Assembly (NCBI GenBank): GCA_934096945.1
Contig: CAKOND010000002.1
Span: 45,975 to 109,974 of the forward strand
Direction of reading: 5' to 3'
Origin: an uncultured Bacilli bacterium
Lineage (GTDB): Bacteria; Bacillota_I; Bacilli_A; RF39; UBA660
Length of the DNA: 64,000 bases
Shown here: positions 1-64,000 of the stretch, in pieces
How the letters are laid out: each line of letters opens with the position of its first letter
How positions within the stretch are numbered: position 1 is the first letter of the stretch
Program-made: the position numbers and the translations under genes
The notes under the pieces: model-generated
Database searches by the model: none
The model's input: the letters and a program-made list of their open reading frames with translations, nothing else
What the model was told of the DNA's origin: nothing

Positions 1-9285: not shown

Positions 9286-9537
9286 TGTAATAATAAGTTT
9301 GATAGCTGTTTTTTGTTCACCATTTATTATTATGTCATTGAATGCTGGAATGACCACTAAGTTATCGCCAGTTGGAGCTACGAAGCCTCGGCAGATGGCA
9401 ATAGCTTTAATAGCTTGATTTAAAGAACCAGCTCCAACAGTTTGAATTTCAACTTCCTTTTGTTCACGATAAATGTTGGCAATGGCACCAGCTACTTTGC
9501 TTGGGTTAGATTTTGATGAAACCTTTAGAATTTCCAT
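9277..9537 (-). CDS. spoVS: stage V sporulation protein S
   Basis: MEILKVSSKSNPSKVAGAIA..IQTVGAGSLNQAIKAIAICRGF is the SpoVS signature. Start trimmed to MEIL. Confidence 0.9.
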   Translation of the reverse strand: MEILKVSSKSNPSKVAGAIANIYREQKEVEIQTVGAGSLNQAIKAIAICRGFVAPTGDNLVVIPAFNDIIINGEQKTAIKLIITNK

Positions 9538-9618
9538 TATTACCATTCCTTTCTAGTTAAATATATGGGAAAATTAATTAATTATGCATTGATTTAAGGT
9601 TGAATGTGTGATATACTT

Positions 9619-9639
9619 AAATAGTAATCATTACTATTT
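9619..9639. promoter_or_regulatory. perfect 10-1-10 palindrome, candidate Fur/PerR-family operator
   Basis: AAATAGTAAT-C-ATTACTATTT lies immediately upstream of the SD of the Fur-family gene. Confidence 0.6.
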
Positions 9640-9649
9640 AGGAGGCTTT

Positions 9650-10033
9650 ATGAAAAATACAAAGCAAAGAAAAGTGGTTTTAGATATTATAAATAATAGT
9701 GATAATCATTTAGATGCATTTGGAGTTTACAAGCTTGCTAGAATGAGCATACCTAATATTAGTTTGGGTACTGTTTATCGTAATTTGGGAAGCTTAGAAA
9801 ATGAAAGTGCTATACAAGTAATAATGGTTGATGGAGTAAAACATTATGATAAAATTATTCCACATTATCACTTTGTTTGTAAAAAATGTCTTAAAATAAT
9901 TGATGTCTTTGATTTGGAGATTCCTAGGGTTAAAGAATATAATGGAAATTTGGTTGATGATTATGAAATAGTTCTAAAGGGCATTTGTGAGGATTGCCAG
10001 AAGGAGGATAATTATGGAATTAAAAGGAAGTAG
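9650..10033 (+). CDS. Fur-family transcriptional regulator (PerR-like by context)
   Basis: Fur-type wHTH (GTVYRNL) and C-terminal CxxC...CxxC. Start at ATG 9650 after GGAGG. The 3' end overlaps the rubrerythrin gene. Confidence 0.85.
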
Positions 10034-10553
10034 AACTGAAGCTAATTTAATGGCAGCTTTTGCTGGGGAAAGTGAGGCTCGTAATAAGTATACTTATTAT
10101 GCATCAAAAGCTAGAAAAGATGGATATGAACAAATAGCTGCAATTTTTGAGGAAACTGCAAATAATGAAAAAGAACATGCTAAAATGTGGTTTAAAGAAT
10201 TGCATGGAGGAAGTGTACCTAGTACTCAAGAAAATTTGGAAGATGCTGCAAATGGAGAAAACTATGAATGGACAGATATGTATGCTGAATTTGCAAATGT
10301 TGCTCGTGAAGAAGGTTTTGATAGAATTGCTAATCTTTTTGAAGGTGTAGCTAAGATTGAGAAAGCTCATGAAGAAAGATATCGTAAACTTTTAAAAAAT
10401 ATTGATGAAAAACTAGTATTTAGTAAAGATGGAGAATGTATTTGGATTTGTCGTAATTGTGGTCATATTGTGGTTGGTAAAGATGCTCCGGAAGTATGCC
10501 CAATTTGTGGTCATCCAAAAAGTTTCTTTGAATTAAAAGCAGAAAATTATTAA
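10014..10553 (+). CDS. rbr: rubrerythrin
   Basis: Ferritin-like di-iron motifs ([12 protein letters not shown]) plus a C-terminal rubredoxin CRNCG...CPICG. SD GAAGGAGG. Confidence 0.9.
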
Positions 10554-10599
10554 AAATACTAGCATTAATAAATAATTTGTGGTATATTAGTTTTGTAAA

Positions 10600-10797
10600 A
10601 ACGAAGAAAAAGGATAAGTAATTATTGATATTATGTAGAGAGCTCTTGGGTGGTGAAAAAGAGTTAGTGGAAATAATGAAATCTACCTTTGGAGTTGGGC
10701 ATTTGTCTCGGTTAAAAAACCGTTATTAAAATAGAGTTAAATAAAGAATGGCACCGTCAGAAAAATGACTTCTTTTGGGCTATTCTTTTTGTTTTGG
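10600..10797 (+). promoter_or_regulatory. T-box leader, serine specifier (UCU)
   Basis: Stem I AGAGAG...GGTGGTGAAA; candidate specifier TCT-A at 10682. The T-box core AATGGCACCG has UGGC matching discriminator G. A terminator stem aaagaatggc/gctattcttt plus T-run sits just before serS. Confidence 0.7.
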
Positions 10798-10807
10798 AGG
10801 GAAAAAT

Positions 10808-12097
10808 ATGATAGATATTAAATTAATAAGGGAAAATAGGGATTTGGTTAAGGAAAATATTAAGAAAAAATTTCAAGATGAAAAACTTGGACTTGTTGAT
10901 GAAGTTTACGAGTATGATAAGACATATCGTGAATGTAAGATGAAAGTTGATGAACTTAGAAGTAAAAGAAATGATTTAAGTGCATCAATTGGGAGTCTTA
11001 TGCGTGAAGGCAAAAAAGATGAAGCAGAAAAAATTAAGCTAGAAGTTGGAAACATCAATAATGAAATAGCTGAATATGAAGAAAAAGAAGAAAAGTTAGA
11101 AAAAGAAATTAGAGATAGAATGCTGGTTATTCCAAATATAATTGATGCCAGTGTGCCAATTGGAAAAGATGATAGTGAAAATGTTGAAGTTGAAAAATTT
11201 GGTGAACCAATTGTGCCAGATTATGAGATTCCTTATCATGCTGATATAATAGCTAGTGTAAATGGAATGGATAAAGAAGCTGCTGGAAGAACAAGTGGGG
11301 AAGGATTTTACTATTTAATGGGAGATATTGCTAGACTTCATGAAGCAATGCTTGCTTATGCTCGTGATTACATGATTAAAAAAGGTTTTACTTATTGTGT
11401 GCCACCATTTATGATACATGGCAGTGTCGTTACTGGTGTTATGTCATTTCCGGAAATGGAAGCTATGATGTATAAAATTGAAGGTGAGGATTTATATCTT
11501 ATTGGTACAAGCGAACATTCAATGATTGGTAAGTTCCAAGGTCAAATGCTAAAAAAAAGTGATTTACCTATCAAAATGACTTCTTATTCACCATGCTTTA
11601 GAAAAGAAGGGGGCTCTCATGGTCTTGAAGAACGTGGGCTTTATCGTGTACACCAATTTGAAAAACAAGAAATGATAGTTTTATGCGAACCAGAAGAAGC
11701 AATGGATTGGTATAATAAGATGTGGAAATATACTGTAGAAATATTTAGAAATATGGATATACCTGTTAGACAACTTGAATGTTGTAGTGGTGATTTAGCG
11801 GATTTGAAAGTTAAATCTTGCGACATTGAAGCTTGGAGCCCTAGACAACAAAAATACTTTGAGGTTGGTTCTTGTTCTAACTTGGGTGATGCACAAGCAA
11901 GAAGATTGGGTATTAGAGTTAAAGGAGAAAAAGGAAATTACTACTTAAATTCTTTGAATAATACTTGTGTTGCAACTCCGAGAGGGCTTATTGCATTAAT
12001 AGAAAATAATTATCAAAAAGATGGAAGTATAAAAGTTCCAGAAGTTTTACAACCTTATATGGGTGGTTTGGAAGTTATTGTTTCACAAAAAAAATAA
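10808..12097 (+). CDS. serS: serine--tRNA ligase
   Basis: MIDIKLIREN start after GGAGGG. N-terminal coiled-coil arm and class II motifs (RVHQFEK, GSCSN). Confidence 0.9.
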   Translation: MIDIKLIRENRDLVKENIKKKFQDEKLGLVDEVYEYDKTYRECKMKVDELRSKRNDLSASIGSLMREGKKDEAEKIKLEVGNINNEIAEYEEKEEKLEKEIRDRMLVIPNIIDASVPIGKDDSENVEVEKFGEPIVPDYEIPYHADIIASVNGMDKEAAGRTSGEGFYYLMGDIARLHEAMLAYARDYMIKKGFTYCVPPFMIHGSVVTGVMSFPEMEAMMYKIEGEDLYLIGTSEHSMIGKFQGQMLKKSDLPIKMTSYSPCFRKEGGSHGLEERGLYRVHQFEKQEMIVLCEPEEAMDWYNKMWKYTVEIFRNMDIPVRQLECCSGDLADLKVKSCDIEAWSPRQQKYFEVGSCSNLGDAQARRLGIRVKGEKGNYYLNSLNNTCVATPRGLIALIENNYQKDGSIKVPEVLQPYMGGLEVIVSQKK

Positions 12098-12118
12098 TAT
12101 AAAAAGAGGGGGATTACC

Positions 12119-12760
12119 ATGTTTTTTAGTATTGGATTTTGGTTTTCCACGGTGGTTTTTACTAAAATAGTAAGAAATAAAATTAATAAATTTATAATCA
12201 ATAATTATAAAAATTTAAGTAAAAGATTAAAAATGCAAGTTGATGAATTACTTGATCTAAATTTTTTTACAAAAGCTGGTATTATGGACTATATTCCTAT
12301 TATAAATGTTTTGAATACTTGGATTAAATTAGAATGTTTGTGTGATGAATATGAACAAGTAAAAAAAGATATTTATAGAGATTTTCCTGTGTTAGAGTTT
12401 CAAGAAAAAGTTGATAAAAATAATATAGGCAGAACTTATGATGAAGAAAAAATGTATTTTATTGGTTATTTTTGGAATAGTAGACCTATGAATATATTTT
12501 TTAAATTTAATGGTGAAGAGTTAATAATTTTAGATAAATCGTCATCAATATTTAGCACATTATCTGATGAAGAAAAAGAAGATTATTTACTTTATTTGCT
12601 TTATTCTTGGTATAATGGTGGTTATTGTTATTTAAATGGAAGTAATAATTTAAACGAAGTATTTAGTGAAAATTTAGTTAATGTATTGTACCAAAAATAT
12701 GGCGGTGTACAGATATTGTGTCAAGAAGAAACAATGATATTATCAAGAAAGCGTAAATAG
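12119..12760 (+). CDS. hypothetical protein with N-terminal TM segment
   Basis: ORF with a GAGGGGGA SD. No family recognised. Confidence 0.55.
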   Translation: MFFSIGFWFSTVVFTKIVRNKINKFIINNYKNLSKRLKMQVDELLDLNFFTKAGIMDYIPIINVLNTWIKLECLCDEYEQVKKDIYRDFPVLEFQEKVDKNNIGRTYDEEKMYFIGYFWNSRPMNIFFKFNGEELIILDKSSSIFSTLSDEEKEDYLLYLLYSWYNGGYCYLNGSNNLNEVFSENLVNVLYQKYGGVQILCQEETMILSRKRK

Positions 12761-12816
12761 TTTTCTTGATTTTTTGTATAGATGCGTAAACTCATGCATT
12801 TTAGTGGGTCACTTTT

Positions 12817-12844
12817 TGACATGTTTTGTCGAAAGTGTTGAAAT
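12817..12844 (+). promoter_or_regulatory. promoter-like module containing a Spo0A-box heptamer TGTCGAA; copy of the spoIIA-upstream module
   Basis: tgacatgttttgtcgaaagtgttgaaat matches 51888..51915 at 26 of 28 positions. TTGACA, a 17-nt spacer, then TGAAAT. Confidence 0.45.
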
Positions 12845-12872
12845 ATAAAAAATAGATGTTAAAATGATTACC

Positions 12873-12964
12873 TGAAAGCGGGTTTTGGTTAATATTTTAT
12901 TATTTTATTTGTACTTATTTACTTCCATAACTATATTCCTATTAATTAACCAAAACAGCTTTCA
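12873..12964. repeat. long inverted repeat (about 20-bp arms, about 50-nt AT-rich loop) in the miaB leader
   Basis: tgaaagcgggttttggttaat pairs with attaaccaaaacagctttca. Confidence 0.7.
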
Positions 12965-13012
12965 TTAATTTAAATATTATGGTAAAATAATGTTTTGAAG
13001 GGAAGGTGTTTT

Positions 13013-14425
13013 ATGAATTTACCAAATTTAGCTGTTGCTGCAGATAGAAAGAAAGTATTGGTTAAAGAAGAAAGATTAAATATAAATATTAAGCCAATTT
13101 ATAAAGGAAAAAAATATTTCTTAAGGACTTATGGATGTCAAATGAATGTTCATGACTCAGAAGAAATTAAATATTATTTAGAAAGTCTAGGGTATGAAGC
13201 TGTTGATGAATTAGAAAAAGCGGACATTGTTGTTCTTAATACCTGTGCCATTAGAGAAAATGCTAAAGATAAAGTGTTCGGTTATTTGGGAAGGTGCAAA
13301 CATTTAAAAAAAGAAAAACCAAATTTAATTATAGCGGTTACGGGTTGTTTGATGCAAAAACCTAATGAAATTGAAGAAATACATAATAGACATAAATATA
13401 TTGATATTGTTATTGGTACTCATAATTTAAATGAACTTCCTAATTTGATTGAGGAAGCTAATAATAAAAAAACTCAAAATATTGAAGTTTATTCTAATAG
13501 CGATGTTGTTTTTGAAAATGTAAAATATAATAGAGATTCTAAAATCAGTGCGTGGATAAATATTATTTATGGCTGTGACAAATTTTGTACCTATTGTATT
13601 GTTCCTTTTACTCGTGGTAGGGAAAGAAGTCGTAAGATGGAAGAAGTTCTTGAGGAAGTTAGCAATTTGAAAGAACAAGGTTATATGGAAGTTACTTTAC
13701 TTGGACAAAATGTTAATGCGTATGGAAAAGATTTAGATTTGGGTTATGATTTTGCAACACTTTTGGAAGAAGTAGCAAAAATAGGTATTCCAAGAATTAG
13801 ATTTGTAACTTCACATCCATGGAATTTTACAGATAAAATGATTGATGTTATTGCAAAATATGATAATATTATGCCTTATGTTCATTTGCCAATTCAATCA
13901 GGTAGCGATGATATTCTTAGAAAAATGAATAGAAAATATACAATTGATGAATATAAAAAGCTTTTTGACCAAATTAAAAACAAAGTTAAAGATGTTGCTA
14001 TTACTACAGATATTATTGTTGGTTTTCCAAATGAAACTGATGAGGATTTTAAAAAAACTTTAGATATTGTAAATTATTGTAAGTATGATGGTGCATATAC
14101 GTTTATTTTCTCACCAAGAGAAGGTACAGCGGCGGCTAGAATGGAAGATAAAGTTTCAATGGAAGTTAAGGAAAAAAGATTACAAGAACTAAATAATCTT
14201 GTTAATAAATATTCTTTAGAAAGTAATCAAAGGTTGGTTGGAAAAGTTGTTGAAGTTTTAGTAAATGGCATTAGTGAAAAAGATAATAATAAAGTTTATG
14301 GTTATACTGATACGATGAAATTAGTTAATATTGTTGGTGGAAATGAATTAATTGGTAAGATTGTGCAAGTTAAAATAACAGATGCTAAAAGTTTTAGTTT
14401 AGATGGTGAAATTAGTCAAGAATAA
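13013..14425 (+). CDS. miaB: tRNA-2-methylthio-N6-dimethylallyladenosine synthase
   Basis: UPF0004 N-domain, radical SAM CDKFCTYC and a TRAM C-domain. Start at ATG 13013 after GAAGGGAAGG. Confidence 0.9.
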   Translation: MNLPNLAVAADRKKVLVKEERLNINIKPIYKGKKYFLRTYGCQMNVHDSEEIKYYLESLGYEAVDELEKADIVVLNTCAIRENAKDKVFGYLGRCKHLKKEKPNLIIAVTGCLMQKPNEIEEIHNRHKYIDIVIGTHNLNELPNLIEEANNKKTQNIEVYSNSDVVFENVKYNRDSKISAWINIIYGCDKFCTYCIVPFTRGRERSRKMEEVLEEVSNLKEQGYMEVTLLGQNVNAYGKDLDLGYDFATLLEEVAKIGIPRIRFVTSHPWNFTDKMIDVIAKYDNIMPYVHLPIQSGSDDILRKMNRKYTIDEYKKLFDQIKNKVKDVAITTDIIVGFPNETDEDFKKTLDIVNYCKYDGAYTFIFSPREGTAAARMEDKVSMEVKEKRLQELNNLVNKYSLESNQRLVGKVVEVLVNGISEKDNNKVYGYTDTMKLVNIVGGNELIGKIVQVKITDAKSFSLDGEISQE

Positions 14426-14480
14426 ATTACTTGACTTTTTTTGTTTTACTTTTAATCAAAAGGGACGAGCAACCATAAAA

Positions 14481-14500
14481 AAAAGTCCATAAGGACTTTT
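14481..14500. terminator. bidirectional rho-independent terminator (miaB / tRNA operon)
   Basis: aaaagtcc-ataa-ggactttt with T-runs on both strands. Confidence 0.7.
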
Positions 14501-14510
14501 GATTTTTAAA

Positions 14511-14586
14511 TGGTGGCTCGTCTGGGATTCGAACCCAGGACCCTTTGATTAAAAGTCAAATGCTCTACCTACTGAGCTAACGAACC
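14511..14586 (-). tRNA. tRNA-Lys(UUU)
   Basis: Cloverleaf folded by hand. Anticodon loop CTTTTAA; encoded CCA. Confidence 0.9.
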
Positions 14587-14604
14587 AAAAACAAAAATAT
14601 AAAA

Positions 14605-14680
14605 TGGCTGCCTCGGCAGGATTCGAACCGGCGGAATGTCAGAGTCAAAGTCTGATGCCTTACCACTTGGCTACGAGGCA
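14605..14680 (-). tRNA. tRNA-Gln(UUG)
   Basis: Anticodon loop CTTTGAC, U1-A72 pair, CCA encoded. There is one C-U mismatch in the T stem. Confidence 0.85.
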
Positions 14681-14691
14681 ATTTTAATAAA

Positions 14692-14775
14692 TGGTGGGGA
14701 GACATAGATTTGAACTATGGAACCCGAAGGAACAGATTTACAGTCTGCCGCGTTTGACCACTTCGCTATCTCCCC
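14692..14775 (-). tRNA. tRNA-Tyr(GUA)
   Basis: Anticodon loop CTGTAAA, long variable arm, CCA encoded. Confidence 0.9.
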
Positions 14776-14782
14776 AAAAAAA

Positions 14783-15099
14783 TGGTGCCGACAGAGAGAG
14801 TCGAACTCCCAACCTACTGATTCATACTACTATAGTTTTCACTACCACATATGTGTTTGTAGTCTGGACTTTCTCTTAACCATATTCGTTAAAGAACTTA
14901 GGCTCATCGTATAAAGTCTCTACACTTGGTTATACAACCTAGCTCGGGATTGTCATATAATAATATTTATTATGAAGAGTTCCCCGAATTAGCGATGTCC
15001 ACCTTAATTGTTTCCAACTAAGGGTGCAAGATAGTTCAAAAAAGTATATATTACTTCTATCCCACAAGTCAGTTGCGCTGCCAGTTACGCTATGTCGGC
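14783..15099 (-). tRNA. tRNA-Thr(UGU) interrupted by a group I intron after anticodon position 36
   Basis: The 5' exon is 15064..15099 (GCCGACATAGCGTAACTGGCAGCGCAACTGACTTGT) and the 3' exon is 14783..14822 (AATCAGTAGGTTGGGAGTTCGACTCTCTCTGTCGGCACCA). Joined, they give a 76-nt cloverleaf closely resembling Firmicute tRNA-Thr(UGU). Confidence 0.85.
14823..15063 (-). ncRNA. group I intron (241 nt, IC3-like, no ORF)
   Basis: The 5' exon ends in U, paired as a U-G wobble to an internal guide GCA. Helices: P2 CCUUAGUUG-GAAA-CAAUUAAGG, P3 CAUCG/CGAUG, P4 UCGGG/CCCGA, P6 GGUU-GUAU-AACC, P7 GACUUU/AAAGUC. The GUGUAGAGACU element resembles the Azoarcus tRNA-Ile intron. The intron ends in G. Confidence 0.8.
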
Positions 15100-15114
15100 A
15101 AAATATAAATAAAA

Positions 15115-15191
15115 TGGTGGGCGCTATAGGACTCGAACCTATGACATCCTGCTTGTAAGGCAGACACTCTAACCAACTGAGTTAAGCGCCC
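15115..15191 (-). tRNA. tRNA-Val(UAC)
   Basis: Anticodon loop CTTACAA; CCA encoded. Confidence 0.9.
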
Positions 15192-15351
15192 ATGTCTCGA
15201 TGACAATTAAGATTATACCAGAAGGCAGACGCAAATGCAAGTAATTTTTACAAATTTTATCTATTTTTTTAATAATTCTTATTATATTGGCATATTTTAA
15301 ATAATTTTTTTGTAAATTATTCGTAATCTTATGTATTTTTTTTGTATATTT

Positions 15352-15447
15352 TTTGAAAATAAAAAGAAGAAAGTTGTCGTACTCCTTCTTTGTGGATAGA
15401 ATCCACTTTCTCCAATTAATGCTTGGTAAAGGAATTATTTCCTTTAC
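15352..15447 (-). ncRNA. candidate small RNA (about 95 nt) between the two tRNA clusters
   Basis: On the minus strand an extended -10 TGTTAAAAT (15455..15463) lies 7-8 nt upstream. Three hairpins follow (gtaaaggaa/ttcctttac, gtggat/atccac, agaag/cttct), then a T-run. Confidence 0.35.
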
Positions 15448-15603
15448 ATATACTATTTTAACATATTTGAAAAAAAATACTAGTCTTTTTTTGAATATTT
15501 GTAAAATAATTTTTGTTTTACTTTAGATTTTGTAGTTTTATGCTTTTAGCTGCCAATTTTTTTGTTTTTTTTAAATAGTTTCTTTAAGGACTAGGGGTTG
15601 CAT

Positions 15604-15636
15604 GAAAAAAACTAGGTTATCCTAGTTTTTTGTTTC
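15604..15636 (-). terminator. terminator after tRNA-Pro
   Basis: aaaaactagg-ttat-cctagttttt with a T-run on the minus strand. Confidence 0.65.
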
Positions 15637-15641
15637 AAATC

Positions 15642-15718
15642 TGGTCGAGAAGACAGGATTTGAACCTGCAACCCCTAGGTCCCAAACCTAGTGCACTACC
15701 AAATTGTGCTACTTCTCG
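15642..15718 (-). tRNA. tRNA-Pro(UGG)
   Basis: Anticodon loop TTTGGGA; CCA encoded. Confidence 0.9.
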
Positions 15719-15737
15719 AAAATATTTATAAAAAAAT

Positions 15738-15814
15738 TGGTACGCCCAAAGGGATTCGAACCCCCAACCTTTAGATCCGTAGTCTAACGCTCTATCCAGT
15801 TGAGCTATGGGCGC
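15738..15814 (-). tRNA. tRNA-Arg(ACG)
   Basis: Anticodon loop CTACGGA; CCA encoded. Confidence 0.9.
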
Positions 15815-16027
15815 GTATTCTTCTAGTGCATTTACATTATATTACAATAATTCTATTAAAGTCAATATTTTATGCCAATTTTTTTCTTATTTTTGTCTTT
15901 TTAAATGTTTTTCTTTATATTTTTTCTTTTAAATTTAAATTTTTTCATAAAAAAACAATAAAATTTGCAAAAAAATAAACAAATTCGATGCTCGTGACAA
16001 AAAACAGCAAATTTCGCGTTTTCGAAG

Positions 16028-16036
16028 TGCTATAAT
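16028..16036 (+). promoter_or_regulatory. extended -10 TGCTATAAT only 8 nt upstream of the endonuclease ATG (leaderless arrangement)
   Basis: gtgctataataattaactATG, with no SD in between. Confidence 0.5.
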
Positions 16037-16044
16037 AATTAACT

Positions 16045-16857
16045 ATGAAGCCAAAAATAGAAGAAAATGTAAAAAAATTATTGATTGAGTTTTATTTAAT
16101 CCAATGTAAAGGTTGGGTAAAGAGCCAAGGAAAAGGTACAAGTGCTGCTGGAACAACACTAGAGTACCTACTAGGTAAGAAGGAGGATGCAAAATCTTTA
16201 CCAGACTATTACGGAATTGAGTTAAAAACTAAACTCGCTACAAGCACATATCCAATTAGGCTATTTAGTGCTGTTCTTGATAACAGACCTAATGTGATGA
16301 ATGAGCTTTATGAAAAGTGTTCTTGGAAAAGAACTCGTAACGAAGGTGAAAGAGAATTATATGACTTTATTAATGCCACAAAATTTTCTAATACCCATCG
16401 AAAGTATGCTTTTAAATTGAATGTTGATCGCAAGAAAAAACGCGTTGATCTTCTTTTATACAATAATTGGGATAAAAAAATGGTAAATAACAATATGTCT
16501 TGGTCATTTGATGAACTTGAATTAAGGTTAACAACCAAGTTATCATGTCTAGCAATTATTCATGCGTGGAAAAAAACTTTAAAATCTACAAATTCTGAAT
16601 ATTTTAAATATACCAATATGAATTTGTATTATTTAAAATCTTTCAAAAATTTTATTGATTTACTGGAAAACGGAAAAATTGGAGTGGATCTTAAAATGTA
16701 TCCGTATTATACTGGAGAAAACCGAGGCAAACTTCGTAACCGCGAAACAACATTTGTCATAAGTGAAGAAGACATTCCATTATTATTTGATAAAATAGAT
16801 TTAAAAGTAAATGATATTGTAAAGGAAACTCCTAAAGAAGAAAATAAACAAATTTAA
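16045..16857 (+). CDS. MvaI/BcnI-family (MutH/Sau3AI-like) type II restriction endonuclease, solitary
   Basis: GTSAAGTTLEYLLGKKED..LPDYYGIELKT and C-terminal GKIGVDLKMY...RGKLRNRETTFVI parallel the BcnI motifs GQILE..GDLGEFELKG and VLVMDLC...GPHDRGPHLRI. Confidence 0.75.
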   Translation: MKPKIEENVKKLLIEFYLIQCKGWVKSQGKGTSAAGTTLEYLLGKKEDAKSLPDYYGIELKTKLATSTYPIRLFSAVLDNRPNVMNELYEKCSWKRTRNEGERELYDFINATKFSNTHRKYAFKLNVDRKKKRVDLLLYNNWDKKMVNNNMSWSFDELELRLTTKLSCLAIIHAWKKTLKSTNSEYFKYTNMNLYYLKSFKNFIDLLENGKIGVDLKMYPYYTGENRGKLRNRETTFVISEEDIPLLFDKIDLKVNDIVKETPKEENKQI

Positions 16858-16890
16858 ATATTTTCTTCTTTTTCTTTAATATAATTTATT

Positions 16891-17268
16891 ATGGGTGAAG
16901 ATTTAAGTCGTTTAAAAGATATAAAAATTGAAAATTATATTTGGATAATTTACATAGGTATTATTATTTTAAGTTGGTATGCAAACTGCAAAGAAACAGA
17001 CTATATTATCAATAAAAGTGAAAATTCTAAAAAACAGTACCAAGCTTTAATGATTTTAATTTTTACTATTTTACTCATTATATATTATTATTTTACAATA
17101 GATTCACACGAAGATATTAAAAAATTAACTTCTTTTGACTCAAAGAAAAAAATAATTTTGCGCTATGCTTCTTTCATTGGCTCATTTTTAATTCTAATTA
17201 GTGGGATTATATTTTTAATTATAGCTATTTTAGATGATAATATTGATACAGAAATTGCATTTAATTAA
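16891..17268 (+). CDS. small membrane protein (3 TM), unknown function
   Basis: ORF with hydrophobic helices. The SD is weak. Confidence 0.5.
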   Translation: MGEDLSRLKDIKIENYIWIIYIGIIILSWYANCKETDYIINKSENSKKQYQALMILIFTILLIIYYYFTIDSHEDIKKLTSFDSKKKIILRYASFIGSFLILISGIIFLIIAILDDNIDTEIAFN

Positions 17269-17334
17269 TATTTACAACCACCCATGTTCATAGTATAATA
17301 GTTTCAATAAAAACTTAGAAGTGGGTGTACTTTT

Positions 17335-18852
17335 ATGAATGAAAGAAAGTTTTTAAAAAATGAAGCTAAAAAGTCACTGAAAATTCATTATTTTAGAAAT
17401 ATTATTGTGGCTTTTATTTGCTCTATAATTTTATCCGGCGGTTTATCTTATACAACAAAAAACATTACAGAAGCATCAACTACATTTAATATAGTAAATA
17501 AAATAACAAACAATACTAATTTAGAATTTCCCCGAACTACAACTATAGATTCAGAATTTAATAAATCACTTCAAAGAAAAATTCAGGAAAAATATAGATA
17601 TGGTGTTCTTTCATATCTTGTCAATGAAACATTAAATAATGGTAACATAATGATTACTCTTTTTAATGGTATCAATAAGCTGATACTTGGAAATAAAATT
17701 AGTGCTGGAATAATAATCCTTATAAGTGGTTTATCTTTTTGGATTATAAATTGGCTTTTCTTTAAATCTATTGAAGTTGGTAGAAATCGTTATTTTCTTG
17801 AAAAAAGACGATATTATGAAACGAAGATTGAAAGAGTTTTGTTTCCTTATAAAATGAAAAAGACTTTTCATATAGCTTTTATTTTATTTAACAAATTTGT
17901 TTATCAGGTTTTGTGGTTTTTAACAATTATTGGTGGTTTTATAAAATACTATGAATATCGCATGATACCTTATATTTTAGCCGAAAATCCAAATATTAAA
18001 AGAAAAGACGCTTTCTTATTATCTAAAAAATTAACTAATGGTGAAAAATTCAATTTATTTAAAATGGATTTATCTTTGATTGGCTGGGATTTATTAGGAA
18101 TATTTACTTTTAGAATTAGTGAAATTTTTTATTCTGATGCTTATAAAAATTTGATTTTTAGTGAGTATTATATGAAAATTAGGAACAAATATAATTTAGG
18201 TGATTTAAATGATAGTAATCTTAATATACGGGAACCTATTTATGATGAGTATCCTTATATTAAAAATAAAAAAACAATAAAAATCGATTATAATAAAAAT
18301 TATGATTTTATTACTTATATTTTATTTTTCTTTACATTTGCTTGTTTCGGTTGGGTTTGGGAGGTTTTTTTAGAGTTTATAAAATTAGGGAGATTTGTTA
18401 ATCGTGGTACGATGTATGGCCCTTGGCTTCCAGTTTATGGTTGGGGTGGAGTATTAATTTTACTTTTACTTAAAAAATATCGTGACAAACCTTGGCTTTT
18501 ATTTATTTTAGCTTTTACGTTATGTGGAATAGTTGAATATGGTACTAGTATGTATCTTGAATATGTAAAACATTTGAAATATTGGGATTATAGTGGTTAC
18601 TTTTTAAATGTTAATGGGAGAATATGTCTTGAAGGTTTAATTTTATTTGGTCTAGGTGGTTTTGGATTTACTTATATTTTTGCACCACTTTTAGATACTG
18701 TTTATAAAAAAATTCCTAATTATATTAAAATTGCTATATGTACTATTTTAGTAGTATGCTACTTAGCTGATTTATCCTACACACATAATCATCCCAATAC
18801 AGGCATGGGTATAACGAGAAATTTTTCTATGATATTTCAATTGACTAAGTAA
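17335..18852 (+). CDS. membrane protein: DUF975-like N-terminal half fused to a 'putative ABC-transporter type IV' (PF06541-like) C-terminal half
   Basis: N-terminus RKFLKNEAKKSLKIHYF. C-terminus YGPWLPVYGWGG...EYGTS..LE...WDYS....GRICLEG. Confidence 0.7.
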   Translation: MNERKFLKNEAKKSLKIHYFRNIIVAFICSIILSGGLSYTTKNITEASTTFNIVNKITNNTNLEFPRTTTIDSEFNKSLQRKIQEKYRYGVLSYLVNETLNNGNIMITLFNGINKLILGNKISAGIIILISGLSFWIINWLFFKSIEVGRNRYFLEKRRYYETKIERVLFPYKMKKTFHIAFILFNKFVYQVLWFLTIIGGFIKYYEYRMIPYILAENPNIKRKDAFLLSKKLTNGEKFNLFKMDLSLIGWDLLGIFTFRISEIFYSDAYKNLIFSEYYMKIRNKYNLGDLNDSNLNIREPIYDEYPYIKNKKTIKIDYNKNYDFITYILFFFTFACFGWVWEVFLEFIKLGRFVNRGTMYGPWLPVYGWGGVLILLLLKKYRDKPWLLFILAFTLCGIVEYGTSMYLEYVKHLKYWDYSGYFLNVNGRICLEGLILFGLGGFGFTYIFAPLLDTVYKKIPNYIKIAICTILVVCYLADLSYTHNHPNTGMGITRNFSMIFQLTK

Positions 18853-18894
18853 TGTAAAAAATGTATAATAATTAACACTTTTAGGGGGATGTTT

Positions 18895-20025
18895 ATGCAA
18901 AAAAGAAATTATTTGGAATTACCTAAAGAAAATGGACCAAGATTTTATTATAGAAGTGAACCACTTCAAAAATCTAAAGATGAACTTGAAGAATTTTTAG
19001 AATGGGATAAAAGTATGAATAATTTAGCTTTTGCTAGAAAAATGATGTATTCACATGAACTTAAAGCTAATAATTTAGTTGAAGGTTATGGTGATGATTT
19101 AGAATTAATCGAATCCGTTATTAAAAGAAAAGTTGATACTATTAAAGATATTGAAATTAAACAAAGAATTTTAAATCTTTATCATGGATATTATTATATT
19201 TTACATCATCGAAAAATGGATGCTGAACATCTTCATGAGTTATATCAAATTTTAAGCGAAAATCTTTTATGTGAATATGATAGAGAAAATATGGGACCTT
19301 TATATAGGGAAAGGGCAGTTTATATACTTCAAAATGGTCGTTTAGATTTAGATTTATCTGAAGGTGTATCGTTTAGTGCTATAAATGAGCTTATGTTTCA
19401 TTATTTTGCTTTTGTTAATAAAACCAGCAATTTATCACAAATAGATGAGTATATTAAATCACAAATTATGCATTTTTATTTTGTTTATATTCATCCTTAT
19501 TTTGATGTTAATGGTAGAACAAGTAGAACTATGGCTATGTGGTATTTACTAAAAAAACAAGCTTATCCTTATATAATATTTAATCGTGGCATTAGTTTTA
19601 AAGGTTCTAAATATGATAAAATTATTAAAGATGCTAAAGAAAAATGTGATATTACATATTTTTTAGAAATGATGCTTGATACGTTAAAACTAGAACTAGA
19701 AAAAGAACATATTATGCAAGATATTGCTTCATCAAGTGGATGTAAATTAAATGGAATGGATTTTCAAACTCTTCATTATTTTTTAACAATGAATGGCGCC
19801 AAAACTCTTGCGGATTTTGGAGTTATTTATAATAGATTTAATGATAAAAAGACTACAAATGAAATATACGCGGAAATGATTGAACCTCTTATAGATATGG
19901 AAATTTTTAAGGTTATAAGACAAACTAAAAGAGTAATAGGAAATATTTCAAATGTTGAACTTGAACTTAATCCTACTTTTTTTGAAAATAATGAAAAGTA
20001 TTTATCTAGGATAAAATTAAAATGA
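18895..20025 (+). CDS. Fic/DOC-family protein with non-canonical active-site motif
   Basis: HPYFDVNGRTSR stands in place of HPFx(D/E)GNGRxxR. Confidence 0.75.
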   Translation: MQKRNYLELPKENGPRFYYRSEPLQKSKDELEEFLEWDKSMNNLAFARKMMYSHELKANNLVEGYGDDLELIESVIKRKVDTIKDIEIKQRILNLYHGYYYILHHRKMDAEHLHELYQILSENLLCEYDRENMGPLYRERAVYILQNGRLDLDLSEGVSFSAINELMFHYFAFVNKTSNLSQIDEYIKSQIMHFYFVYIHPYFDVNGRTSRTMAMWYLLKKQAYPYIIFNRGISFKGSKYDKIIKDAKEKCDITYFLEMMLDTLKLELEKEHIMQDIASSSGCKLNGMDFQTLHYFLTMNGAKTLADFGVIYNRFNDKKTTNEIYAEMIEPLIDMEIFKVIRQTKRVIGNISNVELELNPTFFENNEKYLSRIKLK

Positions 20026-20045
20026 GCTTAGATTTTAAACTAAAC

Positions 20046-21011
20046 TCATTTTTCTATGAAATAAGCGTAATATTCTTCAAAAGAAATATTATTTTCATGA
20101 ATATATTTTGCTATTTCTTTTCCTACATATCTAAAGTGCCATGACTCGTAGTTATAACCAGTTACTTTTACTAGTTCTTCAGGATATCTTAGAATAAATC
20201 CAAATCTGTAACAATTATCTTTTAACCATTTGGCGGTTTCAGTGTCTTTGAATGTGTTTTTATTACTGTTTGATTTGCTAAATATATCAAGGGTAAGGCC
20301 GGTTTGATGTTCAGATGAGCCGGGTCTTGCTGCAATGCTATCGGCATATTTTTGTCCTCGAGTATTTTTATAATTATTATATACTATTTCTTGCTCATTA
20401 TATGATCTATATGAAGAACTAACCATTAAGTAATATCCTTGTTCTTCTTTAGCACTATTCCACATTTCTAAAAATGCATCATAAGTTACTTTTCTAGCTT
20501 TTTGACTTCCTTTATCTCCCCATGAGTATGTTTGAGATATTGTTACTAAATCATTTGGTTCATAGTCACTTCCAAGTAGGTAATATTTATTTACTAGCAT
20601 ACTTGTATCTTTGCTTGTATCTGTGTTAAATTCAACTTCATAAAACTTATTATCTAAATGGATATTTATATTTCTAATTATAGTACTTAAATCTAACTTT
20701 TTGTTTTGATTCATATAATCAATGTATTTATAAAAGTTCTTTTTTAAAAAATATTTTTCTTCCATTAACTTTAAGTAATTTTCATTTACTTCATTATTTA
20801 GAAAATAGTTATAATCTTTTTCACTGAAATTATCTAGTATTTTACTTACTTCATCAGCTTTATAACCGTGTTCTAGTAATTTATACTCATATGTTTGATG
20901 ATATTTATATTCTTTATATTTGTAATTACCAAAGATGGTGCCTCCGATTATTAAAATGATTAATATTAAAATGTAGTAAACTCCTTTTTTTATTTTTCTT
21001 CTCTTAGTCAT
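20046..21011 (-). CDS. membrane-anchored M15B (VanY-type) D-alanyl-D-alanine carboxypeptidase
   Basis: SSYRSY, ARPGSSEHQTG and ESWHFRYVG motifs with an N-terminal TM segment. Confidence 0.85.
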   Translation of the reverse strand: MTKRRKIKKGVYYILILIILIIGGTIFGNYKYKEYKYHQTYEYKLLEHGYKADEVSKILDNFSEKDYNYFLNNEVNENYLKLMEEKYFLKKNFYKYIDYMNQNKKLDLSTIIRNINIHLDNKFYEVEFNTDTSKDTSMLVNKYYLLGSDYEPNDLVTISQTYSWGDKGSQKARKVTYDAFLEMWNSAKEEQGYYLMVSSSYRSYNEQEIVYNNYKNTRGQKYADSIAARPGSSEHQTGLTLDIFSKSNSNKNTFKDTETAKWLKDNCYRFGFILRYPEELVKVTGYNYESWHFRYVGKEIAKYIHENNISFEEYYAYFIEK

Positions 21012-21114
21012 TTCGAACCTCCATTTTTATAAATTTATTATAACATTTATTTTAGGTATTTACAAATATTTATAAATGTAGTACACTTAGGTTAACAATA
21101 AAGATGGTGATGGT

Positions 21115-21474
21115 ATGTACACAAATAAACAAATTATTGGTTTATGTCCAAATTTTTATAAAATAATAGAATTTAGCCCTTATGAAGATGATATTATATC
21201 TAAAAAGTTAATTAAACTTTATCAAGAATATATTTTTAGAATTGATATAAATAATCCTGAAGATGTTGAAAGTGTTATTAACCTAGATAAGGTTGTTAGT
21301 AAATATATTGATGATTATTTATTTAGAAAAGAAATGCAAAAACAAATTGTGCAAATTAGAATTAAAAAAGATGCTAAAGATATTTTAAAAGAAATTATTC
21401 GTTCAATTATTAAGATTTTTGATAATTATGAAGAATATACTACGAGAGTTATCTATATTTCAAAGTGGATTTAA
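21115..21474 (+). CDS. hypothetical protein
   Basis: ORF with a GATGGTGA SD. No family recognised. Confidence 0.5.
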   Translation: MYTNKQIIGLCPNFYKIIEFSPYEDDIISKKLIKLYQEYIFRIDINNPEDVESVINLDKVVSKYIDDYLFRKEMQKQIVQIRIKKDAKDILKEIIRSIIKIFDNYEEYTTRVIYISKWI

Positions 21475-21809
21475 AAGGGACGGAGACGTTCTTTTTTTTA
21501 TAAAAAAAGACAACAAATATGTTTTTAAATTTGTTGCTTTCTTTGTTTAATATTATTTGTAGCCTTTTCTACAATATAACAATAAGACTTATAAGCAATT
21601 TCTTGCTTAGATGACTAAACCTTTCGTCTAATTCGAAAGCCTCAGTTTGTTCATCCAGTAACAATATACCACTAGTTCATACAAATGTCAATAAAAAAAT
21701 GAGATAAATTGTTGCTAATTTGTAGAGTGTGGTAATAGTATTTATTATGAAAATCCATCGTATATTTATGCTTGCTACAAAGAAGGAAAAGTATTATAAA
21801 AATAAGAAG

Positions 21810-22043
21810 TTATTTTTTGTTGTTTAAAATTGATTTAGGATAAGGTTTACGTTCATCTGTTCTATATAGCATGTAATCTATGCTAGTATTATAATAATCT
21901 GCTAGATTTCTTAGTATTTCTGTAGGTATGTCGTTTGTTTCAGTTTCATATTGAGAATATCCAGTTTGGCTCATGTTTAGATATTTAGCAACATCTTTTT
22001 GAATTAAGTCTTTGTCTTCACGAAGTTCTTTTAATCTGTTCAT
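21810..22043 (-). CDS. XRE-family HTH transcriptional regulator
   Basis: LKELREDKDLIQKDVAKYLNMSQTGYSQYE is HTH_3-type. Confidence 0.85.
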   Translation of the reverse strand: MNRLKELREDKDLIQKDVAKYLNMSQTGYSQYETETNDIPTEILRNLADYYNTSIDYMLYRTDERKPYPKSILNNKK

Positions 22044-22069
22044 ATTTATATCACCTTTAAAACAATACC

Positions 22070-22143
22070 ATAACTTAAAACAAGTTATTGATTTATAACT
22101 TAAAATAAGTTATAATAGTATTAGATAACCTAAAATAGGTTGT
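22070..22143. promoter_or_regulatory. three 19-nt palindromic operators in the divergent promoter region
   Basis: ATAACTTAAAACAAGTTAT (22070), ATAACTTAAAATAAGTTAT (22095, overlapping TATAAT at 22111) and ATAACCTAAAATAGGTTGT (22125). Confidence 0.65.
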
Positions 22144-22162
22144 ATATAAATGAGGTTACTTT

Positions 22163-23602
22163 ATGAAAAAGAATGTTTTTTTACTATTAATTGGGGTAGT
22201 TTTGGTCTACATTGGTGTGGCAATTTGTAAAACATCTAATATTGAGGATATTATTAATGTCGATACAGAAGCTAGTGTAATTAAACATGAAAATTCATTA
22301 TCAATGATGCTTGAAACAGAAGCAAACTCAGGTAATTATGAGATGACCACAGGAAGTGAATGGCCAACAGAAGGATATGTGTTTAATACAGAACTATCAA
22401 AATGTGAAAATGGTGGAAAATTATCCTGGGATGATACAAATAAAAGAGTTGTTATGAATGGTAATAAATCAGATAAGTGTTATGTATATTTTGACAAATA
22501 TAATCCCATAACTATAAATAATTATTCTATAACATCAAATGGAAATTCAATTACTATAACAATTGATGCAACAGCTGGAACAGGAACGATAGCAAAATAT
22601 TTATATTCAAAAGATAATGGTGTTTCTTATGTGCAAAGTGCAAATAATACATATACTTTTACTGGATTAAATAATGGAACTTATAATATAAAAGCCTATG
22701 TACAAGATTCAAATGGCAAAAATAGTGAAATAATTTCTAAAACAATTGAAATAACTTCAATTATCTTGGCAGATTATGTAAAGTCACTATATACAGGAAC
22801 GCAAGGGGAAAATAATATTTATTATCATGATAGTACACTAACAAATGGAGCAGGTGACAATAGTTATAGATATGCCGGAGCAAATCCAAATAATTATGTA
22901 TGCTTTGGAAGTACAGCAACATCATGTCCAACAGATAACTTGTATAGAATAATTGGAGTATTTGGGGATAAAGTTGGAGAAAATCAAACAGAACAAAGAG
23001 TAAAACTAATCAAATCAACATCTGTAGGAAATAAAGCATGGGATAGTAATAATAAGAATACGTGGTCAACATCAAGTCTAAATACATATTTAAATAATGA
23101 ATTTATAAATATCTTTGATGAAACAACAAAAGGTAATATAGCAGATACAACATGGAAGGTTGGAGGAAATACATGGAAAAATATAGCAGAGCAACCAGCC
23201 AAAACAGCATATCAAAATGAAATAGTAAGTCCAGTAACAACAAATACAACAGATGGTAAAACAGAATATAGTGCGAAGATAGGCTTAATGTATGTAAGTG
23301 ACTATATGTATGCAGCAAGTCCAACATACTGGACATATTCAGGATATAGTTCAAGTGGAGCAACATCAGACTATAGAGCAGCCACAAGATCAAATTGGAT
23401 GTATAAGGGATATACTGAATGGACGATTTCCCCTCGTGCGGCCGTTTCGAACCTTGCGTTCGAAGTGAGCAGCGATGGTTACGTGGGCAGCTACATCGTG
23501 AGTAGCGGCAATACTTTTGTTCGCCCGTCCTTCAATCTTTCATCTTCCATAACCTATGTGTCGGGGAGTGGCAGCGCCGCTGATCCGATTTTGGTAAACT
23601 GA
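22163..23602 (+). CDS. membrane-anchored surface protein: Cys-pair module, FN3-like module and DUF6273-like C-terminal domain; mosaic 3' end
   Basis: N-terminal TM segment; YLYSKDNGVSYVQSANNTYTFTGL FN3-like stretch; C-terminus ...WTISPRAA..V.SDG.V......FVRPSFNL. The last ~60 codons use GC-rich codons. Confidence 0.7.
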   Translation: MKKNVFLLLIGVVLVYIGVAICKTSNIEDIINVDTEASVIKHENSLSMMLETEANSGNYEMTTGSEWPTEGYVFNTELSKCENGGKLSWDDTNKRVVMNGNKSDKCYVYFDKYNPITINNYSITSNGNSITITIDATAGTGTIAKYLYSKDNGVSYVQSANNTYTFTGLNNGTYNIKAYVQDSNGKNSEIISKTIEITSIILADYVKSLYTGTQGENNIYYHDSTLTNGAGDNSYRYAGANPNNYVCFGSTATSCPTDNLYRIIGVFGDKVGENQTEQRVKLIKSTSVGNKAWDSNNKNTWSTSSLNTYLNNEFINIFDETTKGNIADTTWKVGGNTWKNIAEQPAKTAYQNEIVSPVTTNTTDGKTEYSAKIGLMYVSDYMYAASPTYWTYSGYSSSGATSDYRAATRSNWMYKGYTEWTISPRAAVSNLAFEVSSDGYVGSYIVSSGNTFVRPSFNLSSSITYVSGSGSAADPILVN

Positions 23603-23605
23603 TTG

Positions 23606-24417
23606 ACGGACAGTTTTGAAAAAACATCGGTAAAACCTAATAAAAAGAGATAAAACGTTCGACCAGTGTTGAACGATTTGCCTCATTTTTTGAGTTATAA
23701 AGATGCTAAAATTATATAAAAAGTTATAAAAACAACATTTTTACTCATTGTTTCTAATAAAATAGAAATTATTTCACGCAAAAAAAGTTGTAAATGTCAA
23801 TATAAAATGTCATAAATATTTTATAGTTAAAATGTTATATAAATGTTATTATAGAAAGTGATAGAAATGTCAAAGTTAAAACCTTATATGTCATATAGAA
23901 TAAATTTTATTGGTAATCTAATATATTTGGTTATGTTTATGGCTCGATGAAATAGTGTTAAACCAATTTTAAATATTGACATAACTCTTACTTTTCCTTT
24001 ATCTTTATACACTTTATGTGTAACTATTTTTTCATTTTTATAACATTTAGTATTTTTAGAATAATCTGCCCCAATAATAGTTAGAAAAAGTACAACAGTA
24101 CAAGCCATAGTGTACATTGTGTTGTATTCTTTTTCACTTGCATTGTTAATAGCTTCTAAATATAGTCCATTACTTTTAATATTTCTGGAATGATATTTAA
24201 TTGAGTTTTTCGCAAGTTTGAAATATTAATTTTTAAAAATTCACGAATTTCATTTGTAATTTTCTCTTGAGTGTTATATAATTTATTCATGGCAACTCCT
24301 TTTTATTTTTTTGATATTATTATTTTAACATTAGAATTGCCATTTTAAAAGGGTTTAAGAATGATTTGATATAACATAATAGTTATATCAAATTTTTAAT
24401 TTATAAAAACTGTCCGT
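23606..24417 (-). mobile_element. internally deleted IS remnant (transposase N- and C-terminal fragments) bounded by 12-nt inverted repeats
   Basis: ACGGACAGTTTT at 23606..23617 and its reverse complement at 24406..24417. On the minus strand an ATG at 24290 behind AGGAG gives MNKLYNTQEKITNEIREFLKINISNLRKTQLNIIPEILK, then a stop. A second frame continues to ...SIFKIGLTLFHRAIN (ORF 23884..24117). Confidence 0.45.
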
Positions 24418-24478
24418 AGGTAAGAATTCTTGGAGATTAAAAAGAACTAATAATCATATAATTAATAAGGTGAAGCTT

Positions 24479-24724
24479 ATGCATATTAAAGATACCCTTA
24501 TTAATTTTTTATATGATAAAGATTATTTTATATCCATATATGATACATATATTCATGTTTTTAATTGTAAAGATTTAGTTAGTTTAACTAGTAAACTAAT
24601 TGTTTTAAAAATGGAAAAGTTTAGTTTAGAAATAAAAGGTGAAGATTTGTTTATAACTAAGATGATGCCAAATGAAATTCTTATTAAAGGTAGAATAAAG
24701 AATGTAGGTATTACTTATGAATAA
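24479..24724 (+). CDS. yqfC: sporulation protein YqfC
   Basis: YqfC-like sequence in the position ahead of yqfD. ATG 24479 follows AAGGTGA. Confidence 0.8.
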   Translation: MHIKDTLINFLYDKDYFISIYDTYIHVFNCKDLVSLTSKLIVLKMEKFSLEIKGEDLFITKMMPNEILIKGRIKNVGITYE

Positions 24725-25859
24725 AAATATTGTGTGGATAAGTAGTAAATGTGATAATTATTATAGATTGATCAGAAAAATAGAAGAATTATCAATAAAA
24801 ATATATGAAGTTAAATACATAGAAAAGGTTCTTTATTTAAAGGTTACAAAAAAAGATTATGAAAAGATAAGTAAGTATATTATTAGTTATAAATTTAAGA
24901 TTGTAAGAAATACTGGAATAAATAAATTAATTGAAAATATAAAGCAAGAAAAAATATTTGTAATAAGCTTAGCGGTGGGATTACTAGTTTTTCTTTGTTT
25001 AGAAAATTTAATTGTTAAAATAAATATTGTTCATGAAAATAGTAATATTCGGGAGCTTATTAAAGATGAACTTGATAGTTATGGAATAAAGGTTTTAAGT
25101 TTTAAGAAAAGTTATAAAAAACTTGAAGCAATAAAGCAAAATATCCTTGATAAATACCCTGATAAACTTGATTGGATTGAGTTTGAAGTTAAGGGAATGG
25201 TTTTAAGTGTTAAAATAGAAGAAAGAATTATTACTGATACTAATAAAGTTGATAAAGTCTGTGATGTTGTTGCTAAAAAAAGTGGAGTTATTAGTGATAT
25301 TAAGGTAGAAAACGGTGATGTTTTAGTTTTAATAAATGATTATGTAAAGGATGGCGATACCTTAATTAGTGGAGTAGTTAAATATAATGAAGAGGATAAA
25401 AGATATACTTGTGCAGCTGGTGAAGTTTATGCTACGACTTGGTATACAGGTAGTGCAAGTATTCCTTTTAAGTATGATGAATATGAAAAAGAGAAGAAAA
25501 AAAGATATAATTTAGTCTGGGAATATGATGGAACGAAACATGAAATATTTAAAAATAGATTAGATAGTTTTGAAAGTAATTATAAAACTTTACTTAAAGT
25601 GTTTGATTTTGGTTTATATCTTGATAAGCAAGTAAGTGTCAAAAAAATAGAGAAGGAATATAGCGAAGAAGAAGCTTTAAATGTTGGCATAGAAAAGGTA
25701 ATTCAAACTGTAGAAAAAAAATTAACTAAAAAAGATACCATAATTGATAAAAAAGTTTTGAAAAAAGTTAAAAATAATAGTACAATGGATATAGAGGTAT
25801 TTGTGGTTGTTAAAGAACTTATAAGTACTCAAAAAGAAATAGTGATTGAAAAGGATTGA
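24717..25859 (+). CDS. yqfD: sporulation protein YqfD
   Basis: Size, single central TM segment and position match YqfD. Confidence 0.8.
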   Translation: MNKNIVWISSKCDNYYRLIRKIEELSIKIYEVKYIEKVLYLKVTKKDYEKISKYIISYKFKIVRNTGINKLIENIKQEKIFVISLAVGLLVFLCLENLIVKINIVHENSNIRELIKDELDSYGIKVLSFKKSYKKLEAIKQNILDKYPDKLDWIEFEVKGMVLSVKIEERIITDTNKVDKVCDVVAKKSGVISDIKVENGDVLVLINDYVKDGDTLISGVVKYNEEDKRYTCAAGEVYATTWYTGSASIPFKYDEYEKEKKKRYNLVWEYDGTKHEIFKNRLDSFESNYKTLLKVFDFGLYLDKQVSVKKIEKEYSEEEALNVGIEKVIQTVEKKLTKKDTIIDKKVLKKVKNNSTMDIEVFVVVKELISTQKEIVIEKD

Positions 25860-25864
25860 TTAGG

Positions 25865-26482
25865 ATGTTTCTAAATACCATAAGGGCAGTTTTAAATGAT
25901 AATTGGCCAATACTTGTAATATTTATTGTTACTTTAGTTAGTATGAGATTTTTTTATTTAAGAGCTCATAAAGAAAAGGGAGCTTTTTATAAAGAATTTT
26001 TTGGAATACTTTCAATAGTTTATCTATTTTTGTTATTTCAACTTCTTACTAAAGTAGAACTTAATGAGGGTAGTGGTTATAATTTAGTGCCTTTTACAGA
26101 AATATTTAGATATAAAGTTGGTAGTAGTTTATTTATATATAATGTTGTTGGTAATATTTTGGCATTTGTGATTTTTGGTTTAATTGTATCAATGTATATA
26201 AAACCTAAGACAGTTATGGCTCCGTTTATAATATCTTTAGTGGTATCTTCAACAGTTGAATTTGTGCAATTAAATATTGGAAGAAGTTTTGATGTTGATG
26301 ACATAATTTTAAATGTTTTAGGTTGTGTTATTGGTTATCTTCTTTATATTGGACTTGCTGCCATTCATAAACATTTACCAAAAGCATTACAAAAAGAAGG
26401 ATTAATTAACATTATATGTTTGATTTTGATAATAATTATGGTATTATATATACTTAAGGTGATGGGGGTGTTAGCATTTTGA
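25865..26482 (+). CDS. VanZ-family membrane protein
   Basis: NLVPFTEIF...VGNILAFVIFG...DVDDIILNVLG pattern. Confidence 0.7.
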   Translation: MFLNTIRAVLNDNWPILVIFIVTLVSMRFFYLRAHKEKGAFYKEFFGILSIVYLFLLFQLLTKVELNEGSGYNLVPFTEIFRYKVGSSLFIYNVVGNILAFVIFGLIVSMYIKPKTVMAPFIISLVVSSTVEFVQLNIGRSFDVDDIILNVLGCVIGYLLYIGLAAIHKHLPKALQKEGLINIICLILIIIMVLYILKVMGVLAF

Positions 26483-26928
26483 ATCACTATGAAATAATAA
26501 ATGAATTTAATGAAGAAGTAAAATGTGATTATTTACCTAAGATAATTGATAAATGTTTGGAAATGGAACATGTTGAAAATGCAGTATTTACAATAATATT
26601 TATTGATGATGAGAAGATGCATGAACTTAATAAAACTTACAGAGGTATTGATAGAACTACGGATGTTTTATCATTTGCTTATGAAGATAATGAAACTGTA
26701 GAATGTGATATAAGAATGCTTGGAGAAATATTTGTAAGTATTCCTAAAATGAAGGAGCAAGCTAAAGAATATGGACATAGTGAAACAAGAGAACTTTCAT
26801 TTTTAGTAGTTCATGGCATACTTCATTTGCTAGGTTATGATCATACTTTAGGTGAAAAGGAAGAAAAAGAAATGTTTAGTCGTCAGGAGTTGGTATTAAA
26901 TGAGTTTGAAGAAACAAGAAAAGCATAA
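26479..26928 (+). CDS. ybeY: rRNA maturation endoribonuclease YbeY
   Basis: HGILHLLGYDH metal site. TTG start overlaps the upstream stop. Confidence 0.9.
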   Translation: MNHYEIINEFNEEVKCDYLPKIIDKCLEMEHVENAVFTIIFIDDEKMHELNKTYRGIDRTTDVLSFAYEDNETVECDIRMLGEIFVSIPKMKEQAKEYGHSETRELSFLVVHGILHLLGYDHTLGEKEEKEMFSRQELVLNEFEETRKA

Positions 26929-26932
26929 GAAA

Positions 26933-27295
26933 ATGAGTTTTAAAAGATTTTTAAATAGTATTAAATATTCAGTTGATGGTTTAGTTAATGCTTATCAAAA
27001 TGAACAGAGTTTATGGCTTCATGCTATGTGTACAATATTAATTGTAATTTTAGGATTTGCTTTACAAATAAGCTTTATTCAATGGGCAATAATTGTTATA
27101 GCTTTAGTTATAGTTTTAGCAGTTGAACTTTTAAATACTGCGATTGAAGCAACTGTTGATTTAGTTACTAAGGAAATTCATCCACTTGCTAAAGTTGCTA
27201 AAGATTGTGGGAGTGCAGCAGCATTTGTAAGTAGCATTATGGTATTTATTATTTGTTGTTTTATCTTTATTCCTAAGATTATTGCATTATTTTAG
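26933..27295 (+). CDS. dgkA: diacylglycerol/undecaprenol kinase
   Basis: ELLNTAIEATVDL motif and three TM segments. Confidence 0.85.
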   Translation: MSFKRFLNSIKYSVDGLVNAYQNEQSLWLHAMCTILIVILGFALQISFIQWAIIVIALVIVLAVELLNTAIEATVDLVTKEIHPLAKVAKDCGSAAAFVSSIMVFIICCFIFIPKIIALF

Positions 27296-27303
27296 AGGTA
27301 TTT

Positions 27304-28191
27304 ATGAGAAGTGGGTTTGTAAGTATTATAGGTAGACCGAATGTTGGTAAAAGTACTCTCATTAATGCTATTATAAATAGGAAGGTTGCTATTACAAGTA
27401 ATGTTTCTGGTACGACAAGAAATATTATTCAAGGGATATATAATGATAGTGATTCTCAGATAGTTTTTGTGGATACACCAGGAATACATAAACCAATTAA
27501 TAGACTTGGTAAAGTTTTAAATAAAGAAGCACTTGCTTCATCAAAAGATGTTGATCTTATATTATTTGTAGTTGATGTTGCATCAGGTATTGGTAAAGGT
27601 GACATGTTTATTTTGGATAACTTAAAGGGTAGTAGGGTTCCTGTTATACTAGTCCTTAATAAAATTGATGAAATTAGTACAGATAAATTATTTAGAACTA
27701 TTAATGAATTTAAAGATATTTATCCTTTTGTGGAAATTGTACCTACATCTGGTCTTAAAAATGATAATGTTGAACATTTAATAAGTGTTATTAAAAATTA
27801 TTTACATGATGAAGTTAAATATTTTCCAGATGAATATTATACATCAAGTAGTATTAAGTTTATGGTAAGTGAGCTTGTTAGAGAAAAACTTTTGCAAGTT
27901 ACAGAAGATGAAATTCCTCATAGTATTACTTGTTTTACAACTCTTTATGAAGAAAAGAAAGATATTGTAAATATTAATGTTGATATAATTGTTGATAGAG
28001 ATAATATAAAGAGAATAATTATTGGTAAAAATGGTAGTAGACTTAAAACTGTAGGGACACTTGCAAGAAAAGAAATTGAAGAAGAACTTACAGGTAAAAA
28101 AGTTTATCTTGAGTTATTTGTTAAAACAATAAAGAATTGGAAAGATAAAGAAAAGTACTTAATTGAATTAGGTTTTATAGATAATGAATAA
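27304..28191 (+). CDS. era: GTPase Era
   Basis: GRPNVGKST, DTPG and NKID G-motifs plus a KH domain. Confidence 0.95.
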   Translation: MRSGFVSIIGRPNVGKSTLINAIINRKVAITSNVSGTTRNIIQGIYNDSDSQIVFVDTPGIHKPINRLGKVLNKEALASSKDVDLILFVVDVASGIGKGDMFILDNLKGSRVPVILVLNKIDEISTDKLFRTINEFKDIYPFVEIVPTSGLKNDNVEHLISVIKNYLHDEVKYFPDEYYTSSSIKFMVSELVREKLLQVTEDEIPHSITCFTTLYEEKKDIVNINVDIIVDRDNIKRIIIGKNGSRLKTVGTLARKEIEEELTGKKVYLELFVKTIKNWKDKEKYLIELGFIDNE

Positions 28192-28231
28192 AATTTAGGG
28201 ATGTCACCCAATATATAATTAGGTGATAAAA

Positions 28232-28321
28232 ATGAATAAAGAAGAAGCATGGAAAAAGTTCCAAGAATCGGGAAAAGTAGAAGATTATTTACGTTATAAG
28301 GAAGCTGAAAAGAAGGATTAA
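28232..28321 (+). CDS. YqzL-like small protein (29 aa)
   Basis: MNKEEAWKKFQESGKVEDYLRYKEAEKKD sits in the conserved era-recO gap. It is absent from the ORF track because of its length. Confidence 0.55.
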   Translation: MNKEEAWKKFQESGKVEDYLRYKEAEKKD

Positions 28322-28323
28322 AT

Positions 28324-29049
28324 ATGCTAGAAGTAGATGGATTTGTTTTAAGTGAAATTCCATATGGTGAGTCTAGTAAAATAATAAATGTTTTAACTAG
28401 AGAGTATGGGGTAATTGGTATTATGTGTAAAGGTGCTAAGTCTTTAAAAAATAGATATAGAGTACCTACGATGAAGCTAAGTTATAGTCATTTTAACATA
28501 ATGTATAAAGAAAACAAATTATCTACCTTAGTTAGTGCTGATGTAATTAATTCCTTTAAACTTGTCAAAAGTGATATTCTTTTGGTAAGCTTTTTGGCGT
28601 ATTTAACGGAGCTTACTAGTCAAGTTGTTAAACAAAGTAATGATATAGAAAATATTTATGATGATTTTATAAAGACCATTTTAAAACTTGAAGATGGATT
28701 AGATCCGATAGTTTTAACTAATATTTTGGAAATTAAATATTTGGAATATTTAGGTGTTTTATTTAATTTGAATGAATGTGTTATATGTGGAAGTAAAAAT
28801 AATATAGCTACATTTGATGCTGATAAAGGTGGGTATATTTGTATAAATTGTTTAACTAATGAAATAATTGTGGATAAAAAGGTAATAAAAATGATAAGAA
28901 TGTATTATTATGTAAATATTGATTCAATTAAAGAAATAAAAGTTGATGATGTAACTAAGAATACTATAAATAAATATTTAGATTTATATTATGAAAGATA
29001 TACAGGGCTTTATTTAAATAGTAAAGACTTTTTAAAAAAATTAATGTAG
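28324..29049 (+). CDS. recO: DNA repair protein RecO
   Basis: OB-fold N-terminus and a CxxC...CxxC zinc site. Confidence 0.9.
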   Translation: MLEVDGFVLSEIPYGESSKIINVLTREYGVIGIMCKGAKSLKNRYRVPTMKLSYSHFNIMYKENKLSTLVSADVINSFKLVKSDILLVSFLAYLTELTSQVVKQSNDIENIYDDFIKTILKLEDGLDPIVLTNILEIKYLEYLGVLFNLNECVICGSKNNIATFDADKGGYICINCLTNEIIVDKKVIKMIRMYYYVNIDSIKEIKVDDVTKNTINKYLDLYYERYTGLYLNSKDFLKKLM

Positions 29050-29058
29050 GGTGGTAGT

Positions 29059-29652
29059 ATGGCAAATTTAACATTTTATTATGGAACAATGGCAGTTGGG
29101 AAAACAACTAAGTTATTACAAGATCATTATAATTATTCGAAATATTTGATTAATATAGTGGTTATGAAACCTAAAGTGGATACTAAAGGAAGTAATACTG
29201 TAGTAAATAGAATTGGGGAAAATATAAAAGTAGATGTTTTAATTCCAAAGAGTGCTAATCTGCTTAGTAAAAAGTATATGAGTAAGTTTATGTATGCTGA
29301 ATTTATTTTAGTTGATGAAGCACAATTCTTAAGAAGAGAACAAATTAATCAGTTGTGGTTTATTGCTCATAAATATAATATTTCTGTTATTTGTTATGGA
29401 CTTAAAAGTAATTTTAAAGGGGATTTATTCGAAGGCTCTGAACAGCTTTTTGCTCGAAGTGATGAAAAACATGAATTAACTGTTAATTGTTTGTGTGGAA
29501 AAACAGCGATGTTTAATGCTAGACGTGTTAATGGAAAATATAGTGCAAGTGGTAAAGAGGTTGTTATTGATGGTGCAAATGATGAAGTTGAATATATTCC
29601 TCTTTGTGCTGATCATTATTTAGAATATGTTATGAATGGAAGGTATAAATAA
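29059..29652 (+). CDS. tdk: thymidine kinase
   Basis: P-loop GTMAVGKTT; C-terminal Zn ligands CLCG...CADH. Confidence 0.9.
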   Translation: MANLTFYYGTMAVGKTTKLLQDHYNYSKYLINIVVMKPKVDTKGSNTVVNRIGENIKVDVLIPKSANLLSKKYMSKFMYAEFILVDEAQFLRREQINQLWFIAHKYNISVICYGLKSNFKGDLFEGSEQLFARSDEKHELTVNCLCGKTAMFNARRVNGKYSASGKEVVIDGANDEVEYIPLCADHYLEYVMNGRYK

Positions 29653-29679
29653 AGCTATTAATTTATAACTATTGAAAAA

Positions 29680-29705
29680 ATAGACTAGAATTAGTCTTTT
29701 TTCTT
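29680..29705 (+). terminator. tdk terminator
   Basis: agacta-gaa-ttagtct followed by a T-run. Confidence 0.65.
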
Positions 29706-29791
29706 TTGAAAATAATAAAATTAATCTTATATTTCTTGTAATTAATAATATATTTAGGTATAATTATATTTATCAAAGGAGTGATTTATTT

Positions 29792-31165
29792 ATGAAAGTA
29801 ACTATGGAAGAATTAGTTAACTATTGTAAACAATATGGTTTTATTTTTCAAGGAAGTGAAATATATAATGGACTTGCTAATTCATGGGATTATGGTCCAG
29901 TTGGTACAAATTTAAAAGAAAATATAAGAAAAGCTTGGAAGAAGAAATTTATTCAAGAAAATCCTTATAATGTTGGTCTTGATGCTGCGATTATTATGAA
30001 TCCAAAAGTATGGGTTGCATCTGGGCATGTTGCTTCTTTTGCAGATCCACTAATTGATTGTAAGAAGTGTAAGGCAAGACACAGAGCTGATAAACTAATT
30101 GAAGACTTTACTCATGGTGAAGTTACTGGTGATGGTTGGGATAATGAAAAATTAGAAAACTTTATTAAAGAAAACAATATTACTTGTCCAGTATGTGGTA
30201 AAAGTGATTTTACACCGATTAGAAAGTTTAACTTATTATTTGAAACATCTATTGGGGTAACTGATGATACTAAAAATACGGTTTATTTACGTGGAGAAAC
30301 AGCACAAGGGATTTTTGTTAATTTCAAAAATATTGAAAGAAGTATGAGACTTAAAGTACCATTTGGTATTTGTCAAACTGGTAAAGCTTTTAGAAATGAA
30401 ATTACTCCGGGTAACTTTATTTTTAGAACTCGTGAATTTGAACAAATGGAACTAGAATTTTTCTGTAAACCTGATACTGATTTAGAATGGTTTGGTTATT
30501 GGAAAAATTATTGTATGGACTTTTTAAAGACTTTAGGTTTAGATAGTGATAATCTTAGATTTAGAGATCATGAAAAAGAAGAATTATCGTTTTATAGTAA
30601 AGCCACAACTGATATAGAATTTATGTTCCCAATGGGATGGGGTGAACTTTGGGGTATTGCTGATAGAACTGATTATGACTTAACTGTTCATCAAAATGCT
30701 TCAGGTGCAGATTTAAGATATATGGATCCTGAAACAAATGAAAAATATTTACCATATGTTGTTGAACCATCTGTTGGTCTTGATAGATTACTTTTAGCAG
30801 TTTTGACAAATAGTTATACTAAAGAAATGGTTGAAGGCGAAGAAAGAATAGTTTTAAAAATTCATCCAGCTTTAGCTCCATATAAAGTAACTATTCTACC
30901 ACTTATTAAAAAGGTTCATGCTGGTAAAGCAAATGATATTTATGCAACTCTATGCAAATATTTTGATTGTCAATATGATGAATCTGGTTCAATTGGTAAA
31001 AGATATAGAAGAAGTGATGCAATAGGTACACCATTTGCTATAACAATTGATGATAATACAATAGAAAATGATACTGTAACACTTAGAGATAGAGATACAA
31101 TGGAACAAATTACAATTAAAGTTGATGAATTAGTGTCATTTATTAGTAAAAAGATTGAGTTATAA
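29792..31165 (+). CDS. glyQS: glycine--tRNA ligase (single-chain GlyQS type)
   Basis: YGFIFQGSEIYNGLANSWDYGPVG and class II motifs. Confidence 0.95.
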   Translation: MKVTMEELVNYCKQYGFIFQGSEIYNGLANSWDYGPVGTNLKENIRKAWKKKFIQENPYNVGLDAAIIMNPKVWVASGHVASFADPLIDCKKCKARHRADKLIEDFTHGEVTGDGWDNEKLENFIKENNITCPVCGKSDFTPIRKFNLLFETSIGVTDDTKNTVYLRGETAQGIFVNFKNIERSMRLKVPFGICQTGKAFRNEITPGNFIFRTREFEQMELEFFCKPDTDLEWFGYWKNYCMDFLKTLGLDSDNLRFRDHEKEELSFYSKATTDIEFMFPMGWGELWGIADRTDYDLTVHQNASGADLRYMDPETNEKYLPYVVEPSVGLDRLLLAVLTNSYTKEMVEGEERIVLKIHPALAPYKVTILPLIKKVHAGKANDIYATLCKYFDCQYDESGSIGKRYRRSDAIGTPFAITIDDNTIENDTVTLRDRDTMEQITIKVDELVSFISKKIEL

Positions 31166-31177
31166 TTTTTAAAGCTA

Positions 31178-31274
31178 GAGAAAAATCTCTGGCTTTATTC
31201 TTTTTTATGTAGTATAATTTAATTAATAAGAAAAATATTGTGTAAAACTCTTGTAAAAATTTTAAAAGTTTGAT
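31178..31274 (+). repeat. left copy of the 97-bp direct repeat flanking the 7-gene cassette (contains the glyQS terminator and a TATAAT at 31213)
   Basis: 94 of 97 positions are identical to 37099..37195, with no indels. Confidence 0.95.
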
Positions 31275-31289
31275 TATTGGAGGTACTTT

Positions 31290-31784
31290 ATGTATTTGTT
31301 AGAAGAAATAAAAAAAATAGTAGATAATGGTTCTAAGAAAATTGCTATTTTTGTGGATATGGATGGCGTTGTAGCAGATTATAGATTTGGGGAGGGTGAA
31401 AATATAAAGAATAACAAACCAGGTGTATACTTAAATAAGAGACCCATATATACTACAATAAAAAATTTGCAAATAATCAACGAAAAGATTAATTGTGAAA
31501 TGTATATGCTTAGTTCCTGCTTATATAAGGAACAAGCAAATGAAAAACAAATGTGGCTTACAAAATATATGCCATTTATTAAAGATGAAAATAAAATTTT
31601 TGCTTTGTCAAAAAATTTTGAATCTAGAAAAAAAGTTAAGATTGATAAAATAAAAGAAAAATTGTATTCTGATGAAATTGAATTAGCTATTCTAATTGAT
31701 GATACACATGATATATTATTTTTAGCATTATCAGAATTAAAAGAAAAAGTAATTCCATTTCATGTGATAACTTTGATTGATTAA
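31290..31784 (+). CDS. HAD-superfamily 5'(3')-deoxyribonucleotidase (NT5C-like)
   Basis: IAIFVDMDGVVADY (DxDxV motif) and LIDD near the C-terminus. Confidence 0.7.
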   Translation: MYLLEEIKKIVDNGSKKIAIFVDMDGVVADYRFGEGENIKNNKPGVYLNKRPIYTTIKNLQIINEKINCEMYMLSSCLYKEQANEKQMWLTKYMPFIKDENKIFALSKNFESRKKVKIDKIKEKLYSDEIELAILIDDTHDILFLALSELKEKVIPFHVITLID

Positions 31785-31797
31785 GGAGGAGAATGAT

Positions 31798-33306
31798 ATG
31801 AATTATGATGTAATAATAGATTGTTATACAGATGAACCCTCTGGATTAGGTGTACCACCATATCTAAGTGTACATTCTAGATATATAGCAGGTGTTTTAA
31901 AAAATAAGTCCATTAATTATTATTATTTAACTATTGATGATTTGCGTTTTGCAAATGGAGAAAAAAACTATAAAGATTCATATAATAAAAGAATAATAAA
32001 CAGAACAAAAAATGCTAATAACGTTTCAAAAATATTGAAAAATGCAACAAATATTTATGTGGTAATGGGATGTTTTGTTAAATATGAGTATGTATCTGCA
32101 GAGCCACCTACTTTTTTAGAAGTTGAAAAACTATTAAAAATTTTTTGCAACCAAAAAACTAATAAATTATTATTTTATTCTCTTGGAGGAAGTGAGTTAA
32201 CAAGAGAAAATGTAAGAAAAACAGTACCTAATAATTTGTTCGATGATATTATTTTTGGTAATACTTATAATTATTTTGTTGAAGAAAATGGTGATAAATT
32301 TAAACCTAATTACGATAAACTAAGACAAATTGCGATTGATTCCTCAAGTGTATTAGATCAACTAGAAAGACCAGTTATAATTGAAATAGAAACTGCTACA
32401 GGGTGTAATAGAAATCCAGGATGCTCGTTTTGTATAGAAGGAATGAGGGGATTACCACTACAATTTAGAGAAAAAGAAGATATTATAGATGAGATTAAAA
32501 GTTTATATAACAAAGGAGCCTTGTATTTTAGACTAGGAAGACAACCTAATTTTTATGCATATAAAAATTGTAATGTTGAGGAAATTGAGAATTTATTTAA
32601 AGGCATTTGGGATGTATGTCCAAATATAAAAACATTACATATAGATAATGTTAGTCCTCATAATGTAAATACGGAAGAAGGGGAAAGAATAACTGAAATT
32701 GTAGCTAAATATACTACTGCAGGAAATATTACACCATTTGGGATTGAGTCGTTTGATCCAATAATAAGAGAAAAATGTAATTTAAATGGGTCTTTGGATG
32801 ATATTCATAAGTCAATAACCATAATTAATAAGTATGGAAAAAAAAGAGAAGAAAATGGATTACCTAAATTACTTCCTGGTATTAATATAATTTATGGATT
32901 AGATGGACAAAATAAAAATACCTTAAAATATAATTTAGATAATTTTAATAAAATTTTGAATTCCGGAAATTGGGTACGAAGGGTTTTTGTTAGAAAATTA
33001 ACATCACCTTATGGAGAACAATTTGATAGTTATAGTGAAGAAGATTTGAAAGAATTTAATTTTTGGTGCAAAAAAATAGAAACTGAATTTATTGTTCCAA
33101 TGTTAAAAAAAGTTTTTCCAATTGACTTAGAAATTAGTGAGTTGAGAATGGAAATGTATAAAGATGGTAATTCGATTTTAAGGCAAATGGGAACGTGTCC
33201 AATAAGAGTTTTAATATTAAATAGTGAACTGGAATTAGATAAATTTTATAAAGTTAAGGTAGTTGGATACGTCGGTAATAGAACGATTATTGGAGATCTA
33301 ATATGA
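31798..33306 (+). CDS. radical SAM protein with N-terminal extension
   Basis: Cys triad in ETATGCNRNPGCSFCIEG. SD AAGGAGG. Confidence 0.7.
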   Translation: MNYDVIIDCYTDEPSGLGVPPYLSVHSRYIAGVLKNKSINYYYLTIDDLRFANGEKNYKDSYNKRIINRTKNANNVSKILKNATNIYVVMGCFVKYEYVSAEPPTFLEVEKLLKIFCNQKTNKLLFYSLGGSELTRENVRKTVPNNLFDDIIFGNTYNYFVEENGDKFKPNYDKLRQIAIDSSSVLDQLERPVIIEIETATGCNRNPGCSFCIEGMRGLPLQFREKEDIIDEIKSLYNKGALYFRLGRQPNFYAYKNCNVEEIENLFKGIWDVCPNIKTLHIDNVSPHNVNTEEGERITEIVAKYTTAGNITPFGIESFDPIIREKCNLNGSLDDIHKSITIINKYGKKREENGLPKLLPGINIIYGLDGQNKNTLKYNLDNFNKILNSGNWVRRVFVRKLTSPYGEQFDSYSEEDLKEFNFWCKKIETEFIVPMLKKVFPIDLEISELRMEMYKDGNSILRQMGTCPIRVLILNSELELDKFYKVKVVGYVGNRTIIGDLI

Positions 33307-33944
33307 AAAAAATAGGATTATTAATACCTAAAACCAATTTAACTGTTGAATACGAATTACAAATGCTTTTTAGTAAAGGATATTTTGATAATAAAAAAAG
33401 TGCGTTTTATACGTTTAGATTAAATTATAAAACAAGTTATAAAGAAAATAAATCGAAGTTTCTTGAAGAACTTGCTATGGATATAAATAATAAAAAAAGA
33501 GATTCAGCATATCTAGGCATAGATTATAATGCATTTTTTTGTACTACTTCAGCTATAGAAAACATGGTTGAAGAAATAAATCCGACCGTTTCATTAATTG
33601 AAGAATCAAAATTAAGGAATATAAAAAAATGTTTATTAATAACACCCTATAATAATAAATTGGGAAGAGAGATTGTAAGAGTGTTAGAAGACCATGAAAT
33701 TAAAGTTGTCAAAAATATAAATTTAGATTTAGTATGTACAACTGATTATTTTAATTATGGATTTAACAAGTTAGAAAATTTAATAAAAGAAAATTATTTA
33801 GATGAATATGGAAATATTATTATATCTTGTACAAATTTACCTACAATTAGTGTAATTGAGAGCTTGGAGAATAAGTTGAATACGCAAATTGTTTCAAGCA
33901 ATTCTAGCTTATTTGCAAAGATAAAGAGAGATAATAATATTTGA
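33303..33944 (+). CDS. Asp/Glu racemase-superfamily protein (maleate isomerase / arylmalonate decarboxylase-like)
   Basis: IGLLIPKTNLTVEYE; both catalytic-position Cys are present (FFCTTSA, ISCTNL); VSSNSS near the C-terminus. Confidence 0.7.
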   Translation: MKKIGLLIPKTNLTVEYELQMLFSKGYFDNKKSAFYTFRLNYKTSYKENKSKFLEELAMDINNKKRDSAYLGIDYNAFFCTTSAIENMVEEINPTVSLIEESKLRNIKKCLLITPYNNKLGREIVRVLEDHEIKVVKNINLDLVCTTDYFNYGFNKLENLIKENYLDEYGNIIISCTNLPTISVIESLENKLNTQIVSSNSSLFAKIKRDNNI

Positions 33945-33955
33945 AGGAGTTAAGT

Positions 33956-34717
33956 ATGACAAGGGAAGAATTTAAAAACGTTATTAATATTTGTAGTAAT
34001 CAAGAGGAGGTCAGAAATGCAGTAAAAAAAAATCACGATAATAACTTATGGTGGCCTCTTGATGTAGATGATTATAGAAAAAGGTTACTAATTGCTGGTC
34101 TTTCTACTAGAATTTCTTATAATATGATAAATAAATATAGAAAAGTAATAAATGATTTAAATAGTTACAATTATGGTGAAATCAAAAATAAGAATCAAGC
34201 TCAACTTATTGATATAATTAGAGGGTTAGGATTATCAAGTACAAGATGTAAATACTTATTATCAATGATTAGTTTTATAGAAAAGTATGATGAAGAAATA
34301 AAATTGTTGTCTAATGATGACTTAATTAAACTAATTGCTACCAATGTGAGTGGTGCATCTTATAAAGTTGCACAGTGCTGTGTTTTATATGTTAGGGGAT
34401 ATTATTCTGGTATAATGCCAGTTGATAGTGGTATGAAGGATGTAGAATTGCCTTGTTTAGGATTTGGACAATATAAAAATGCCTTGGGACATGAAATTTT
34501 AAGAAAAGAATTAGAAACATTGGTTAAAGATAATAACATGGAAAAAATAATAGAACAAAATGGATATGAAAAACTTAAAGTGGAAAATTATGACAACGCT
34601 ACATGGTTTTGTCATCTGGTTTTGGTATATTATAAACGCTTTTTTTGTAATAAACATCATCCGGAAAATTGTCCATTAAAAGAATACGTTGATGTAAAAT
34701 GTAAGTGTAGAAAATAA
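33956..34717 (+). CDS. HhH-GPD superfamily (DNA-glycosylase fold) protein with Cys-rich C-terminus
   Basis: HhH-like VSGASYKVAQCCVLY followed by PVDSG. C-terminal Cys residues: FCNKHHPENCPLKEYVDVKCKC. Confidence 0.6.
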   Translation: MTREEFKNVINICSNQEEVRNAVKKNHDNNLWWPLDVDDYRKRLLIAGLSTRISYNMINKYRKVINDLNSYNYGEIKNKNQAQLIDIIRGLGLSSTRCKYLLSMISFIEKYDEEIKLLSNDDLIKLIATNVSGASYKVAQCCVLYVRGYYSGIMPVDSGMKDVELPCLGFGQYKNALGHEILRKELETLVKDNNMEKIIEQNGYEKLKVENYDNATWFCHLVLVYYKRFFCNKHHPENCPLKEYVDVKCKCRK

Positions 34718-34733
34718 ATGGTAAAGGGAGATT

Positions 34734-35234
34734 ATGATGTTAATAGTAGAAGGTATAGATGGTGTAGGTAAAACAACTTTAGTTCAATATTTAGAAAATT
34801 ATGGAATGAAAAAATATCATTTTAATTATGATTCTCAGAATATGGATTTGTTTTCAAAGTATATGAAGGTTTTATTGGAAAATAATAGTGAATTGATATT
34901 GGATAGGTCATTTATTAGTGAAATGGTATATGGGCCTGTTATAAGAAATAAGTGTAAATTGAGTCTTGAGGAATATACTAAAATATTGCTTGCATATAGA
35001 AATGTTGGTACTCAAATTATTTATTTAACAGCTCCTAAGAAGATTTTACTAAAACGAAGAACTACTGAAAAAAATGATTATGAAATTATCATGAATTATT
35101 ATGAAGAATTAAATCAAAAGTATGATGAAATTATGAAATATTCTTCTAATTTTTTAGATGTAATTACAATAAATACTTATGAAGCTAATATTGAACAAGT
35201 TAGAAGTCAAGTAAAAAAATTGGTGAGAAAATGA
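34734..35234 (+). CDS. thymidylate-kinase-like P-loop nucleotide kinase
   Basis: IVEGIDGVGKTT P-loop and LDRSFISEMVYG (DR motif). Confidence 0.7.
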   Translation: MMLIVEGIDGVGKTTLVQYLENYGMKKYHFNYDSQNMDLFSKYMKVLLENNSELILDRSFISEMVYGPVIRNKCKLSLEEYTKILLAYRNVGTQIIYLTAPKKILLKRRTTEKNDYEIIMNYYEELNQKYDEIMKYSSNFLDVITINTYEANIEQVRSQVKKLVRK

Positions 35235-36787
35235 TTGATTTATGTTATGTAGGCAACTCTTCTAATGATAAAATTATCGTAAATGGTGAAACTTTTGATG
35301 AATTGGGAGGAAGTTGTATATATTCAAGTTTTTCTTCTAGATCTTCTTATGGTGGTAGTATTGCAATAATAAGTAAAATTGATAATGATACACAACTATT
35401 ATTGAAAAAGAAACGAATAGAGTTCTATGGTACTATTGTTAATAAAATGCCGGAGTTTTTAATTGATGAATCAAAGGCAACTTGCGAATCACGATTTTAT
35501 AATACAGATGCAATTAAATTGAAATCAAAAATTAATGTTAATTATTTGCACATATCACTACGAAGAGGTGTTGATGTTGATTCATTCATAGAGAATAAAT
35601 TATTGAATTATAATCATCTTTCAGTAGATGTAATGATACATAGTGTTGTAGATTTTATACCGATGATAGAAAAATACGTTTCAAAAATAGAAATTTTATT
35701 TTGCAATATTAATGAATATAATATAATAAGAAAATATATAAGAGATATCCCATTAGTAATAGTAACAAATGAAAATAAACCTGTTTTTGTGATAACCCCA
35801 TTTAAAACAATTAGCTATGATGTAATAAAAAATGAGAATGTTAAATCTACTACTGGTGCTGGAGATTCATTTATAGGTGGTTTTTTGTCAAAATATATAA
35901 TTAACCAGAATATAGATGAATCGGTTTCACAAGGTATTTACAATTCTAGTAAATCCATAGAAAAAATTGGTCCTTTAGTGTCTGTTCAACCATCTACAGA
36001 TAGTATTGTAAAATTAAAATTACTTCCTAATAATATTATAGTTATAGGTAATTCATGTGCTGGAAAAACAACATTTATAGATTATTTTATGAAGAATTAT
36101 GGTATATATTCGGTTATTGATGATTTAGATCCATTACTAGAAACTTTTATGTTAGATGATTTGTTATATCAAAATAGAATAGGTGAGTTTAAAAGGATAC
36201 AAAACAAACTTAAATATATTAATAATATATGGGAGGAGTATAACGATAATTTGGATGCAATAAATCCTTATACAATGCCGACAAAACATGGTAGTGGTCA
36301 CGATATAATAAGACCAATTTTATGGGATTATATAATTCAAATGGCTACTAAAAATTCAGAACGTCATAATATAATACAATTTTCAAGAGGTAGAGATGAA
36401 CTATATGAATCTCAATTTTTAGAAAATGCATATTCTCGTAGTATAGGGGGGTTTATCAATAATTTGGAAAATAATAACAATTCTATAATTATTAATTTGG
36501 TTTCAGACTTAAAAACAAGAAAAAATAGAAATATAATTAGATTTAAAAATGGGGGACATTATGTTTCAGACGATACTATGAATAAAGTGTATTCAAAAGA
36601 CATATTTAAATATGTAAAGACTGGTAAAAGTTTTGGCTATTTTATGGTTTTGGAAAAAATTATTCCAGTATATACTATTATTAACGATAAAACGCTTAAT
36701 AAGATTGATTTAGATAAATTTTTAGAGTATAATGTTAATAGGGTATTAGAATATTACAATAAATTTAAGGAGGAAACATGGAGCTAA
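35231..36787 (+). CDS. two-domain protein: PfkB (ribokinase-like) kinase fused to a second P-loop kinase-like domain
   Basis: TTGAGDSFIGGF PfkB signature around aa 205; second-domain Walker A VIGNSCAGKTTF. Confidence 0.65.
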   Translation: MIDLCYVGNSSNDKIIVNGETFDELGGSCIYSSFSSRSSYGGSIAIISKIDNDTQLLLKKKRIEFYGTIVNKMPEFLIDESKATCESRFYNTDAIKLKSKINVNYLHISLRRGVDVDSFIENKLLNYNHLSVDVMIHSVVDFIPMIEKYVSKIEILFCNINEYNIIRKYIRDIPLVIVTNENKPVFVITPFKTISYDVIKNENVKSTTGAGDSFIGGFLSKYIINQNIDESVSQGIYNSSKSIEKIGPLVSVQPSTDSIVKLKLLPNNIIVIGNSCAGKTTFIDYFMKNYGIYSVIDDLDPLLETFMLDDLLYQNRIGEFKRIQNKLKYINNIWEEYNDNLDAINPYTMPTKHGSGHDIIRPILWDYIIQMATKNSERHNIIQFSRGRDELYESQFLENAYSRSIGGFINNLENNNNSIIINLVSDLKTRKNRNIIRFKNGGHYVSDDTMNKVYSKDIFKYVKTGKSFGYFMVLEKIIPVYTIINDKTLNKIDLDKFLEYNVNRVLEYYNKFKEETWS

Positions 36788-37077
36788 AAAAAATTCAAAA
36801 AGATATTTGGCAAAATAAATTAAATAAGGGATTCAATACAACTGATGTGAACAAAGAGTTTTGTTTATTATATGGAGAAGTAGCTGAAGCATATGATGCT
36901 TGGAAAAAGAAAAAAGAAGATTTAAATGAAGAATTGGCTGATATTGCTATTTATTTGATGGGATTATCTGAAATGTTAGGGTTTGACTTAGAAGACGAAA
37001 TAGAAAAGAAAGTTTCTAAAAATGCAAAACGTGTGTATAAAAATATAAATGGCGTTAATGTACGCATAAGTGACTAA
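36778..37077 (+). CDS. MazG-like all-alpha NTP pyrophosphohydrolase
   Basis: LLYGEVAEAYDAW...EELADIAIYLMGL...KNAKR pattern. Confidence 0.7.
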   Translation: MELKKIQKDIWQNKLNKGFNTTDVNKEFCLLYGEVAEAYDAWKKKKEDLNEELADIAIYLMGLSEMLGFDLEDEIEKKVSKNAKRVYKNINGVNVRISD

Positions 37078-37098
37078 TCTTGAAACCTTTTAAAACTG

Positions 37099-37195
37099 GA
37101 GAAAAATCTCTGGTTTTATTCTTTTTTCTCTAGTATAATTTAATTAATAAGAAAAATATTGTGTAAAACTCTTGTAAAAATTTTAAAAGTTTGAT
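37099..37195 (+). repeat. right copy of the 97-bp direct repeat (carries the promoter in front of sepF)
   Basis: See 31178..31274. Confidence 0.95.
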
Positions 37196-37229
37196 AAAAT
37201 GGGATAGTAGACTAGGGAGGAAATCGATT

Positions 37230-37640
37230 ATGGGATTTAGCTTAAAAAATATTTTTAAAGATGATGATGATATAGATAATTTAAATGGTACAGAAGATGC
37301 ATATTACAATATTTCTGAAGAAGATGCTGTTAAAGAAGCTGATAAAACTGGAAATAAGATGATTTTACTTGAACCTCGTGCATACTCTGAATCACAACAA
37401 ATAGCTGATCATTTAAAGAATAGAAATAGTGTTGTAGTTAATTTAAAAAGAGTTACATCTGATCAAGCTAAGAGAATTATTGATTTTTTAAGTGGTGTTA
37501 TCTATGCAATAGGTGGTTCAATGCAAAAAATAGGTGTTGGTATTTATTTAGTGGCACCTAAGAATGTTAATGTTCAAGGTAAGATTACAGATGATGCAGA
37601 AAAACCAAGTAAAAGTACAGATGAAGAACTAGATTGGTAA
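37230..37640 (+). CDS. sepF: cell division protein SepF
   Basis: LEPRAYSESQQIADHLKNRNSVVVNL...DFLSG..YA..G. Start at ATG 37230 after GGGAGG. Confidence 0.9.
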   Translation: MGFSLKNIFKDDDDIDNLNGTEDAYYNISEEDAVKEADKTGNKMILLEPRAYSESQQIADHLKNRNSVVVNLKRVTSDQAKRIIDFLSGVIYAIGGSMQKIGVGIYLVAPKNVNVQGKITDDAEKPSKSTDEELDW

Positions 37641-37656
37641 TATAGGTGGTGGCCTT

Positions 37657-38085
37657 ATGGTAAATAAATTTAGTACAAGTATTCAAGGCTATAAAAAAGA
37701 AGAAGTTAATGATTTTGTTAAGGAAGTAACTGTTGAATATGAAAACATGTTACAAAAACTTAAGAGTAGTTGTGAGATAATTGAAAATTTAAAAGGGGAA
37801 CTTAAGCATTATAAAGATATTGAAGCAACTTTAAATCGAGCTATTCTTGTAGCGGAAGAATCAACTAGTAATATAAAGAAAGCAGCATATGATGAATCTA
37901 AAGTAATTATAGAAGATGCAAAGAGAAATGCAACTAAAGTTATTAATAATGCTTTACAAAAAGCTGAGAGAATTGAGTCAGAGGCAGAAAGTTTAAGAAG
38001 AAAAGTTGCAGTTTATAAAAGAAGATTCAGAACATTAGTTGAAGATCAACTTGATGAAATAGAACAATTTGATGATAGAGTATAA
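37657..38085 (+). CDS. DivIVA-domain protein
   Basis: N-terminal F.....GYKKEEVNDFV motif and a coiled coil. Confidence 0.8.
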   Translation: MVNKFSTSIQGYKKEEVNDFVKEVTVEYENMLQKLKSSCEIIENLKGELKHYKDIEATLNRAILVAEESTSNIKKAAYDESKVIIEDAKRNATKVINNALQKAERIESEAESLRRKVAVYKRRFRTLVEDQLDEIEQFDDRV

Positions 38086-38092
38086 AAAAGCA

Positions 38093-38407
38093 CTACTTTT
38101 TCTTAGTAGTGTTTTTTGGTGAAGTAATATATTCATTTACTTTTCTCATTAATACATAACTTCTAGATATTAGAAAACCAATTCCAAAGATTATTAGGAT
38201 AGTACCATATGCATACTGTGCGTATGAATTTTTCTTTGTGTAGGCTTCAACTAACATATAAATGCCAAATAAAATTAGAATAATACTATAAATAAGAATT
38301 CTTTTAAATCTTTGTTTTAAAAGTTTTCCTTGTTCTGTTTCATAGAATTTAGTTTTAGCTTCTTTTTTTTCTTCTTTGGAAAGTCTTTGATATTTATATT
38401 TTTTCAT
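38093..38407 (-). CDS. small membrane protein (2 TM)
   Basis: ORF; start trimmed to MKKYKYQ after GGTGA. Confidence 0.55.
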   Translation of the reverse strand: MKKYKYQRLSKEEKKEAKTKFYETEQGKLLKQRFKRILIYSIILILFGIYMLVEAYTKKNSYAQYAYGTILIIFGIGFLISRSYVLMRKVNEYITSPKNTTKKK

Positions 38408-38497
38408 AAAATTAATCACCAATTAGATTATAACACAAAATAAGGGACTAGTAAAATGGAAAGTTTTTGTGTATAATTATGTGTAGGAAGTGATAGT

Positions 38498-39133
38498 GTG
38501 AAAAAATTAAAAATTATATTTGGAATTCTTATAACAATTGTTGTTGGCTTTTTTGCGGTAAAACTTATTTTAGGTGTTGTGGAAAATGCTAGAATTAAAA
38601 AAATTAAAGAAGGATGGCATATTGAAGTTGTTAATGAATATATAAAAGTAAGAAAAGAGCCTAATCAAAATAGTTCTGAACTCGGTGAAGTAAAAAAAGG
38701 TGAAGTTTATAAGGTAGATGATTATGAAAATCATAATGGAAACTTTTGGTACCATGTGGAATATGAAAAAGGTAAATGGGGTTGGGTTGCTAATCCTCTG
38801 GGTAAAGATTATTTAAATGATACTAATAATGAAGATGATATTAAGGCCCCAACAATTAAATTTAATGATGCAGTGTATTATGTAGATTCTATTGAAGATA
38901 TAAATTATGATCATTTAGAAGTTACTGATGATAAACCTGGAGTTGTAGTTACACATAAAGTTTATCATGAAGTAAATGAAGAACAAAATAAAGATCAATA
39001 TTGGATACTATATATTGCTACTGATGCTGTTGGTAAGATAACTAAAAAGGTACAAAAAATTGAATTTAATAAAAGACCAGATGAATCACAAGTTGAAGAT
39101 TTTGTAAAACTTGCTGAAGATAGAAAGAATTAG
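38498..39133 (+). CDS. membrane-anchored SH3b-domain protein
   Basis: YIKVRKEPNQNSSELGEVKKGEVYKV......W..V....GWV. Confidence 0.7.
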   Translation: MKKLKIIFGILITIVVGFFAVKLILGVVENARIKKIKEGWHIEVVNEYIKVRKEPNQNSSELGEVKKGEVYKVDDYENHNGNFWYHVEYEKGKWGWVANPLGKDYLNDTNNEDDIKAPTIKFNDAVYYVDSIEDINYDHLEVTDDKPGVVVTHKVYHEVNEEQNKDQYWILYIATDAVGKITKKVQKIEFNKRPDESQVEDFVKLAEDRKN

Positions 39134-39224
39134 TTTGATTGCTAATTCTTTTTGTATAAAAGGCCACTGACTATTAATCGGAGGGCATAAAAAAACTCTC
39201 TATATAGAGAGTAATGTTACTTAA

Positions 39225-39300
39225 TGGTGTCCCCTCAGGGATTCGAACCCTGGACCCATTGATTAAGAGTCAATTGCTCTACCAACTGAGCTAAGGAGAC
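39225..39300 (-). tRNA. tRNA-Lys(CUU)
   Basis: Anticodon loop CTCTTAA; CCA encoded. Confidence 0.9.
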
Positions 39301-39425
39301 AAAAACGTTCCTAAGAACAAATAGATTATATCAAAAACTTATTCATAATGCAAGGATTTTGAGAAAAATAATTGTTAATATTGAATAAAAATGTTATACT
39401 TAGTAAAAGAATAGGAATGGTTGTT

Positions 39426-41153
39426 ATGTTTGGTAAGATTAAAAAAATAGATAATAATGAAGTTACAATTGAAAATATATCTGGTAAAGCCATATCTAGT
39501 TTAATGAACTGTCATGTGATATTTTTAGAAAATAATCGAAAAATAGTGGGTGAAATAATTTATATTGATGAAATAGAGGCTAAAATTCTTTTAGTAGGTG
39601 AAATAATTGATAATAAGTTTCATGCTGGAATTATAAAGAAACCTAGTGGTATATCTGAGGTTAGAGTTATTACAAAAGATGAGCTTGAACTTATTATTGG
39701 AAGTAGCATTATTTTGAAGGAAAATTTATTACTGGGCTCTTCAGCAATATATAAAAACTTTAATGTGTCTGTATCCCTTAACGATATATTTGCAAATCAT
39801 TTAGCAGTAATAGGAAATACTGGTTCTGGGAAGTCTTGTGGGGTTGCTAGAATGCTTCAAAATTTATTTTTTATAAATAAACCAATTAATTCTCATATAG
39901 TTTTATTTGATGCTTATGGTGAATATGTTGATACTTTTAAAACTATAAATGATATGAATTTAAAATTTGTAAGTTATTCGGGAAATTCAAAAAATGAGAA
40001 AGAACTTCAACTTAAGTTTCCTGCTTGGTTTTTAGATGTTGATGATTTAGCTTTGCTTCTTTCCGTTACAAGTTCTGATCAATTACCTGTTCTCAAGAAA
40101 ACATTAAAGTTAGTTAAAATTTTTAAGGGTAATAGTCCAGAGATGAAAAAATATAAAAATGATATTATAGCTAAGTGTTTAATGGATGTTTTAACAAGTG
40201 GAAGACCATCAACGACGATGCGTGACCAAATAATTGCGGTTTTATCACATTATAATACTGATGATTTAAATTTAGAGTCAATTATACATCAACCTGGATA
40301 TGATAGAACTTTTAGACAATGTCTTTTAATTGATGACTCAGGAAAAATGAATGCTATTTATGAAGTTATGAATTTTTTGCAACAATTTGAACATATAGAT
40401 TTGGAAAGTATAGATATTGTTGATGCTATGTGTTATTCTTTGGAAGATTTGTATAATGCCTTGGAATTTTCTTTGATAAGTGAAGGAACTATAAATAATG
40501 ATGCTATTTATAAAGAAATGAATATTTTAAAAGTTAGACTTCAAAATATTATAAATAGTAATAATAAATATATATTTAATTTGGATGAATATATTGGTAA
40601 AGAAGAATTTGTAAGAAATATGTTTGTTAAAAATAATCTAGTTAATATTGATTTAAGTGATGTAGATGATGAATTTGCTAAAGTATTAACTAAAATATAT
40701 AGTAAACTTTTATTTAATTATACAACTTCATTAGATAAAAGAGGCAGTTTGTCATTTAATATTATTTTGGAAGAAGCCCATAGATATGTTCAAAATGATA
40801 ATGATATAAATGTAATTGGTTATAACATATTTGATAGAATTACTAAAGAAGGAAGAAAGTATGGAACACTTCTTACATTTATTACGCAAAGACCTAGTGA
40901 ACTATCTACGACTGCTTTAAGTCAATGTGCTAATTTTATTGTTTTTAGGGTATTTCATCCAGCAGACTTAGAGATTGTTAGAACAATGAGCACTAATGTA
41001 TCAAAGGCTAATATTGAGCAAATTAAATCATTATCACCTGGTTCTGCTTATGCTTTTGGTGTAGGCTTTAAAATACCAACATTAGTTAATTTTGAAATGC
41101 CAAATCCTGTTCCTGAGAGTACAAGTGTTAATGTTAAAAATATTTGGTTTTAA
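39426..41153 (+). CDS. HerA-like (DUF87) P-loop ATPase
   Basis: N-terminal barrel-like region, Walker A GNTGSGKS, IILEEAHRY, FITQRPSEL. Confidence 0.75.
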   Translation: MFGKIKKIDNNEVTIENISGKAISSLMNCHVIFLENNRKIVGEIIYIDEIEAKILLVGEIIDNKFHAGIIKKPSGISEVRVITKDELELIIGSSIILKENLLLGSSAIYKNFNVSVSLNDIFANHLAVIGNTGSGKSCGVARMLQNLFFINKPINSHIVLFDAYGEYVDTFKTINDMNLKFVSYSGNSKNEKELQLKFPAWFLDVDDLALLLSVTSSDQLPVLKKTLKLVKIFKGNSPEMKKYKNDIIAKCLMDVLTSGRPSTTMRDQIIAVLSHYNTDDLNLESIIHQPGYDRTFRQCLLIDDSGKMNAIYEVMNFLQQFEHIDLESIDIVDAMCYSLEDLYNALEFSLISEGTINNDAIYKEMNILKVRLQNIINSNNKYIFNLDEYIGKEEFVRNMFVKNNLVNIDLSDVDDEFAKVLTKIYSKLLFNYTTSLDKRGSLSFNIILEEAHRYVQNDNDINVIGYNIFDRITKEGRKYGTLLTFITQRPSELSTTALSQCANFIVFRVFHPADLEIVRTMSTNVSKANIEQIKSLSPGSAYAFGVGFKIPTLVNFEMPNPVPESTSVNVKNIWF

Positions 41154-41220
41154 ATTTATGGCTATTCTAAATTGCATTAGAATAGTTTTTTTGCTATAAT
41201 TATGAAGGAGGGTATTTATA

Positions 41221-42207
41221 ATGGGCTTATTTGATAAATTAAAAAAAATTATTAATAAAAAAGAAAATATAGAAGTAAAGGATGAAAATATAAAAAAATA
41301 TGATGAAGGCTTAGAAAAATCAAGAAATGAATTTGTTTCTAAATTAAGTATGCTTGGTATAAAATATACTAAAATAAATGATGAATATTTTGACGAACTG
41401 GAAAATATTTTGATTATGGCTGATATTGGGGTTAATACAGTTATGGATTTTATGGATAGACTTAGAAAAAGAGTAAAATCTGAAAATATAACTGATACTA
41501 AATATTTAAATGAAGTTATAGTTGATGAACTTTTTATAATATATGTTAATAATGAATCTATAACTGATAAAATAAATATGGCTGAAGATGGACCAACAGT
41601 TATACTTATGGTTGGTGTTAATGGAGTAGGTAAAACCACAACTATTTCTAAGCTTGCCCATAAATATAAAAATGAAGGCAAAAAGGTAATGTTAATAGCT
41701 GGTGATACTTTTAGAGCTGGAGCTGTTGAACAATTAAAAATCTGGGCAGATAGGACTAATTCTTTATTTTATGGTAAAGAAAATACTGATCCCGCTGGTG
41801 TTATTTATGATGGACTTCTAAAAGCTAAAGAGAATAATGCCGATATAGTTTTAATTGATACTGCAGGTAGACTTCACAATAAGGTTAATTTAATGAAAGA
41901 GCTAGAAAAAATAAATAAAGTTATTGGCAAGATTATTCCTGGTGCACCTCATGAAACATTACTTGTAATTGATGCCACTACTGGTCAAAATGGTATTATG
42001 CAAGCTAAAGCATTTAAAGAAATTACTGATATTACAGGAATAGTTTTAACTAAGCTGGATGGGACTGCTAAAGGTGGAATTGTACTTGCAATAAAAGAAG
42101 AGGTAAATATTCCAGTTAAGTTTGTAGGATTAGGTGAAAAAATGACAGATTTAATTCCTTTTGATATAGAAAATTATATTTATGGTTTATTTAAGGATTT
42201 GATGTAA
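41221..42207 (+). CDS. ftsY: signal recognition particle receptor FtsY
   Basis: GVNGVGKTTT, DTAGR and TKLDG motifs. Confidence 0.95.
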   Translation: MGLFDKLKKIINKKENIEVKDENIKKYDEGLEKSRNEFVSKLSMLGIKYTKINDEYFDELENILIMADIGVNTVMDFMDRLRKRVKSENITDTKYLNEVIVDELFIIYVNNESITDKINMAEDGPTVILMVGVNGVGKTTTISKLAHKYKNEGKKVMLIAGDTFRAGAVEQLKIWADRTNSLFYGKENTDPAGVIYDGLLKAKENNADIVLIDTAGRLHNKVNLMKELEKINKVIGKIIPGAPHETLLVIDATTGQNGIMQAKAFKEITDITGIVLTKLDGTAKGGIVLAIKEEVNIPVKFVGLGEKMTDLIPFDIENYIYGLFKDLM

Positions 42208-42503
42208 TGGAAGATTTTGTATATTATGGTGAACTTTTTAATATATATGGTTTGCTTTTAAATGAGTCAAATAGAAAATATTATAAACTTTATTATGAAG
42301 AAAACTTTACTTTACAAGAAATAGCGGATTTAGAAAAAGTATCTAAAAGTTATGTAGGTAATATAATTAATAAAACGAGTAAAAAGTTAGAAGAATATGA
42401 AAGTAAATTGCATATTTATGAAAGTAGAAAAAATTTAACTGATGCTTTATTAATTAATGATATTAATGAAATAAAAAGTGTAATTAAAAACATTTTAAAT
42501 TGA
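42207..42503 (+). CDS. ylxM: YlxM/p13-like putative DNA-binding protein (UPF0122)
   Basis: YYEENFTLQEIADLEKVSKSYV HTH; position after ftsY. Confidence 0.8.
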   Translation: MEDFVYYGELFNIYGLLLNESNRKYYKLYYEENFTLQEIADLEKVSKSYVGNIINKTSKKLEEYESKLHIYESRKNLTDALLINDINEIKSVIKNILN

Positions 42504-42553
42504 AAAAAATAAACAAATATACTAAAATATTTATAACAAAGGGGTAGGAAGTT

Positions 42554-42808
42554 ATGAAGAAGTATATATTAGTAGGTTTGTTTTTTTTATTGTTTGGCAT
42601 TTTTCTGGTTTATGCATAGCTAAAGTGTTGGGGTGTATGGATAAAACTGCCCAAAATTATAAATCCAGAGGTTAATAATGCAGGAAAGTGTACTTATGAT
42701 AATAAGGAATCTGAAAGTGATGGAAGTATTATTCCTGGAGTTCTTGGGGTAGGCTTAGTGGGCACTATAGCTGTTTTAACAAAAAAAAGAAAGTTTAAAT
42801 TGTTCTAA
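42554..42808 (+). pseudogene. small signal-peptide/C-terminal-anchor protein ORF interrupted by one in-frame TAG (42617)
   Basis: MKKYILVGLFFLLFGIFLVYA, then TAG, then LKCWGV...GVLGVGLVGTIAVLTKKRKFKLF. SD GGGGTAGGAAG. Confidence 0.5.
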
Positions 42809-42846
42809 TAAAAAATAATAATCATAATAATTAATAAGGTGTATAT

Positions 42847-44004
42847 ATGAAAAAAGTTTTATTAATTATTATGAGTTTTTTATTTTTAACTCTAGGTGTT
42901 AAAGCTGAAGAGGATTTTGCTCCGAATGCTAAAAGTGCAATTCTAGTAGATAATCTATCTGGTAAAGTACTTTATGAAAAAAATGCTGATGAAAAGTTGC
43001 CTCCAGCATCAATGACAAAACTTGGAAGTATGCTTTTAATTATGGAAGCAATAGATAATGGTAGTTTAAAACTAGAAGATAAAGTAACAATAAGTGAAGA
43101 AGCAGCCAATATGGGAGGTAGTCAAGTATTTTTACAAGCTGGTGAGGTTTATACTGTTCATGATTTACTTAAAGGGATAGCTATAGCAAGTGGTAATGAT
43201 GCTGTGGTTGCGATGTCGGAAAAAATTGGTGGCTCACAAGCGGCTTTTGTAGAAATGCTTAACAAAAGATTTAAAGAAATCGGGGCTGTAAATACTAATT
43301 TTGTAAATGCTCATGGACTTGATGCTGAAGGTCATTATTCTACGGCAAGAGATATGTCAATTATTGCAAGGGAACTTTTGAAACATCCTAAAATATTAGA
43401 ATATACAAGCATATATGAAGAATATTTAGAAAAAAATGATGGTTCAAGAATTTGGCTTGTTAATACAAATAAACTTGTAAGATTTTATGAAGGTGTTGAT
43501 GGACTTAAAACTGGATTTACAAAAACAGCAGGTTATTGTTTAACTGCCACTGCTAAAAAAGATAACTTTAGATTAGTATCTGTTGTCATGGGAGAAGATA
43601 CCACGGAAAATAGAAGTAGTGATACTGTTAAAATGTTAAACTATGCTTTTAATACTTATAAAATTAATATAATTAAAACTAAAGGAGAAGTGCTTGGAAA
43701 GGTGAGAGTAGAACGCGGTAAACAAGACTTTGCAAATATTGTTTTAGCTGAAGATGCTACTGAACTACTTAAGAATACTGAAAAAAGTGTAAATTATAAA
43801 TTTAATTTGCTAGTAGATAAAATAAAAGCTCCGGTTAAAACAGGAGATATCGTAGGTATAGCTCAGATAATTGATGATGGTGGAAATATTGTTGATGAAG
43901 TGGATGTAACTGTAGAAAAAGATGTAAAAAAAGCTAATATTATAGATTACATGCTTAGAAATTTAAAGATTTTAGGAAAAGGTAAAACTTTATTAAAACA
44001 ATAA
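42847..44004 (+). CDS. serine-type D-alanyl-D-alanine carboxypeptidase (PBP5 family)
   Basis: Signal peptide, SMTK, SGN and KTG motifs. Confidence 0.9.
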   Translation: MKKVLLIIMSFLFLTLGVKAEEDFAPNAKSAILVDNLSGKVLYEKNADEKLPPASMTKLGSMLLIMEAIDNGSLKLEDKVTISEEAANMGGSQVFLQAGEVYTVHDLLKGIAIASGNDAVVAMSEKIGGSQAAFVEMLNKRFKEIGAVNTNFVNAHGLDAEGHYSTARDMSIIARELLKHPKILEYTSIYEEYLEKNDGSRIWLVNTNKLVRFYEGVDGLKTGFTKTAGYCLTATAKKDNFRLVSVVMGEDTTENRSSDTVKMLNYAFNTYKINIIKTKGEVLGKVRVERGKQDFANIVLAEDATELLKNTEKSVNYKFNLLVDKIKAPVKTGDIVGIAQIIDDGGNIVDEVDVTVEKDVKKANIIDYMLRNLKILGKGKTLLKQ

Positions 44005-44228
44005 AAAGCCATAAAGCTCTTTATTTGATTCGTTACCTTTAGAAAACAAGGAGCCAAATAATGGTTCCTTGTTTTCTAAAAATATTTAAAATTTTAAATC
44101 ATTTATACTTAATAATGATTCATCTTTATTTATTGTGCCATCTATAAGTTCCATAACTCTTGTATTAGTTTTGTATTCATCGGTCTTATCGTTTAGATAT
44201 GATTTTAGTTTAAAATTATTCATTGAAT

Positions 44229-44254
44229 AAAAAAAGAATAAGCTCGTCTTATTC
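44229..44254 (-). terminator. trmL terminator
   Basis: The hairpin gaataag-acgagc-ttattc overlaps the stop codon and is followed by T7. Confidence 0.65.
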
Positions 44255-44767
44255 CTTGAAATCTTCAATTTCTGTTTTTGACTTATGTGGTTCATCAAAT
44301 AATAGTCCTTTGTAGTTTCTTTGACGTAATGCTTCATATAACATTATTGCTACAGTATTTGATAAATTTAAACTCCTTACATTGTCTGTCATTGGCATTC
44401 TCATACAATTATCTATATGAGGTTTTAATATGCTTTTTGGTATTCCAGTTGATTCTTTCCCAAATACGAAATAGATATTTTCATTTGAATTGCTATAGTC
44501 AAAACTAGAGTGGGGTTTGTGACCATATCTGGTTAAAAAATAAAAGATACCATTTTGATTTTTACTAAAAAAATCTTCCCAATTTTCATAAACGTACCAT
44601 TTTAATTTATCTATATAATTGACACCACTTCTTTTTAAAGAGGCATCATCAATTTTAAAACCTAATGGTTTGATTAAATGTAAAGTAGCGTTTGTTGCTA
44701 CGCATGTACGCATGATGTTGCCAGTATTTTGTGGTATTTCAGGCTCAAATAAAACAACGTTTAACAT
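44249..44767 (-). CDS. trmL: tRNA (cytidine/uridine-2'-O-)-methyltransferase TrmL
   Basis: SpoU/TrmL pattern: LFEPEIPQNTGNIMRTC...NLSNTVAI. Confidence 0.9.
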   Translation of the reverse strand: MLNVVLFEPEIPQNTGNIMRTCVATNATLHLIKPLGFKIDDASLKRSGVNYIDKLKWYVYENWEDFFSKNQNGIFYFLTRYGHKPHSSFDYSNSNENIYFVFGKESTGIPKSILKPHIDNCMRMPMTDNVRSLNLSNTVAIMLYEALRQRNYKGLLFDEPHKSKTEIEDFKE

Positions 44768-44792
44768 AATTTCACTTCCTTAAAAAAGGCCT

Positions 44793-45371
44793 TTATTGGC
44801 CTTGGTATTCGTAAATATCTAAAAGTTTTTGGAAATCACTAGCATTTATGATATTGTTATCATTTCTGTGGACTATACCTTGTACTTTTCCATCTTTGTA
44901 ATATAAAATTACAGGAACTTTAGTAATTTTATCTGTTTCAAATGCATTATTTAATCTAGTTAGATAATTATCTTCATTTAACATGTCTTTAATATTTATA
45001 TAATAGAATGAATCACTTAATTTGTATTTGTCAATAAGAGTCTTTAATCCTGTTTCTAATTTGTATGTATCTTTGTTACCTGTATATGTAATTAAGACAA
45101 AATATTCATTTGGTGATTCTGCTAGAATTTGATTTACTTCATCAAGATTTTTGATTTCTAAACTAACTGTTCCAGTGTTTACTAAGTAACTTGTGCTATA
45201 TTTTTCTGTTTCGTTATTTTTATTTACTCTATAAGTATAAAATATTACAAGTATTAGTAATAGTATACATCCAATAAATATTAACATGTTTTTTGATGTA
45301 AATAAATTTTTGGCATCTTTTACTTCTTTAATTTCTTCTTTAGTTTTTTTTGTGTTTTCCATATACACCAT
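44793..45371 (-). CDS. membrane-anchored protein with thioredoxin-like fold (no CxxC)
   Basis: TM segment followed by ...VPVILYYKDGKV. Weak assignment. Confidence 0.5.
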   Translation of the reverse strand: MVYMENTKKTKEEIKEVKDAKNLFTSKNMLIFIGCILLLILVIFYTYRVNKNNETEKYSTSYLVNTGTVSLEIKNLDEVNQILAESPNEYFVLITYTGNKDTYKLETGLKTLIDKYKLSDSFYYINIKDMLNEDNYLTRLNNAFETDKITKVPVILYYKDGKVQGIVHRNDNNIINASDFQKLLDIYEYQGQ

Positions 45372-45421
45372 ACCTTTCTTTTATAATATAACATATATTT
45401 TATTTTTTTTAAATATTTTTT

Positions 45422-47662
45422 TTATTCTTGGACATTATTTTTCTCTAACTTTACTAAAACTTCACGTGGTTTAGAACCATTTTGAGGTCCTACTATACCG
45501 CGTGCTTCAAGTAAATCCATCATTCTAGCTGCTCTGTTATAACCAAATCTAAATCTTCTTTGGATGAGGGAGGCACTAATTTTTCCAGTTTGAATAGCAA
45601 ATTCAACAACATCATTATATGCATCATCATCTTCACCCCCAACAGCTGAGGAACCTGATCCACTTGATGTATTTTGACTAACATTTTCAAAACTTTGATC
45701 ATATTTAACTACTGCTTGATTTTTACAAAAATCAATTAATCTTTTTATTTCGTCATCGTTTACAAAGCTACCTTGGATTCTTGTTGGTGCTGATTCACCC
45801 ATTGGAAAATATAACATGTCACCTTTACCGAGTAATCTTTCGGCACCTCTTTGGTCAAGGATTGTACGAGAGTCAATTTGTGATGCAACTGCAAAAGCAA
45901 TACGAGATGGAATATTATTTTTAATTAAACCTGTAATAACATCTGTTGATGGTCTTTGGGTTGCAACTATAAGATGAATTCCAGCTGCACGAGCAAGTTG
46001 AGTAATACGTGTAATTGAATCTTCAACTTCTTTAGATGCAACAAGCATTAAATCTGCAAGTTCATCAATTATAACAACTATATAAGGCATTCTATTTTGT
46101 GGACTTTCTGGATGTTTTTTATTATATTTATCAATCATTTCATTATATCCAGTTATGTTTTTAACTTCCTTATCACTAAATGTTTGAAATCTTCGATCCA
46201 TTTCTGTTACTACTCTTTGAAGGGTTAAACTTGCTTTTTTGGGATCGCTCACAACTGGGCAAAGTAGGTGAGGAATACCATTATAATTTGTAAGTTCAAC
46301 TTTTTTAGGGTCTACAAGAACGAGTTTTACTTCAGTTGGTTTATAACGCATTAATATCGATGCAATAATTCCATTGATACATACAGATTTACCTGAACCA
46401 GTTGAACCTGCAACTAAAAGGTGAGGCATCTTTGTTAAGTCAAATACTTTTGGTGTACCCATAATATCTTTTCCTAATGCTGCACATATTTTTGCATCAC
46501 TTTTTAAATTTTGTGGACTTTCAAGGACTTCTCTTAAAGTTACACTTGAAATTGTAGGGTTTGGTATTTCAATACCTATTGTACTTTTGCCTGGAATAGG
46601 TGCTTGAATAATGACATCTTTGGCAGCAAGTGCTAAAGCTATTTCTTTATCAATACTTAATATTCTATTAACTTTGGTTGCTGGTGGAACAGTGAGTTCA
46701 TATTCTGTAACTGCTGGTCCAATATGAATTTCTACAACTTTGGCAGCAATACCGAAATCTCTTAAAACTCTTTCTAGTATTTCTTTGTTACTTTGTGTAA
46801 ATGTTGTACTATTTACTTTTTTAGGTTTAGGTTTATCAAATATTTCGTCAAATTTTGGTAAGCGATAATATTCTTCTTCATCAGATGTAATTTCTTCTTT
46901 AGTTTCAGTTTTTTCTAAGGATTCTTGTGTAATTGGTTTATTTTTTAATTCTTCCATACTTGTTATAATTATCTTTTCTTTTTCAAGTGGTTTTACTTCA
47001 GGTGTTTCTTTTATTTCATCACTTGTTGTAATAGGAATATCTTCTTCACTAGTTGTATCCGTTTTTTCTTTTTTCTTTCTTTTAAATATGCTAAATATTT
47101 TAGCAAAAATATTTGATAGATTAAAATTAAATGTTAATACAGATGCAAATATACCGAGTAAAACTAAAATAACAATAGTACCGGTTTTTCCAAATAATCC
47201 ATAAAGTAGAGCCGTAAATAGAGCTCCGATAAAACCACCACCAATAACTACAGTTGTAACACCTGATGTATTTAAAGCATTAGATGCATTTATCGATGAT
47301 ATTCTTTCCATAAAATTATTATACGTCTCCATAATAATTTCTTTTGGATTTTGGGTTATAGATAAAAATTCAAAATGGCTTGCAACTAAAAGAATAATGA
47401 AAAAAATGTATAATCCTATTAGTTTGGGACTGCTAAATTTTGGCATTTTTCTTTTATAAAGCATGTAAACGCCAAGAACTATTAAGGATGTTAAAATAAT
47501 TATCCACCATGTGCCAGCTAAAAATATTGCAAACATTTTAAGTAGGGAACCAATAAATCCAAAGCCAAAACCAATTATACCTATAAGCACAAGGATAAGG
47601 CCAGTTAGTTCAACATTATAACTACTGTTATTATTTTCTTTAGTTTTTTTCTTCTTTGCCAT
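45422..47662 (-). CDS. ftsK: DNA translocase FtsK/SpoIIIE
   Basis: N-terminal TM segments, GSTGSGKS, and a gamma-domain wHTH at the C-terminus. Start at MAKKKK after AAGGTGA. Confidence 0.95.
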   Translation of the reverse strand: MAKKKKTKENNNSSYNVELTGLILVLIGIIGFGFGFIGSLLKMFAIFLAGTWWIIILTSLIVLGVYMLYKRKMPKFSSPKLIGLYIFFIILLVASHFEFLSITQNPKEIIMETYNNFMERISSINASNALNTSGVTTVVIGGGFIGALFTALLYGLFGKTGTIVILVLLGIFASVLTFNFNLSNIFAKIFSIFKRKKKEKTDTTSEEDIPITTSDEIKETPEVKPLEKEKIIITSMEELKNKPITQESLEKTETKEEITSDEEEYYRLPKFDEIFDKPKPKKVNSTTFTQSNKEILERVLRDFGIAAKVVEIHIGPAVTEYELTVPPATKVNRILSIDKEIALALAAKDVIIQAPIPGKSTIGIEIPNPTISSVTLREVLESPQNLKSDAKICAALGKDIMGTPKVFDLTKMPHLLVAGSTGSGKSVCINGIIASILMRYKPTEVKLVLVDPKKVELTNYNGIPHLLCPVVSDPKKASLTLQRVVTEMDRRFQTFSDKEVKNITGYNEMIDKYNKKHPESPQNRMPYIVVIIDELADLMLVASKEVEDSITRITQLARAAGIHLIVATQRPSTDVITGLIKNNIPSRIAFAVASQIDSRTILDQRGAERLLGKGDMLYFPMGESAPTRIQGSFVNDDEIKRLIDFCKNQAVVKYDQSFENVSQNTSSGSGSSAVGGEDDDAYNDVVEFAIQTGKISASLIQRRFRFGYNRAARMMDLLEARGIVGPQNGSKPREVLVKLEKNNVQE

Positions 47663-47758
47663 TTTTATCACCTTAATTAATTATACCTTAATTTATAAAA
47701 ATATTCAAATGATTTTTTGAAAAATTGGCCATAATAAAAAGCCATAACGGCTTTTAAA

Positions 47759-48319
47759 TTATTTATATCCTTTTTCCTTATAATAGTTATATAACTCTTC
47801 AAAACGATTAAAGTGAATAATTTCTCTTTGACGTAAGAATAAAAGAGGTTCAATAACTTTTGGATCTGTTGCTAAATCAATTAAATGCTCATAAGCAACT
47901 CTGGCTTTTTGTTCTGCTGCCATGTCTTCAACTAAATCAGCAAGTGGGTTACCAGTAACTGCAAATGTTGATGCATCAAAAGCAACACCATCAGCACTCA
48001 TTGGGAATACTCCTTTGCCATGTTCAGTATAGAAACTTTCAAGTCCAGCTTCTTTGATTTCTTCAATCGTAGCATTTTCCATAAGTTGTGAAACAATTGT
48101 TGCAACCATCTCTAAATGACCAATTTCTTCAGTAGCGATATCGTTTAAAAGTGCTCTTCCTTTTTCATCTGGCATTGTAAATTTTTGATGAAAATATCTT
48201 AGAGTCGCTCCAAGTTCTCCAGCATATCCCCCAACTTGTGTAATGATTAATTTTGCCATTTTTAAATCTTTTTTTGTGACACTAATTGGATAAGATAAAT
48301 GCTTTACATATTTAAACAT
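47759..48319 (-). CDS. cotJC: manganese-catalase-family spore coat protein CotJC
   Basis: YAGELGATLRYF...EEIGHLEM. The start overlaps the upstream stop. Confidence 0.9.
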   Translation of the reverse strand: MFKYVKHLSYPISVTKKDLKMAKLIITQVGGYAGELGATLRYFHQKFTMPDEKGRALLNDIATEEIGHLEMVATIVSQLMENATIEEIKEAGLESFYTEHGKGVFPMSADGVAFDASTFAVTGNPLADLVEDMAAEQKARVAYEHLIDLATDPKVIEPLLFLRQREIIHFNRFEELYNYYKEKGYK

Positions 48320-48746
48320 ATTTAGTACCTCCGGTATCTTCCCATGGCCATGGGTTATTAATCCATTCAAATTTGTTTATAGATTCGTTATCCACAACTT
48401 CTAGTGGACCATAACACTTGACATATTCCATTTCTTTTTCACATGATTTTTCTGTAAGTTCTTTAAATTTTTTTAACATTTGTGTATCTTCTGGATGTAA
48501 ATCTAAGTAAATATTTAAATCATTAATTGCAAAAGATAATGCCATAATTTCTAAAAGTAATTCTTCTTTCTTATTTTTAGCTACTATTTTAGCTGGTTTA
48601 TAATCTTTATATGGAACATATTCGTCTTGAAACATGTTTCCTTTAGTAAAACCAGTAGGCACACTTGTAAGCATATTAGTTTTATCAATCTTTACTTCTT
48701 TAGGTATTGTAAATCCAAAGAAACCTAAATTGTCATCAAATAACAT
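48312..48746 (-). CDS. fused CotJA-CotJB spore coat protein
   Basis: The N-terminal half (GFTKGNMFQDEYVPYKDY) is CotJA-like. The C-terminal half (LEIMALSFAINDLNIYLDLHPED...YGPL....W.W..PWPWE) is CotJB-like. Confidence 0.7.
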   Translation of the reverse strand: MLFDDNLGFFGFTIPKEVKIDKTNMLTSVPTGFTKGNMFQDEYVPYKDYKPAKIVAKNKKEELLLEIMALSFAINDLNIYLDLHPEDTQMLKKFKELTEKSCEKEMEYVKCYGPLEVVDNESINKFEWINNPWPWEDTGGTKYV

Positions 48747-48907
48747 AATTTTTCCTCCCTAATTTATAGTATGTTTTGCCTAAAATATGTATTGGGTAAA
48801 ATACTTAGGGTATAATAAATTATATAAAGTTGGAAAAATTTATTATTAGGTAATTGACTTTAATTGCATTTTATTTTAAAATTATTATTAGGATAGGTTA
48901 GAGGCAT

Positions 48908-50878
48908 ATGGATAAATTACGCGTTAAAATAAAAAAAATCCTGAATAAAGATGTAACAAATCTTTTAAATAAATATAAAGTCCTACTTGTAAGCGTTGCT
49001 ATAGTAGTAATTTTGGCATGTGTGGGATTAATAGTTTCATATGCATTCTATCAAGTTATTGATACTACCCCAGTAATTCTAAGTACAACACCTCAAATAC
49101 CAGATTTAGATGTAAGAATTATGGCTGAAGATCGAGATACCAATGGAAATGGTGTTAATAGTTATTCAGTTTACCCTTATATTCCTAGAGCTGGTTATAA
49201 GTATGATGCAAGTATGAGTTATTGTACAAATGGGGCATCTATAACATATAATGCAGATACTTTTGATGCTAGTATTGATGCTACTGGACACGATGTTTGT
49301 TATTTGTATTTTAAATCTACTGCAAGTTTGGATATTACTTTAGAAGTTTATGCTGAAAATGTTGATAGTGATGGAATAGGCAATGGAGTTTATACAAAAC
49401 TTGAAACAACTGCTCTTCCTTCTGTGGGTTATGAATTTAATAGTGGTAAATCTTATTGTGTTTATGCAGATGATTTGAATACACAAGTAAGTGATACAAC
49501 TGTAACCTATAATTCTGAAAAACAAAACTTTACTGTAAATACTAGTAAAAAAGGAGCAATATGTAAAGCTTATATGGATGCTATGGATGTGGATATTGCC
49601 TTAAAAATATACGTTCAATCTAAAAAAGGATCTTCTTCGTATTTTGAAGTAGATAAAATACCTGCTAATACATTTTATGAAATTGGGGCAAAATCTGCAT
49701 GTACTGGTACTTCAACAATGACTATGAAAAATCAAAAAGTTATAATTGCAGCAACTAATAGAACTAATTGTGTTGCATATTTAGATGTTGGTTCTGGTCC
49801 AATTCTTGAAAGTATGCAAAACAGTGTTAATGGTCAAAATGTAACAATAACACTTACAAATAGCAATATTGGAGTGACACCACAAACATATTATTATTCA
49901 AAAGATAATGGCGTAACGTATGTGACTAGTACACAAAATAGTTATACTTTTACCAATTTAACTCCACTTACAGATTTTACTTTTAAAGCTTATTCTGTGG
50001 ATGCTGCAGGAAATACATCTGGTATTTTAACAACAACAGCAACAACTGATTATGTATTAAATAAACCATTTGCTTACTCCAATGCTGTTCAATCATTTAC
50101 TACAAAAGTTGACGGATATTATAAGATGCAAGTTTGGGGTGCACAGGGTGGTAGTTATTCTTCTTATAATGGTGGTGCTGGTGGTTATAGTGAAGGAGTT
50201 GTTTATTTAACTGCTGGAACTAATTTATATGTATATGTAGGTGGTCAACCAACATCGACTTCGTCCACATCAGCTGCAATAACGGGTGGTTTTAATGGTG
50301 GTGGTCAAGCAAGAGTTCACTCTTATTCTGGTACAACTTCTTATTCTCAAGCAGGTGGAGGTGCGTCTGACTTTAGAATTGGTACAGACTCATTATATGC
50401 TCGAGTTATTGTTGCCGGAGGTGGTGGTGGTTCTTCAAGTATAGATGCCTTAACTACAAAATATGGTGGAGGTTCATCAGGTGGTTCTCCAAGTTCGGCA
50501 TTTGCTGCATCACAAACTGCCGGTGGAACCAATGGTACATTTGGGACAGGCGCTAATGGATATATTAGTGGTTATAATTATAAATATGCTTCTGGTGGTG
50601 GAGGCGGTGGCTGGTATGGCGGCGGTGCTGTAAATGCTCAATCCGATACCGCTACAGATTATCTTAATCAAAATGGTGGAGGTTCTGGATATGTTTATAC
50701 GTCAAGTACTGCGGCAAATTATCCATCAGGTTGTTTATTAAATAGTTCATATTATTTAATTAATGCTTCAACTATTGCTGGTAATACATCATTTCCATCA
50801 CCAACTGGTGGTACTGAAACTGGACATACTGGAAATGGGTATGCTTATCTAACATACGTAGGAAGGGAATTAAGCTAA
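48908..50878 (+). CDS. membrane-anchored surface protein: three Cys-pair modules, FN3-like module, C-terminal glycine-rich domain
   Basis: TM segment near aa 25-45; repeated ..GY.....S.C.......C..Y. modules; YYYSKDNGVTYVTSTQNSYTFTNL; WGAQGG...GGAGGY..G....AGT.LYVYVGG and GGGGGW tracts. Confidence 0.75.
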   Translation: MDKLRVKIKKILNKDVTNLLNKYKVLLVSVAIVVILACVGLIVSYAFYQVIDTTPVILSTTPQIPDLDVRIMAEDRDTNGNGVNSYSVYPYIPRAGYKYDASMSYCTNGASITYNADTFDASIDATGHDVCYLYFKSTASLDITLEVYAENVDSDGIGNGVYTKLETTALPSVGYEFNSGKSYCVYADDLNTQVSDTTVTYNSEKQNFTVNTSKKGAICKAYMDAMDVDIALKIYVQSKKGSSSYFEVDKIPANTFYEIGAKSACTGTSTMTMKNQKVIIAATNRTNCVAYLDVGSGPILESMQNSVNGQNVTITLTNSNIGVTPQTYYYSKDNGVTYVTSTQNSYTFTNLTPLTDFTFKAYSVDAAGNTSGILTTTATTDYVLNKPFAYSNAVQSFTTKVDGYYKMQVWGAQGGSYSSYNGGAGGYSEGVVYLTAGTNLYVYVGGQPTSTSSTSAAITGGFNGGGQARVHSYSGTTSYSQAGGGASDFRIGTDSLYARVIVAGGGGGSSSIDALTTKYGGGSSGGSPSSAFAASQTAGGTNGTFGTGANGYISGYNYKYASGGGGGGWYGGGAVNAQSDTATDYLNQNGGGSGYVYTSSTAANYPSGCLLNSSYYLINASTIAGNTSFPSPTGGTETGHTGNGYAYLTYVGRELS

Positions 50879-51144
50879 TGAATTGTAATAGATGTGGAAA
50901 ACCACTTCCGAATGGTGGAATGGTTTGTAAATTTTGTGGAGCCTTAATTGATCAAAATCAATTGAATTTTCAAAAGAAAATGAAAGATAAAAATGATGAG
51001 AGAATTGTACTTTTAAGTGAAAAATATGGACATAGCAATAATATTGAATATCGAGAAGAAAAAGAAAATAAAATTCTTGGTTTAATAATTATTTCTGTAG
51101 TTGTTGTATTTTTAATAATTTTGACCATATTAATAAATATGTAA
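50878..51144 (+). CDS. zinc-ribbon protein with C-terminal TM anchor
   Basis: CNRCG...CKFCG; ATGA overlap with the upstream gene. Confidence 0.65.
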   Translation: MNCNRCGKPLPNGGMVCKFCGALIDQNQLNFQKKMKDKNDERIVLLSEKYGHSNNIEYREEKENKILGLIIISVVVVFLIILTILINM

Positions 51145-51156
51145 GGATGTGTTAAT

Positions 51157-51669
51157 ATGTTAATACTTTGTTTAAAAATATTTTTTGCAAGAATTATGGA
51201 TGTCACATTAGGTACAATTAGAACTGTACTTGTTGTAAGAGGTCGAAGATTTACTCCGGCCTTTATTGCTTTTTTTGAAGTTCTCATTTGGTTTTTAATT
51301 GCTAGAGAAGCTTTAACTACGGATGTTAAGTCGATTTTAATTCCTATTTGTTATGCTGGTGGTTATGCAACAGGTACTTATATTGGAGGGTTTATTTCTA
51401 ATAATTTTGTAGAAGGTTTGATTGGTGTGCAAGTAACTACTAAAAGTGATGGCGTTAAAAAAATGATTGAAGAAATAAGAAAAGCTGGTTTTGGTGTTTC
51501 AGCAATTGATTTAAAAAATCCTCAAGATAATGAGGATAAAACGATGCTAATGATACAACTTAATAAGTCTAAATTAAAGACACTTACTCACATTGTTAGA
51601 AGTAATGATCCGGATGCATTTTTGGTTATAAATGATACAAAGTATGTGCAAAATGGAATTATAAAATAA
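51157..51669 (+). CDS. UPF0316/DUF2179 membrane protein
   Basis: IFFARIMDVTLGTIRT motif. Confidence 0.8.
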   Translation: MLILCLKIFFARIMDVTLGTIRTVLVVRGRRFTPAFIAFFEVLIWFLIAREALTTDVKSILIPICYAGGYATGTYIGGFISNNFVEGLIGVQVTTKSDGVKKMIEEIRKAGFGVSAIDLKNPQDNEDKTMLMIQLNKSKLKTLTHIVRSNDPDAFLVINDTKYVQNGIIK

Positions 51670-51698
51670 AAAGCTCACGAATGAGCTTTTGTTTTTTT
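51669..51698. terminator. terminator hairpin
   Basis: aaagctca-cgaa-tgagcttt followed by a T-run. Confidence 0.7.
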
Positions 51699-51700
51699 AT

Positions 51701-51787
51701 TGGTGCCTGTATCCAGACTTGAACTGGAACTCCACTAGTGAAAATAGATTTTGAGTCTATCGCGTCTACCAATTCCGCCATACAGGC
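51701..51787 (-). tRNA. tRNA-Leu(CAA)
   Basis: Anticodon loop CTCAAAA, long variable arm, CCA encoded. Confidence 0.9.
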
Positions 51788-51887
51788 AAGCACAAGTTAA
51801 TTATAGCACATTTTTATAATTTATGGTAGTAAAATTGTGTAATTTGTTAAAAACGTAAAGTAAATGTAAATTTATAAGTAAGATAAA

Positions 51888-51915
51888 TGACATGTTTTGT
51901 CGAATGTGTTTAAAT
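51888..51915 (+). promoter_or_regulatory. spoIIA-operon promoter-like module with Spo0A box TGTCGAA (51898..51904)
   Basis: tgacatgttttgtcgaatgtgtttaaat lies 44 nt upstream of the spoIIAA ATG. It is a 26/28 copy of 12817..12844. Confidence 0.5.
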
Positions 51916-51958
51916 CTTTTAAATTATACTCTAAACTAATATGTAAGGAGAGAGAGAA

Positions 51959-52294
51959 ATGTTTAAGTTAGAGCTGGAGTATAAAAATGAGATATTATTT
52001 GCAAGACTTAAAGGAATATTAGATAGAAAAGCAAGCTATAAAATTAATAATTATTTAAATCCAGTTATTAAGAAACATGAAATTAAAAATTTAGTATATA
52101 ATTTTGAAAAATTAGAGATGGTTGATAATTCAGGAATAGAAGCTCTCATTAATAGTAAATATTATATTAAATGTAATAAAGGTGATATTAAAGTATGTGG
52201 TGTTAGTAATGCTAATTTGTATTTGTGTAAGTATTTGAAGTTTCCAGTTGTAAAAACAGAAGTGGATGCTTATAGAGAAATGGAGGCATTATAA
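51959..52294 (+). CDS. spoIIAA: anti-sigma-F factor antagonist SpoIIAA (STAS)
   Basis: STAS fold pattern with the phosphorylatable Ser in MVDNSGIEAL. Confidence 0.85.
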   Translation: MFKLELEYKNEILFARLKGILDRKASYKINNYLNPVIKKHEIKNLVYNFEKLEMVDNSGIEALINSKYYIKCNKGDIKVCGVSNANLYLCKYLKFPVVKTEVDAYREMEAL

Positions 52295-52939
52295 ATGTTA
52301 GAAGAATTAATTAAATCTAGTACTGGTCTTATTTGGACAATGGCTAAGCGTTTTTATGGTGTAGATAAAAATGATCTGTATCAAGCTGGTGTTCTTGGTG
52401 TCATTAAAGCTTATCAAAATTATGTAGATGATGGAAAAAGTAAATTTAGTACTTATGCTTATAATTATATATTCGGAGAAATGTATAGTTTGGCAAATAA
52501 TAGAGAAATTAAATTAAATAAAGATATAAATAGATTACTTAAAATGATAGAAATGGGAAGAACTAGACTTTCTCAAGAAATAATGAGAATGCCATCAAAT
52601 AATGAACTTGCTGCATATCTTGAAATGGAAGAAGAAAAATTAGAACAAGTTTTAAGTTATGCAAATAGTTTTGTATCAATGGATGAAGTATGTGATGAAG
52701 AGAGAAGTTTACATGAAGTAATAGCGGAAGAAGAAAGCGTTAGTGTAGATGAAAGACTTGAACTTAAAAATAGTATAAACTCTTTAGATGCTATAGAAAA
52801 AGATATTATTAAAAGTCGTTATTATGAAGATTTAACTCAAAGTGAAACAGCTAGAAAATTAGGAATTACTCAAGTAATGGTATCAAGATATGAAAAAAGA
52901 AGTTTAACTAAAATGAGGGATTATATGTATAGTAGATAA
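52295..52939 (+). CDS. sigF: sporulation sigma factor, SigF by context
   Basis: Region 2 DLYQAGVLGVIKA..FSTYA...I.GE; region 4 LTQSETARKLGITQVMVSRYEKR. Flanked by spoIIAA and spoVAC. Confidence 0.8.
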   Translation: MLEELIKSSTGLIWTMAKRFYGVDKNDLYQAGVLGVIKAYQNYVDDGKSKFSTYAYNYIFGEMYSLANNREIKLNKDINRLLKMIEMGRTRLSQEIMRMPSNNELAAYLEMEEEKLEQVLSYANSFVSMDEVCDEERSLHEVIAEEESVSVDERLELKNSINSLDAIEKDIIKSRYYEDLTQSETARKLGITQVMVSRYEKRSLTKMRDYMYSR

Positions 52940-52971
52940 AAATTCATTCATAATAGTAATGGTGAATATTT

Positions 52972-53409
52972 ATGAATAAAGAGGATTATAAGTTGCTTGT
53001 AAAAAAGCATGCTCCGAGGGAACCTAAATTAAGAAATTTTGGAGTGGCTTTTTTAGTGGGAGGATTAATTGGCCTTTTAGCAGAAGTAGTATCCATGATT
53101 TTGAAAAATTGTTTTGCTTTTTCAAGTGTAGAGGCAGGACTTATTGTGGCTCTCATCGTTATTGGTGTTGCATCACTTTTTACAGCTTTAGGCTTTTTTG
53201 ATAGCTGGGTAAGTAAATGTAAATGTGGTTTAATAATACCTACGACAGGTTTTGCTCATAGTGTTTCATCAAGTGCTCTTGAGTATAAAAGAGATGGTCT
53301 TATTACTGGTCTTGGTTCAAACTTTTTTAAACTTGCTGGTTCAGTAATTTTATATGGTATTATTTCAGCATTTCTTCTTGTGATTGTGAGGTTGGTTATA
53401 GGTGGCTAG
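52972..53409 (+). CDS. spoVAC: stage V sporulation protein AC
   Basis: Typical SpoVAC membrane protein sequence and gene order. Confidence 0.9.
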   Translation: MNKEDYKLLVKKHAPREPKLRNFGVAFLVGGLIGLLAEVVSMILKNCFAFSSVEAGLIVALIVIGVASLFTALGFFDSWVSKCKCGLIIPTTGFAHSVSSSALEYKRDGLITGLGSNFFKLAGSVILYGIISAFLLVIVRLVIGG

Positions 53410-54376
53410 TTTTAAATTTAAAAATGTTTATTTAAATGATTATTATACTGTAGTTGGACCACTTGAAAAAAATAGTCATTTAAGAAGGCTTGATTTAGTT
53501 ATGGATGATTATTATATTGGTGAAAAAACTTTTGAACAGGCAGAAGTTAAGATGCAACAACTTGTAATTGATAATTTAATTGGTAAAAATAATTTAGCAA
53601 TAAGTGATATTGATTTACTTGTGGGTGGTGATTTAACTAACCAGATTGCTATTAGTAATAATAGTGCTAAAAATTATAATATTCCATTTTTAGGTCTTTA
53701 TTCTGCTTGCGCAACATTTGCTGAAAGTTTGATTGTTGCATCTTGTATGATTGATAGTGGTAAACTAAAAAAAGCAATTAGTATTACAAGTAGTCATAAT
53801 TTAACTGCAGAAAGACAGTTTAGATATCCAGTTGAATATGGAGCTCCGAAACCACATACTGCAACATTTACAACAACTGGGGCAGTATCAACTCTTTTAA
53901 GTAAAAATTATAGTAAAATAAAACTTGAGAGTGCCACGATTGGGGTGCCTGTTGATTTAGGTGTGCTTGATGCTAATAATATGGGAGCAGCTATGGCACC
54001 TGCAGCAGCTTCAACTATTGCATCACACTTAGCTGCACTTAAAAGAGATGCAAATTATTATGATTTGATTTTAACTGGTGATTTAGGTTGTGTTGGGAGT
54101 GAAATACTTAAAGATTATTTAGAAACAGTCTATAATATAAAATTAAAAAAATATTTAGATGCTGGCTGTGAACTATACTTAGATAGTCAAAAAACGTATG
54201 CTGGGGGTAGTGGACCAGCTTGTTTACCTATAGTTTTATTTAATAAAATATTACTTAATAAAAAATATAAAAAAATATTAATAGTTGCAACTGGAGCTTT
54301 ACATAGTCCAACAACTGTTAATCAACATGGAACAATTCCTTCGATTGCTCATGCAGTAAGTTTGGAGGTGGAATAA
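53402..54376 (+). CDS. spoVAD: stage V sporulation protein AD
   Basis: Thiolase-like SpoVAD sequence; GTG start. Confidence 0.9.
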   Translation: MASFKFKNVYLNDYYTVVGPLEKNSHLRRLDLVMDDYYIGEKTFEQAEVKMQQLVIDNLIGKNNLAISDIDLLVGGDLTNQIAISNNSAKNYNIPFLGLYSACATFAESLIVASCMIDSGKLKKAISITSSHNLTAERQFRYPVEYGAPKPHTATFTTTGAVSTLLSKNYSKIKLESATIGVPVDLGVLDANNMGAAMAPAAASTIASHLAALKRDANYYDLILTGDLGCVGSEILKDYLETVYNIKLKKYLDAGCELYLDSQKTYAGGSGPACLPIVLFNKILLNKKYKKILIVATGALHSPTTVNQHGTIPSIAHAVSLEVE

Positions 54377-54726
54377 TGAACTATTTAATGGCATTCTTAT
54401 TTTCTGGGGCATTATGTGCAATTGCTCAAGTAATACTTGATAATACTAAACTTACACCTGGACATATTACAAGTATTTATACAGCGATGGGAGCTTTTCT
54501 ATCATTTCTTGGTTGTTATGATAAATTAATTGCTAAATTTGGGGCAGGCGCAACAGTTCTTATTTCTAATTTTGGACATTCTCTTTATAGTTCAGCTTGG
54601 CAAGGGTATTTAGAAGATGGTTTTTTAGGTATTTTTAGTAATATGCTTTGTAAATCATCGGGTGTTATAACTGGTGCAATTGTTATTGCATTTGTAGTTT
54701 CTATAATTTTTAAACCTAAGAATTAG
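54376..54726 (+). CDS. spoVAE: stage V sporulation protein AE (AEb)
   Basis: SpoVAEb-like membrane protein; ATGA overlap. Confidence 0.9.
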   Translation: MNYLMAFLFSGALCAIAQVILDNTKLTPGHITSIYTAMGAFLSFLGCYDKLIAKFGAGATVLISNFGHSLYSSAWQGYLEDGFLGIFSNMLCKSSGVITGAIVIAFVVSIIFKPKN

Positions 54727-54802
54727 CTATTTGTTTGCAAATAATTGATATAAAACATGTATAAAAAGTACGTGTTTTTTTTCGACAAAATTTGATAAAT
54801 TT

Positions 54803-54814
54803 AAACAATTGTTT
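54803..54814. promoter_or_regulatory. perfect palindrome AAACAATTGTTT upstream of the recA promoter, candidate divergent LexA box
   Basis: It has the 4-N4-4 geometry of GAAC-N4-GTTC with both outer G/C replaced. It lies 9 nt upstream of the -35. Confidence 0.35.
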
Positions 54815-54823
54815 GTTTTTATG

Positions 54824-54852
54824 TTGACATTTAATTAAAGATGGGTTACAAT
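54824..54852 (+). promoter_or_regulatory. recA sigma-A-type promoter
   Basis: TTGACA, a 17-nt spacer, then TACAAT. Confidence 0.6.
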
Positions 54853-54882
54853 TATGTTGTATCAGGGTATTAGGAGGAAAAA

Positions 54883-55926
54883 ATGAAAATAGCGAAAGAT
54901 GAAAAGAATAAAGATAAAGCGCTTGAACAAGTACTAGCAGATATTGAAAAACAATTTGGGGCAGGGGCTATTATGAAACTTGGAGATAATGAACACATGA
55001 ATGTCGACGTAACATCTAGTGGTTCAATTACAATTGATGTGGCTTTAGGTGTTGGGGGTTATCCAAAGGGAAGAATTATAGAAATATATGGTCCTGAATC
55101 AAGTGGTAAGACAACTGTTGCATTACAAGCAATTGCTGAGGTGCAAAAAAATGGTGGAAGAGCAGCATTTATTGATGCGGAACATGCACTTGACCCGGTT
55201 TATGCTAAAAATTTAGGTGTCAATATAAATGAACTTTTATTAAGTCAACCAGATACTGGTGAACAAGCCTTAGAAATATGTGATGCTTTAGTAAAAAGTG
55301 ATGCAGTTGATATTATAGTTATTGACTCTGTTGCGGCTTTAGTTCCTCAGGCAGAAATAGATGGTGAAATGGGTGACTCACATGTTGGTCTTCAAGCAAG
55401 GCTTATGTCACAAGCATTAAGAAAATTATCTGGAACAATGAATAAAACTAAAACAACTGCAATATTTATCAACCAATTAAGAGAAAAAGTTGGAGTTATG
55501 TTTGGTAATCCTGAAACTACACCTGGTGGAAGAGCACTTAAATTTTATTCTACTATAAGACTTGATGTTAGACGTGGAGAACAAATTAAAGTAGGAGACC
55601 AAATTGTTGGTAATAAAACAAATATTAAAGTAGTTAAAAATAAAGTTGCACCACCATTTAAAACTGCAACTGTAGATATTATGTATGGTGAAGGTATTTC
55701 TAAAGAAGGAGAAATTATTGATATTGCTAGTGATTTAGCTATCATAGATAAAAGTGGTGCATGGTATTCATATAATGGTGAAAAAATTGGTCAAGGTAAA
55801 GAAAATGTTAAGATATTCTTAAAAGAAAATCCAACACTTAGAGATGAACTTGAACAAAAAATAAGAGAACACTATGGATTTATCGAAAAGAAAAAAGAAA
55901 AAAAGGAAAAAGATTCAGAAAAATAA
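54883..55926 (+). CDS. recA: recombinase RecA
   Basis: GPESSGKTT and the canonical RecA sequence throughout. Confidence 0.97.
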
Positions 55927-55998
55927 ACTGAATTTTTTTCATAATAACTAAATTGTATAAACAAAATATAAATATTGGCAAAGAAAGGATTAATAAAA

Positions 55999-56904
55999 AT
56001 GAATTATTATGATGAAATAAATAATTATGTTAAAAAAGCTGAAATAGGAAAATCAATAAGGGAGTCAAATGCAAATAGAGAACTTGTAGAGTGCTATTGG
56101 AATGTAGGGAGATTAATAGTTGAAGCCCAAGGTGGAAAAGAAAAAGCAAAGTATGGTAACTCTTTATTGAAAAAATGGGCAGAAAAATTAACCAAAGAAT
56201 ATGGTAAGGGTTATACGTATGCAAATTTAGCGCGATTTCGGCAATTTTATTTGTGTTTTCCAATATTCGCCCCAGTGGGACGAATATTAACCTGGACCAC
56301 AATTAGGACAATTTTACCTATTAAAAATGAAAATAAAAGAAATTATTATATTAACCTTTATATAGAAAATAATTTGTCAAAAAGAGAACTAGAACGGGAA
56401 ATAAAAAATAACTCATACGAAAGATTAGAAAACAAACCTGATAAAATTGATATTGTTGTTCCAGCAAGTGTACCAAATATAACTAGTAATCTTAAAAATC
56501 CAATATTACTTAATTTAAATGGCAAAGAGATAAAATCTGAAAGTGACTTAGAAAAACTAATATATTCACAACTTAATTATGTATTTTTACAACTAGGTAA
56601 CGGGTTTATGTGGGTAGGTAATCAATATAAAATAAGTGATGGTAATAAAAATTATTTTATTGATATGTTACTTTATAATATTAAATATAATTGTTATGTG
56701 GTTGTAGAAATAAAATGTAGAAACTTGAAAAAAGAAGATAAAGGTCAAGTTGAATTTTATATGAATTTGATGGATAAATATGTGAAAGAACCAATTAACA
56801 ATCCCACTATTGGAATAATAATTACAAAAGAACAAGATAGATTGGTAGCTAGTTTTATTAAAAGCGATAAACTTGTACCACTTACATATGAATTAGTTAA
56901 ATAG
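55999..56904 (+). CDS. DUF1016/YhcG-family PD-(D/E)XK nuclease-domain protein
   Basis: YWNVGRLIVE...L.RFRQFY at the N-terminus; C-terminal ..IDMLLYN....YVVVEIK core. Confidence 0.75.
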   Translation: MNYYDEINNYVKKAEIGKSIRESNANRELVECYWNVGRLIVEAQGGKEKAKYGNSLLKKWAEKLTKEYGKGYTYANLARFRQFYLCFPIFAPVGRILTWTTIRTILPIKNENKRNYYINLYIENNLSKRELEREIKNNSYERLENKPDKIDIVVPASVPNITSNLKNPILLNLNGKEIKSESDLEKLIYSQLNYVFLQLGNGFMWVGNQYKISDGNKNYFIDMLLYNIKYNCYVVVEIKCRNLKKEDKGQVEFYMNLMDKYVKEPINNPTIGIIITKEQDRLVASFIKSDKLVPLTYELVK

Positions 56905-57029
56905 ATTTAAAATTTATGTTTTTGAAAATGATTTAAAAAAATTACCTTACTTTCTCAAATTGTGCTCCACTGGAGCTCAATTTAACATTGACATTTTTAT
57001 CAGTTTTTATAATAACATTTATAACTTTT

Positions 57030-57060
57030 CAAATAGGTGCCGCAGTGCGGCACCTATTTG
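57030..57060. repeat. GC-rich perfect hairpin (14-bp stem), terminator-like but without a clear U-tract
   Basis: caaataggtgccgc-agt-gcggcacctatttg between convergent genes. Confidence 0.5.
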
Positions 57061-57106
57061 AAGCGTACTGATTAAAAAAAATAATCATGAATAAAAAAAG
57101 CGGAAA

Positions 57107-64000: not shown

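Follow-up and report, generated by a model that had tools for sequence, protein, structure and literature searches.

Reviews up to 2014 name tRNA-Leu, tRNA-fMet, tRNA-Ile and tRNA-Arg genes as the hosts of bacterial tRNA group I introns (PMC3984707). A later survey covered 80,413 genomes, recorded 5,292 split tRNA genes and raised the number of settings from 4 to 21 (Williams 2020, bioRxiv 10.1101/2020.01.27.920355). The seed sequences in that preprint include Rba53.Thr.5Ug (GGU anticodon), Mti5.Thr.3Ug, Pgr210.Thr.2Ug and Mba143.Tyr.4Ug; because Thr.5Ug is among them, a tRNA-Thr gene split after nucleotide 36 is a described category by the preprint's own seed. The seed of the Rfam group I family, RF00028, holds no bacterial sequences, and the survey worked with cutoffs of 18-20 bits (Williams 2020, bioRxiv 10.1101/2020.01.27.920355). 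tRNAscan-SE 2.0 is, by its own statement, not designed for such genes (PMC8450103). Literature searches on group I introns of tRNA-Thr, including those of Firmicutes and Clostridia, returned nothing specific besides the Williams preprint.

In the Azoarcus intron, an 11-nt receptor in P8 receives L2. Most plastid and cyanobacterial tRNA-Leu introns have CAG/CUG in P4.

The DNA analysed here (the window) is a 64-kb stretch from an uncultured, very AT-rich gut Firmicute; its GC content is 27.4%. It very likely carries a functional, ORF-less group I intron of the IC3 type that separates nucleotides 36 and 37 of tRNA-Thr(UGU), a gene of a Val-Thr-Tyr-Gln-Lys operon. The window copy is an ordinary member of a described class, and the interest lies in the clade which surrounds it.

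The split tRNA-Thr gene

Joined, positions 15099-15064 and 14822-14783 of the minus strand form a canonical 76-nt tRNA-Thr(tgt) with a normal cloverleaf (ARAGORN on the joined exons). In intron mode, ARAGORN calls the split tRNA-Thr(UGU) in place as i(37,241); the exon boundaries and the 76-nt product given in the original prediction are exact. The 5' exon (15064..15099, minus strand; 36 nt, GCCGACAUAGCGUAACUGGCAGCGCAACUGACUUGU) holds the acceptor 5' strand, the D arm, the 5' strand of the anticodon stem and the loop up to U36, and ends in CUUGU. The intron occupies 14823..15063 of the same strand (241 nt, 35% GC). The 3' exon (14783..14822, minus strand; 40 nt, AAUCAGUAGGUUGGGAGUUCGACUCUCUCUGUCGGCACCA) runs from A37 to an encoded CCA. 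The splice junctions thus read CUUGU / intron...G / AA, and the insertion point lies after the third anticodon base, which is the fifth base of the anticodon loop, as in the Thr.5Ug class. Intron-less alleles of the tRNA-Thr(UGU) gene would be marked by the sequence GCGCAACTGACTTGTAATCAGTAGGTTGGG.

The gene is flanked by tRNA-Val (15191-15115, minus strand) and tRNA-Tyr (14775-14692, minus strand), and the five-gene operon to which it belongs is conserved. Default ARAGORN and the Rfam tRNA model both miss it; each lists 8 tRNAs in the window. Standard tRNA finders and the Rfam gathering cutoff therefore both pass over the split gene, and the genome would seem to be without a tRNA for its commonest Thr codon. 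The same annotation gap applies to many MAGs of gut Clostridia and Bacilli, for Thr(UGU) as well as for Tyr(GUA).

Assignment to the group I family

A sensitive scan of 14700-15200 (501 nt) matches the full RF00028 model (1-253) at 15051-14845, with 35.3 bits and E = 2e-7. The gathering score of the family is 50 bits and the window intron lies below it; whole-window Rfam scans, at gathering thresholds and in sensitive mode, report no group I match, since the speed filters drop the intron. The search with this family that was proposed alongside the original prediction thus gives a significant local match which stays under the curated cutoff and is silent at the scale of the window.

An independent covariance model was built from the P3-to-end region of 14 related tRNA-Tyr introns and includes no Thr sequences. 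Searched against both strands of the 64 kb, it matches 14999-14823 with 118.4 bits (E = 4e-30), and the match stops precisely on the terminal G. Its sole other match in the window is noise (9.4 bits, E = 0.69). The RF00028 score below gathering is the one point in favour of a chance resemblance or an assembly chimera, and that explanation is effectively refuted. The identical locus, 241-nt insert included, is present in two independent ENA metagenome assemblies (ERZ28613651 and ERZ27287185), which excludes an assembly artefact; it is joined by more than 60 homologous loci and by the score of the Tyr-intron model. Both models, together with the covariation described below, uphold the view of the 241-nt insert as a group I intron, and it is highly probable that it is one of the IC3 type.

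Structure of the intron

All elements are on the minus strand. P1 (15025..15066) is predicted to form between exon UGU plus intron GGGAUAG (15066-15057) and CUAUCUUGCA (15034-15025), giving 10 bp. U36 (15064) stands opposite G at 15027 in a U.G wobble at the 5' splice site, and the internal guide GCA covers 15027-15025; this is the wobble that had been foreseen. The exon contributes 3 bp only to P1, and P10 has at most about 2 bp by eye. P1 is extended by a hairpin, AAGUA/UACUU (15056-15042). P2 (15002..15023) has 9 bp, CCUUAGUUG-GAAA-CAAUUAAGG, and its GAAA tetraloop is L2. P3 is a 5-bp helix of CAUCG (14993..14997) with CGAUG (14905..14909).

P4 (14944..14987) pairs UCGGGG (14987-14982) with UCCCGA (14949-14944) and encloses P5 and L5 (14978-14953); P5 is short and AT-rich, and L5 has 28 nt. 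The region 14924..14943 holds P6 (GCU/AGU) and P6a (GGUU-GUAU-AACC). P7, the expected guanosine-binding helix, is made of G(A)GACUUU with a bulged A (14913..14920) and AAAGUCC (14866..14872), with J8/7 UAAGAG just before the second strand; it lines up with P7 in both RF00028 and the Williams seed. P8 (14879..14903) starts with GCC/GGU, continues with CCUAAG...UAUGG and ends in a distal UUC/GAA. A three-way junction at 14826..14863 consists of P9 (ACUAC/GUAGU), P9a (CAC/GUG) and P9b (UAGU-GAAA-ACUA). The last intron base is the terminal (omega) G at 14823, the base at which the Tyr-intron model also stops. P2, P3, P4, P7 and the final G lie where they had been placed at the outset; the helix then called P6 is P6a, and P5, P8 and P9 are added here. 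Folded alone, the intron has a minimum free energy structure (z = -2.74) which recovers P1, its extension, P2, P4, P5, P9, P9a and P9b.

The CCUAAG...UAUGG of P8 is the sequence of the canonical 11-nt GAAA-tetraloop receptor. By analogy with Azoarcus, this motif may serve as the receptor for L2. There is no ORF in the 241-nt window intron; it is thus not itself an endonuclease-bearing mobile intron.

Covariation among Thr introns

Ten Thr(UGU) introns, the window copy and nine from MAGs, were aligned with MAFFT and compared over the 70 pairs of the proposed structure. Across these pairs, 96.9% of cells are paired. Both sides have changed in 28 pairs, against 13.1 +/- 2.3 in shuffles (none of 500 reaches 28) and 2-9 in slid controls with partners moved by 1-3 columns; the ten introns are mutually related, and part of the apparent covariation is shared ancestry.

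The changes are spread over the fold. P2 has changed on both sides in 7 of its 9 pairs and is still 100% paired; compensatory changes are found in 3 of 5 pairs of P3, in 4 of 7 pairs of P6/P6a, and in each of the helices P9, P9a and P9b. A base pair of P5 covaries, as do pairs of P8. The 10 pairs of P1 are 100% paired in the 10 sequences, with 1 compensatory change. P4 and P7 (7 pairs) are invariant across the ten introns, which is expected because they are helices of the catalytic core.

Relatives and distribution

The motifs AAUUCGGGGAA, CCCGAGC and GUAGAGACU are common to the window intron and the Williams seed sequences; a GNRA loop on P2 and a GAAA hairpin in P9 are present as well. A degenerate pattern of these core motifs (J3/4-P4, P4'-P6 and J6/7-P7) retrieves split tRNA genes in many phyla, with at least 120 loci in species-representative genomes. 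Most of the loci listed lie inside anticodon loops according to ARAGORN, always after a U in clean calls. Among the matches listed, hosts are Leu(UAA), Met/Ile(CAU), Arg(CCU), Thr(GGU), Ser and others. Leu(UAA) is the commonest (32 of 80 resolved genome loci among the matches listed), and per-tRNA host counts outside Clostridia are raw ARAGORN output which includes obvious miscalls. ARAGORN is unreliable for introns longer than 500 nt or with odd exons; a phage-like contig discussed below (L371) was called Tyr. That locus and two others, L277 and L278, were resolved by hand.

The general pattern also matches a contig of a Methanosarcinaceae MAG (JAIPUR010000020, locus L068), where no split tRNA is called; the contig may be bacterial and mis-binned. 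A similar archaeal case is suspected of mis-binning in the Williams preprint (Williams 2020, bioRxiv 10.1101/2020.01.27.920355).

The closest relatives come from the gut. A tRNA-Thr(UGU) intron of 220-238 nt is present at the same site in at least 9 Clostridia/Bacilli gut MAGs (rabbit, human, chicken and others), and a sister intron splits tRNA-Tyr(GUA) as GU|A in at least 7 further MAGs. The window intron shares 74-82% identity with the Thr set, 61-69% with the Tyr set and at most 64% with all else. A clade-specific pattern (P7 through J8/7), run on a metagenome collection, retrieves many human-gut and rumen contigs. The hosts in the matches listed are at least 49 Thr(UGU), 43 Tyr(GUA), 2 Thr(CGU), 2 Leu(UAA) and 1 Lys(CUU). 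Thr(UGU) introns lie on about 53 metagenome contigs or more, which with the MAGs makes more than 60 further copies. The suggestion that a tRNA-Thr host might be new is not supported: Thr.5Ug stands in the Williams (2020) seed, and the same Thr(UGU) intron recurs at all of these loci.

Among the matches listed, the terminal G is kept in 49/49 Thr and 43/43 Tyr members. The guide tracks the host tRNA. In Thr(UGU) genes the exon ends in UUGU and the guide is UUGCAC (49/49 among the matches listed); in Tyr(GUA) genes the exon ends in CUGU and the guide is UUGCAG (43/43, again among the matches listed). Thr(CGU) combines an exon end CGU with a guide GCG, and both Leu(UAA) and Lys(CUU) combine CUU with GAG. 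Such matching of guide and exon is a prediction of a working P1. The pattern also shows a single ribozyme lineage to have moved between tRNA genes.

The Tyr(GUA) sister introns (L012, L014, L040, L050, L082, L089, L124 and the 43 metagenome loci; Met-Tyr context) have a plain P8 hairpin without CCUAAG/UAUGG, and their L2 is GUGA or GCAA, not GAAA. The Thr and Tyr branches thus seem to have different braces between L2 and P8.

Probable mobility of the clade

Five Thr(UGU) introns of about 625 nt (L252, which is truncated, L254, L276, L278 and L363) carry an ORF of about 135 aa in L5; the L5 insertion in ORF-bearing relatives is about 400 nt. The ORFs tested (L278 and L276) match an HNH endonuclease (PF01844). 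The ribozyme parts of L254, L276, L278 and L363 are 82-84% identical to the window intron, and the 5' exon of L278 is identical to that of the window. The C-terminus of the HNH ORF (...YGNPEL) is encoded by the P5'/P4'/P6 part of the ribozyme core.

A human gut contig (ORSI01000414, reverse strand, about 1-850 of the reversed locus; L277) has a Val-Thr-Tyr-Gln-Lys operon in which Thr and the adjacent Tyr(GUA) are both split. The core of the Tyr intron (GU|A, 602 nt) shares 88% identity with the window Thr intron and 93% with the neighbouring Thr intron, and the Tyr intron retains the Thr-type guide GCAC. It seems to have been copied recently from Thr into the adjacent gene. Its P1 loop contains a PD-(D/E)XK ORF (PF11645, 61 bits) that also matches PDB 2OST weakly (E = 0.084). 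Two unrelated endonuclease families are thus found in different loops of one intron clade.

The clade also occurs on a phage-like contig. IMGVR_UViG_3300037454_000175 (38.8 kb; L371) encodes a tail/lysin protein and a tRNA array, and the contig's own tRNA-Thr(UGU) gene contains, at the same site, an HNH-bearing intron of the clade. It was found with the clade-specific pattern; the general IC3 pattern in viral contigs gave many split tRNAs, with no Thr(UGU) among the matches listed. A 2014 review states that every phage intron then known sat in a protein gene. The general pattern gives split tRNA calls in more than 60 IMG/VR contigs, some of which may include host DNA; L370 and L373 are further examples, and a 273-kb contig (L372) has a split Leu(UAA). 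Two other IMG/VR loci (L374 and L375) have a clade-type core (P3-P9, ending ...GUGGUAAG) which ARAGORN places in no tRNA gene.

As part of the same best explanation, and with the same high likelihood as the whole, the clade would spread by homing; the window copy would have lost its endonuclease gene or never had one, and would now be inherited with the tRNA gene. The clade offers a natural example of group I spread, with one core in at least 5 tRNA genes and a guide retargeted each time. As far as searches show, the abundance in gut metagenomes, the sister relation of Thr and Tyr introns and the endonuclease-bearing and phage copies are undescribed; these are features of the clade, not of the window copy.

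Proposed splicing and the possible need for the tRNA

The intron would fold within the operon transcript. The anticodon UGU and the first seven intron bases would pair with CUAUCUUGCA to form P1, with U36 in the U.G wobble. As expected from the family, free guanosine bound in P7 would attack after U36; the terminal G (14823) would then occupy the same site, and the freed 5' exon would attack after 14823. The intact 5-bp anticodon stem would keep the exons together, and their ligation would give the mature anticodon loop CUUGUAA. The fold is probably braced by L2 GAAA with the P8 receptor motif and by L9b GAAA, in a manner resembling Azoarcus. In relatives, the guide has been retargeted to other tRNAs, and some of them have an HNH gene in L5 or a PD-(D/E)XK gene within the loop of P1.

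A real group I intron may still need a protein helper in the cell, whether a host factor or a maturase. AT-rich organellar group I introns are often protein-dependent; the window intron, at 35% GC, has a P3 of 5 bp only and a P1 with 3 exon pairs only. Set against this, the window copy has no ORF, and the tertiary braces of the self-sufficient IC3 type (L2 GAAA with P8 CCUAAG/UAUGG, and L9b GAAA) are present. The endonucleases of its relatives are of the HNH and PD-(D/E)XK types, for which no maturase role exists to our knowledge. Dependence on a helper is accordingly judged improbable, and splicing by the intron's own fold is preferred.

In the window, threonine is most often encoded by ACA (23.9 per 1000; 47% of Thr codons), which in standard decoding is read solely by a tRNA with a UGU anticodon. 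No further Thr tRNA is found within the 64-kb window. Across 62 related loci (412 kb in total), an intact Thr(UGU) beside the split one is found in none. The codon usage and these 62 loci fit a need of the host for the spliced tRNA; were this the sole UGU gene of the genome, splicing would be essential.

If instead the intron were decaying in a tRNA pseudogene, an intact tRNA-Thr(UGU) elsewhere would do the work, and a view limited to 64 kb of the genome leaves room for such a second copy. The exons, however, fold as a perfect cloverleaf in which the CCA is encoded. The core helices do not vary, and pairing of the peripheral helices is maintained by compensatory changes in more than 10 species. 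The gene also lies within a conserved tRNA operon, and the related loci lack an intact copy alongside. Decay is thus very improbable, clearly more so than dependence on a helper, and a functional intron in a tRNA gene remains the favoured reading.

A bolder extension of the functional reading makes splicing an obligatory gate for the sole ACA-reading tRNA of a spore-former with 27% GC. Levels of guanosine nucleotides, such as the drop in GTP at entry into stationary phase or sporulation, could then tune ACA decoding; in parallel, the clade could at present be moving between the tRNA genes of phage and host, and from one tRNA gene to its neighbour. Taken as a whole, this scenario is unlikely.

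Other features of the window

A T-box leader at 10595-10776 (plus strand; RF00230, 77.4 bits, gathering 93, E = 4.9e-15) lies directly upstream of a seryl-tRNA synthetase ORF (10775-12097). A gene for an MvaI/BcnI-family restriction endonuclease (16045-16857, plus strand; PF15515, 117 bits) lies some 230 bp away from the final tRNA of the cluster and is followed by a gene for a Fic-domain protein (18889-20025).

Several genes touch on the nature of the host. There is a SpoVAD-like gene (53402-54376, plus strand; 353-373 bits, just under the NCBIfam cutoffs), a YqfD-like gene (24717-25859, plus strand; 156 bits, under the cutoff), an FtsK/SpoIIIE-type translocase (45422-47671, minus strand) and a HerA-like ATPase (39372-41153, plus strand). 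Together they are consistent with a spore-forming Firmicute. The sporulating host assumed in the original prediction is thus plausible; of its two sporulation-type markers in the window, SpoVAD-like and YqfD-like, both score below curated cutoffs.

Comparison with known systems

The Thr.5Ug class, represented by Rba53.Thr.5Ug, is the nearest described category. As there, the window intron interrupts a tRNA-Thr after the third anticodon base, has a U before the 5' splice site and a G before the 3' splice site, and shares the IC3-type core AAUUCGGGGAA ... GUAGAGAC. The seed example has a GGU anticodon and a GC-rich intron, whereas the window holds the UGU isoacceptor of an AT-rich gut Firmicute; the window intron shares about 61% identity with the Thr(GGU) introns retrieved.

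Cyanobacterial and plastid tRNA-Leu(UAA) introns (Leu.3Ug) have the same IC3 architecture and the same P9/P9a/P9b junction with a GAAA loop. The Leu site, however, is after U34 and the window site after U36. The Anabaena tRNA-Leu intron reportedly requires an anticodon stem bridging the exons (a result ascribed to Zaug, McEvoy and Cech, 1993), and the intact 5-bp anticodon stem which bridges the exons of the window gene matches this requirement.

The likeness to the Synechocystis tRNA-fMet intron runs through the PF11645 ORF of the Tyr intron in L277; PDB 2OST is presumably I-Ssp6803I, the PD-(D/E)XK homing endonuclease of that fMet intron. Unlike the Synechocystis intron, the window copy is without an ORF, and its ORF-bearing Thr relatives have HNH genes in L5.

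The parallel with the Azoarcus sp. BH72 pre-tRNA-Ile(CAU) intron (IC3; Aol6.Ile2.5Ug), drawn when the locus was first described, is sustained by the shared site and core motifs. Both introns follow nucleotide 36 and have 3 exon bp in P1; both have L2 GAAA, CCUAAG...UAUGG in P8 and the same J3/4-P4 and J6/7-P7 motifs, and AAUUCGGGGAA and GUGUAGAGACU are common to the window intron and the Azoarcus Ile2.5Ug seed sequence. They differ in tRNA and phylum. The window intron also differs in its three-way P9, as in tRNA-Leu introns, in its P1 extension hairpin, in its low GC content and in P7, which reads GACUUU in the window and GACUA in Azoarcus. The clade provides small, AT-rich ribozymes, from gut bacteria that are mesophilic, to set beside the Azoarcus model system.

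Follow-up and report, generated by a model that had tools for sequence, protein, structure and literature searches.

A strain-variable seven-gene operon, possibly for a non-canonical deoxynucleotide, lies between two copies of the glyQS–sepF spacer in a human-gut bacterium

Organization of the locus

The window, which is the whole 64,000-nucleotide stretch of DNA that was analysed, contains seven same-strand open reading frames between glyQS and sepF (Table 1), as an earlier note based on the sequence had described. The note had also recognized that the spacer between glyQS and sepF is duplicated on the two sides of the operon. The 97-nucleotide core of these direct repeats (31178–31274 and 37099–37195) is identical at 94 of 97 positions, with three mismatches (31193 C/T, 31207 A/C, and 31209 G/C) and no gaps; zero such matches are expected by chance. 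The repeat extends leftwards without gaps to 108 nucleotides, 103 of them identical, with two further mismatches (31174 G/A and 31177 A/G) and a spacing of 5921 between the copies. The right 65 nucleotides of the copies are identical. The 97-mer occurs only twice in the 64-kb window, where the next best match is 21 nucleotides long, which argues against a dispersed multi-copy repeat. Each copy contains a TATAAT box and one terminator-like hairpin, and these are the only two such hairpins within 31000–37400. In agreement with the note, no integrase, transposase, or short target duplication was found at the insertion, and neither were terminal inverted repeats or a nearby recombinase gene.

Table 1 Features of the glyQS–sepF locus
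Feature	Position	Strand	Basis and remarks
glyQS (glycine-tRNA ligase), left neighbour	29792..31165	+	Pfam tRNA-synt_2b, HGTP_anticodon
Repeat copy 1	31167..31274	+	glyQS terminator, TATAAT 31213–31218, leader
Terminator-like hairpin, copy 1	31170..31197	+	12 pairs, AAAA loop, T tract
Seven-gene cassette, foreign DNA	31275..37087	+	from g1 ribosome-binding site to 10 nt beyond g7 stop
g1, HAD-family 5'(3')-deoxyribonucleotidase-like (NT5C)	31290..31784	+	Pfam PF06941 28.1 bits, cut-off 24.8; DMDGV motif
g2, radical SAM enzyme	31798..33306	+	Pfam Radical_SAM
g3, Asp/Glu-racemase superfamily (Amdase or maleate-isomerase-like)	33303..33944	+	Pfam Amdase 24.6 bits, just under cut-off; NCBIfam matches
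g4, HhH-GPD DNA-glycosylase-like	33956..34717	+	weak Pfam match
g5, dNK or dTMP-kinase-like P-loop kinase	34737..35234	+	Pfam dNK 36.9 bits, Thymidylate_kin 33.1 bits
g6, PfkB ribokinase-like domain and second P-loop kinase-like domain	35231..36787	+	Pfam PfkB 45 bits
g7, MazG-like all-alpha NTP pyrophosphohydrolase	36778..37077	+	Pfam MazG-like 35.8 bits, MazG 27 bits
Repeat copy 2	37088..37195	+	cassette terminator; promoter and leader of sepF; TATAAT 37134–37139
Terminator-like hairpin, copy 2	37091..37118	+	one stem pair changed from G-C to A-T, on both sides
sepF, right neighbour	37230..37640	+	Pfam SepF; 136 aa
divIVA, after sepF	37657..38085		Pfam DivIVA

The cassette is missing from empty alleles. 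A BLAST alignment with the cassette of another species (L199) covers 31276–37085 at 85% and nothing beyond that range.

The start of g2 was corrected to ATG 31798, which gives a protein of 502 residues, the length found in all homologues. It is composed of an N-terminal Rossmann-like domain, a barrel with a CX5CX2C motif, and a C-terminal beta-barrel, and the cysteines C203, C209, and C212 are invariant. The structure model of g2 (pLDDT 91.6) has its best fold matches in MtaB, MiaB, and RimO (E 6e-17 to 1e-14). Although g2 shares the three-domain architecture of these methylthiotransferases, its N-terminal domain lacks the three-cysteine auxiliary-cluster site, its motif differs from their CX3CX2C, and it scores only 25.8 in NCBIfam, where the cut-off is 251. 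The g3 protein contains two conserved cysteines of catalytic type, and both CT motifs are invariant in nine divergent orthologues. The top fold matches of the g4 model (pLDDT 80) are MagIII, endonuclease III, and Mag1 (probability 1.0), and residues K137 and D157 are invariant within a G-x-x-x-K-x-A ... V-D motif that was read by eye. Protein g5, which matches thymidylate kinase in PHROG (1e-18), forms a single fusion protein with g4 in three distant lineages. The C-terminal P-loop domain of g6 matched no family, and the halves of g6 are separate genes in L129, L133, and L122. The most conserved cassette protein is g7, with 91–95% identity in the closest cassettes; L129 encodes a Ham1 protein in its place. 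No cassette protein matched a characterised orthologue.

Empty and filled alleles within the species

Among contigs of the same species, the identical glyQS protein is encoded both by carriers of the cassette and by contigs that lack it. The start of sepF was corrected to ATG 37230, and the same 136-residue protein occurs in 569 blocks of the assembly index. The sample for the empty site comprised three contigs with identical GlyRS and ten with identical SepF, plus the contig L084. None of the thirteen contained the cassette. A single spacer copy lies directly between glyQS and sepF in twelve of them; L189 also has a single copy, but behind an unrelated open reading frame. The fourteenth contig, L084, stops within a single spacer of the empty type. 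The empty-site spacer is 143 nucleotides long and is composed of 109 nucleotides of the left side and 34 nucleotides of the right side, as predicted. The order of glyQS, one repeat copy, and sepF that the earlier note anticipated thus exists in the same species, and empty sites are the majority, contrary to the possibility that all relatives are filled. The same insertion was present in four contigs from other samples (L096 to L099). In five relatives with 69–83% GlyRS identity, glyQS is followed directly by sepF–divIVA. The glyQS–143-nucleotide spacer–sepF arrangement is the ancestral and still predominant allele, and a minority of strains of this human-gut bacterium carry 5813 nucleotides of foreign DNA between copies of the first 108 nucleotides of the spacer.

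Copy 1 departs from the single spacer of empty alleles at only two positions, 31207, where its A occurs in no empty allele, and 31227, where its T is part of a natural C/T polymorphism. The left 43 nucleotides of copy 2 contain four bases that are absent from every empty allele (37095 A, 37098 G, 37114 T, and 37130 C). Bases unlike all empty alleles are clustered, with four in the left part of copy 2 and one in copy 1. The differences between the window and L081, the closest empty allele, are confined to 30748–37148 across approximately 13 kb.

Between strains, the cassette differs at 0–3 of its 5813 nucleotides, whereas the flanks differ by up to 3–5%. The near-identity of the cassette despite the diverged flanks shows that homologous recombination spreads it within the species; once formed, the filled allele has been passed between diverged strains through ordinary homologous recombination in the flanks. 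Copy 2 of L097 and L099 switches from the cassette type to the empty type between 37098 and 37114, and at least one crossover fell inside copy 2 during the spread.

Related cassettes at other loci

The operon was also found at unrelated sites in sequences from Bacillota, candidate phyla, and Streptomyces, and was absent from phage contigs and from all phage collections searched. Its gene content is held together across phyla despite fusions and reshuffled gene order. Flanking direct repeats with E ≤ 1e-11 are present at eight of the fifteen scorable cassette loci and absent at seven, and one of 190 control window pairs reached E ≤ 1e-10. The repeats are locus-specific, with sequences unrelated between loci, lengths of 42–193 nucleotides, and identities of 75–98%. 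Those of L104, L115, and L125 contain remnants of the neighbouring gene. The repeat copies of L125 are 97.5% identical and then diverge suddenly, where the upstream copy passes into a diverged tail. The other junction of L125 has a seven-nucleotide microhomology, TGATTAA, in which the stop codon of g7 overlaps the start of a duplicated acylphosphatase gene.

Origin of the insertion

We consider it rather probable that this strain-variable, horizontally acquired accessory operon serves a non-canonical deoxynucleotide, and that the spacer was duplicated by a Campbell-type insertion. Such an origin, proposed in the earlier note, fits the mosaic pattern of the repeat copies, the scars at other loci, and experimental precedent. 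The fragment of a related donor would have contained the cassette adjoining a copy of the same spacer that had diverged slightly, and would already have lost the end of the cassette with its own promoter. The fragment may then have circularised and recombined by one homologous crossover in the identical right-hand part of the spacer. This insertion-duplication would leave bases of donor type in the left portion of copy 2, beside the 3' end of the cassette, and a compensated hairpin pair such as that in copy 2 is what a spacer from a functional orthologous locus should show. In E. coli, linear molecules homologous at one end were mostly recircularised and integrated by a single crossover, which duplicated 109–950 bp (PMC3240628); the repeats here (108 nucleotides, and 42–193 nucleotides elsewhere) are at or just under the low end of this range. 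As in Campbell-type insertion-duplication, known from suicide-vector integration and from the recircularised fragments in E. coli, the insert lies between direct repeats of a resident sequence that is single in empty alleles, and it lacks a recombinase, inverted ends, and a short target duplication. A transposon or an integrase-borne island was rejected. In contrast to these precedents, the event was natural, with no vector backbone, a very short homologous arm, and a presumed circle, and the operon bears scars of this kind in several genomes that are unrelated to one another. The private A at 31207 in copy 1 is not predicted by a simple circle model, and selection, instead of donor ancestry, could explain why variant bases cluster in the hairpin. 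No circular form, tandem array or its junction, or donor allele with the cassette beside a single spacer was found.

It is unlikely, but deserves weighing, that a linear fragment was inserted illegitimately in place, through a joint of homology or microhomology and a microhomology joint behind it, while bridging sister chromosomes or a staggered break, so that both repeat copies are derived from the recipient. The structure of L125 is explained at least as well by a homologous joint paired with an illegitimate one as by a plain circle, given the microhomology at the g7 stop and the abrupt diverged tail of the upstream copy. There are documented cases of transformation-driven bridging between sister chromatids, in S. 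pneumoniae (PMC3784515), and of homology-facilitated illegitimate recombination (HFIR), in competent species (PMC3240628). The locus L125 resembles these processes in its homology anchor on one side and microhomology at the other joint, and L104, L115, and L125 in the remnants of donor flanks carried with the cassette. However, described HFIR usually deletes recipient DNA (PMC3240628), which is duplicated here, and the tandem duplications induced by pneumococcal transformation span 100–900 kb (PMC3784515) instead of approximately 100 bp. Duplication in situ would leave both copies identical to the local empty allele. Four of the five differences between the copies, among them the compensated stem pair, lie in copy 2 at the end next to the cassette, a clustering that is unexpected if the copies were initially identical. 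Furthermore, with at most three cassette differences in 5.8 kb between strains, five new changes in 216 nucleotides would have had little time to arise.

It is highly improbable that a site-specific recombinase acting in trans uses the repeats as attachment sites, with the cassette as a non-autonomous integrative element: several loci have the cassette between direct repeats, the L122 repeat begins where a tRNA gene has its 3' end, and a serine recombinase is encoded approximately 1 kb upstream in L115, but the repeats vary in sequence, length, and identity between loci, that of the window is a resident spacer, and the window insertion has no recombinase gene nearby. We give equally little credence to a cassette and repeats that are ancestral in the species and were lost from empty alleles by recombination between the repeats; a crossover between copy 1 and an L097-type copy 2 would exactly regenerate the common empty spacer, but filled alleles would have to be basal and cassette diversity would have to match that of the flanks, and the data show the opposite. 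The five more distant relatives have sepF directly after glyQS, empty alleles form the large majority on diverged backgrounds, the almost invariant cassette indicates recent spread, and L081 cannot be obtained from the two copies of the window by one crossover.

Expression of the cassette

Related cassettes have their own promoter, TTGACA-17-TGTGTTATAAT. The cassette of the window is truncated 15 nucleotides upstream of the g1 ATG and lacks this promoter, so copy 1 would have to drive the cassette and copy 2 sepF, which supports the earlier proposal that the cassette is transcribed from copy 1. The terminator of copy 1 would still stop glyQS transcription, and the promoter-less cassette would now be under the TATAAT promoter of copy 1. 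Copy 2 probably ends the cassette transcript and restores to sepF–divIVA its own promoter.

Possible function of the operon

The domain assignments, the folds, the gene content kept across phyla, and the analogy with the thmABC cluster suggest that the operon synthesizes a non-canonical deoxynucleotide and protects its host from it. The operon may make or handle a non-canonical deoxynucleoside or deoxynucleotide, with the chemistry performed by the radical SAM enzyme and the two-cysteine isomerase. The three kinases and the nucleotidase would shift the compound between phosphorylation states, and the MazG and glycosylase-like proteins would guard the nucleotide pool and DNA of the producer. 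The product would most likely be active against competitors or phages. The 4'-thiothymidine cluster thmABC of Photorhabdus encodes a radical SAM enzyme, a dNK-type kinase, and an NTPase, and combines a toxic deoxynucleoside with protection of the producer (PMC12691670). Both clusters are compact, context-independent, and deoxynucleotide-centred, with a radical SAM enzyme, a dNK-family kinase, and an NTP-hydrolysing self-resistance enzyme, a likeness at the level of enzyme classes. In contrast to the three genes of thmABC, there are seven here, which additionally encode the two-cysteine isomerase, the HhH-GPD protein, the PfkB and second P-loop kinase, and the HAD nucleotidase; the hosts are Bacillota, candidate-phylum bacteria, and Actinomycetota, and those of thmABC are Enterobacterales. 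The cassette encodes no transporter, and PADLOC made no defence-system call.

The operon might instead modify bases of the cell's own DNA, which we regard as unlikely. MazG and nucleotidases are typical of the base-replacement toolkits of phage nucleotide metabolism and count in favour of this function, as does the physical fusion of the g5 kinase to the HhH protein g4 in some lineages. Phage thymidine hypermodification employs a P-loop kinase, an HhH glycosylase-like transferase, a radical SAM enzyme, and a decarboxylase (PMC8989533), and the same four enzyme classes, there including the 5-hmdU DNA kinase and aGPT-Pplase, stand side by side in the cassette. However, the cassette proteins fall outside the phage families by Pfam and fold: there is no Pfam match to the phage kinase or transferase families, and the modelled fold of g4 is nearer to true glycosylases, the phage amino-acid:DNA transferase reaching only E 3.4. 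The two cysteines retained in g3 suggest a racemase or isomerase and not a decarboxylase. The operon encodes no hydroxymethylase or TET-like enzyme and none that forms 5-hmdU. It is cellular, not viral, and absent from all phage collections searched.

Slightly less likely still is a module for salvage, repair, and pool sanitation that acts on a nucleoside damaged or taken in with the diet and yields nothing toxic. Kinases for nucleosides and nucleotides, a nucleotidase, a house-cleaning pyrophosphatase (MazG, or Ham1 in L129), and a repair-type glycosylase are classic housekeeping activities, and distant versions of the cassette are accompanied by nucleoside 2-deoxyribosyltransferase genes. 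However, the cassette is rare in the species, has moved horizontally across phyla, and decays readily, with the radical SAM gene broken in L100–L102 and g6–g7 deleted in L103. This rarity, cross-phylum transfer, and decay suit a conflict or niche gene set better than housekeeping.

The cassette is flanked by two copies of the glyQS–sepF spacer

The cassette consists of seven plus-strand open reading frames, g1 to g7, which, as the earlier note described, fill the interval between two direct repeats separating glyQS from sepF. The 97-bp repeats align without gaps and with three mismatches, and not a single such match would be expected by chance. The weaker similarity noticed to their left continues the gapless alignment, so that each copy comprises 108 nt (103 of 108 positions identical, spacing 5921). 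Both copies contain the hairpin and the TATAAT box that were attributed to them, and there are no other terminator-like hairpins between 31000 and 37400. The starts of the radical SAM gene g2 and of sepF were corrected.

Coordinates of the cassette, its flanks and related features. Positions without a contig prefix refer to the window.
Feature	Location	Details
Tandem open reading frames	1592-8164	four, consecutive and overlapping, 516-624 aa
Thymidine kinase gene	29059-29652	one gene away from the cassette
Thymidine kinase–glyQS spacer	29653-29791	strain-variable, one gene upstream
Copy 1	31167-31274	97-bp repeat at 31178-31274
Copy 1 hairpin	31170-31197	12 pairs
Copy 1 TATAAT box	31213-31218	perfect
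Foreign DNA	31275-37087	g1 to g7
g2 start	31798	ATG; 502 aa, same in every homologue
Copy 2	37088-37195	97-bp repeat at 37099-37195
Copy 2 hairpin	37091-37118	12 pairs
Copy 2 TATAAT box	37134-37139	perfect
sepF start	37230	ATG; 136 aa
tRNA-Lys gene	39228-39300
Variable island	39228-41153	beside tRNA-Lys
Different insertion in spacer	L189:1894-2870	corresponds to window 31166
Scaffold gap	L096:7849-7948	100 N, upstream of glyQS
Fragmented radical SAM gene	L100-L102:9563-11071
Deletion of g6 and g7	L103:12995-13190
Inverted duplication	L122:3511-3585 and 9775-9849	75 nt
ABC exporter	L087:3112-5172; L129:3947-7515	peptidase-C39 type
Additional open reading frames	L199:7747-8419; L200:14541-14966	ahead of the operon
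Thymidine kinase gene, second species	L199:4088-4672	three genes away from the cassette
ToxN toxin gene	L193:870-1403	in thymidine kinase–glyQS spacer
ASCH-domain gene	L187:1039-1380	in thymidine kinase–glyQS spacer

A dispersed repeat was rejected as the source of the duplication, since the 97-mer has just two copies within the 64-kb window (the next best match is 21 nt long) and repeats at related loci also occur twice each. An assembly artefact was rejected because SNPs separate the two copies and because the same structure is present in independent assemblies from different studies and assemblers. A riboswitch or other RNA in the repeat was rejected as well: the Rfam search of 27000-42000 gave only the tRNA-Lys gene above threshold, and a sub-threshold sRNA match overlaps that gene. 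The GC content stays level at about 25% throughout the insertion and its junctions, so composition says nothing for or against an island. A sigma-70 promoter scan was uninformative, since the DNA is AT-rich and the 52 sites found were at expectation (52.7).

Comparison of the window cassette with that of another gut species (L199) by BLAST aligned positions 31276-37085 at 85% identity and nothing beyond, so that the foreign DNA starts 15 nt ahead of the g1 ATG and ends about 10 nt past the g7 stop codon. The closest cassettes (L085, L107, L100/L108 and L199/L200) share a conserved upstream region of about 110 nt with a TTGACA-17-TGTGTTATAAT promoter, which is missing from the window cassette; only the ribosome-binding site is retained. 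Since its own promoter is missing, the cassette would have to be transcribed from the promoter of copy 1, in agreement with the earlier proposal. Copy 2 would provide a terminator for the cassette and return the native promoter and leader to sepF-divIVA. The duplication would thus rewire transcription, and the copying of the promoter would allow both the new operon and the essential downstream division genes to keep their expression.

Empty and filled alleles occur within one species

Four further metagenomic contigs encode the exact GlyRS protein of the window. In L081, L082 and L083, glyQS is followed by 143 nt, sepF and divIVA, and the fourth contig (L084) ends within a single empty-type spacer. 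The 143-nt spacer contains one copy of the repeat, with the left context of copy 1 and the right context of copy 2, which bears out the idea that the native spacer was duplicated. Its length is precisely that left by clean removal of the cassette and one copy (109 + 34 nt). L081-L083 and L187-L196 have a single copy, and all of them except L189 show the empty site that had been predicted, glyQS followed directly by one copy and sepF.

The exact SepF protein was found in 569 blocks of the assembly index, which indicates that the species is abundant in the human gut; all ten long exact-SepF contigs examined from these blocks lacked the cassette. The exact g2 protein was present in only ten blocks. 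Four filled contigs from other samples, L096 (143 kb), L097, L098 and L099, carry the cassette in the same place with the same copy 1. In distant relatives with 69-83% GlyRS identity (L001, L002, L008, L009 and L011), glyQS is followed directly by sepF, and no cassette gene is located near glyQS in 80 related loci. The cassette with duplicated flanks is therefore not common to all relatives, as empty alleles exist both in the same species and beyond it. The empty same-species contigs, the empty distant relatives and the 80 glyQS loci together indicate that the ancestral state is empty and that the insertion is a minority allele within one species. The spacers of the nearest other species (L001 and L002) were too diverged for alignment, and the spacer comparison therefore used same-species contigs. 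Another strain of the species (L189) has a different insertion at the same spacer, a 312-residue open reading frame without a Pfam family, located between the glyQS stop codon and the terminator; the spacer is not duplicated there.

The spacers differ at six positions. Window copy 2 contains four bases unseen in empty alleles, which cluster in its left 43 nt, beside the 3' end of the cassette, while the right 65 nt are identical between the window copies. Copy 1 has one private base, A at 31207. The C/T difference at 31227 is a natural polymorphism among empty alleles, of which L188 alone has A at 31209. The hairpin of copy 2 is intact, since the changes at 31174 and 31193 compensate each other and turn a G-C pair of the stem into A-T.

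Bases at the six variable spacer positions, in copy 1 coordinates (add 5921 for copy 2).
Allele	31174	31177	31193	31207	31209	31227
Empty alleles	G	A	C	C	G	C or T
Copy 1, all filled contigs	G	A	C	A	G	T
Copy 2, window and L096	A	G	T	C	C	T
Copy 2, L097 and L099	A	G	C	C	G	C

Spread of the cassette by homologous recombination

The cassette differs at 0-3 of 5813 nt among the window and contigs L096 to L099, and divergence in the adjacent glyQS sequence of the same contigs reaches 3.2%. For empty alleles, divergence from the window reaches 5.3%. Across about 13 kb, the empty contig L081 is 99.86% identical to the window on the left side of the cassette and 100% identical on the right side. The two differ in a separate cluster 4 kb further left (26574-26829) and otherwise only at positions 30748 and 30994 and in the repeats, a pattern that marks a recombination tract carrying the cassette. 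L081 is not a simple excision product of the window haplotype, since its spacer cannot be derived from the two copies by one crossover: C at 31207 with G at 31209 would require copy 2 followed by copy 1, and its C at 31227 is in neither window copy. In L097 and L099, copy 2 switches from the cassette type to the empty type between 37098 and 37114, which indicates a crossover inside the repeat on entry into a diverged strain. The comparisons show a presence/absence allele exchanged by ordinary homologous recombination. Loss or amplification of the cassette, also predicted in the earlier note, did not appear, as the comparisons of filled and empty alleles showed neither excision nor amplification. 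An apparent 155-nt insertion and 55-nt duplication in L096 were rejected as a scaffolding artefact, a run of 100 N with 55-nt overlapping ends.

The same operon and similar scars at unrelated loci

Radical SAM homologues with 42-89% identity to g2 number in the thousands and come from assemblies of Lachnospiraceae, other Clostridia, Bacilli and Dojkabacteria. The operon is widespread in human-gut Bacillota and is also present in candidate-phylum bacteria and Streptomyces. All seven genes keep their order at sites unrelated to one another: after ppdK (L085, L199-L204), after pheST (L100-L103, L108), before uvrB (L093), and beside a WYL regulator and a tRNA-His gene (L087-L092). More distant versions are shuffled in order and contain fused genes, but retain the content. 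The g4 and g5 genes are fused in L122, L126 and L133, the halves of g6 are separate genes in distant versions, and L129 has a Ham1 pyrophosphatase in place of MazG and a HAD domain fused to g5. A Streptomyces linear plasmid encodes g2, g3, g4, PfkB, a nucleoside 2-deoxyribosyltransferase, g5 and g7, annotated as hypothetical or in generic terms.

Flanking direct repeats were detected at eight of the 15 loci that could be scored on both flanks, with E values from 1e-11 to 4e-75; the 15 loci represent fewer than 15 independent insertions, because some are from the same or closely related species. The repeats are 42-193 nt long and 75-98% identical, unrelated in sequence between loci, and occur twice per locus. 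Among 190 equally spaced pairs of control windows from cassette-free loci, one reached E <= 1e-10, and none exceeded 43 nt. At L104, a perfect repeat of the final 42 nt of the upstream gene is followed by about 150 nt at about 70% identity. At L125, the duplication covers the first 158 nt of an acylphosphatase gene; its upstream copy runs out into a diverged tail, and its downstream copy and the g7 stop codon overlap by a 7-nt microhomology. The cassette at L115 carries along a 48-nt Nudix tail, which is located upstream of a resident Nudix gene to which it is 89% identical. These remnants indicate that the operon repeatedly lands beside sequence homologous to DNA that it carries, leaving a partial duplication.

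Several features of individual loci were observed in addition. The radical SAM gene is in pieces on three of four contigs of one species (L100-L102), where the cassette is decaying; the fourth (L103) retains an intact radical SAM gene but has lost g6 and g7. Promoter copying of a second kind is seen in L122, a distant version of the operon, where the inverted duplication puts a shared 5' region and a shared set of 13 initial codons ahead of the HAD gene and the divergent MazG gene. In the unrelated contexts of L087 and L129, an exporter is encoded within a few kilobases upstream of the operon, accompanied by small open reading frames in L087 and a HlyD-like protein in L129; this neighbourhood is a hint of an antagonism island. 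In L199 and L200, from the closest other species, a 117-residue open reading frame and one with a ParB-N domain precede the operon, and a nucleoside 2-deoxyribosyltransferase-like gene follows it in some strains. All three may be additional components of the operon.

Probable insertion by a circularised fragment

Integration by a circularised fragment is the best model for the origin of the insertion, and a well supported one. A piece of DNA bearing the cassette and a short stretch of homology would have closed on itself, and the circle would have integrated by one crossover. Of the Campbell-type integration put forward in the earlier note, the expectation that the repeat is present once at the empty site was confirmed. 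No circle, tandem g7-repeat-g1 junction or donor allele was seen among the loci examined, and the circle-integration step is therefore one that we infer. The pattern of bases in the two copies is compatible with this model, as the expected residue of a single crossover, if the spacer already in place encountered an orthologous one that was functional and slightly diverged, if the incoming spacer was attached to the 3' end of the cassette, and if the crossover was located in the identical right-hand part of the spacer. The private base of copy 1, on the other hand, does not follow from the model in its simple form. In E. coli, 56 of 60 recombinants obtained with linear DNA homologous at one end were recircularised molecules integrated by a single crossover, with duplications of 109-950 bp of the homologous locus; homology-facilitated illegitimate recombination in the true sense occurred only rarely (PMC3240628).

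The principal rival is an event with two joints, in which homology on one side and microhomology on the other bridge sister chromosomes, as was shown for transformation-induced duplications in S. pneumoniae (PMC3784515). Both models yield the same final structure and differ solely in whether the cassette-proximal part of the downstream copy originates from the donor or the recipient. The L125 locus fits a two-joint event at least as well as a circle. In the window, the cassette-proximal part of the downstream copy looks donor-derived. If the copies had been identical at the start, five substitutions would have accumulated in 216 nt, whereas at most three differences separate the cassettes of different strains over 5.8 kb, and four of the five would also be confined to one 36-nt stretch. 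According to rough estimates, the chance of such clustering is about 0.003 in one particular stretch and rises to about 0.02 once the free choice of the stretch is taken into account; the clustering could alternatively result from selection on the hairpin.

Integrase-mediated integration and transposition were rejected. In line with the earlier note, there is no recombinase or transposase domain in the seven products, no integrase in or beside 31167-37195 and no short target duplication; terminal inverted repeats were looked for at the insertion and not found, and the duplication, 108 nt long in the window, varies in length between loci, unlike the short, fixed-length duplications of transposons. 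The nearest tRNA gene, tRNA-Lys, is outside the element. The insertion also differs from an integrase-mediated genomic island, whose att repeats share a core and are usually located in a tRNA gene, in that no integrase is adjacent and the repeats are locus-specific. A phage or plasmid vector was rejected, since the radical SAM gene was not found on IMG/VR contigs or in GenBank phages, and only 30%-identical copies are carried by Streptomyces and haloarchaeal replicons.

The proposed route of insertion is of a kind already known, found here in a natural setting that is unusually clean, and it recurs from genome to genome. The locus provides a clean natural example of a whole operon gained without mobile-element machinery, with filled and empty alleles in the population. 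The occurrence of the same scar with the same operon in unrelated genomes suggests that this route is commoner than catalogued.

Putative functions of the operon products

The first gene encodes a HAD 5'(3')-deoxyribonucleotidase-like protein. The product of g2 is a radical SAM protein with a CX5CX2C motif and the three-domain architecture of MiaB, RimO and MtaB (fold E values down to 6e-17). MiaB and RimO have an N-terminal three-cysteine auxiliary site, whereas the N-terminal domain of g2 has one conserved cysteine (C9), and g2 scores 25.8 against the threshold of 251 for this family (TIGR00089); the architecture is nonetheless common to both. The g3 protein belongs to the Asp/Glu-racemase superfamily, and the invariance of both catalytic-type cysteines suggests a racemase or isomerase rather than a decarboxylase. 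The predicted fold of g4 resembles that of HhH-GPD glycosylases: it matches MagIII and endonuclease III with probability 1.0, but with TM scores of 0.41-0.48 and an E value of 3e-3, and the Pfam score of g4 reaches only 17, with a cut-off at 26.2. K137 and D157 of g4, at the positions of the endonuclease III catalytic pair, are invariant within the expected HhH-GPD motif, as read by eye. The remaining genes encode a dNK or dTMP-kinase-like protein (g5), a PfkB kinase fused to an unclassified P-loop kinase (g6) and a MazG-type NTP pyrophosphohydrolase (g7).

The three kinases could raise a nucleoside to the triphosphate, and two enzymes could reverse those steps. Together with the exchange of MazG for Ham1, both of them house-cleaning pyrophosphatases, the fusion of the putative DNA-surveillance protein g4 to a kinase and the recurrent deoxyribosyltransferases, they point to the metabolism of a non-canonical deoxynucleotide. 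The reading that the deoxynucleotide is toxic or non-canonical has close to an even chance. The closest characterised logic is that of thmABC from Photorhabdus, in which 4'-thiothymidine is made by a radical SAM enzyme together with a dNK-type kinase, and self-protection comes from an NTPase (PMC12691670). These genes are likewise located in varying genomic contexts, and ThmA-C homologues were reported only in gamma-proteobacteria (PMC12691670). The likeness is one of enzyme classes only, with g2 as the radical SAM protein, g5 as the dNK family member and g7 as the NTP hydrolase. The cassette is downstream of a thymidine kinase gene in two species, which is notable because thymidine kinase activates thymidine analogues; the proximity may be due to chance or shared synteny.

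DNA modification, modelled on the phage pathway of thymidine hypermodification (PMC8989533), is unlikely but a serious rival. The cassette has no Pfam match to the 5-hmdU DNA kinase or aGPT-Pplase families at E <= 0.01, and the phage amino-acid:DNA transferase reached only E 3.4 and probability 0.08 in the fold search. That the operon serves salvage or repair is slightly less likely still. PADLOC detected no complete defence system, prokaryotic viperin included, and no hit for g2; the weak single-protein matches were led by that of g5 to PDC-M51B (4.9e-7), limited to P-loop residues, and g5 also matched VakA over its full length (1.6e-6).

Literature searches for the gene combination found no description of the operon, nor did family, defence-system or literature searches provide a name for it. 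We tentatively propose, at somewhat less than an even chance, that the operon is an undescribed cross-phylum system for a modified deoxynucleotide, self-sanitising and moved by recombinase-free, circle-mediated insertion that leaves 40-200-bp duplications. If so, its product could be either a toxic analogue that targets competing cells or phages, or a novel modification of DNA bases, with the nucleotide pool sanitised by MazG or Ham1 and the DNA surveyed by the HhH-GPD protein, which is fused to a kinase in some lineages. A nucleoside analogue would be a candidate antimicrobial or antiviral from gut commensals, and modified DNA would imply a new cellular modification pathway. The operon is an uncharacterised system of several phyla, whose gene set is a variation on known nucleotide-modifying clusters and may prove to be more than that.

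Neighbouring variable sites

The spacer between the thymidine kinase gene and glyQS varies between strains. It contains a ToxN toxin gene behind 42-nt repeats, probably a toxI array, in L193 and an ASCH-domain gene in L187, and the 3' part of the thymidine kinase gene is lost in L084. The island beside tRNA-Lys encodes a HerA/DUF87-FtsK-like ATPase in the window. In L187, L190, L191 and L194, the same island, downstream of an SH3 gene, contains a gene for a tyrosine integrase, for an LtaS-family protein with a sulfatase domain, or for a radical SAM/SPASM protein; in the last case, the next gene encodes the helical domain of 5-hmdU DNA kinase. Near the start of the window, the four overlapping open reading frames have only scattered sub-threshold Pfam matches and look like a tandem paralogous family of repetitive proteins.

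Follow-up and report, generated by a model that had tools for sequence, protein, structure and literature searches.

Gene content of the cassette

Which pathway do the seven tightly packed genes at positions 31290-37077 of the DNA analysed here encode? The window, a 64,000-nucleotide stretch from an uncultured Bacilli bacterium, carries these genes on the + strand, and most of them overlap in the ORF listing (Table 1). A preliminary description had read them as an undescribed nucleotide or DNA-base modification pathway. Its seven domain assignments were all borne out by profile searches, predicted folds and alignments, and the usual catalytic motifs, judged by eye, are kept in all seven proteins. 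The overlaps it listed are present as well (ATGA at 33303-33306 and 35231-35234, and 10 nt at 36778-36787). Sequence analysis thus supports a genuine, tightly packed operon with this domain content. Two ORFs open upstream of the starts given in Table 1. The radical SAM ORF (31777-33306) would encode 509 aa if read from the TTG at 31777, but its homologues, mostly of 499-503 aa, align from the second Met of the window protein and point to 31798 as the likely start, which agrees with the 502 aa first described. The HhH-GPD ORF (33941-34717) probably starts at 33956, which gives the length seen in its homologues.

Table 1. Coordinates of the cassette genes and flanking repeats in the window.
Feature	Position	Strand	Basis
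Left copy of 108-nt direct repeat	31167..31274	+	95% identical to 37088-37195
NT5C-type HAD-superfamily 5'(3')-deoxyribonucleotidase-like protein, 164 aa	31290..31784	+	PF06941
Radical SAM enzyme, 502 aa (likely start)	31798..33306	+	Radical_SAM profile, alignment, AlphaFold, Foldseek
Asp/Glu-racemase / maleate-isomerase / arylmalonate-decarboxylase-superfamily protein, 213 aa	33303..33944	+	Amdase profile, alignment
HhH-GPD-fold protein, 253 aa (probable start)	33956..34717	+	AlphaFold model, PDB matches
Small P-loop deoxynucleoside / dNMP-kinase-like protein, 166 aa	34734..35234	+	dNK, Thymidylate_kin, phrog_761
PfkB-family sugar/nucleoside kinase + second P-loop kinase domain, 518-aa fusion	35231..36787	+	PfkB, AAA_18/AAA_33
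MazG-like all-alpha NTP pyrophosphohydrolase, 99 aa	36778..37077	+	MazG-like profile, phrog_3301
Right copy of 108-nt direct repeat	37088..37195	+	Comparison with left copy; related contigs

The radical SAM protein matches the Radical_SAM profile (E 1e-8) and has the cluster motif CX5CX2C, whose cysteines (C210, C216 and C219) were confirmed by homologue alignment. Its AlphaFold model (pLDDT 88, pTM 0.90) suggests a three-domain, methylthiotransferase-like fold with a TRAM-like C-terminal barrel, the best Foldseek matches being MtaB, MiaB and RimO (E 2e-17 to 4e-14, TM 0.57-0.69). Unlike these enzymes, the cassette protein lacks the auxiliary-cluster cysteines; only one Cys is invariant in the N-terminal region of the alignment. 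The two-cysteine protein falls below the Amdase cut-off (E 2e-5, 24.6 against 25.9 bits), and its Streptomyces homologue reaches 46.6 bits on PF17645. As had been noted before, it retains both catalytic cysteines: C80 and C176 are invariant in 13 homologues of distant lineages.

The HhH-GPD profile matches its protein weakly (E 0.008, 17 bits against a cut-off of 26.2). The DNA-glycosylase fold is confirmed at the level of the predicted structure (AlphaFold, pLDDT 83), for which each of the best 50 PDB matches listed is an HhH-GPD DNA glycosylase or a glycosylase homologue. The HhH motif (GASYKVAQC...MPVDSG) carries K142, C146 and D162, the Ogg-type Lys-Cys-Asp active site, and the Cys-rich tail is seen as a C-terminal cluster (C236, C244, C254 and C256). 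This family is small and isolated (a search of 1.84 billion representative proteins yielded just 116 relatives) and occurs only alongside the cassette.

The NT5C-type protein scores above the gathering cut-off of PF06941 (E 2e-6, 28.1 against 24.8 bits), with a DxDxV motif that reads DMDGV. The small kinase matches dNK (E 4e-9), Thymidylate_kin (E 6e-8) and phrog_761 (E 1e-18), and its best solved relative is YorR of prophage SPbeta (2axp, E 3e-13). In the 518-aa fusion, the PfkB profile (E 1e-11) covers residues 142-249 only; the PfkB half (~35231-36016) contains the motifs NSSND and TGAGD, and its best eleven solved relatives are adenosine kinases, bar one sugar kinase. The second kinase-like domain previously assigned to this protein is found in its C-terminal half (~36017-36784, motif GNSCAGKTT), a P-loop kinase of the AAA_18/AAA_33 type in profile searches. 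The MazG-like protein matches a MazG-like profile (E 1e-8) and phrog_3301 (E 1.5e-13).

Insertion between glyS and sepF

In 19 of 19 human-gut metagenome contigs of related strains, glyS is joined directly to sepF and the cassette is absent. The inserted unit in the window (31275-37195, 5,921 bp) consists of a 5.81-kb promoterless gene block and an extra copy of a 108-nt stretch of intergenic sequence, which is single-copy in the 19 related contigs. The left copy is the native glyS-sepF intergenic segment, with a hairpin resembling a terminator at 31170-31197, a leader and the -10-like box TAGTATAAT; the right copy contains the hairpin with a compensatory stem change, plus the sepF promoter and leader. 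The predicted promoter in the left copy appears to drive the cassette, which would then be expressed from a duplicated housekeeping promoter. Duplications of local sequence (51-184 nt) also surround the cassette at six other loci. No integrase or transposase families were found in the seven cassette genes or in the flanking genes of the window. Judged by these sequence comparisons, the window cassette is a recent strain-specific insertion of a mobile block.

Elsewhere, the cassette is found on four Streptomyces replicons recorded as plasmids, where it sits near the ends of plasmids recorded as linear, beside methyltransferase and GNAT genes. One carrier contig also bears recombinase, relaxase-type and coupling-protein genes. 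At L084 the cassette has mobility genes on one side and a type I restriction-modification system on the other, and at L085 it adjoins Mrr_cat and UvrD-like genes. Most loci are flanked by ordinary housekeeping genes; YfbR-like HD_3 genes occur in some flanks and Y-family polymerase genes at two loci. The earlier term "bacterial chromosomal operon" is only partly apt: in the window the cassette is a mobile block inserted between two housekeeping genes of one strain, and in Streptomyces it is plasmid-borne.

Distribution and gene fusions

The core set, comprising the radical SAM, two-Cys and HhH proteins, the small kinase and PfkB, recurs in gut Bacilli, Alphaproteobacteria, Gastranaerophilales, Patescibacteria, Chloroflexi, Kordiimonas and Streptomyces, with shuffled gene order and fusions. 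Rickettsiales are also among the host lineages, and DPANN archaea commonly carry the radical SAM homologue on its own. Among 83 loci with radical SAM relatives, an Amdase-like partner was detected in 48 and the small kinase in 45, while the HhH protein and PfkB were each detected in 43, counts that are approximate because the iterated profiles drifted across fused proteins. Apart from L078, which is a fragment of a close relative, loci L051-L083 are archaeal-type or otherwise distant, and these profiles detected no partner there. The NT5C-type gene adjoins the radical SAM gene in 35 loci. These comparisons support the cassette as a conserved unit in at least five bacterial phyla rather than a chance grouping, so that the neighbourhood check suggested with the preliminary description finds the set co-occurring well beyond this genome.

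Fusions link the nucleotide-handling parts to one another (HhH with kinase, kinase with HAD, PfkB with P-loop kinase). In other lineages the small kinase is fused to the HhH protein, including many 430-453-aa representatives, or to a HAD phosphatase in variant cassettes. PfkB and the second P-loop kinase are separate genes at L002, L031, L037 and L043, and profile labels suggest a PfkB, P-loop kinase and MazG fusion of 616 aa at L023 and a kinase/HAD and PfkB fusion at L050. The alphaproteobacterial version is headed by an ASCH-like small protein, and a Ham1/ITPase-family gene replaces MazG in cassettes of this type (L002, L043 and L036). The Streptomyces version includes a nucleoside 2-deoxyribosyltransferase domain, and the Chloroflexi version (L042) a thymidylate-synthase-family gene with, by eye, Ser apparently in the catalytic Cys position. 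At the archaeal locus L086, the radical SAM homologue has an HD hydrolase on one side; the gene on its other side is matched best in NCBIfam by "viperin family antiviral radical SAM protein", with E 3.5e-23 but a score below cut-off.

Possible function of the cassette

The likeliest role of the cassette is to make or process an unusual building block of DNA. The recurrence of the core in different gene orders points to a functional unit, the presence of two or three kinases favours an anabolic route, and the accessories (NT5C, HD_3, deoxyribosyltransferase, thymidylate-synthase-family and dNK/Tmk-like proteins) point to deoxynucleotides. We tentatively propose an anabolic route to a non-canonical deoxynucleotide, which may end as a modified base in the DNA of the host or plasmid. 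From the gene content, conservation, fusions, predicted folds, catalytic-motif retention and mobility that the analysis revealed, we infer its substrates, the order of its steps and DNA as its destination. PfkB and the dNK/Tmk-like kinase, with the second P-loop kinase where present, would phosphorylate a (deoxy)nucleoside or nucleotide stepwise. The radical SAM enzyme and the two-thiol isomerase would then carry out unusual chemistry on the base or a side chain. The Ogg-type HhH-GPD protein and its often-fused kinase may break or exchange the N-glycosidic bond, on the nucleotide or in DNA, and the NTP pyrophosphatase (MazG or Ham1) and 5'-nucleotidase (NT5C, HAD or YfbR-like) could lower the competing canonical nucleotide.

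Like protective DNA-modification modules, the cassette is accessory and mobile, as seen in its absence from the related contigs, its presence on plasmids and its position at L084. Against a modified base, the window contains no enzyme that makes a reactive handle on the base (hydroxymethylase, dioxygenase), the cassette is accompanied by no dedicated polymerase or modification-dependent or -sensitive restriction partner, and no homology to any proven DNA-hypermodification enzyme was found. The complete Lys/Cys/Asp set of the HhH protein fits plain base excision equally well.

Phage thymidine-hypermodification clusters contain a kinase, a glycosylase-fold transferase, a radical SAM enzyme, a decarboxylase and kinase/transferase fusions (PMC8989533). 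The cassette similarly combines a P-loop kinase and a glycosylase-fold protein with radical SAM and carboxylate-handling enzymes and with nucleotide hydrolases, and fusions of kinase and glycosylase-fold domains are common to the phage systems (PMC8989533) and the cassette homologues. Profile comparisons of phage M6 gp51, gp55 and gp53 with the cassette proteins gave no homology, and the aGPT-Pplase families had no match in the cassette domain search. We reject the phage pathway by homology: the resemblance is one of toolkit only. The phage parallel drawn earlier is a fair analogy, fusions included, and the preliminary interpretation as a whole is partly supported: operon structure, domain content and cross-phylum conservation hold, homology does not. 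The signature proteins were absent from 50,697 phage genomes, and the radical SAM protein from IMG/VR. This absence, like the housekeeping flanks of most loci, sits uneasily with a modified base.

Strain-variable presence and horizontal movement are typical of defence genes, and a viperin-like antiviral role is a rather unlikely alternative: kinases would supply the radical SAM enzyme with an NTP or dNTP, which it would turn into a polymerase-poisoning analogue, and the hydrolases would limit self-toxicity or deplete pools. The radical SAM fold is MTTase-like rather than viperin-like, although the homologue at L086 adjoins the viperin-family-like gene. The small kinase matches the PADLOC model VakA, which we take to be a viperin-associated kinase, over its full length (E 1.6e-6), but the Amdase-like and MazG proteins have marginal PADLOC hits (E above 1e-3), and the radical SAM, HhH, PfkB and NT5C-like proteins have none. 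Despite the restriction-modification, Mrr_cat and UvrD-like neighbours at L084 and L085, flanks are mostly housekeeping genes rather than defence islands, expression is apparently from a housekeeping promoter, and the glycosylase-fold protein and two-thiol isomerase are left without a role.

Salvage or sanitation of an environmental modified (deoxy)nucleoside is more doubtful. A kinase would make the monophosphate, the Lys-dependent glycosylase-fold enzyme would split it, the radical SAM enzyme and isomerase would dismantle the odd base, and the hydrolases would keep the modified nucleotide from polymerases. YeiC, a PfkB kinase, and YeiN, a Lys-dependent glycosidase, act in this way on pseudouridine, and the cassette likewise combines PfkB, whose NxD sugar motif resembles that of ribokinases, with a glycosylase in which a Lys is conserved. 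N4-acylcytidines are hydrolysed by some ASCH proteins, which would suit the gene heading the alphaproteobacterial version, and at L087 a neighbouring PfkB-SIS protein resembles ribose-1-phosphate kinases. The hosts are largely salvage-dependent, reduced-genome and host-associated (gut Bacilli/Tenericutes-like MAGs, gut Alphaproteobacteria, Gastranaerophilales, Patescibacteria, Rickettsiales), yet sister strains do without the cassette. Degradation or sanitation also needs no two or three kinases, and neither transporter genes, in the cassette variants examined, nor a downstream catabolic enzyme (aldolase, deaminase) were detected.

A portable DNA-repair and pool-cleaning module is improbable. 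Here the Ogg-type glycosylase/lyase would excise a damaged base, kinase and phosphatase would heal the ends as in PNKP, MazG or Ham1 would clean damaged dNTPs and the radical SAM enzyme would reverse a lesion like spore photoproduct lyase. The HhH protein conserves the Ogg-type K-x-x-x-C dyad and Asp and has a Cys cluster resembling the Fe-S loop of Endo III/MutY, but its family is tiny and cassette-only, unlike general repair glycosylases. The kinase and HAD fusion has the domain order of T4 polynucleotide kinase-phosphatase, whereas the small kinase is closer to dNK, Tmk and YorR than to polynucleotide kinases. The predicted TRAM-like barrel is compatible with nucleic-acid binding, and the two Y-family polymerase neighbours would suit repair. 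A repair role does not account for PfkB or the two-thiol isomerase, nor for the deoxyribosyltransferase domain and the thymidylate-synthase-like variant. A secreted nucleoside antimetabolite, modified at the NTP level and then freed as in puromycin-type pathways, is the least probable: several nucleoside-antibiotic pathways release their product through an NTP pyrophosphatase and a monophosphatase, a pair found here, and the Streptomyces copies lie near plasmid ends beside methyltransferase and GNAT genes, but the variants examined showed neither an exporter nor a self-resistance gene, the window cassette lacks tailoring or peptide-coupling enzymes, and gut bacteria with tiny genomes and Patescibacteria carry the same compact set.

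The cassette's composition can still be called undescribed: keyword literature searches found no description of it, and no described pathway matched. Its signature proteins carry generic names in public records ("hypothetical protein", "radical SAM protein", "Fe-S oxidoreductase, putative" or "hhH-GPD superfamily base excision DNA repair protein").

Gene Content of the Cassette

The seven plus-strand ORFs of the preliminary description, with the overlaps that it gives, were confirmed by ORF calling (Table), and its list of domains was reproduced by scans with Pfam, NCBIfam, PHROGs and PADLOC. In order, they encode an NT5C-type nucleotidase, a radical SAM protein, an Amdase-like protein with two thiols, an HhH-GPD-fold (HhH) protein, a small P-loop kinase, a PfkB kinase fused to a second P-loop kinase domain and a MazG-like hydrolase. 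The domain matches score low, which shows that these proteins have diverged from the rest of their superfamilies. Inspection by eye indicates that the usual catalytic motifs are kept. The HAD nucleotidase has DMDGV, the radical SAM protein has CX5CX2C, and the HhH protein has K-V-A-Q-C together with P-V-D; NxD and TGAGD are present in PfkB and ExxE...ExxD in MazG, while the Amdase-like protein retains its two thiols and each of the two small kinases has a P-loop.

The window is chromosomal DNA with a low GC content (about 27%) and a strong GC skew. Upstream of the cassette lies a Firmicute core set (yqfD, ybeY, dgkA, era, recO, thymidine kinase and glycyl-tRNA synthetase), and downstream are sepF, divIVA, tRNA-Lys, a HerA-like ATPase gene and ftsY. 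The Rfam scan of the window gave tRNAs only, with no riboswitch ahead of the cassette. The thymidine kinase gene is two genes upstream of the cassette; homologues are found about 4-5 kb upstream of the cassettes at L005, L008 and L029, in flanks that are otherwise unrelated.

Positions of features in the window and at numbered loci (L) of other genomes, with sizes where given
Locus	Position	Feature	Size
Window	1592-8164	Four successive ORFs adjoining a SufB/D gene	516, 549, 516, 624 aa
Window	12995-14425	Canonical MiaB-type methylthiotransferase	
Window	29059-29652	Thymidine kinase gene	
Window	31167-31274	Direct repeat, left copy	108 nt
Window	~31276 to ~37085	Nucleotide homology to other cassettes	
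Window	31290-37077	Cassette, seven plus-strand genes	
Window	37088-37195	Direct repeat, right copy	108 nt
Window	39225-41153	Minus-strand tRNA-Lys(CTT), then HerA/FtsK-type ATPase (DUF87) gene	593 aa
Window	48908-50878	Protein with ALK/LTK glycine-rich domain match	656 aa
L001		Duplication of local sequence	151 nt
L002		Duplication of local sequence	51 nt
L005		Duplication of local sequence	150 nt
L033		Duplication of local sequence	184 nt
L049		Duplication of local sequence	116 nt
L084		Duplication of local sequence	57 nt
L042 (Chloroflexi MAG)	13574-14317	Thymidylate-synthase-family gene within the cassette	
L043	6548-6886	ASCH-like protein, first gene of the cassette	112 aa
L086 (archaeal contig)	9427-12326	Radical SAM homologue and its two neighbours	
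L087-L089 (related gut species)	5742-8392	WYL-domain regulator and PfkB protein preceding the cassette	
L101	6236-7169	Other insert in the glyS-sepF spacer	~935 bp
L102	7064-8000	Other insert in the glyS-sepF spacer	~935 bp
L104	2159-3126	Other insert in the glyS-sepF spacer	~935 bp
L110 (Streptomyces sp. NBC_01456 plasmid)	12293-18742	Cassette	

Conservation of the Cassette as a Module

Relatives of the radical SAM protein number more than 2,000 in the protein collection and 573 in the scan of species-representative genomes. Gene-neighbourhood conservation, proposed earlier as a check, was found: the cassette partners recur beside bacterial radical SAM relatives in other genomes, and accompany every such relative of about 41% identity or more (80 best loci and contigs fetched by identity). 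Distant archaeal-type relatives (34-40% identity) have none of them, save a possible PfkB-like gene near L047, and no other conserved partner was found in the archaeal neighbourhoods. Lipid genes recur near the homologue in some DPANN loci, which is probably local synteny, and Natronorubrum has a solitary 575-aa copy adjoining a TRAM protein.

The core of the module consists of the radical SAM, two-Cys, HhH, small kinase and PfkB proteins, around which the other parts vary. The second P-loop kinase is frequent across cassettes without being universal, MazG is exchanged with Ham1, and NT5C is exchanged with a kinase-fused HAD domain, a YfbR-like HD_3 protein or a protein with a nucleoside 2-deoxyribosyltransferase domain. 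Among diverse representatives, the commonest fusion is that of HhH and kinase; a fusion of kinase and HAD was confirmed, that of PfkB and P-loop kinase is the window's own, and profile labels suggest further ones that add MazG (L023) and PfkB (L050). Together, the fusions join the nucleotide-handling parts into one chain.

Some lineages carry extra genes. The alphaproteobacterial-type cassette (L043, L049, L002, L040 and L046) begins with a 112-aa ASCH-like protein that Pfam does not detect; its profile matches PDB 2z0t (PH0355) and 1s04 (PF0455), both ASCH (PUA-like) domain proteins. By eye, the thymidylate-synthase-family protein of L042 (E 6e-16) has Ser in place of the catalytic Cys, and Asp at the position of Asn177 in thymidylate synthase, a substitution also found in dCMP hydroxymethylases. 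L084 has a weak QueC-like protein. The 661-aa PfkB protein that precedes the cassette in L087-L089 resembles ribose-1-phosphate kinases and fructokinases, and contains a weak GlmS-type isomerase-like region.

Insertion and Mobility

A 108-nt direct repeat (95% identical) flanks the cassette; the hairpin in its right-hand copy carries a compensatory stem change from G-C to A-T. A 34-nt piece of this repeat was scanned against metagenome contigs, and 19 contigs were found, all from gut metagenome assemblies, with flanks that align to the window mostly at 84-98% nucleotide identity. As all 19 have a single copy of the segment and a direct glyS-sepF junction, the window carries a 5,921-bp insertion, a recent one. 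Nucleotide homology to other cassettes begins at the first ribosome-binding site and stops a few bases beyond the final stop codon. The closest copies are 85% identical in nucleotides, and the nearest radical SAM protein anywhere is 89% identical. The cassette is thus far more diverged from anything else than its flanks are, and its donor was probably a more distant lineage.

The duplicated segment holds a predicted glyS terminator hairpin and sepF promoter, so that the cassette gains a promoter while sepF retains its own. Direct duplications of 51-184 nt of local target sequence bracket the cassette at seven independent sites, the window and six other loci, and so differ in sequence by site. 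At L001 the duplication spans the 5' part of an acylphosphatase gene, leaving a truncated copy upstream and an intact copy downstream. Domain scans found no recombinase (integrase or transposase) in the cassette or the flanking genes of the window, and the cassette has none of the hallmarks of known mobile elements, namely its own recombinase, a short fixed target duplication and an attC or att site. This promoterless block with its exact ends and long local duplications points to a little-studied mode of operon movement.

The surroundings of the cassette differ between genomes. Four Streptomyces replicons that carry it are listed as plasmids. At L084, it is located between genes for a recombinase, a relaxase-type protein and a coupling protein and a type I restriction-modification system, and at L085 it adjoins Mrr_cat and UvrD-like genes. 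Phage-like structural genes are near the cassette at L002, and L046, which has the same cassette type, carries an ftsY homologue. When 114 proteins from the flanks of 13 loci were surveyed with Pfam, most had housekeeping functions, and there was no enrichment in defence. A phage origin was rejected, as the radical SAM protein, the HhH protein and the second kinase domain are unmatched in 50,697 phage genomes; the radical SAM protein had no match in IMG/VR either, as a single sequence or as a profile.

The glyS-sepF spacer of some related strains holds another insert of about 935 bp (L101, L102 and L104). Its product is a hypothetical protein with a membrane anchor, 285 aa long in L102, whereas in L101 the coding region is broken into two ORFs; with a different insert at the same spot, the spacer looks like a variable site. 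On the Streptomyces plasmid of L110, recorded as linear, about 12 kb separate the cassette from the end. This cassette includes a 317-aa protein with a nucleoside 2-deoxyribosyltransferase domain and an unassigned C-terminal part of 200 aa, and a Methyltransf_19 gene follows the cassette. The idea that this C-terminal part is the missing second kinase was ruled out.

Core Proteins

The AlphaFold model of the radical SAM protein (pLDDT 88, pTM 0.90) has its best full-length Foldseek matches in MtaB, MiaB and RimO (E 2e-17 to 4e-14, TM 0.57-0.69, about 530-550 columns), followed by cobalamin-type methylases and AprD4. Like these three enzymes, it is predicted to combine a flavodoxin-like N-domain, a radical SAM barrel and a TRAM-like C-terminal barrel. 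Unlike them, it does not keep the three Cys of the auxiliary cluster, and its cluster motif is CX5CX2C. Of the N-domain positions, C16 alone never varies; 4 of 16 sequences lack the 'GC' Cys99, and Asp-Asp occupies the middle position, which means that the sulfur-donating auxiliary [4Fe-4S] cluster of methylthiotransferases is not conserved. The protein has no Pfam match to UPF0004 or TRAM and scores 25.8 bits against TIGR00089 (cut-off 251), whereas the canonical MiaB-type methylthiotransferase of the window, an internal control, passes UPF0004, Radical_SAM and TRAM. An identity with RaSEA (archaeosine), suggested by the JGI name of P0097 ('radical SAM ... with C-terminal HhH motif'), was rejected because no RaSEA-named model (the family model being TIGR01210) was among the NCBIfam matches, and literature searches yielded nothing of use on it.

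The HhH-GPD fold that had been read from the sequence is supported by an AlphaFold model (pLDDT 83) and by Foldseek against PDB, in which each of the top 50 matches listed was an HhH-GPD DNA glycosylase or a glycosylase homologue; probabilities reached 1.00, with modest TM scores (0.32-0.49). The motif 'GASYKVAQC...PVDSG' is invariant or nearly so across phyla, and GASYKVAQC...MPVDSG aligns with the Ogg-type GVGPKVADC...PTD of PDB 4ejy; the protein therefore keeps the Lys, its partner Cys and the Asp. The fold, the helix-hairpin-helix followed by Asp, the K-V-A-x-C dyad and the C-terminal Cys cluster are shared with Ogg and Endo III-type glycosylases. In contrast to these, the family occurs only with the cassette, is often fused to a nucleotide kinase and falls below the threshold of Pfam PF00730 (17.0 bits for the window protein and 20.3 for the Streptomyces homologue; gathering 26.2). 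A family profile search retrieved only 116 proteins from 1.84 billion representatives, with no ordinary glycosylases among them, and the profile had no match in sequenced phages.

The claim that the Amdase-like protein keeps both catalytic Cys extends to the family: neither C80 nor C176 varies among 13 sequences of distant lineages, which places it in the racemase/isomerase branch and not with the one-Cys decarboxylases. Its Pfam Amdase score is 24.6 bits (cut-off 25.9), that of the Streptomyces homologue 46.6 bits. The best viral-family matches of the NTP pyrophosphatase, small kinase and nucleotidase are phage pyrophosphatase, thymidylate-kinase and NT5C-like families.

Comparison with Known Systems

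Phage thymidine-hypermodification clusters, such as those of Pseudomonas phage M6, Salmonella phage ViI, Bacillus phage SP10 and PhiW-14, contain hydrolases, sometimes a thymidylate-synthase homologue, and fusions of kinase and glycosylase-fold domains (PMC8989533, PMC5889632). The cassette variants show the same three traits, and like the phage clusters the cassette unites a small P-loop kinase, a DNA-glycosylase-fold protein, a radical SAM protein and a carboxylate enzyme. However, its carboxylate enzyme is a cofactor-free two-thiol protein rather than a PLP decarboxylase, its carriers are cellular chromosomes and plasmids, and PfkB and the second kinase are extra. The phage toolkit proposed in the preliminary description is therefore matched in enzyme categories but not in homology to M6 gp51, gp55 and gp53, which hhalign did not find. 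The HhH protein aligned with the amino-acid:DNA transferases (aGPT-Pplase clade 2) gp51 and gp55 at probabilities of 0.1% and 0.6%, and the radical SAM protein with the radical SAM isomerase gp53 at 0.8%. Pfam gave no aGPT-Pplase match in the cassette, and a BFVD fold search only one of E 4.8 to an AADT-domain protein. The small kinase aligned with gp54, the 5-hmdU DNA kinase (probability 81%, E 1e-5, 106 columns), and is closer to YorR, Tmk and dNK; the second kinase domain matched gp54 at the P-loop only. The seven window genes include no source of 5-hydroxymethyl pyrimidine (thymidylate-synthase-type hydroxymethylase or TET/JBP), and a Thymidylat_synt-family gene was found at L042 only.

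Phage T4 reprograms its nucleotide pool with a dCTPase, a dCMP hydroxymethylase and a dNMP kinase, and hmU phages use a dUTPase/dTTPase, a dTMP nucleotidase and an hmdUMP kinase. As in such pre-replicative dNTP-pool reprogramming, the cassette combines an NTP pyrophosphatase, a 5'-deoxynucleotidase and a dNMP kinase, but its host is bacterial, and the base step would fall to an undescribed trio of radical SAM, two-thiol and HhH-GPD proteins, not to a thymidylate-synthase homologue. In pseudouridine catabolism, YeiC (a PfkB kinase) acts with YeiN (a Lys-dependent glycosidase); the cassette likewise pairs PfkB with a glycosidic-bond-type protein that has a conserved Lys, although the fold is unrelated and there are many more parts. 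For 7-deazaguanine modification (Dpd), the cassette has no DpdA/TGT-type transglycosylase or preQ0 synthesis domains, and the weak QueC-like gene is confined to L084. As a system, the cassette appears from these comparisons to belong to no known pathway.

No paper on this gene set was found in the library searched, in agreement with the earlier statement that no described bacterial chromosomal operon of this composition was known, and public records name its proteins generically only. By its logic, the cassette would be a new form of nucleotide or DNA modification system.

Proposed Function

Our tentative reading, a possibility rather than an expectation, is that the cassette makes a non-canonical deoxynucleotide for delivery to DNA. 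It is favoured because of deoxynucleotide clues, the number of kinases, the fusions and accessory mobile behaviour. The hydrolases, the small kinase and the lineage extras point to 2'-deoxynucleotides, and two or three kinases to an anabolic direction; the fusions tie the glycosylase-fold protein to classical small-molecule enzymes, and the cassette behaves as accessory, mobile DNA. The nearest analogues are phage pathways that join pool reprogramming with post-replicative decoration (PMC8989533), to which the likeness is one of logic only. Clues to the base conflict. An adenosine-kinase-like PfkB, Ham1, an Ogg-type active site and a MiaB/MtaB-like fold are of the purine type, whereas the Tmk/dNK-like kinase, NT5C, the thymidylate-synthase-like protein with Asp (by eye) at the base-specificity position, the ASCH-like protein and the thymidine kinase gene that precedes the cassette by a few kb in the window and three relatives are of the pyrimidine type.

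A more specific proposal, which we consider doubtful, is that cellular genomes and plasmids harbour a portable system for pre-replicative DNA-base replacement or decoration with a trio unrelated to known DNA-modification enzymes. The trio would be the methylthiotransferase-fold radical SAM enzyme without the auxiliary cluster, the two-thiol isomerase and the kinase-fused Ogg-type HhH-GPD protein, and the block would spread by an undescribed insertion that duplicates 50-180 nt of target and captures a host promoter.

It is unlikely that the cassette makes a viperin-like antiviral nucleotide analogue. The small kinase does match the PADLOC VakA model, the cassette varies between strains and, as in prokaryotic viperin systems with kinases, the radical SAM gene adjoins nucleotide kinases on mobile, strain-variable DNA. 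At the archaeal locus L086, moreover, the radical SAM homologue has an HD-domain hydrolase on one side and on the other a radical SAM protein of 263 aa, which NCBIfam matches best to the viperin family (E 3.5e-23, below the cut-off). Yet this reading leaves two core proteins idle. Unlike viperin systems, the cassette holds five further enzymes, and its radical SAM protein belongs to another fold subgroup (MTTase-like) with no viperin match in PADLOC or NCBIfam.

Salvage or sanitation of modified nucleosides would suit a host range of salvage-dependent symbionts, but would not need so many kinases, and no transporter gene was detected in the variants examined; we consider it distinctly unlikely. 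A role in DNA repair is improbable, since PfkB and the isomerase do not fit, although the Ogg-type site and the kinase-phosphatase fusion do. Production of a secreted nucleoside is most improbable, as neither an exporter nor a resistance gene was seen in the variants examined. Replacement of ribonucleotide reductase was rejected because an NrdD gene adjoins one cassette and the cassette is dispensable in sister strains, and a folate-independent thymidylate synthase because uracil C5 methylation needs no radical chemistry and PfkB and the isomerase would be unexplained.

Should the product of the cassette be a modified DNA base or an antiviral nucleotide, its chemistry would be new to a field in which phage systems have so far predominated, and would reside in uncultured bacteria that abound in the human gut as well as in Streptomyces that can be cultured. 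Three families are so far unexplored. One is an isolated HhH-GPD family that retains a complete Ogg-type active site and accompanies nucleotide kinases; another consists of radical SAM proteins that have the methylthiotransferase fold but not the sulfur-donor cluster, with standalone relatives in DPANN and other archaea; the third is a two-thiol racemase-type family tied to nucleotide metabolism. As the cassette is present in four sequenced Streptomyces strains of the NBC collection (NBC_01456, NBC_01454, NBC_01304 and NBC_01237), its function is open to direct testing in culturable hosts.

Other Features of the Window

Four successive ORFs near the start of the window are alike in size and look like a paralogous family; the three that were scanned gave odd short matches only (e.g., FAD_binding_4), with no significant stretch. 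A protein downstream of the cassette has a strong match (E 3e-43) to PF12810, the ALK/LTK glycine-rich domain, which is known chiefly from receptor kinases of animals. The tRNA-Lys(CTT) and the DUF87 gene that follows it could form a small island.
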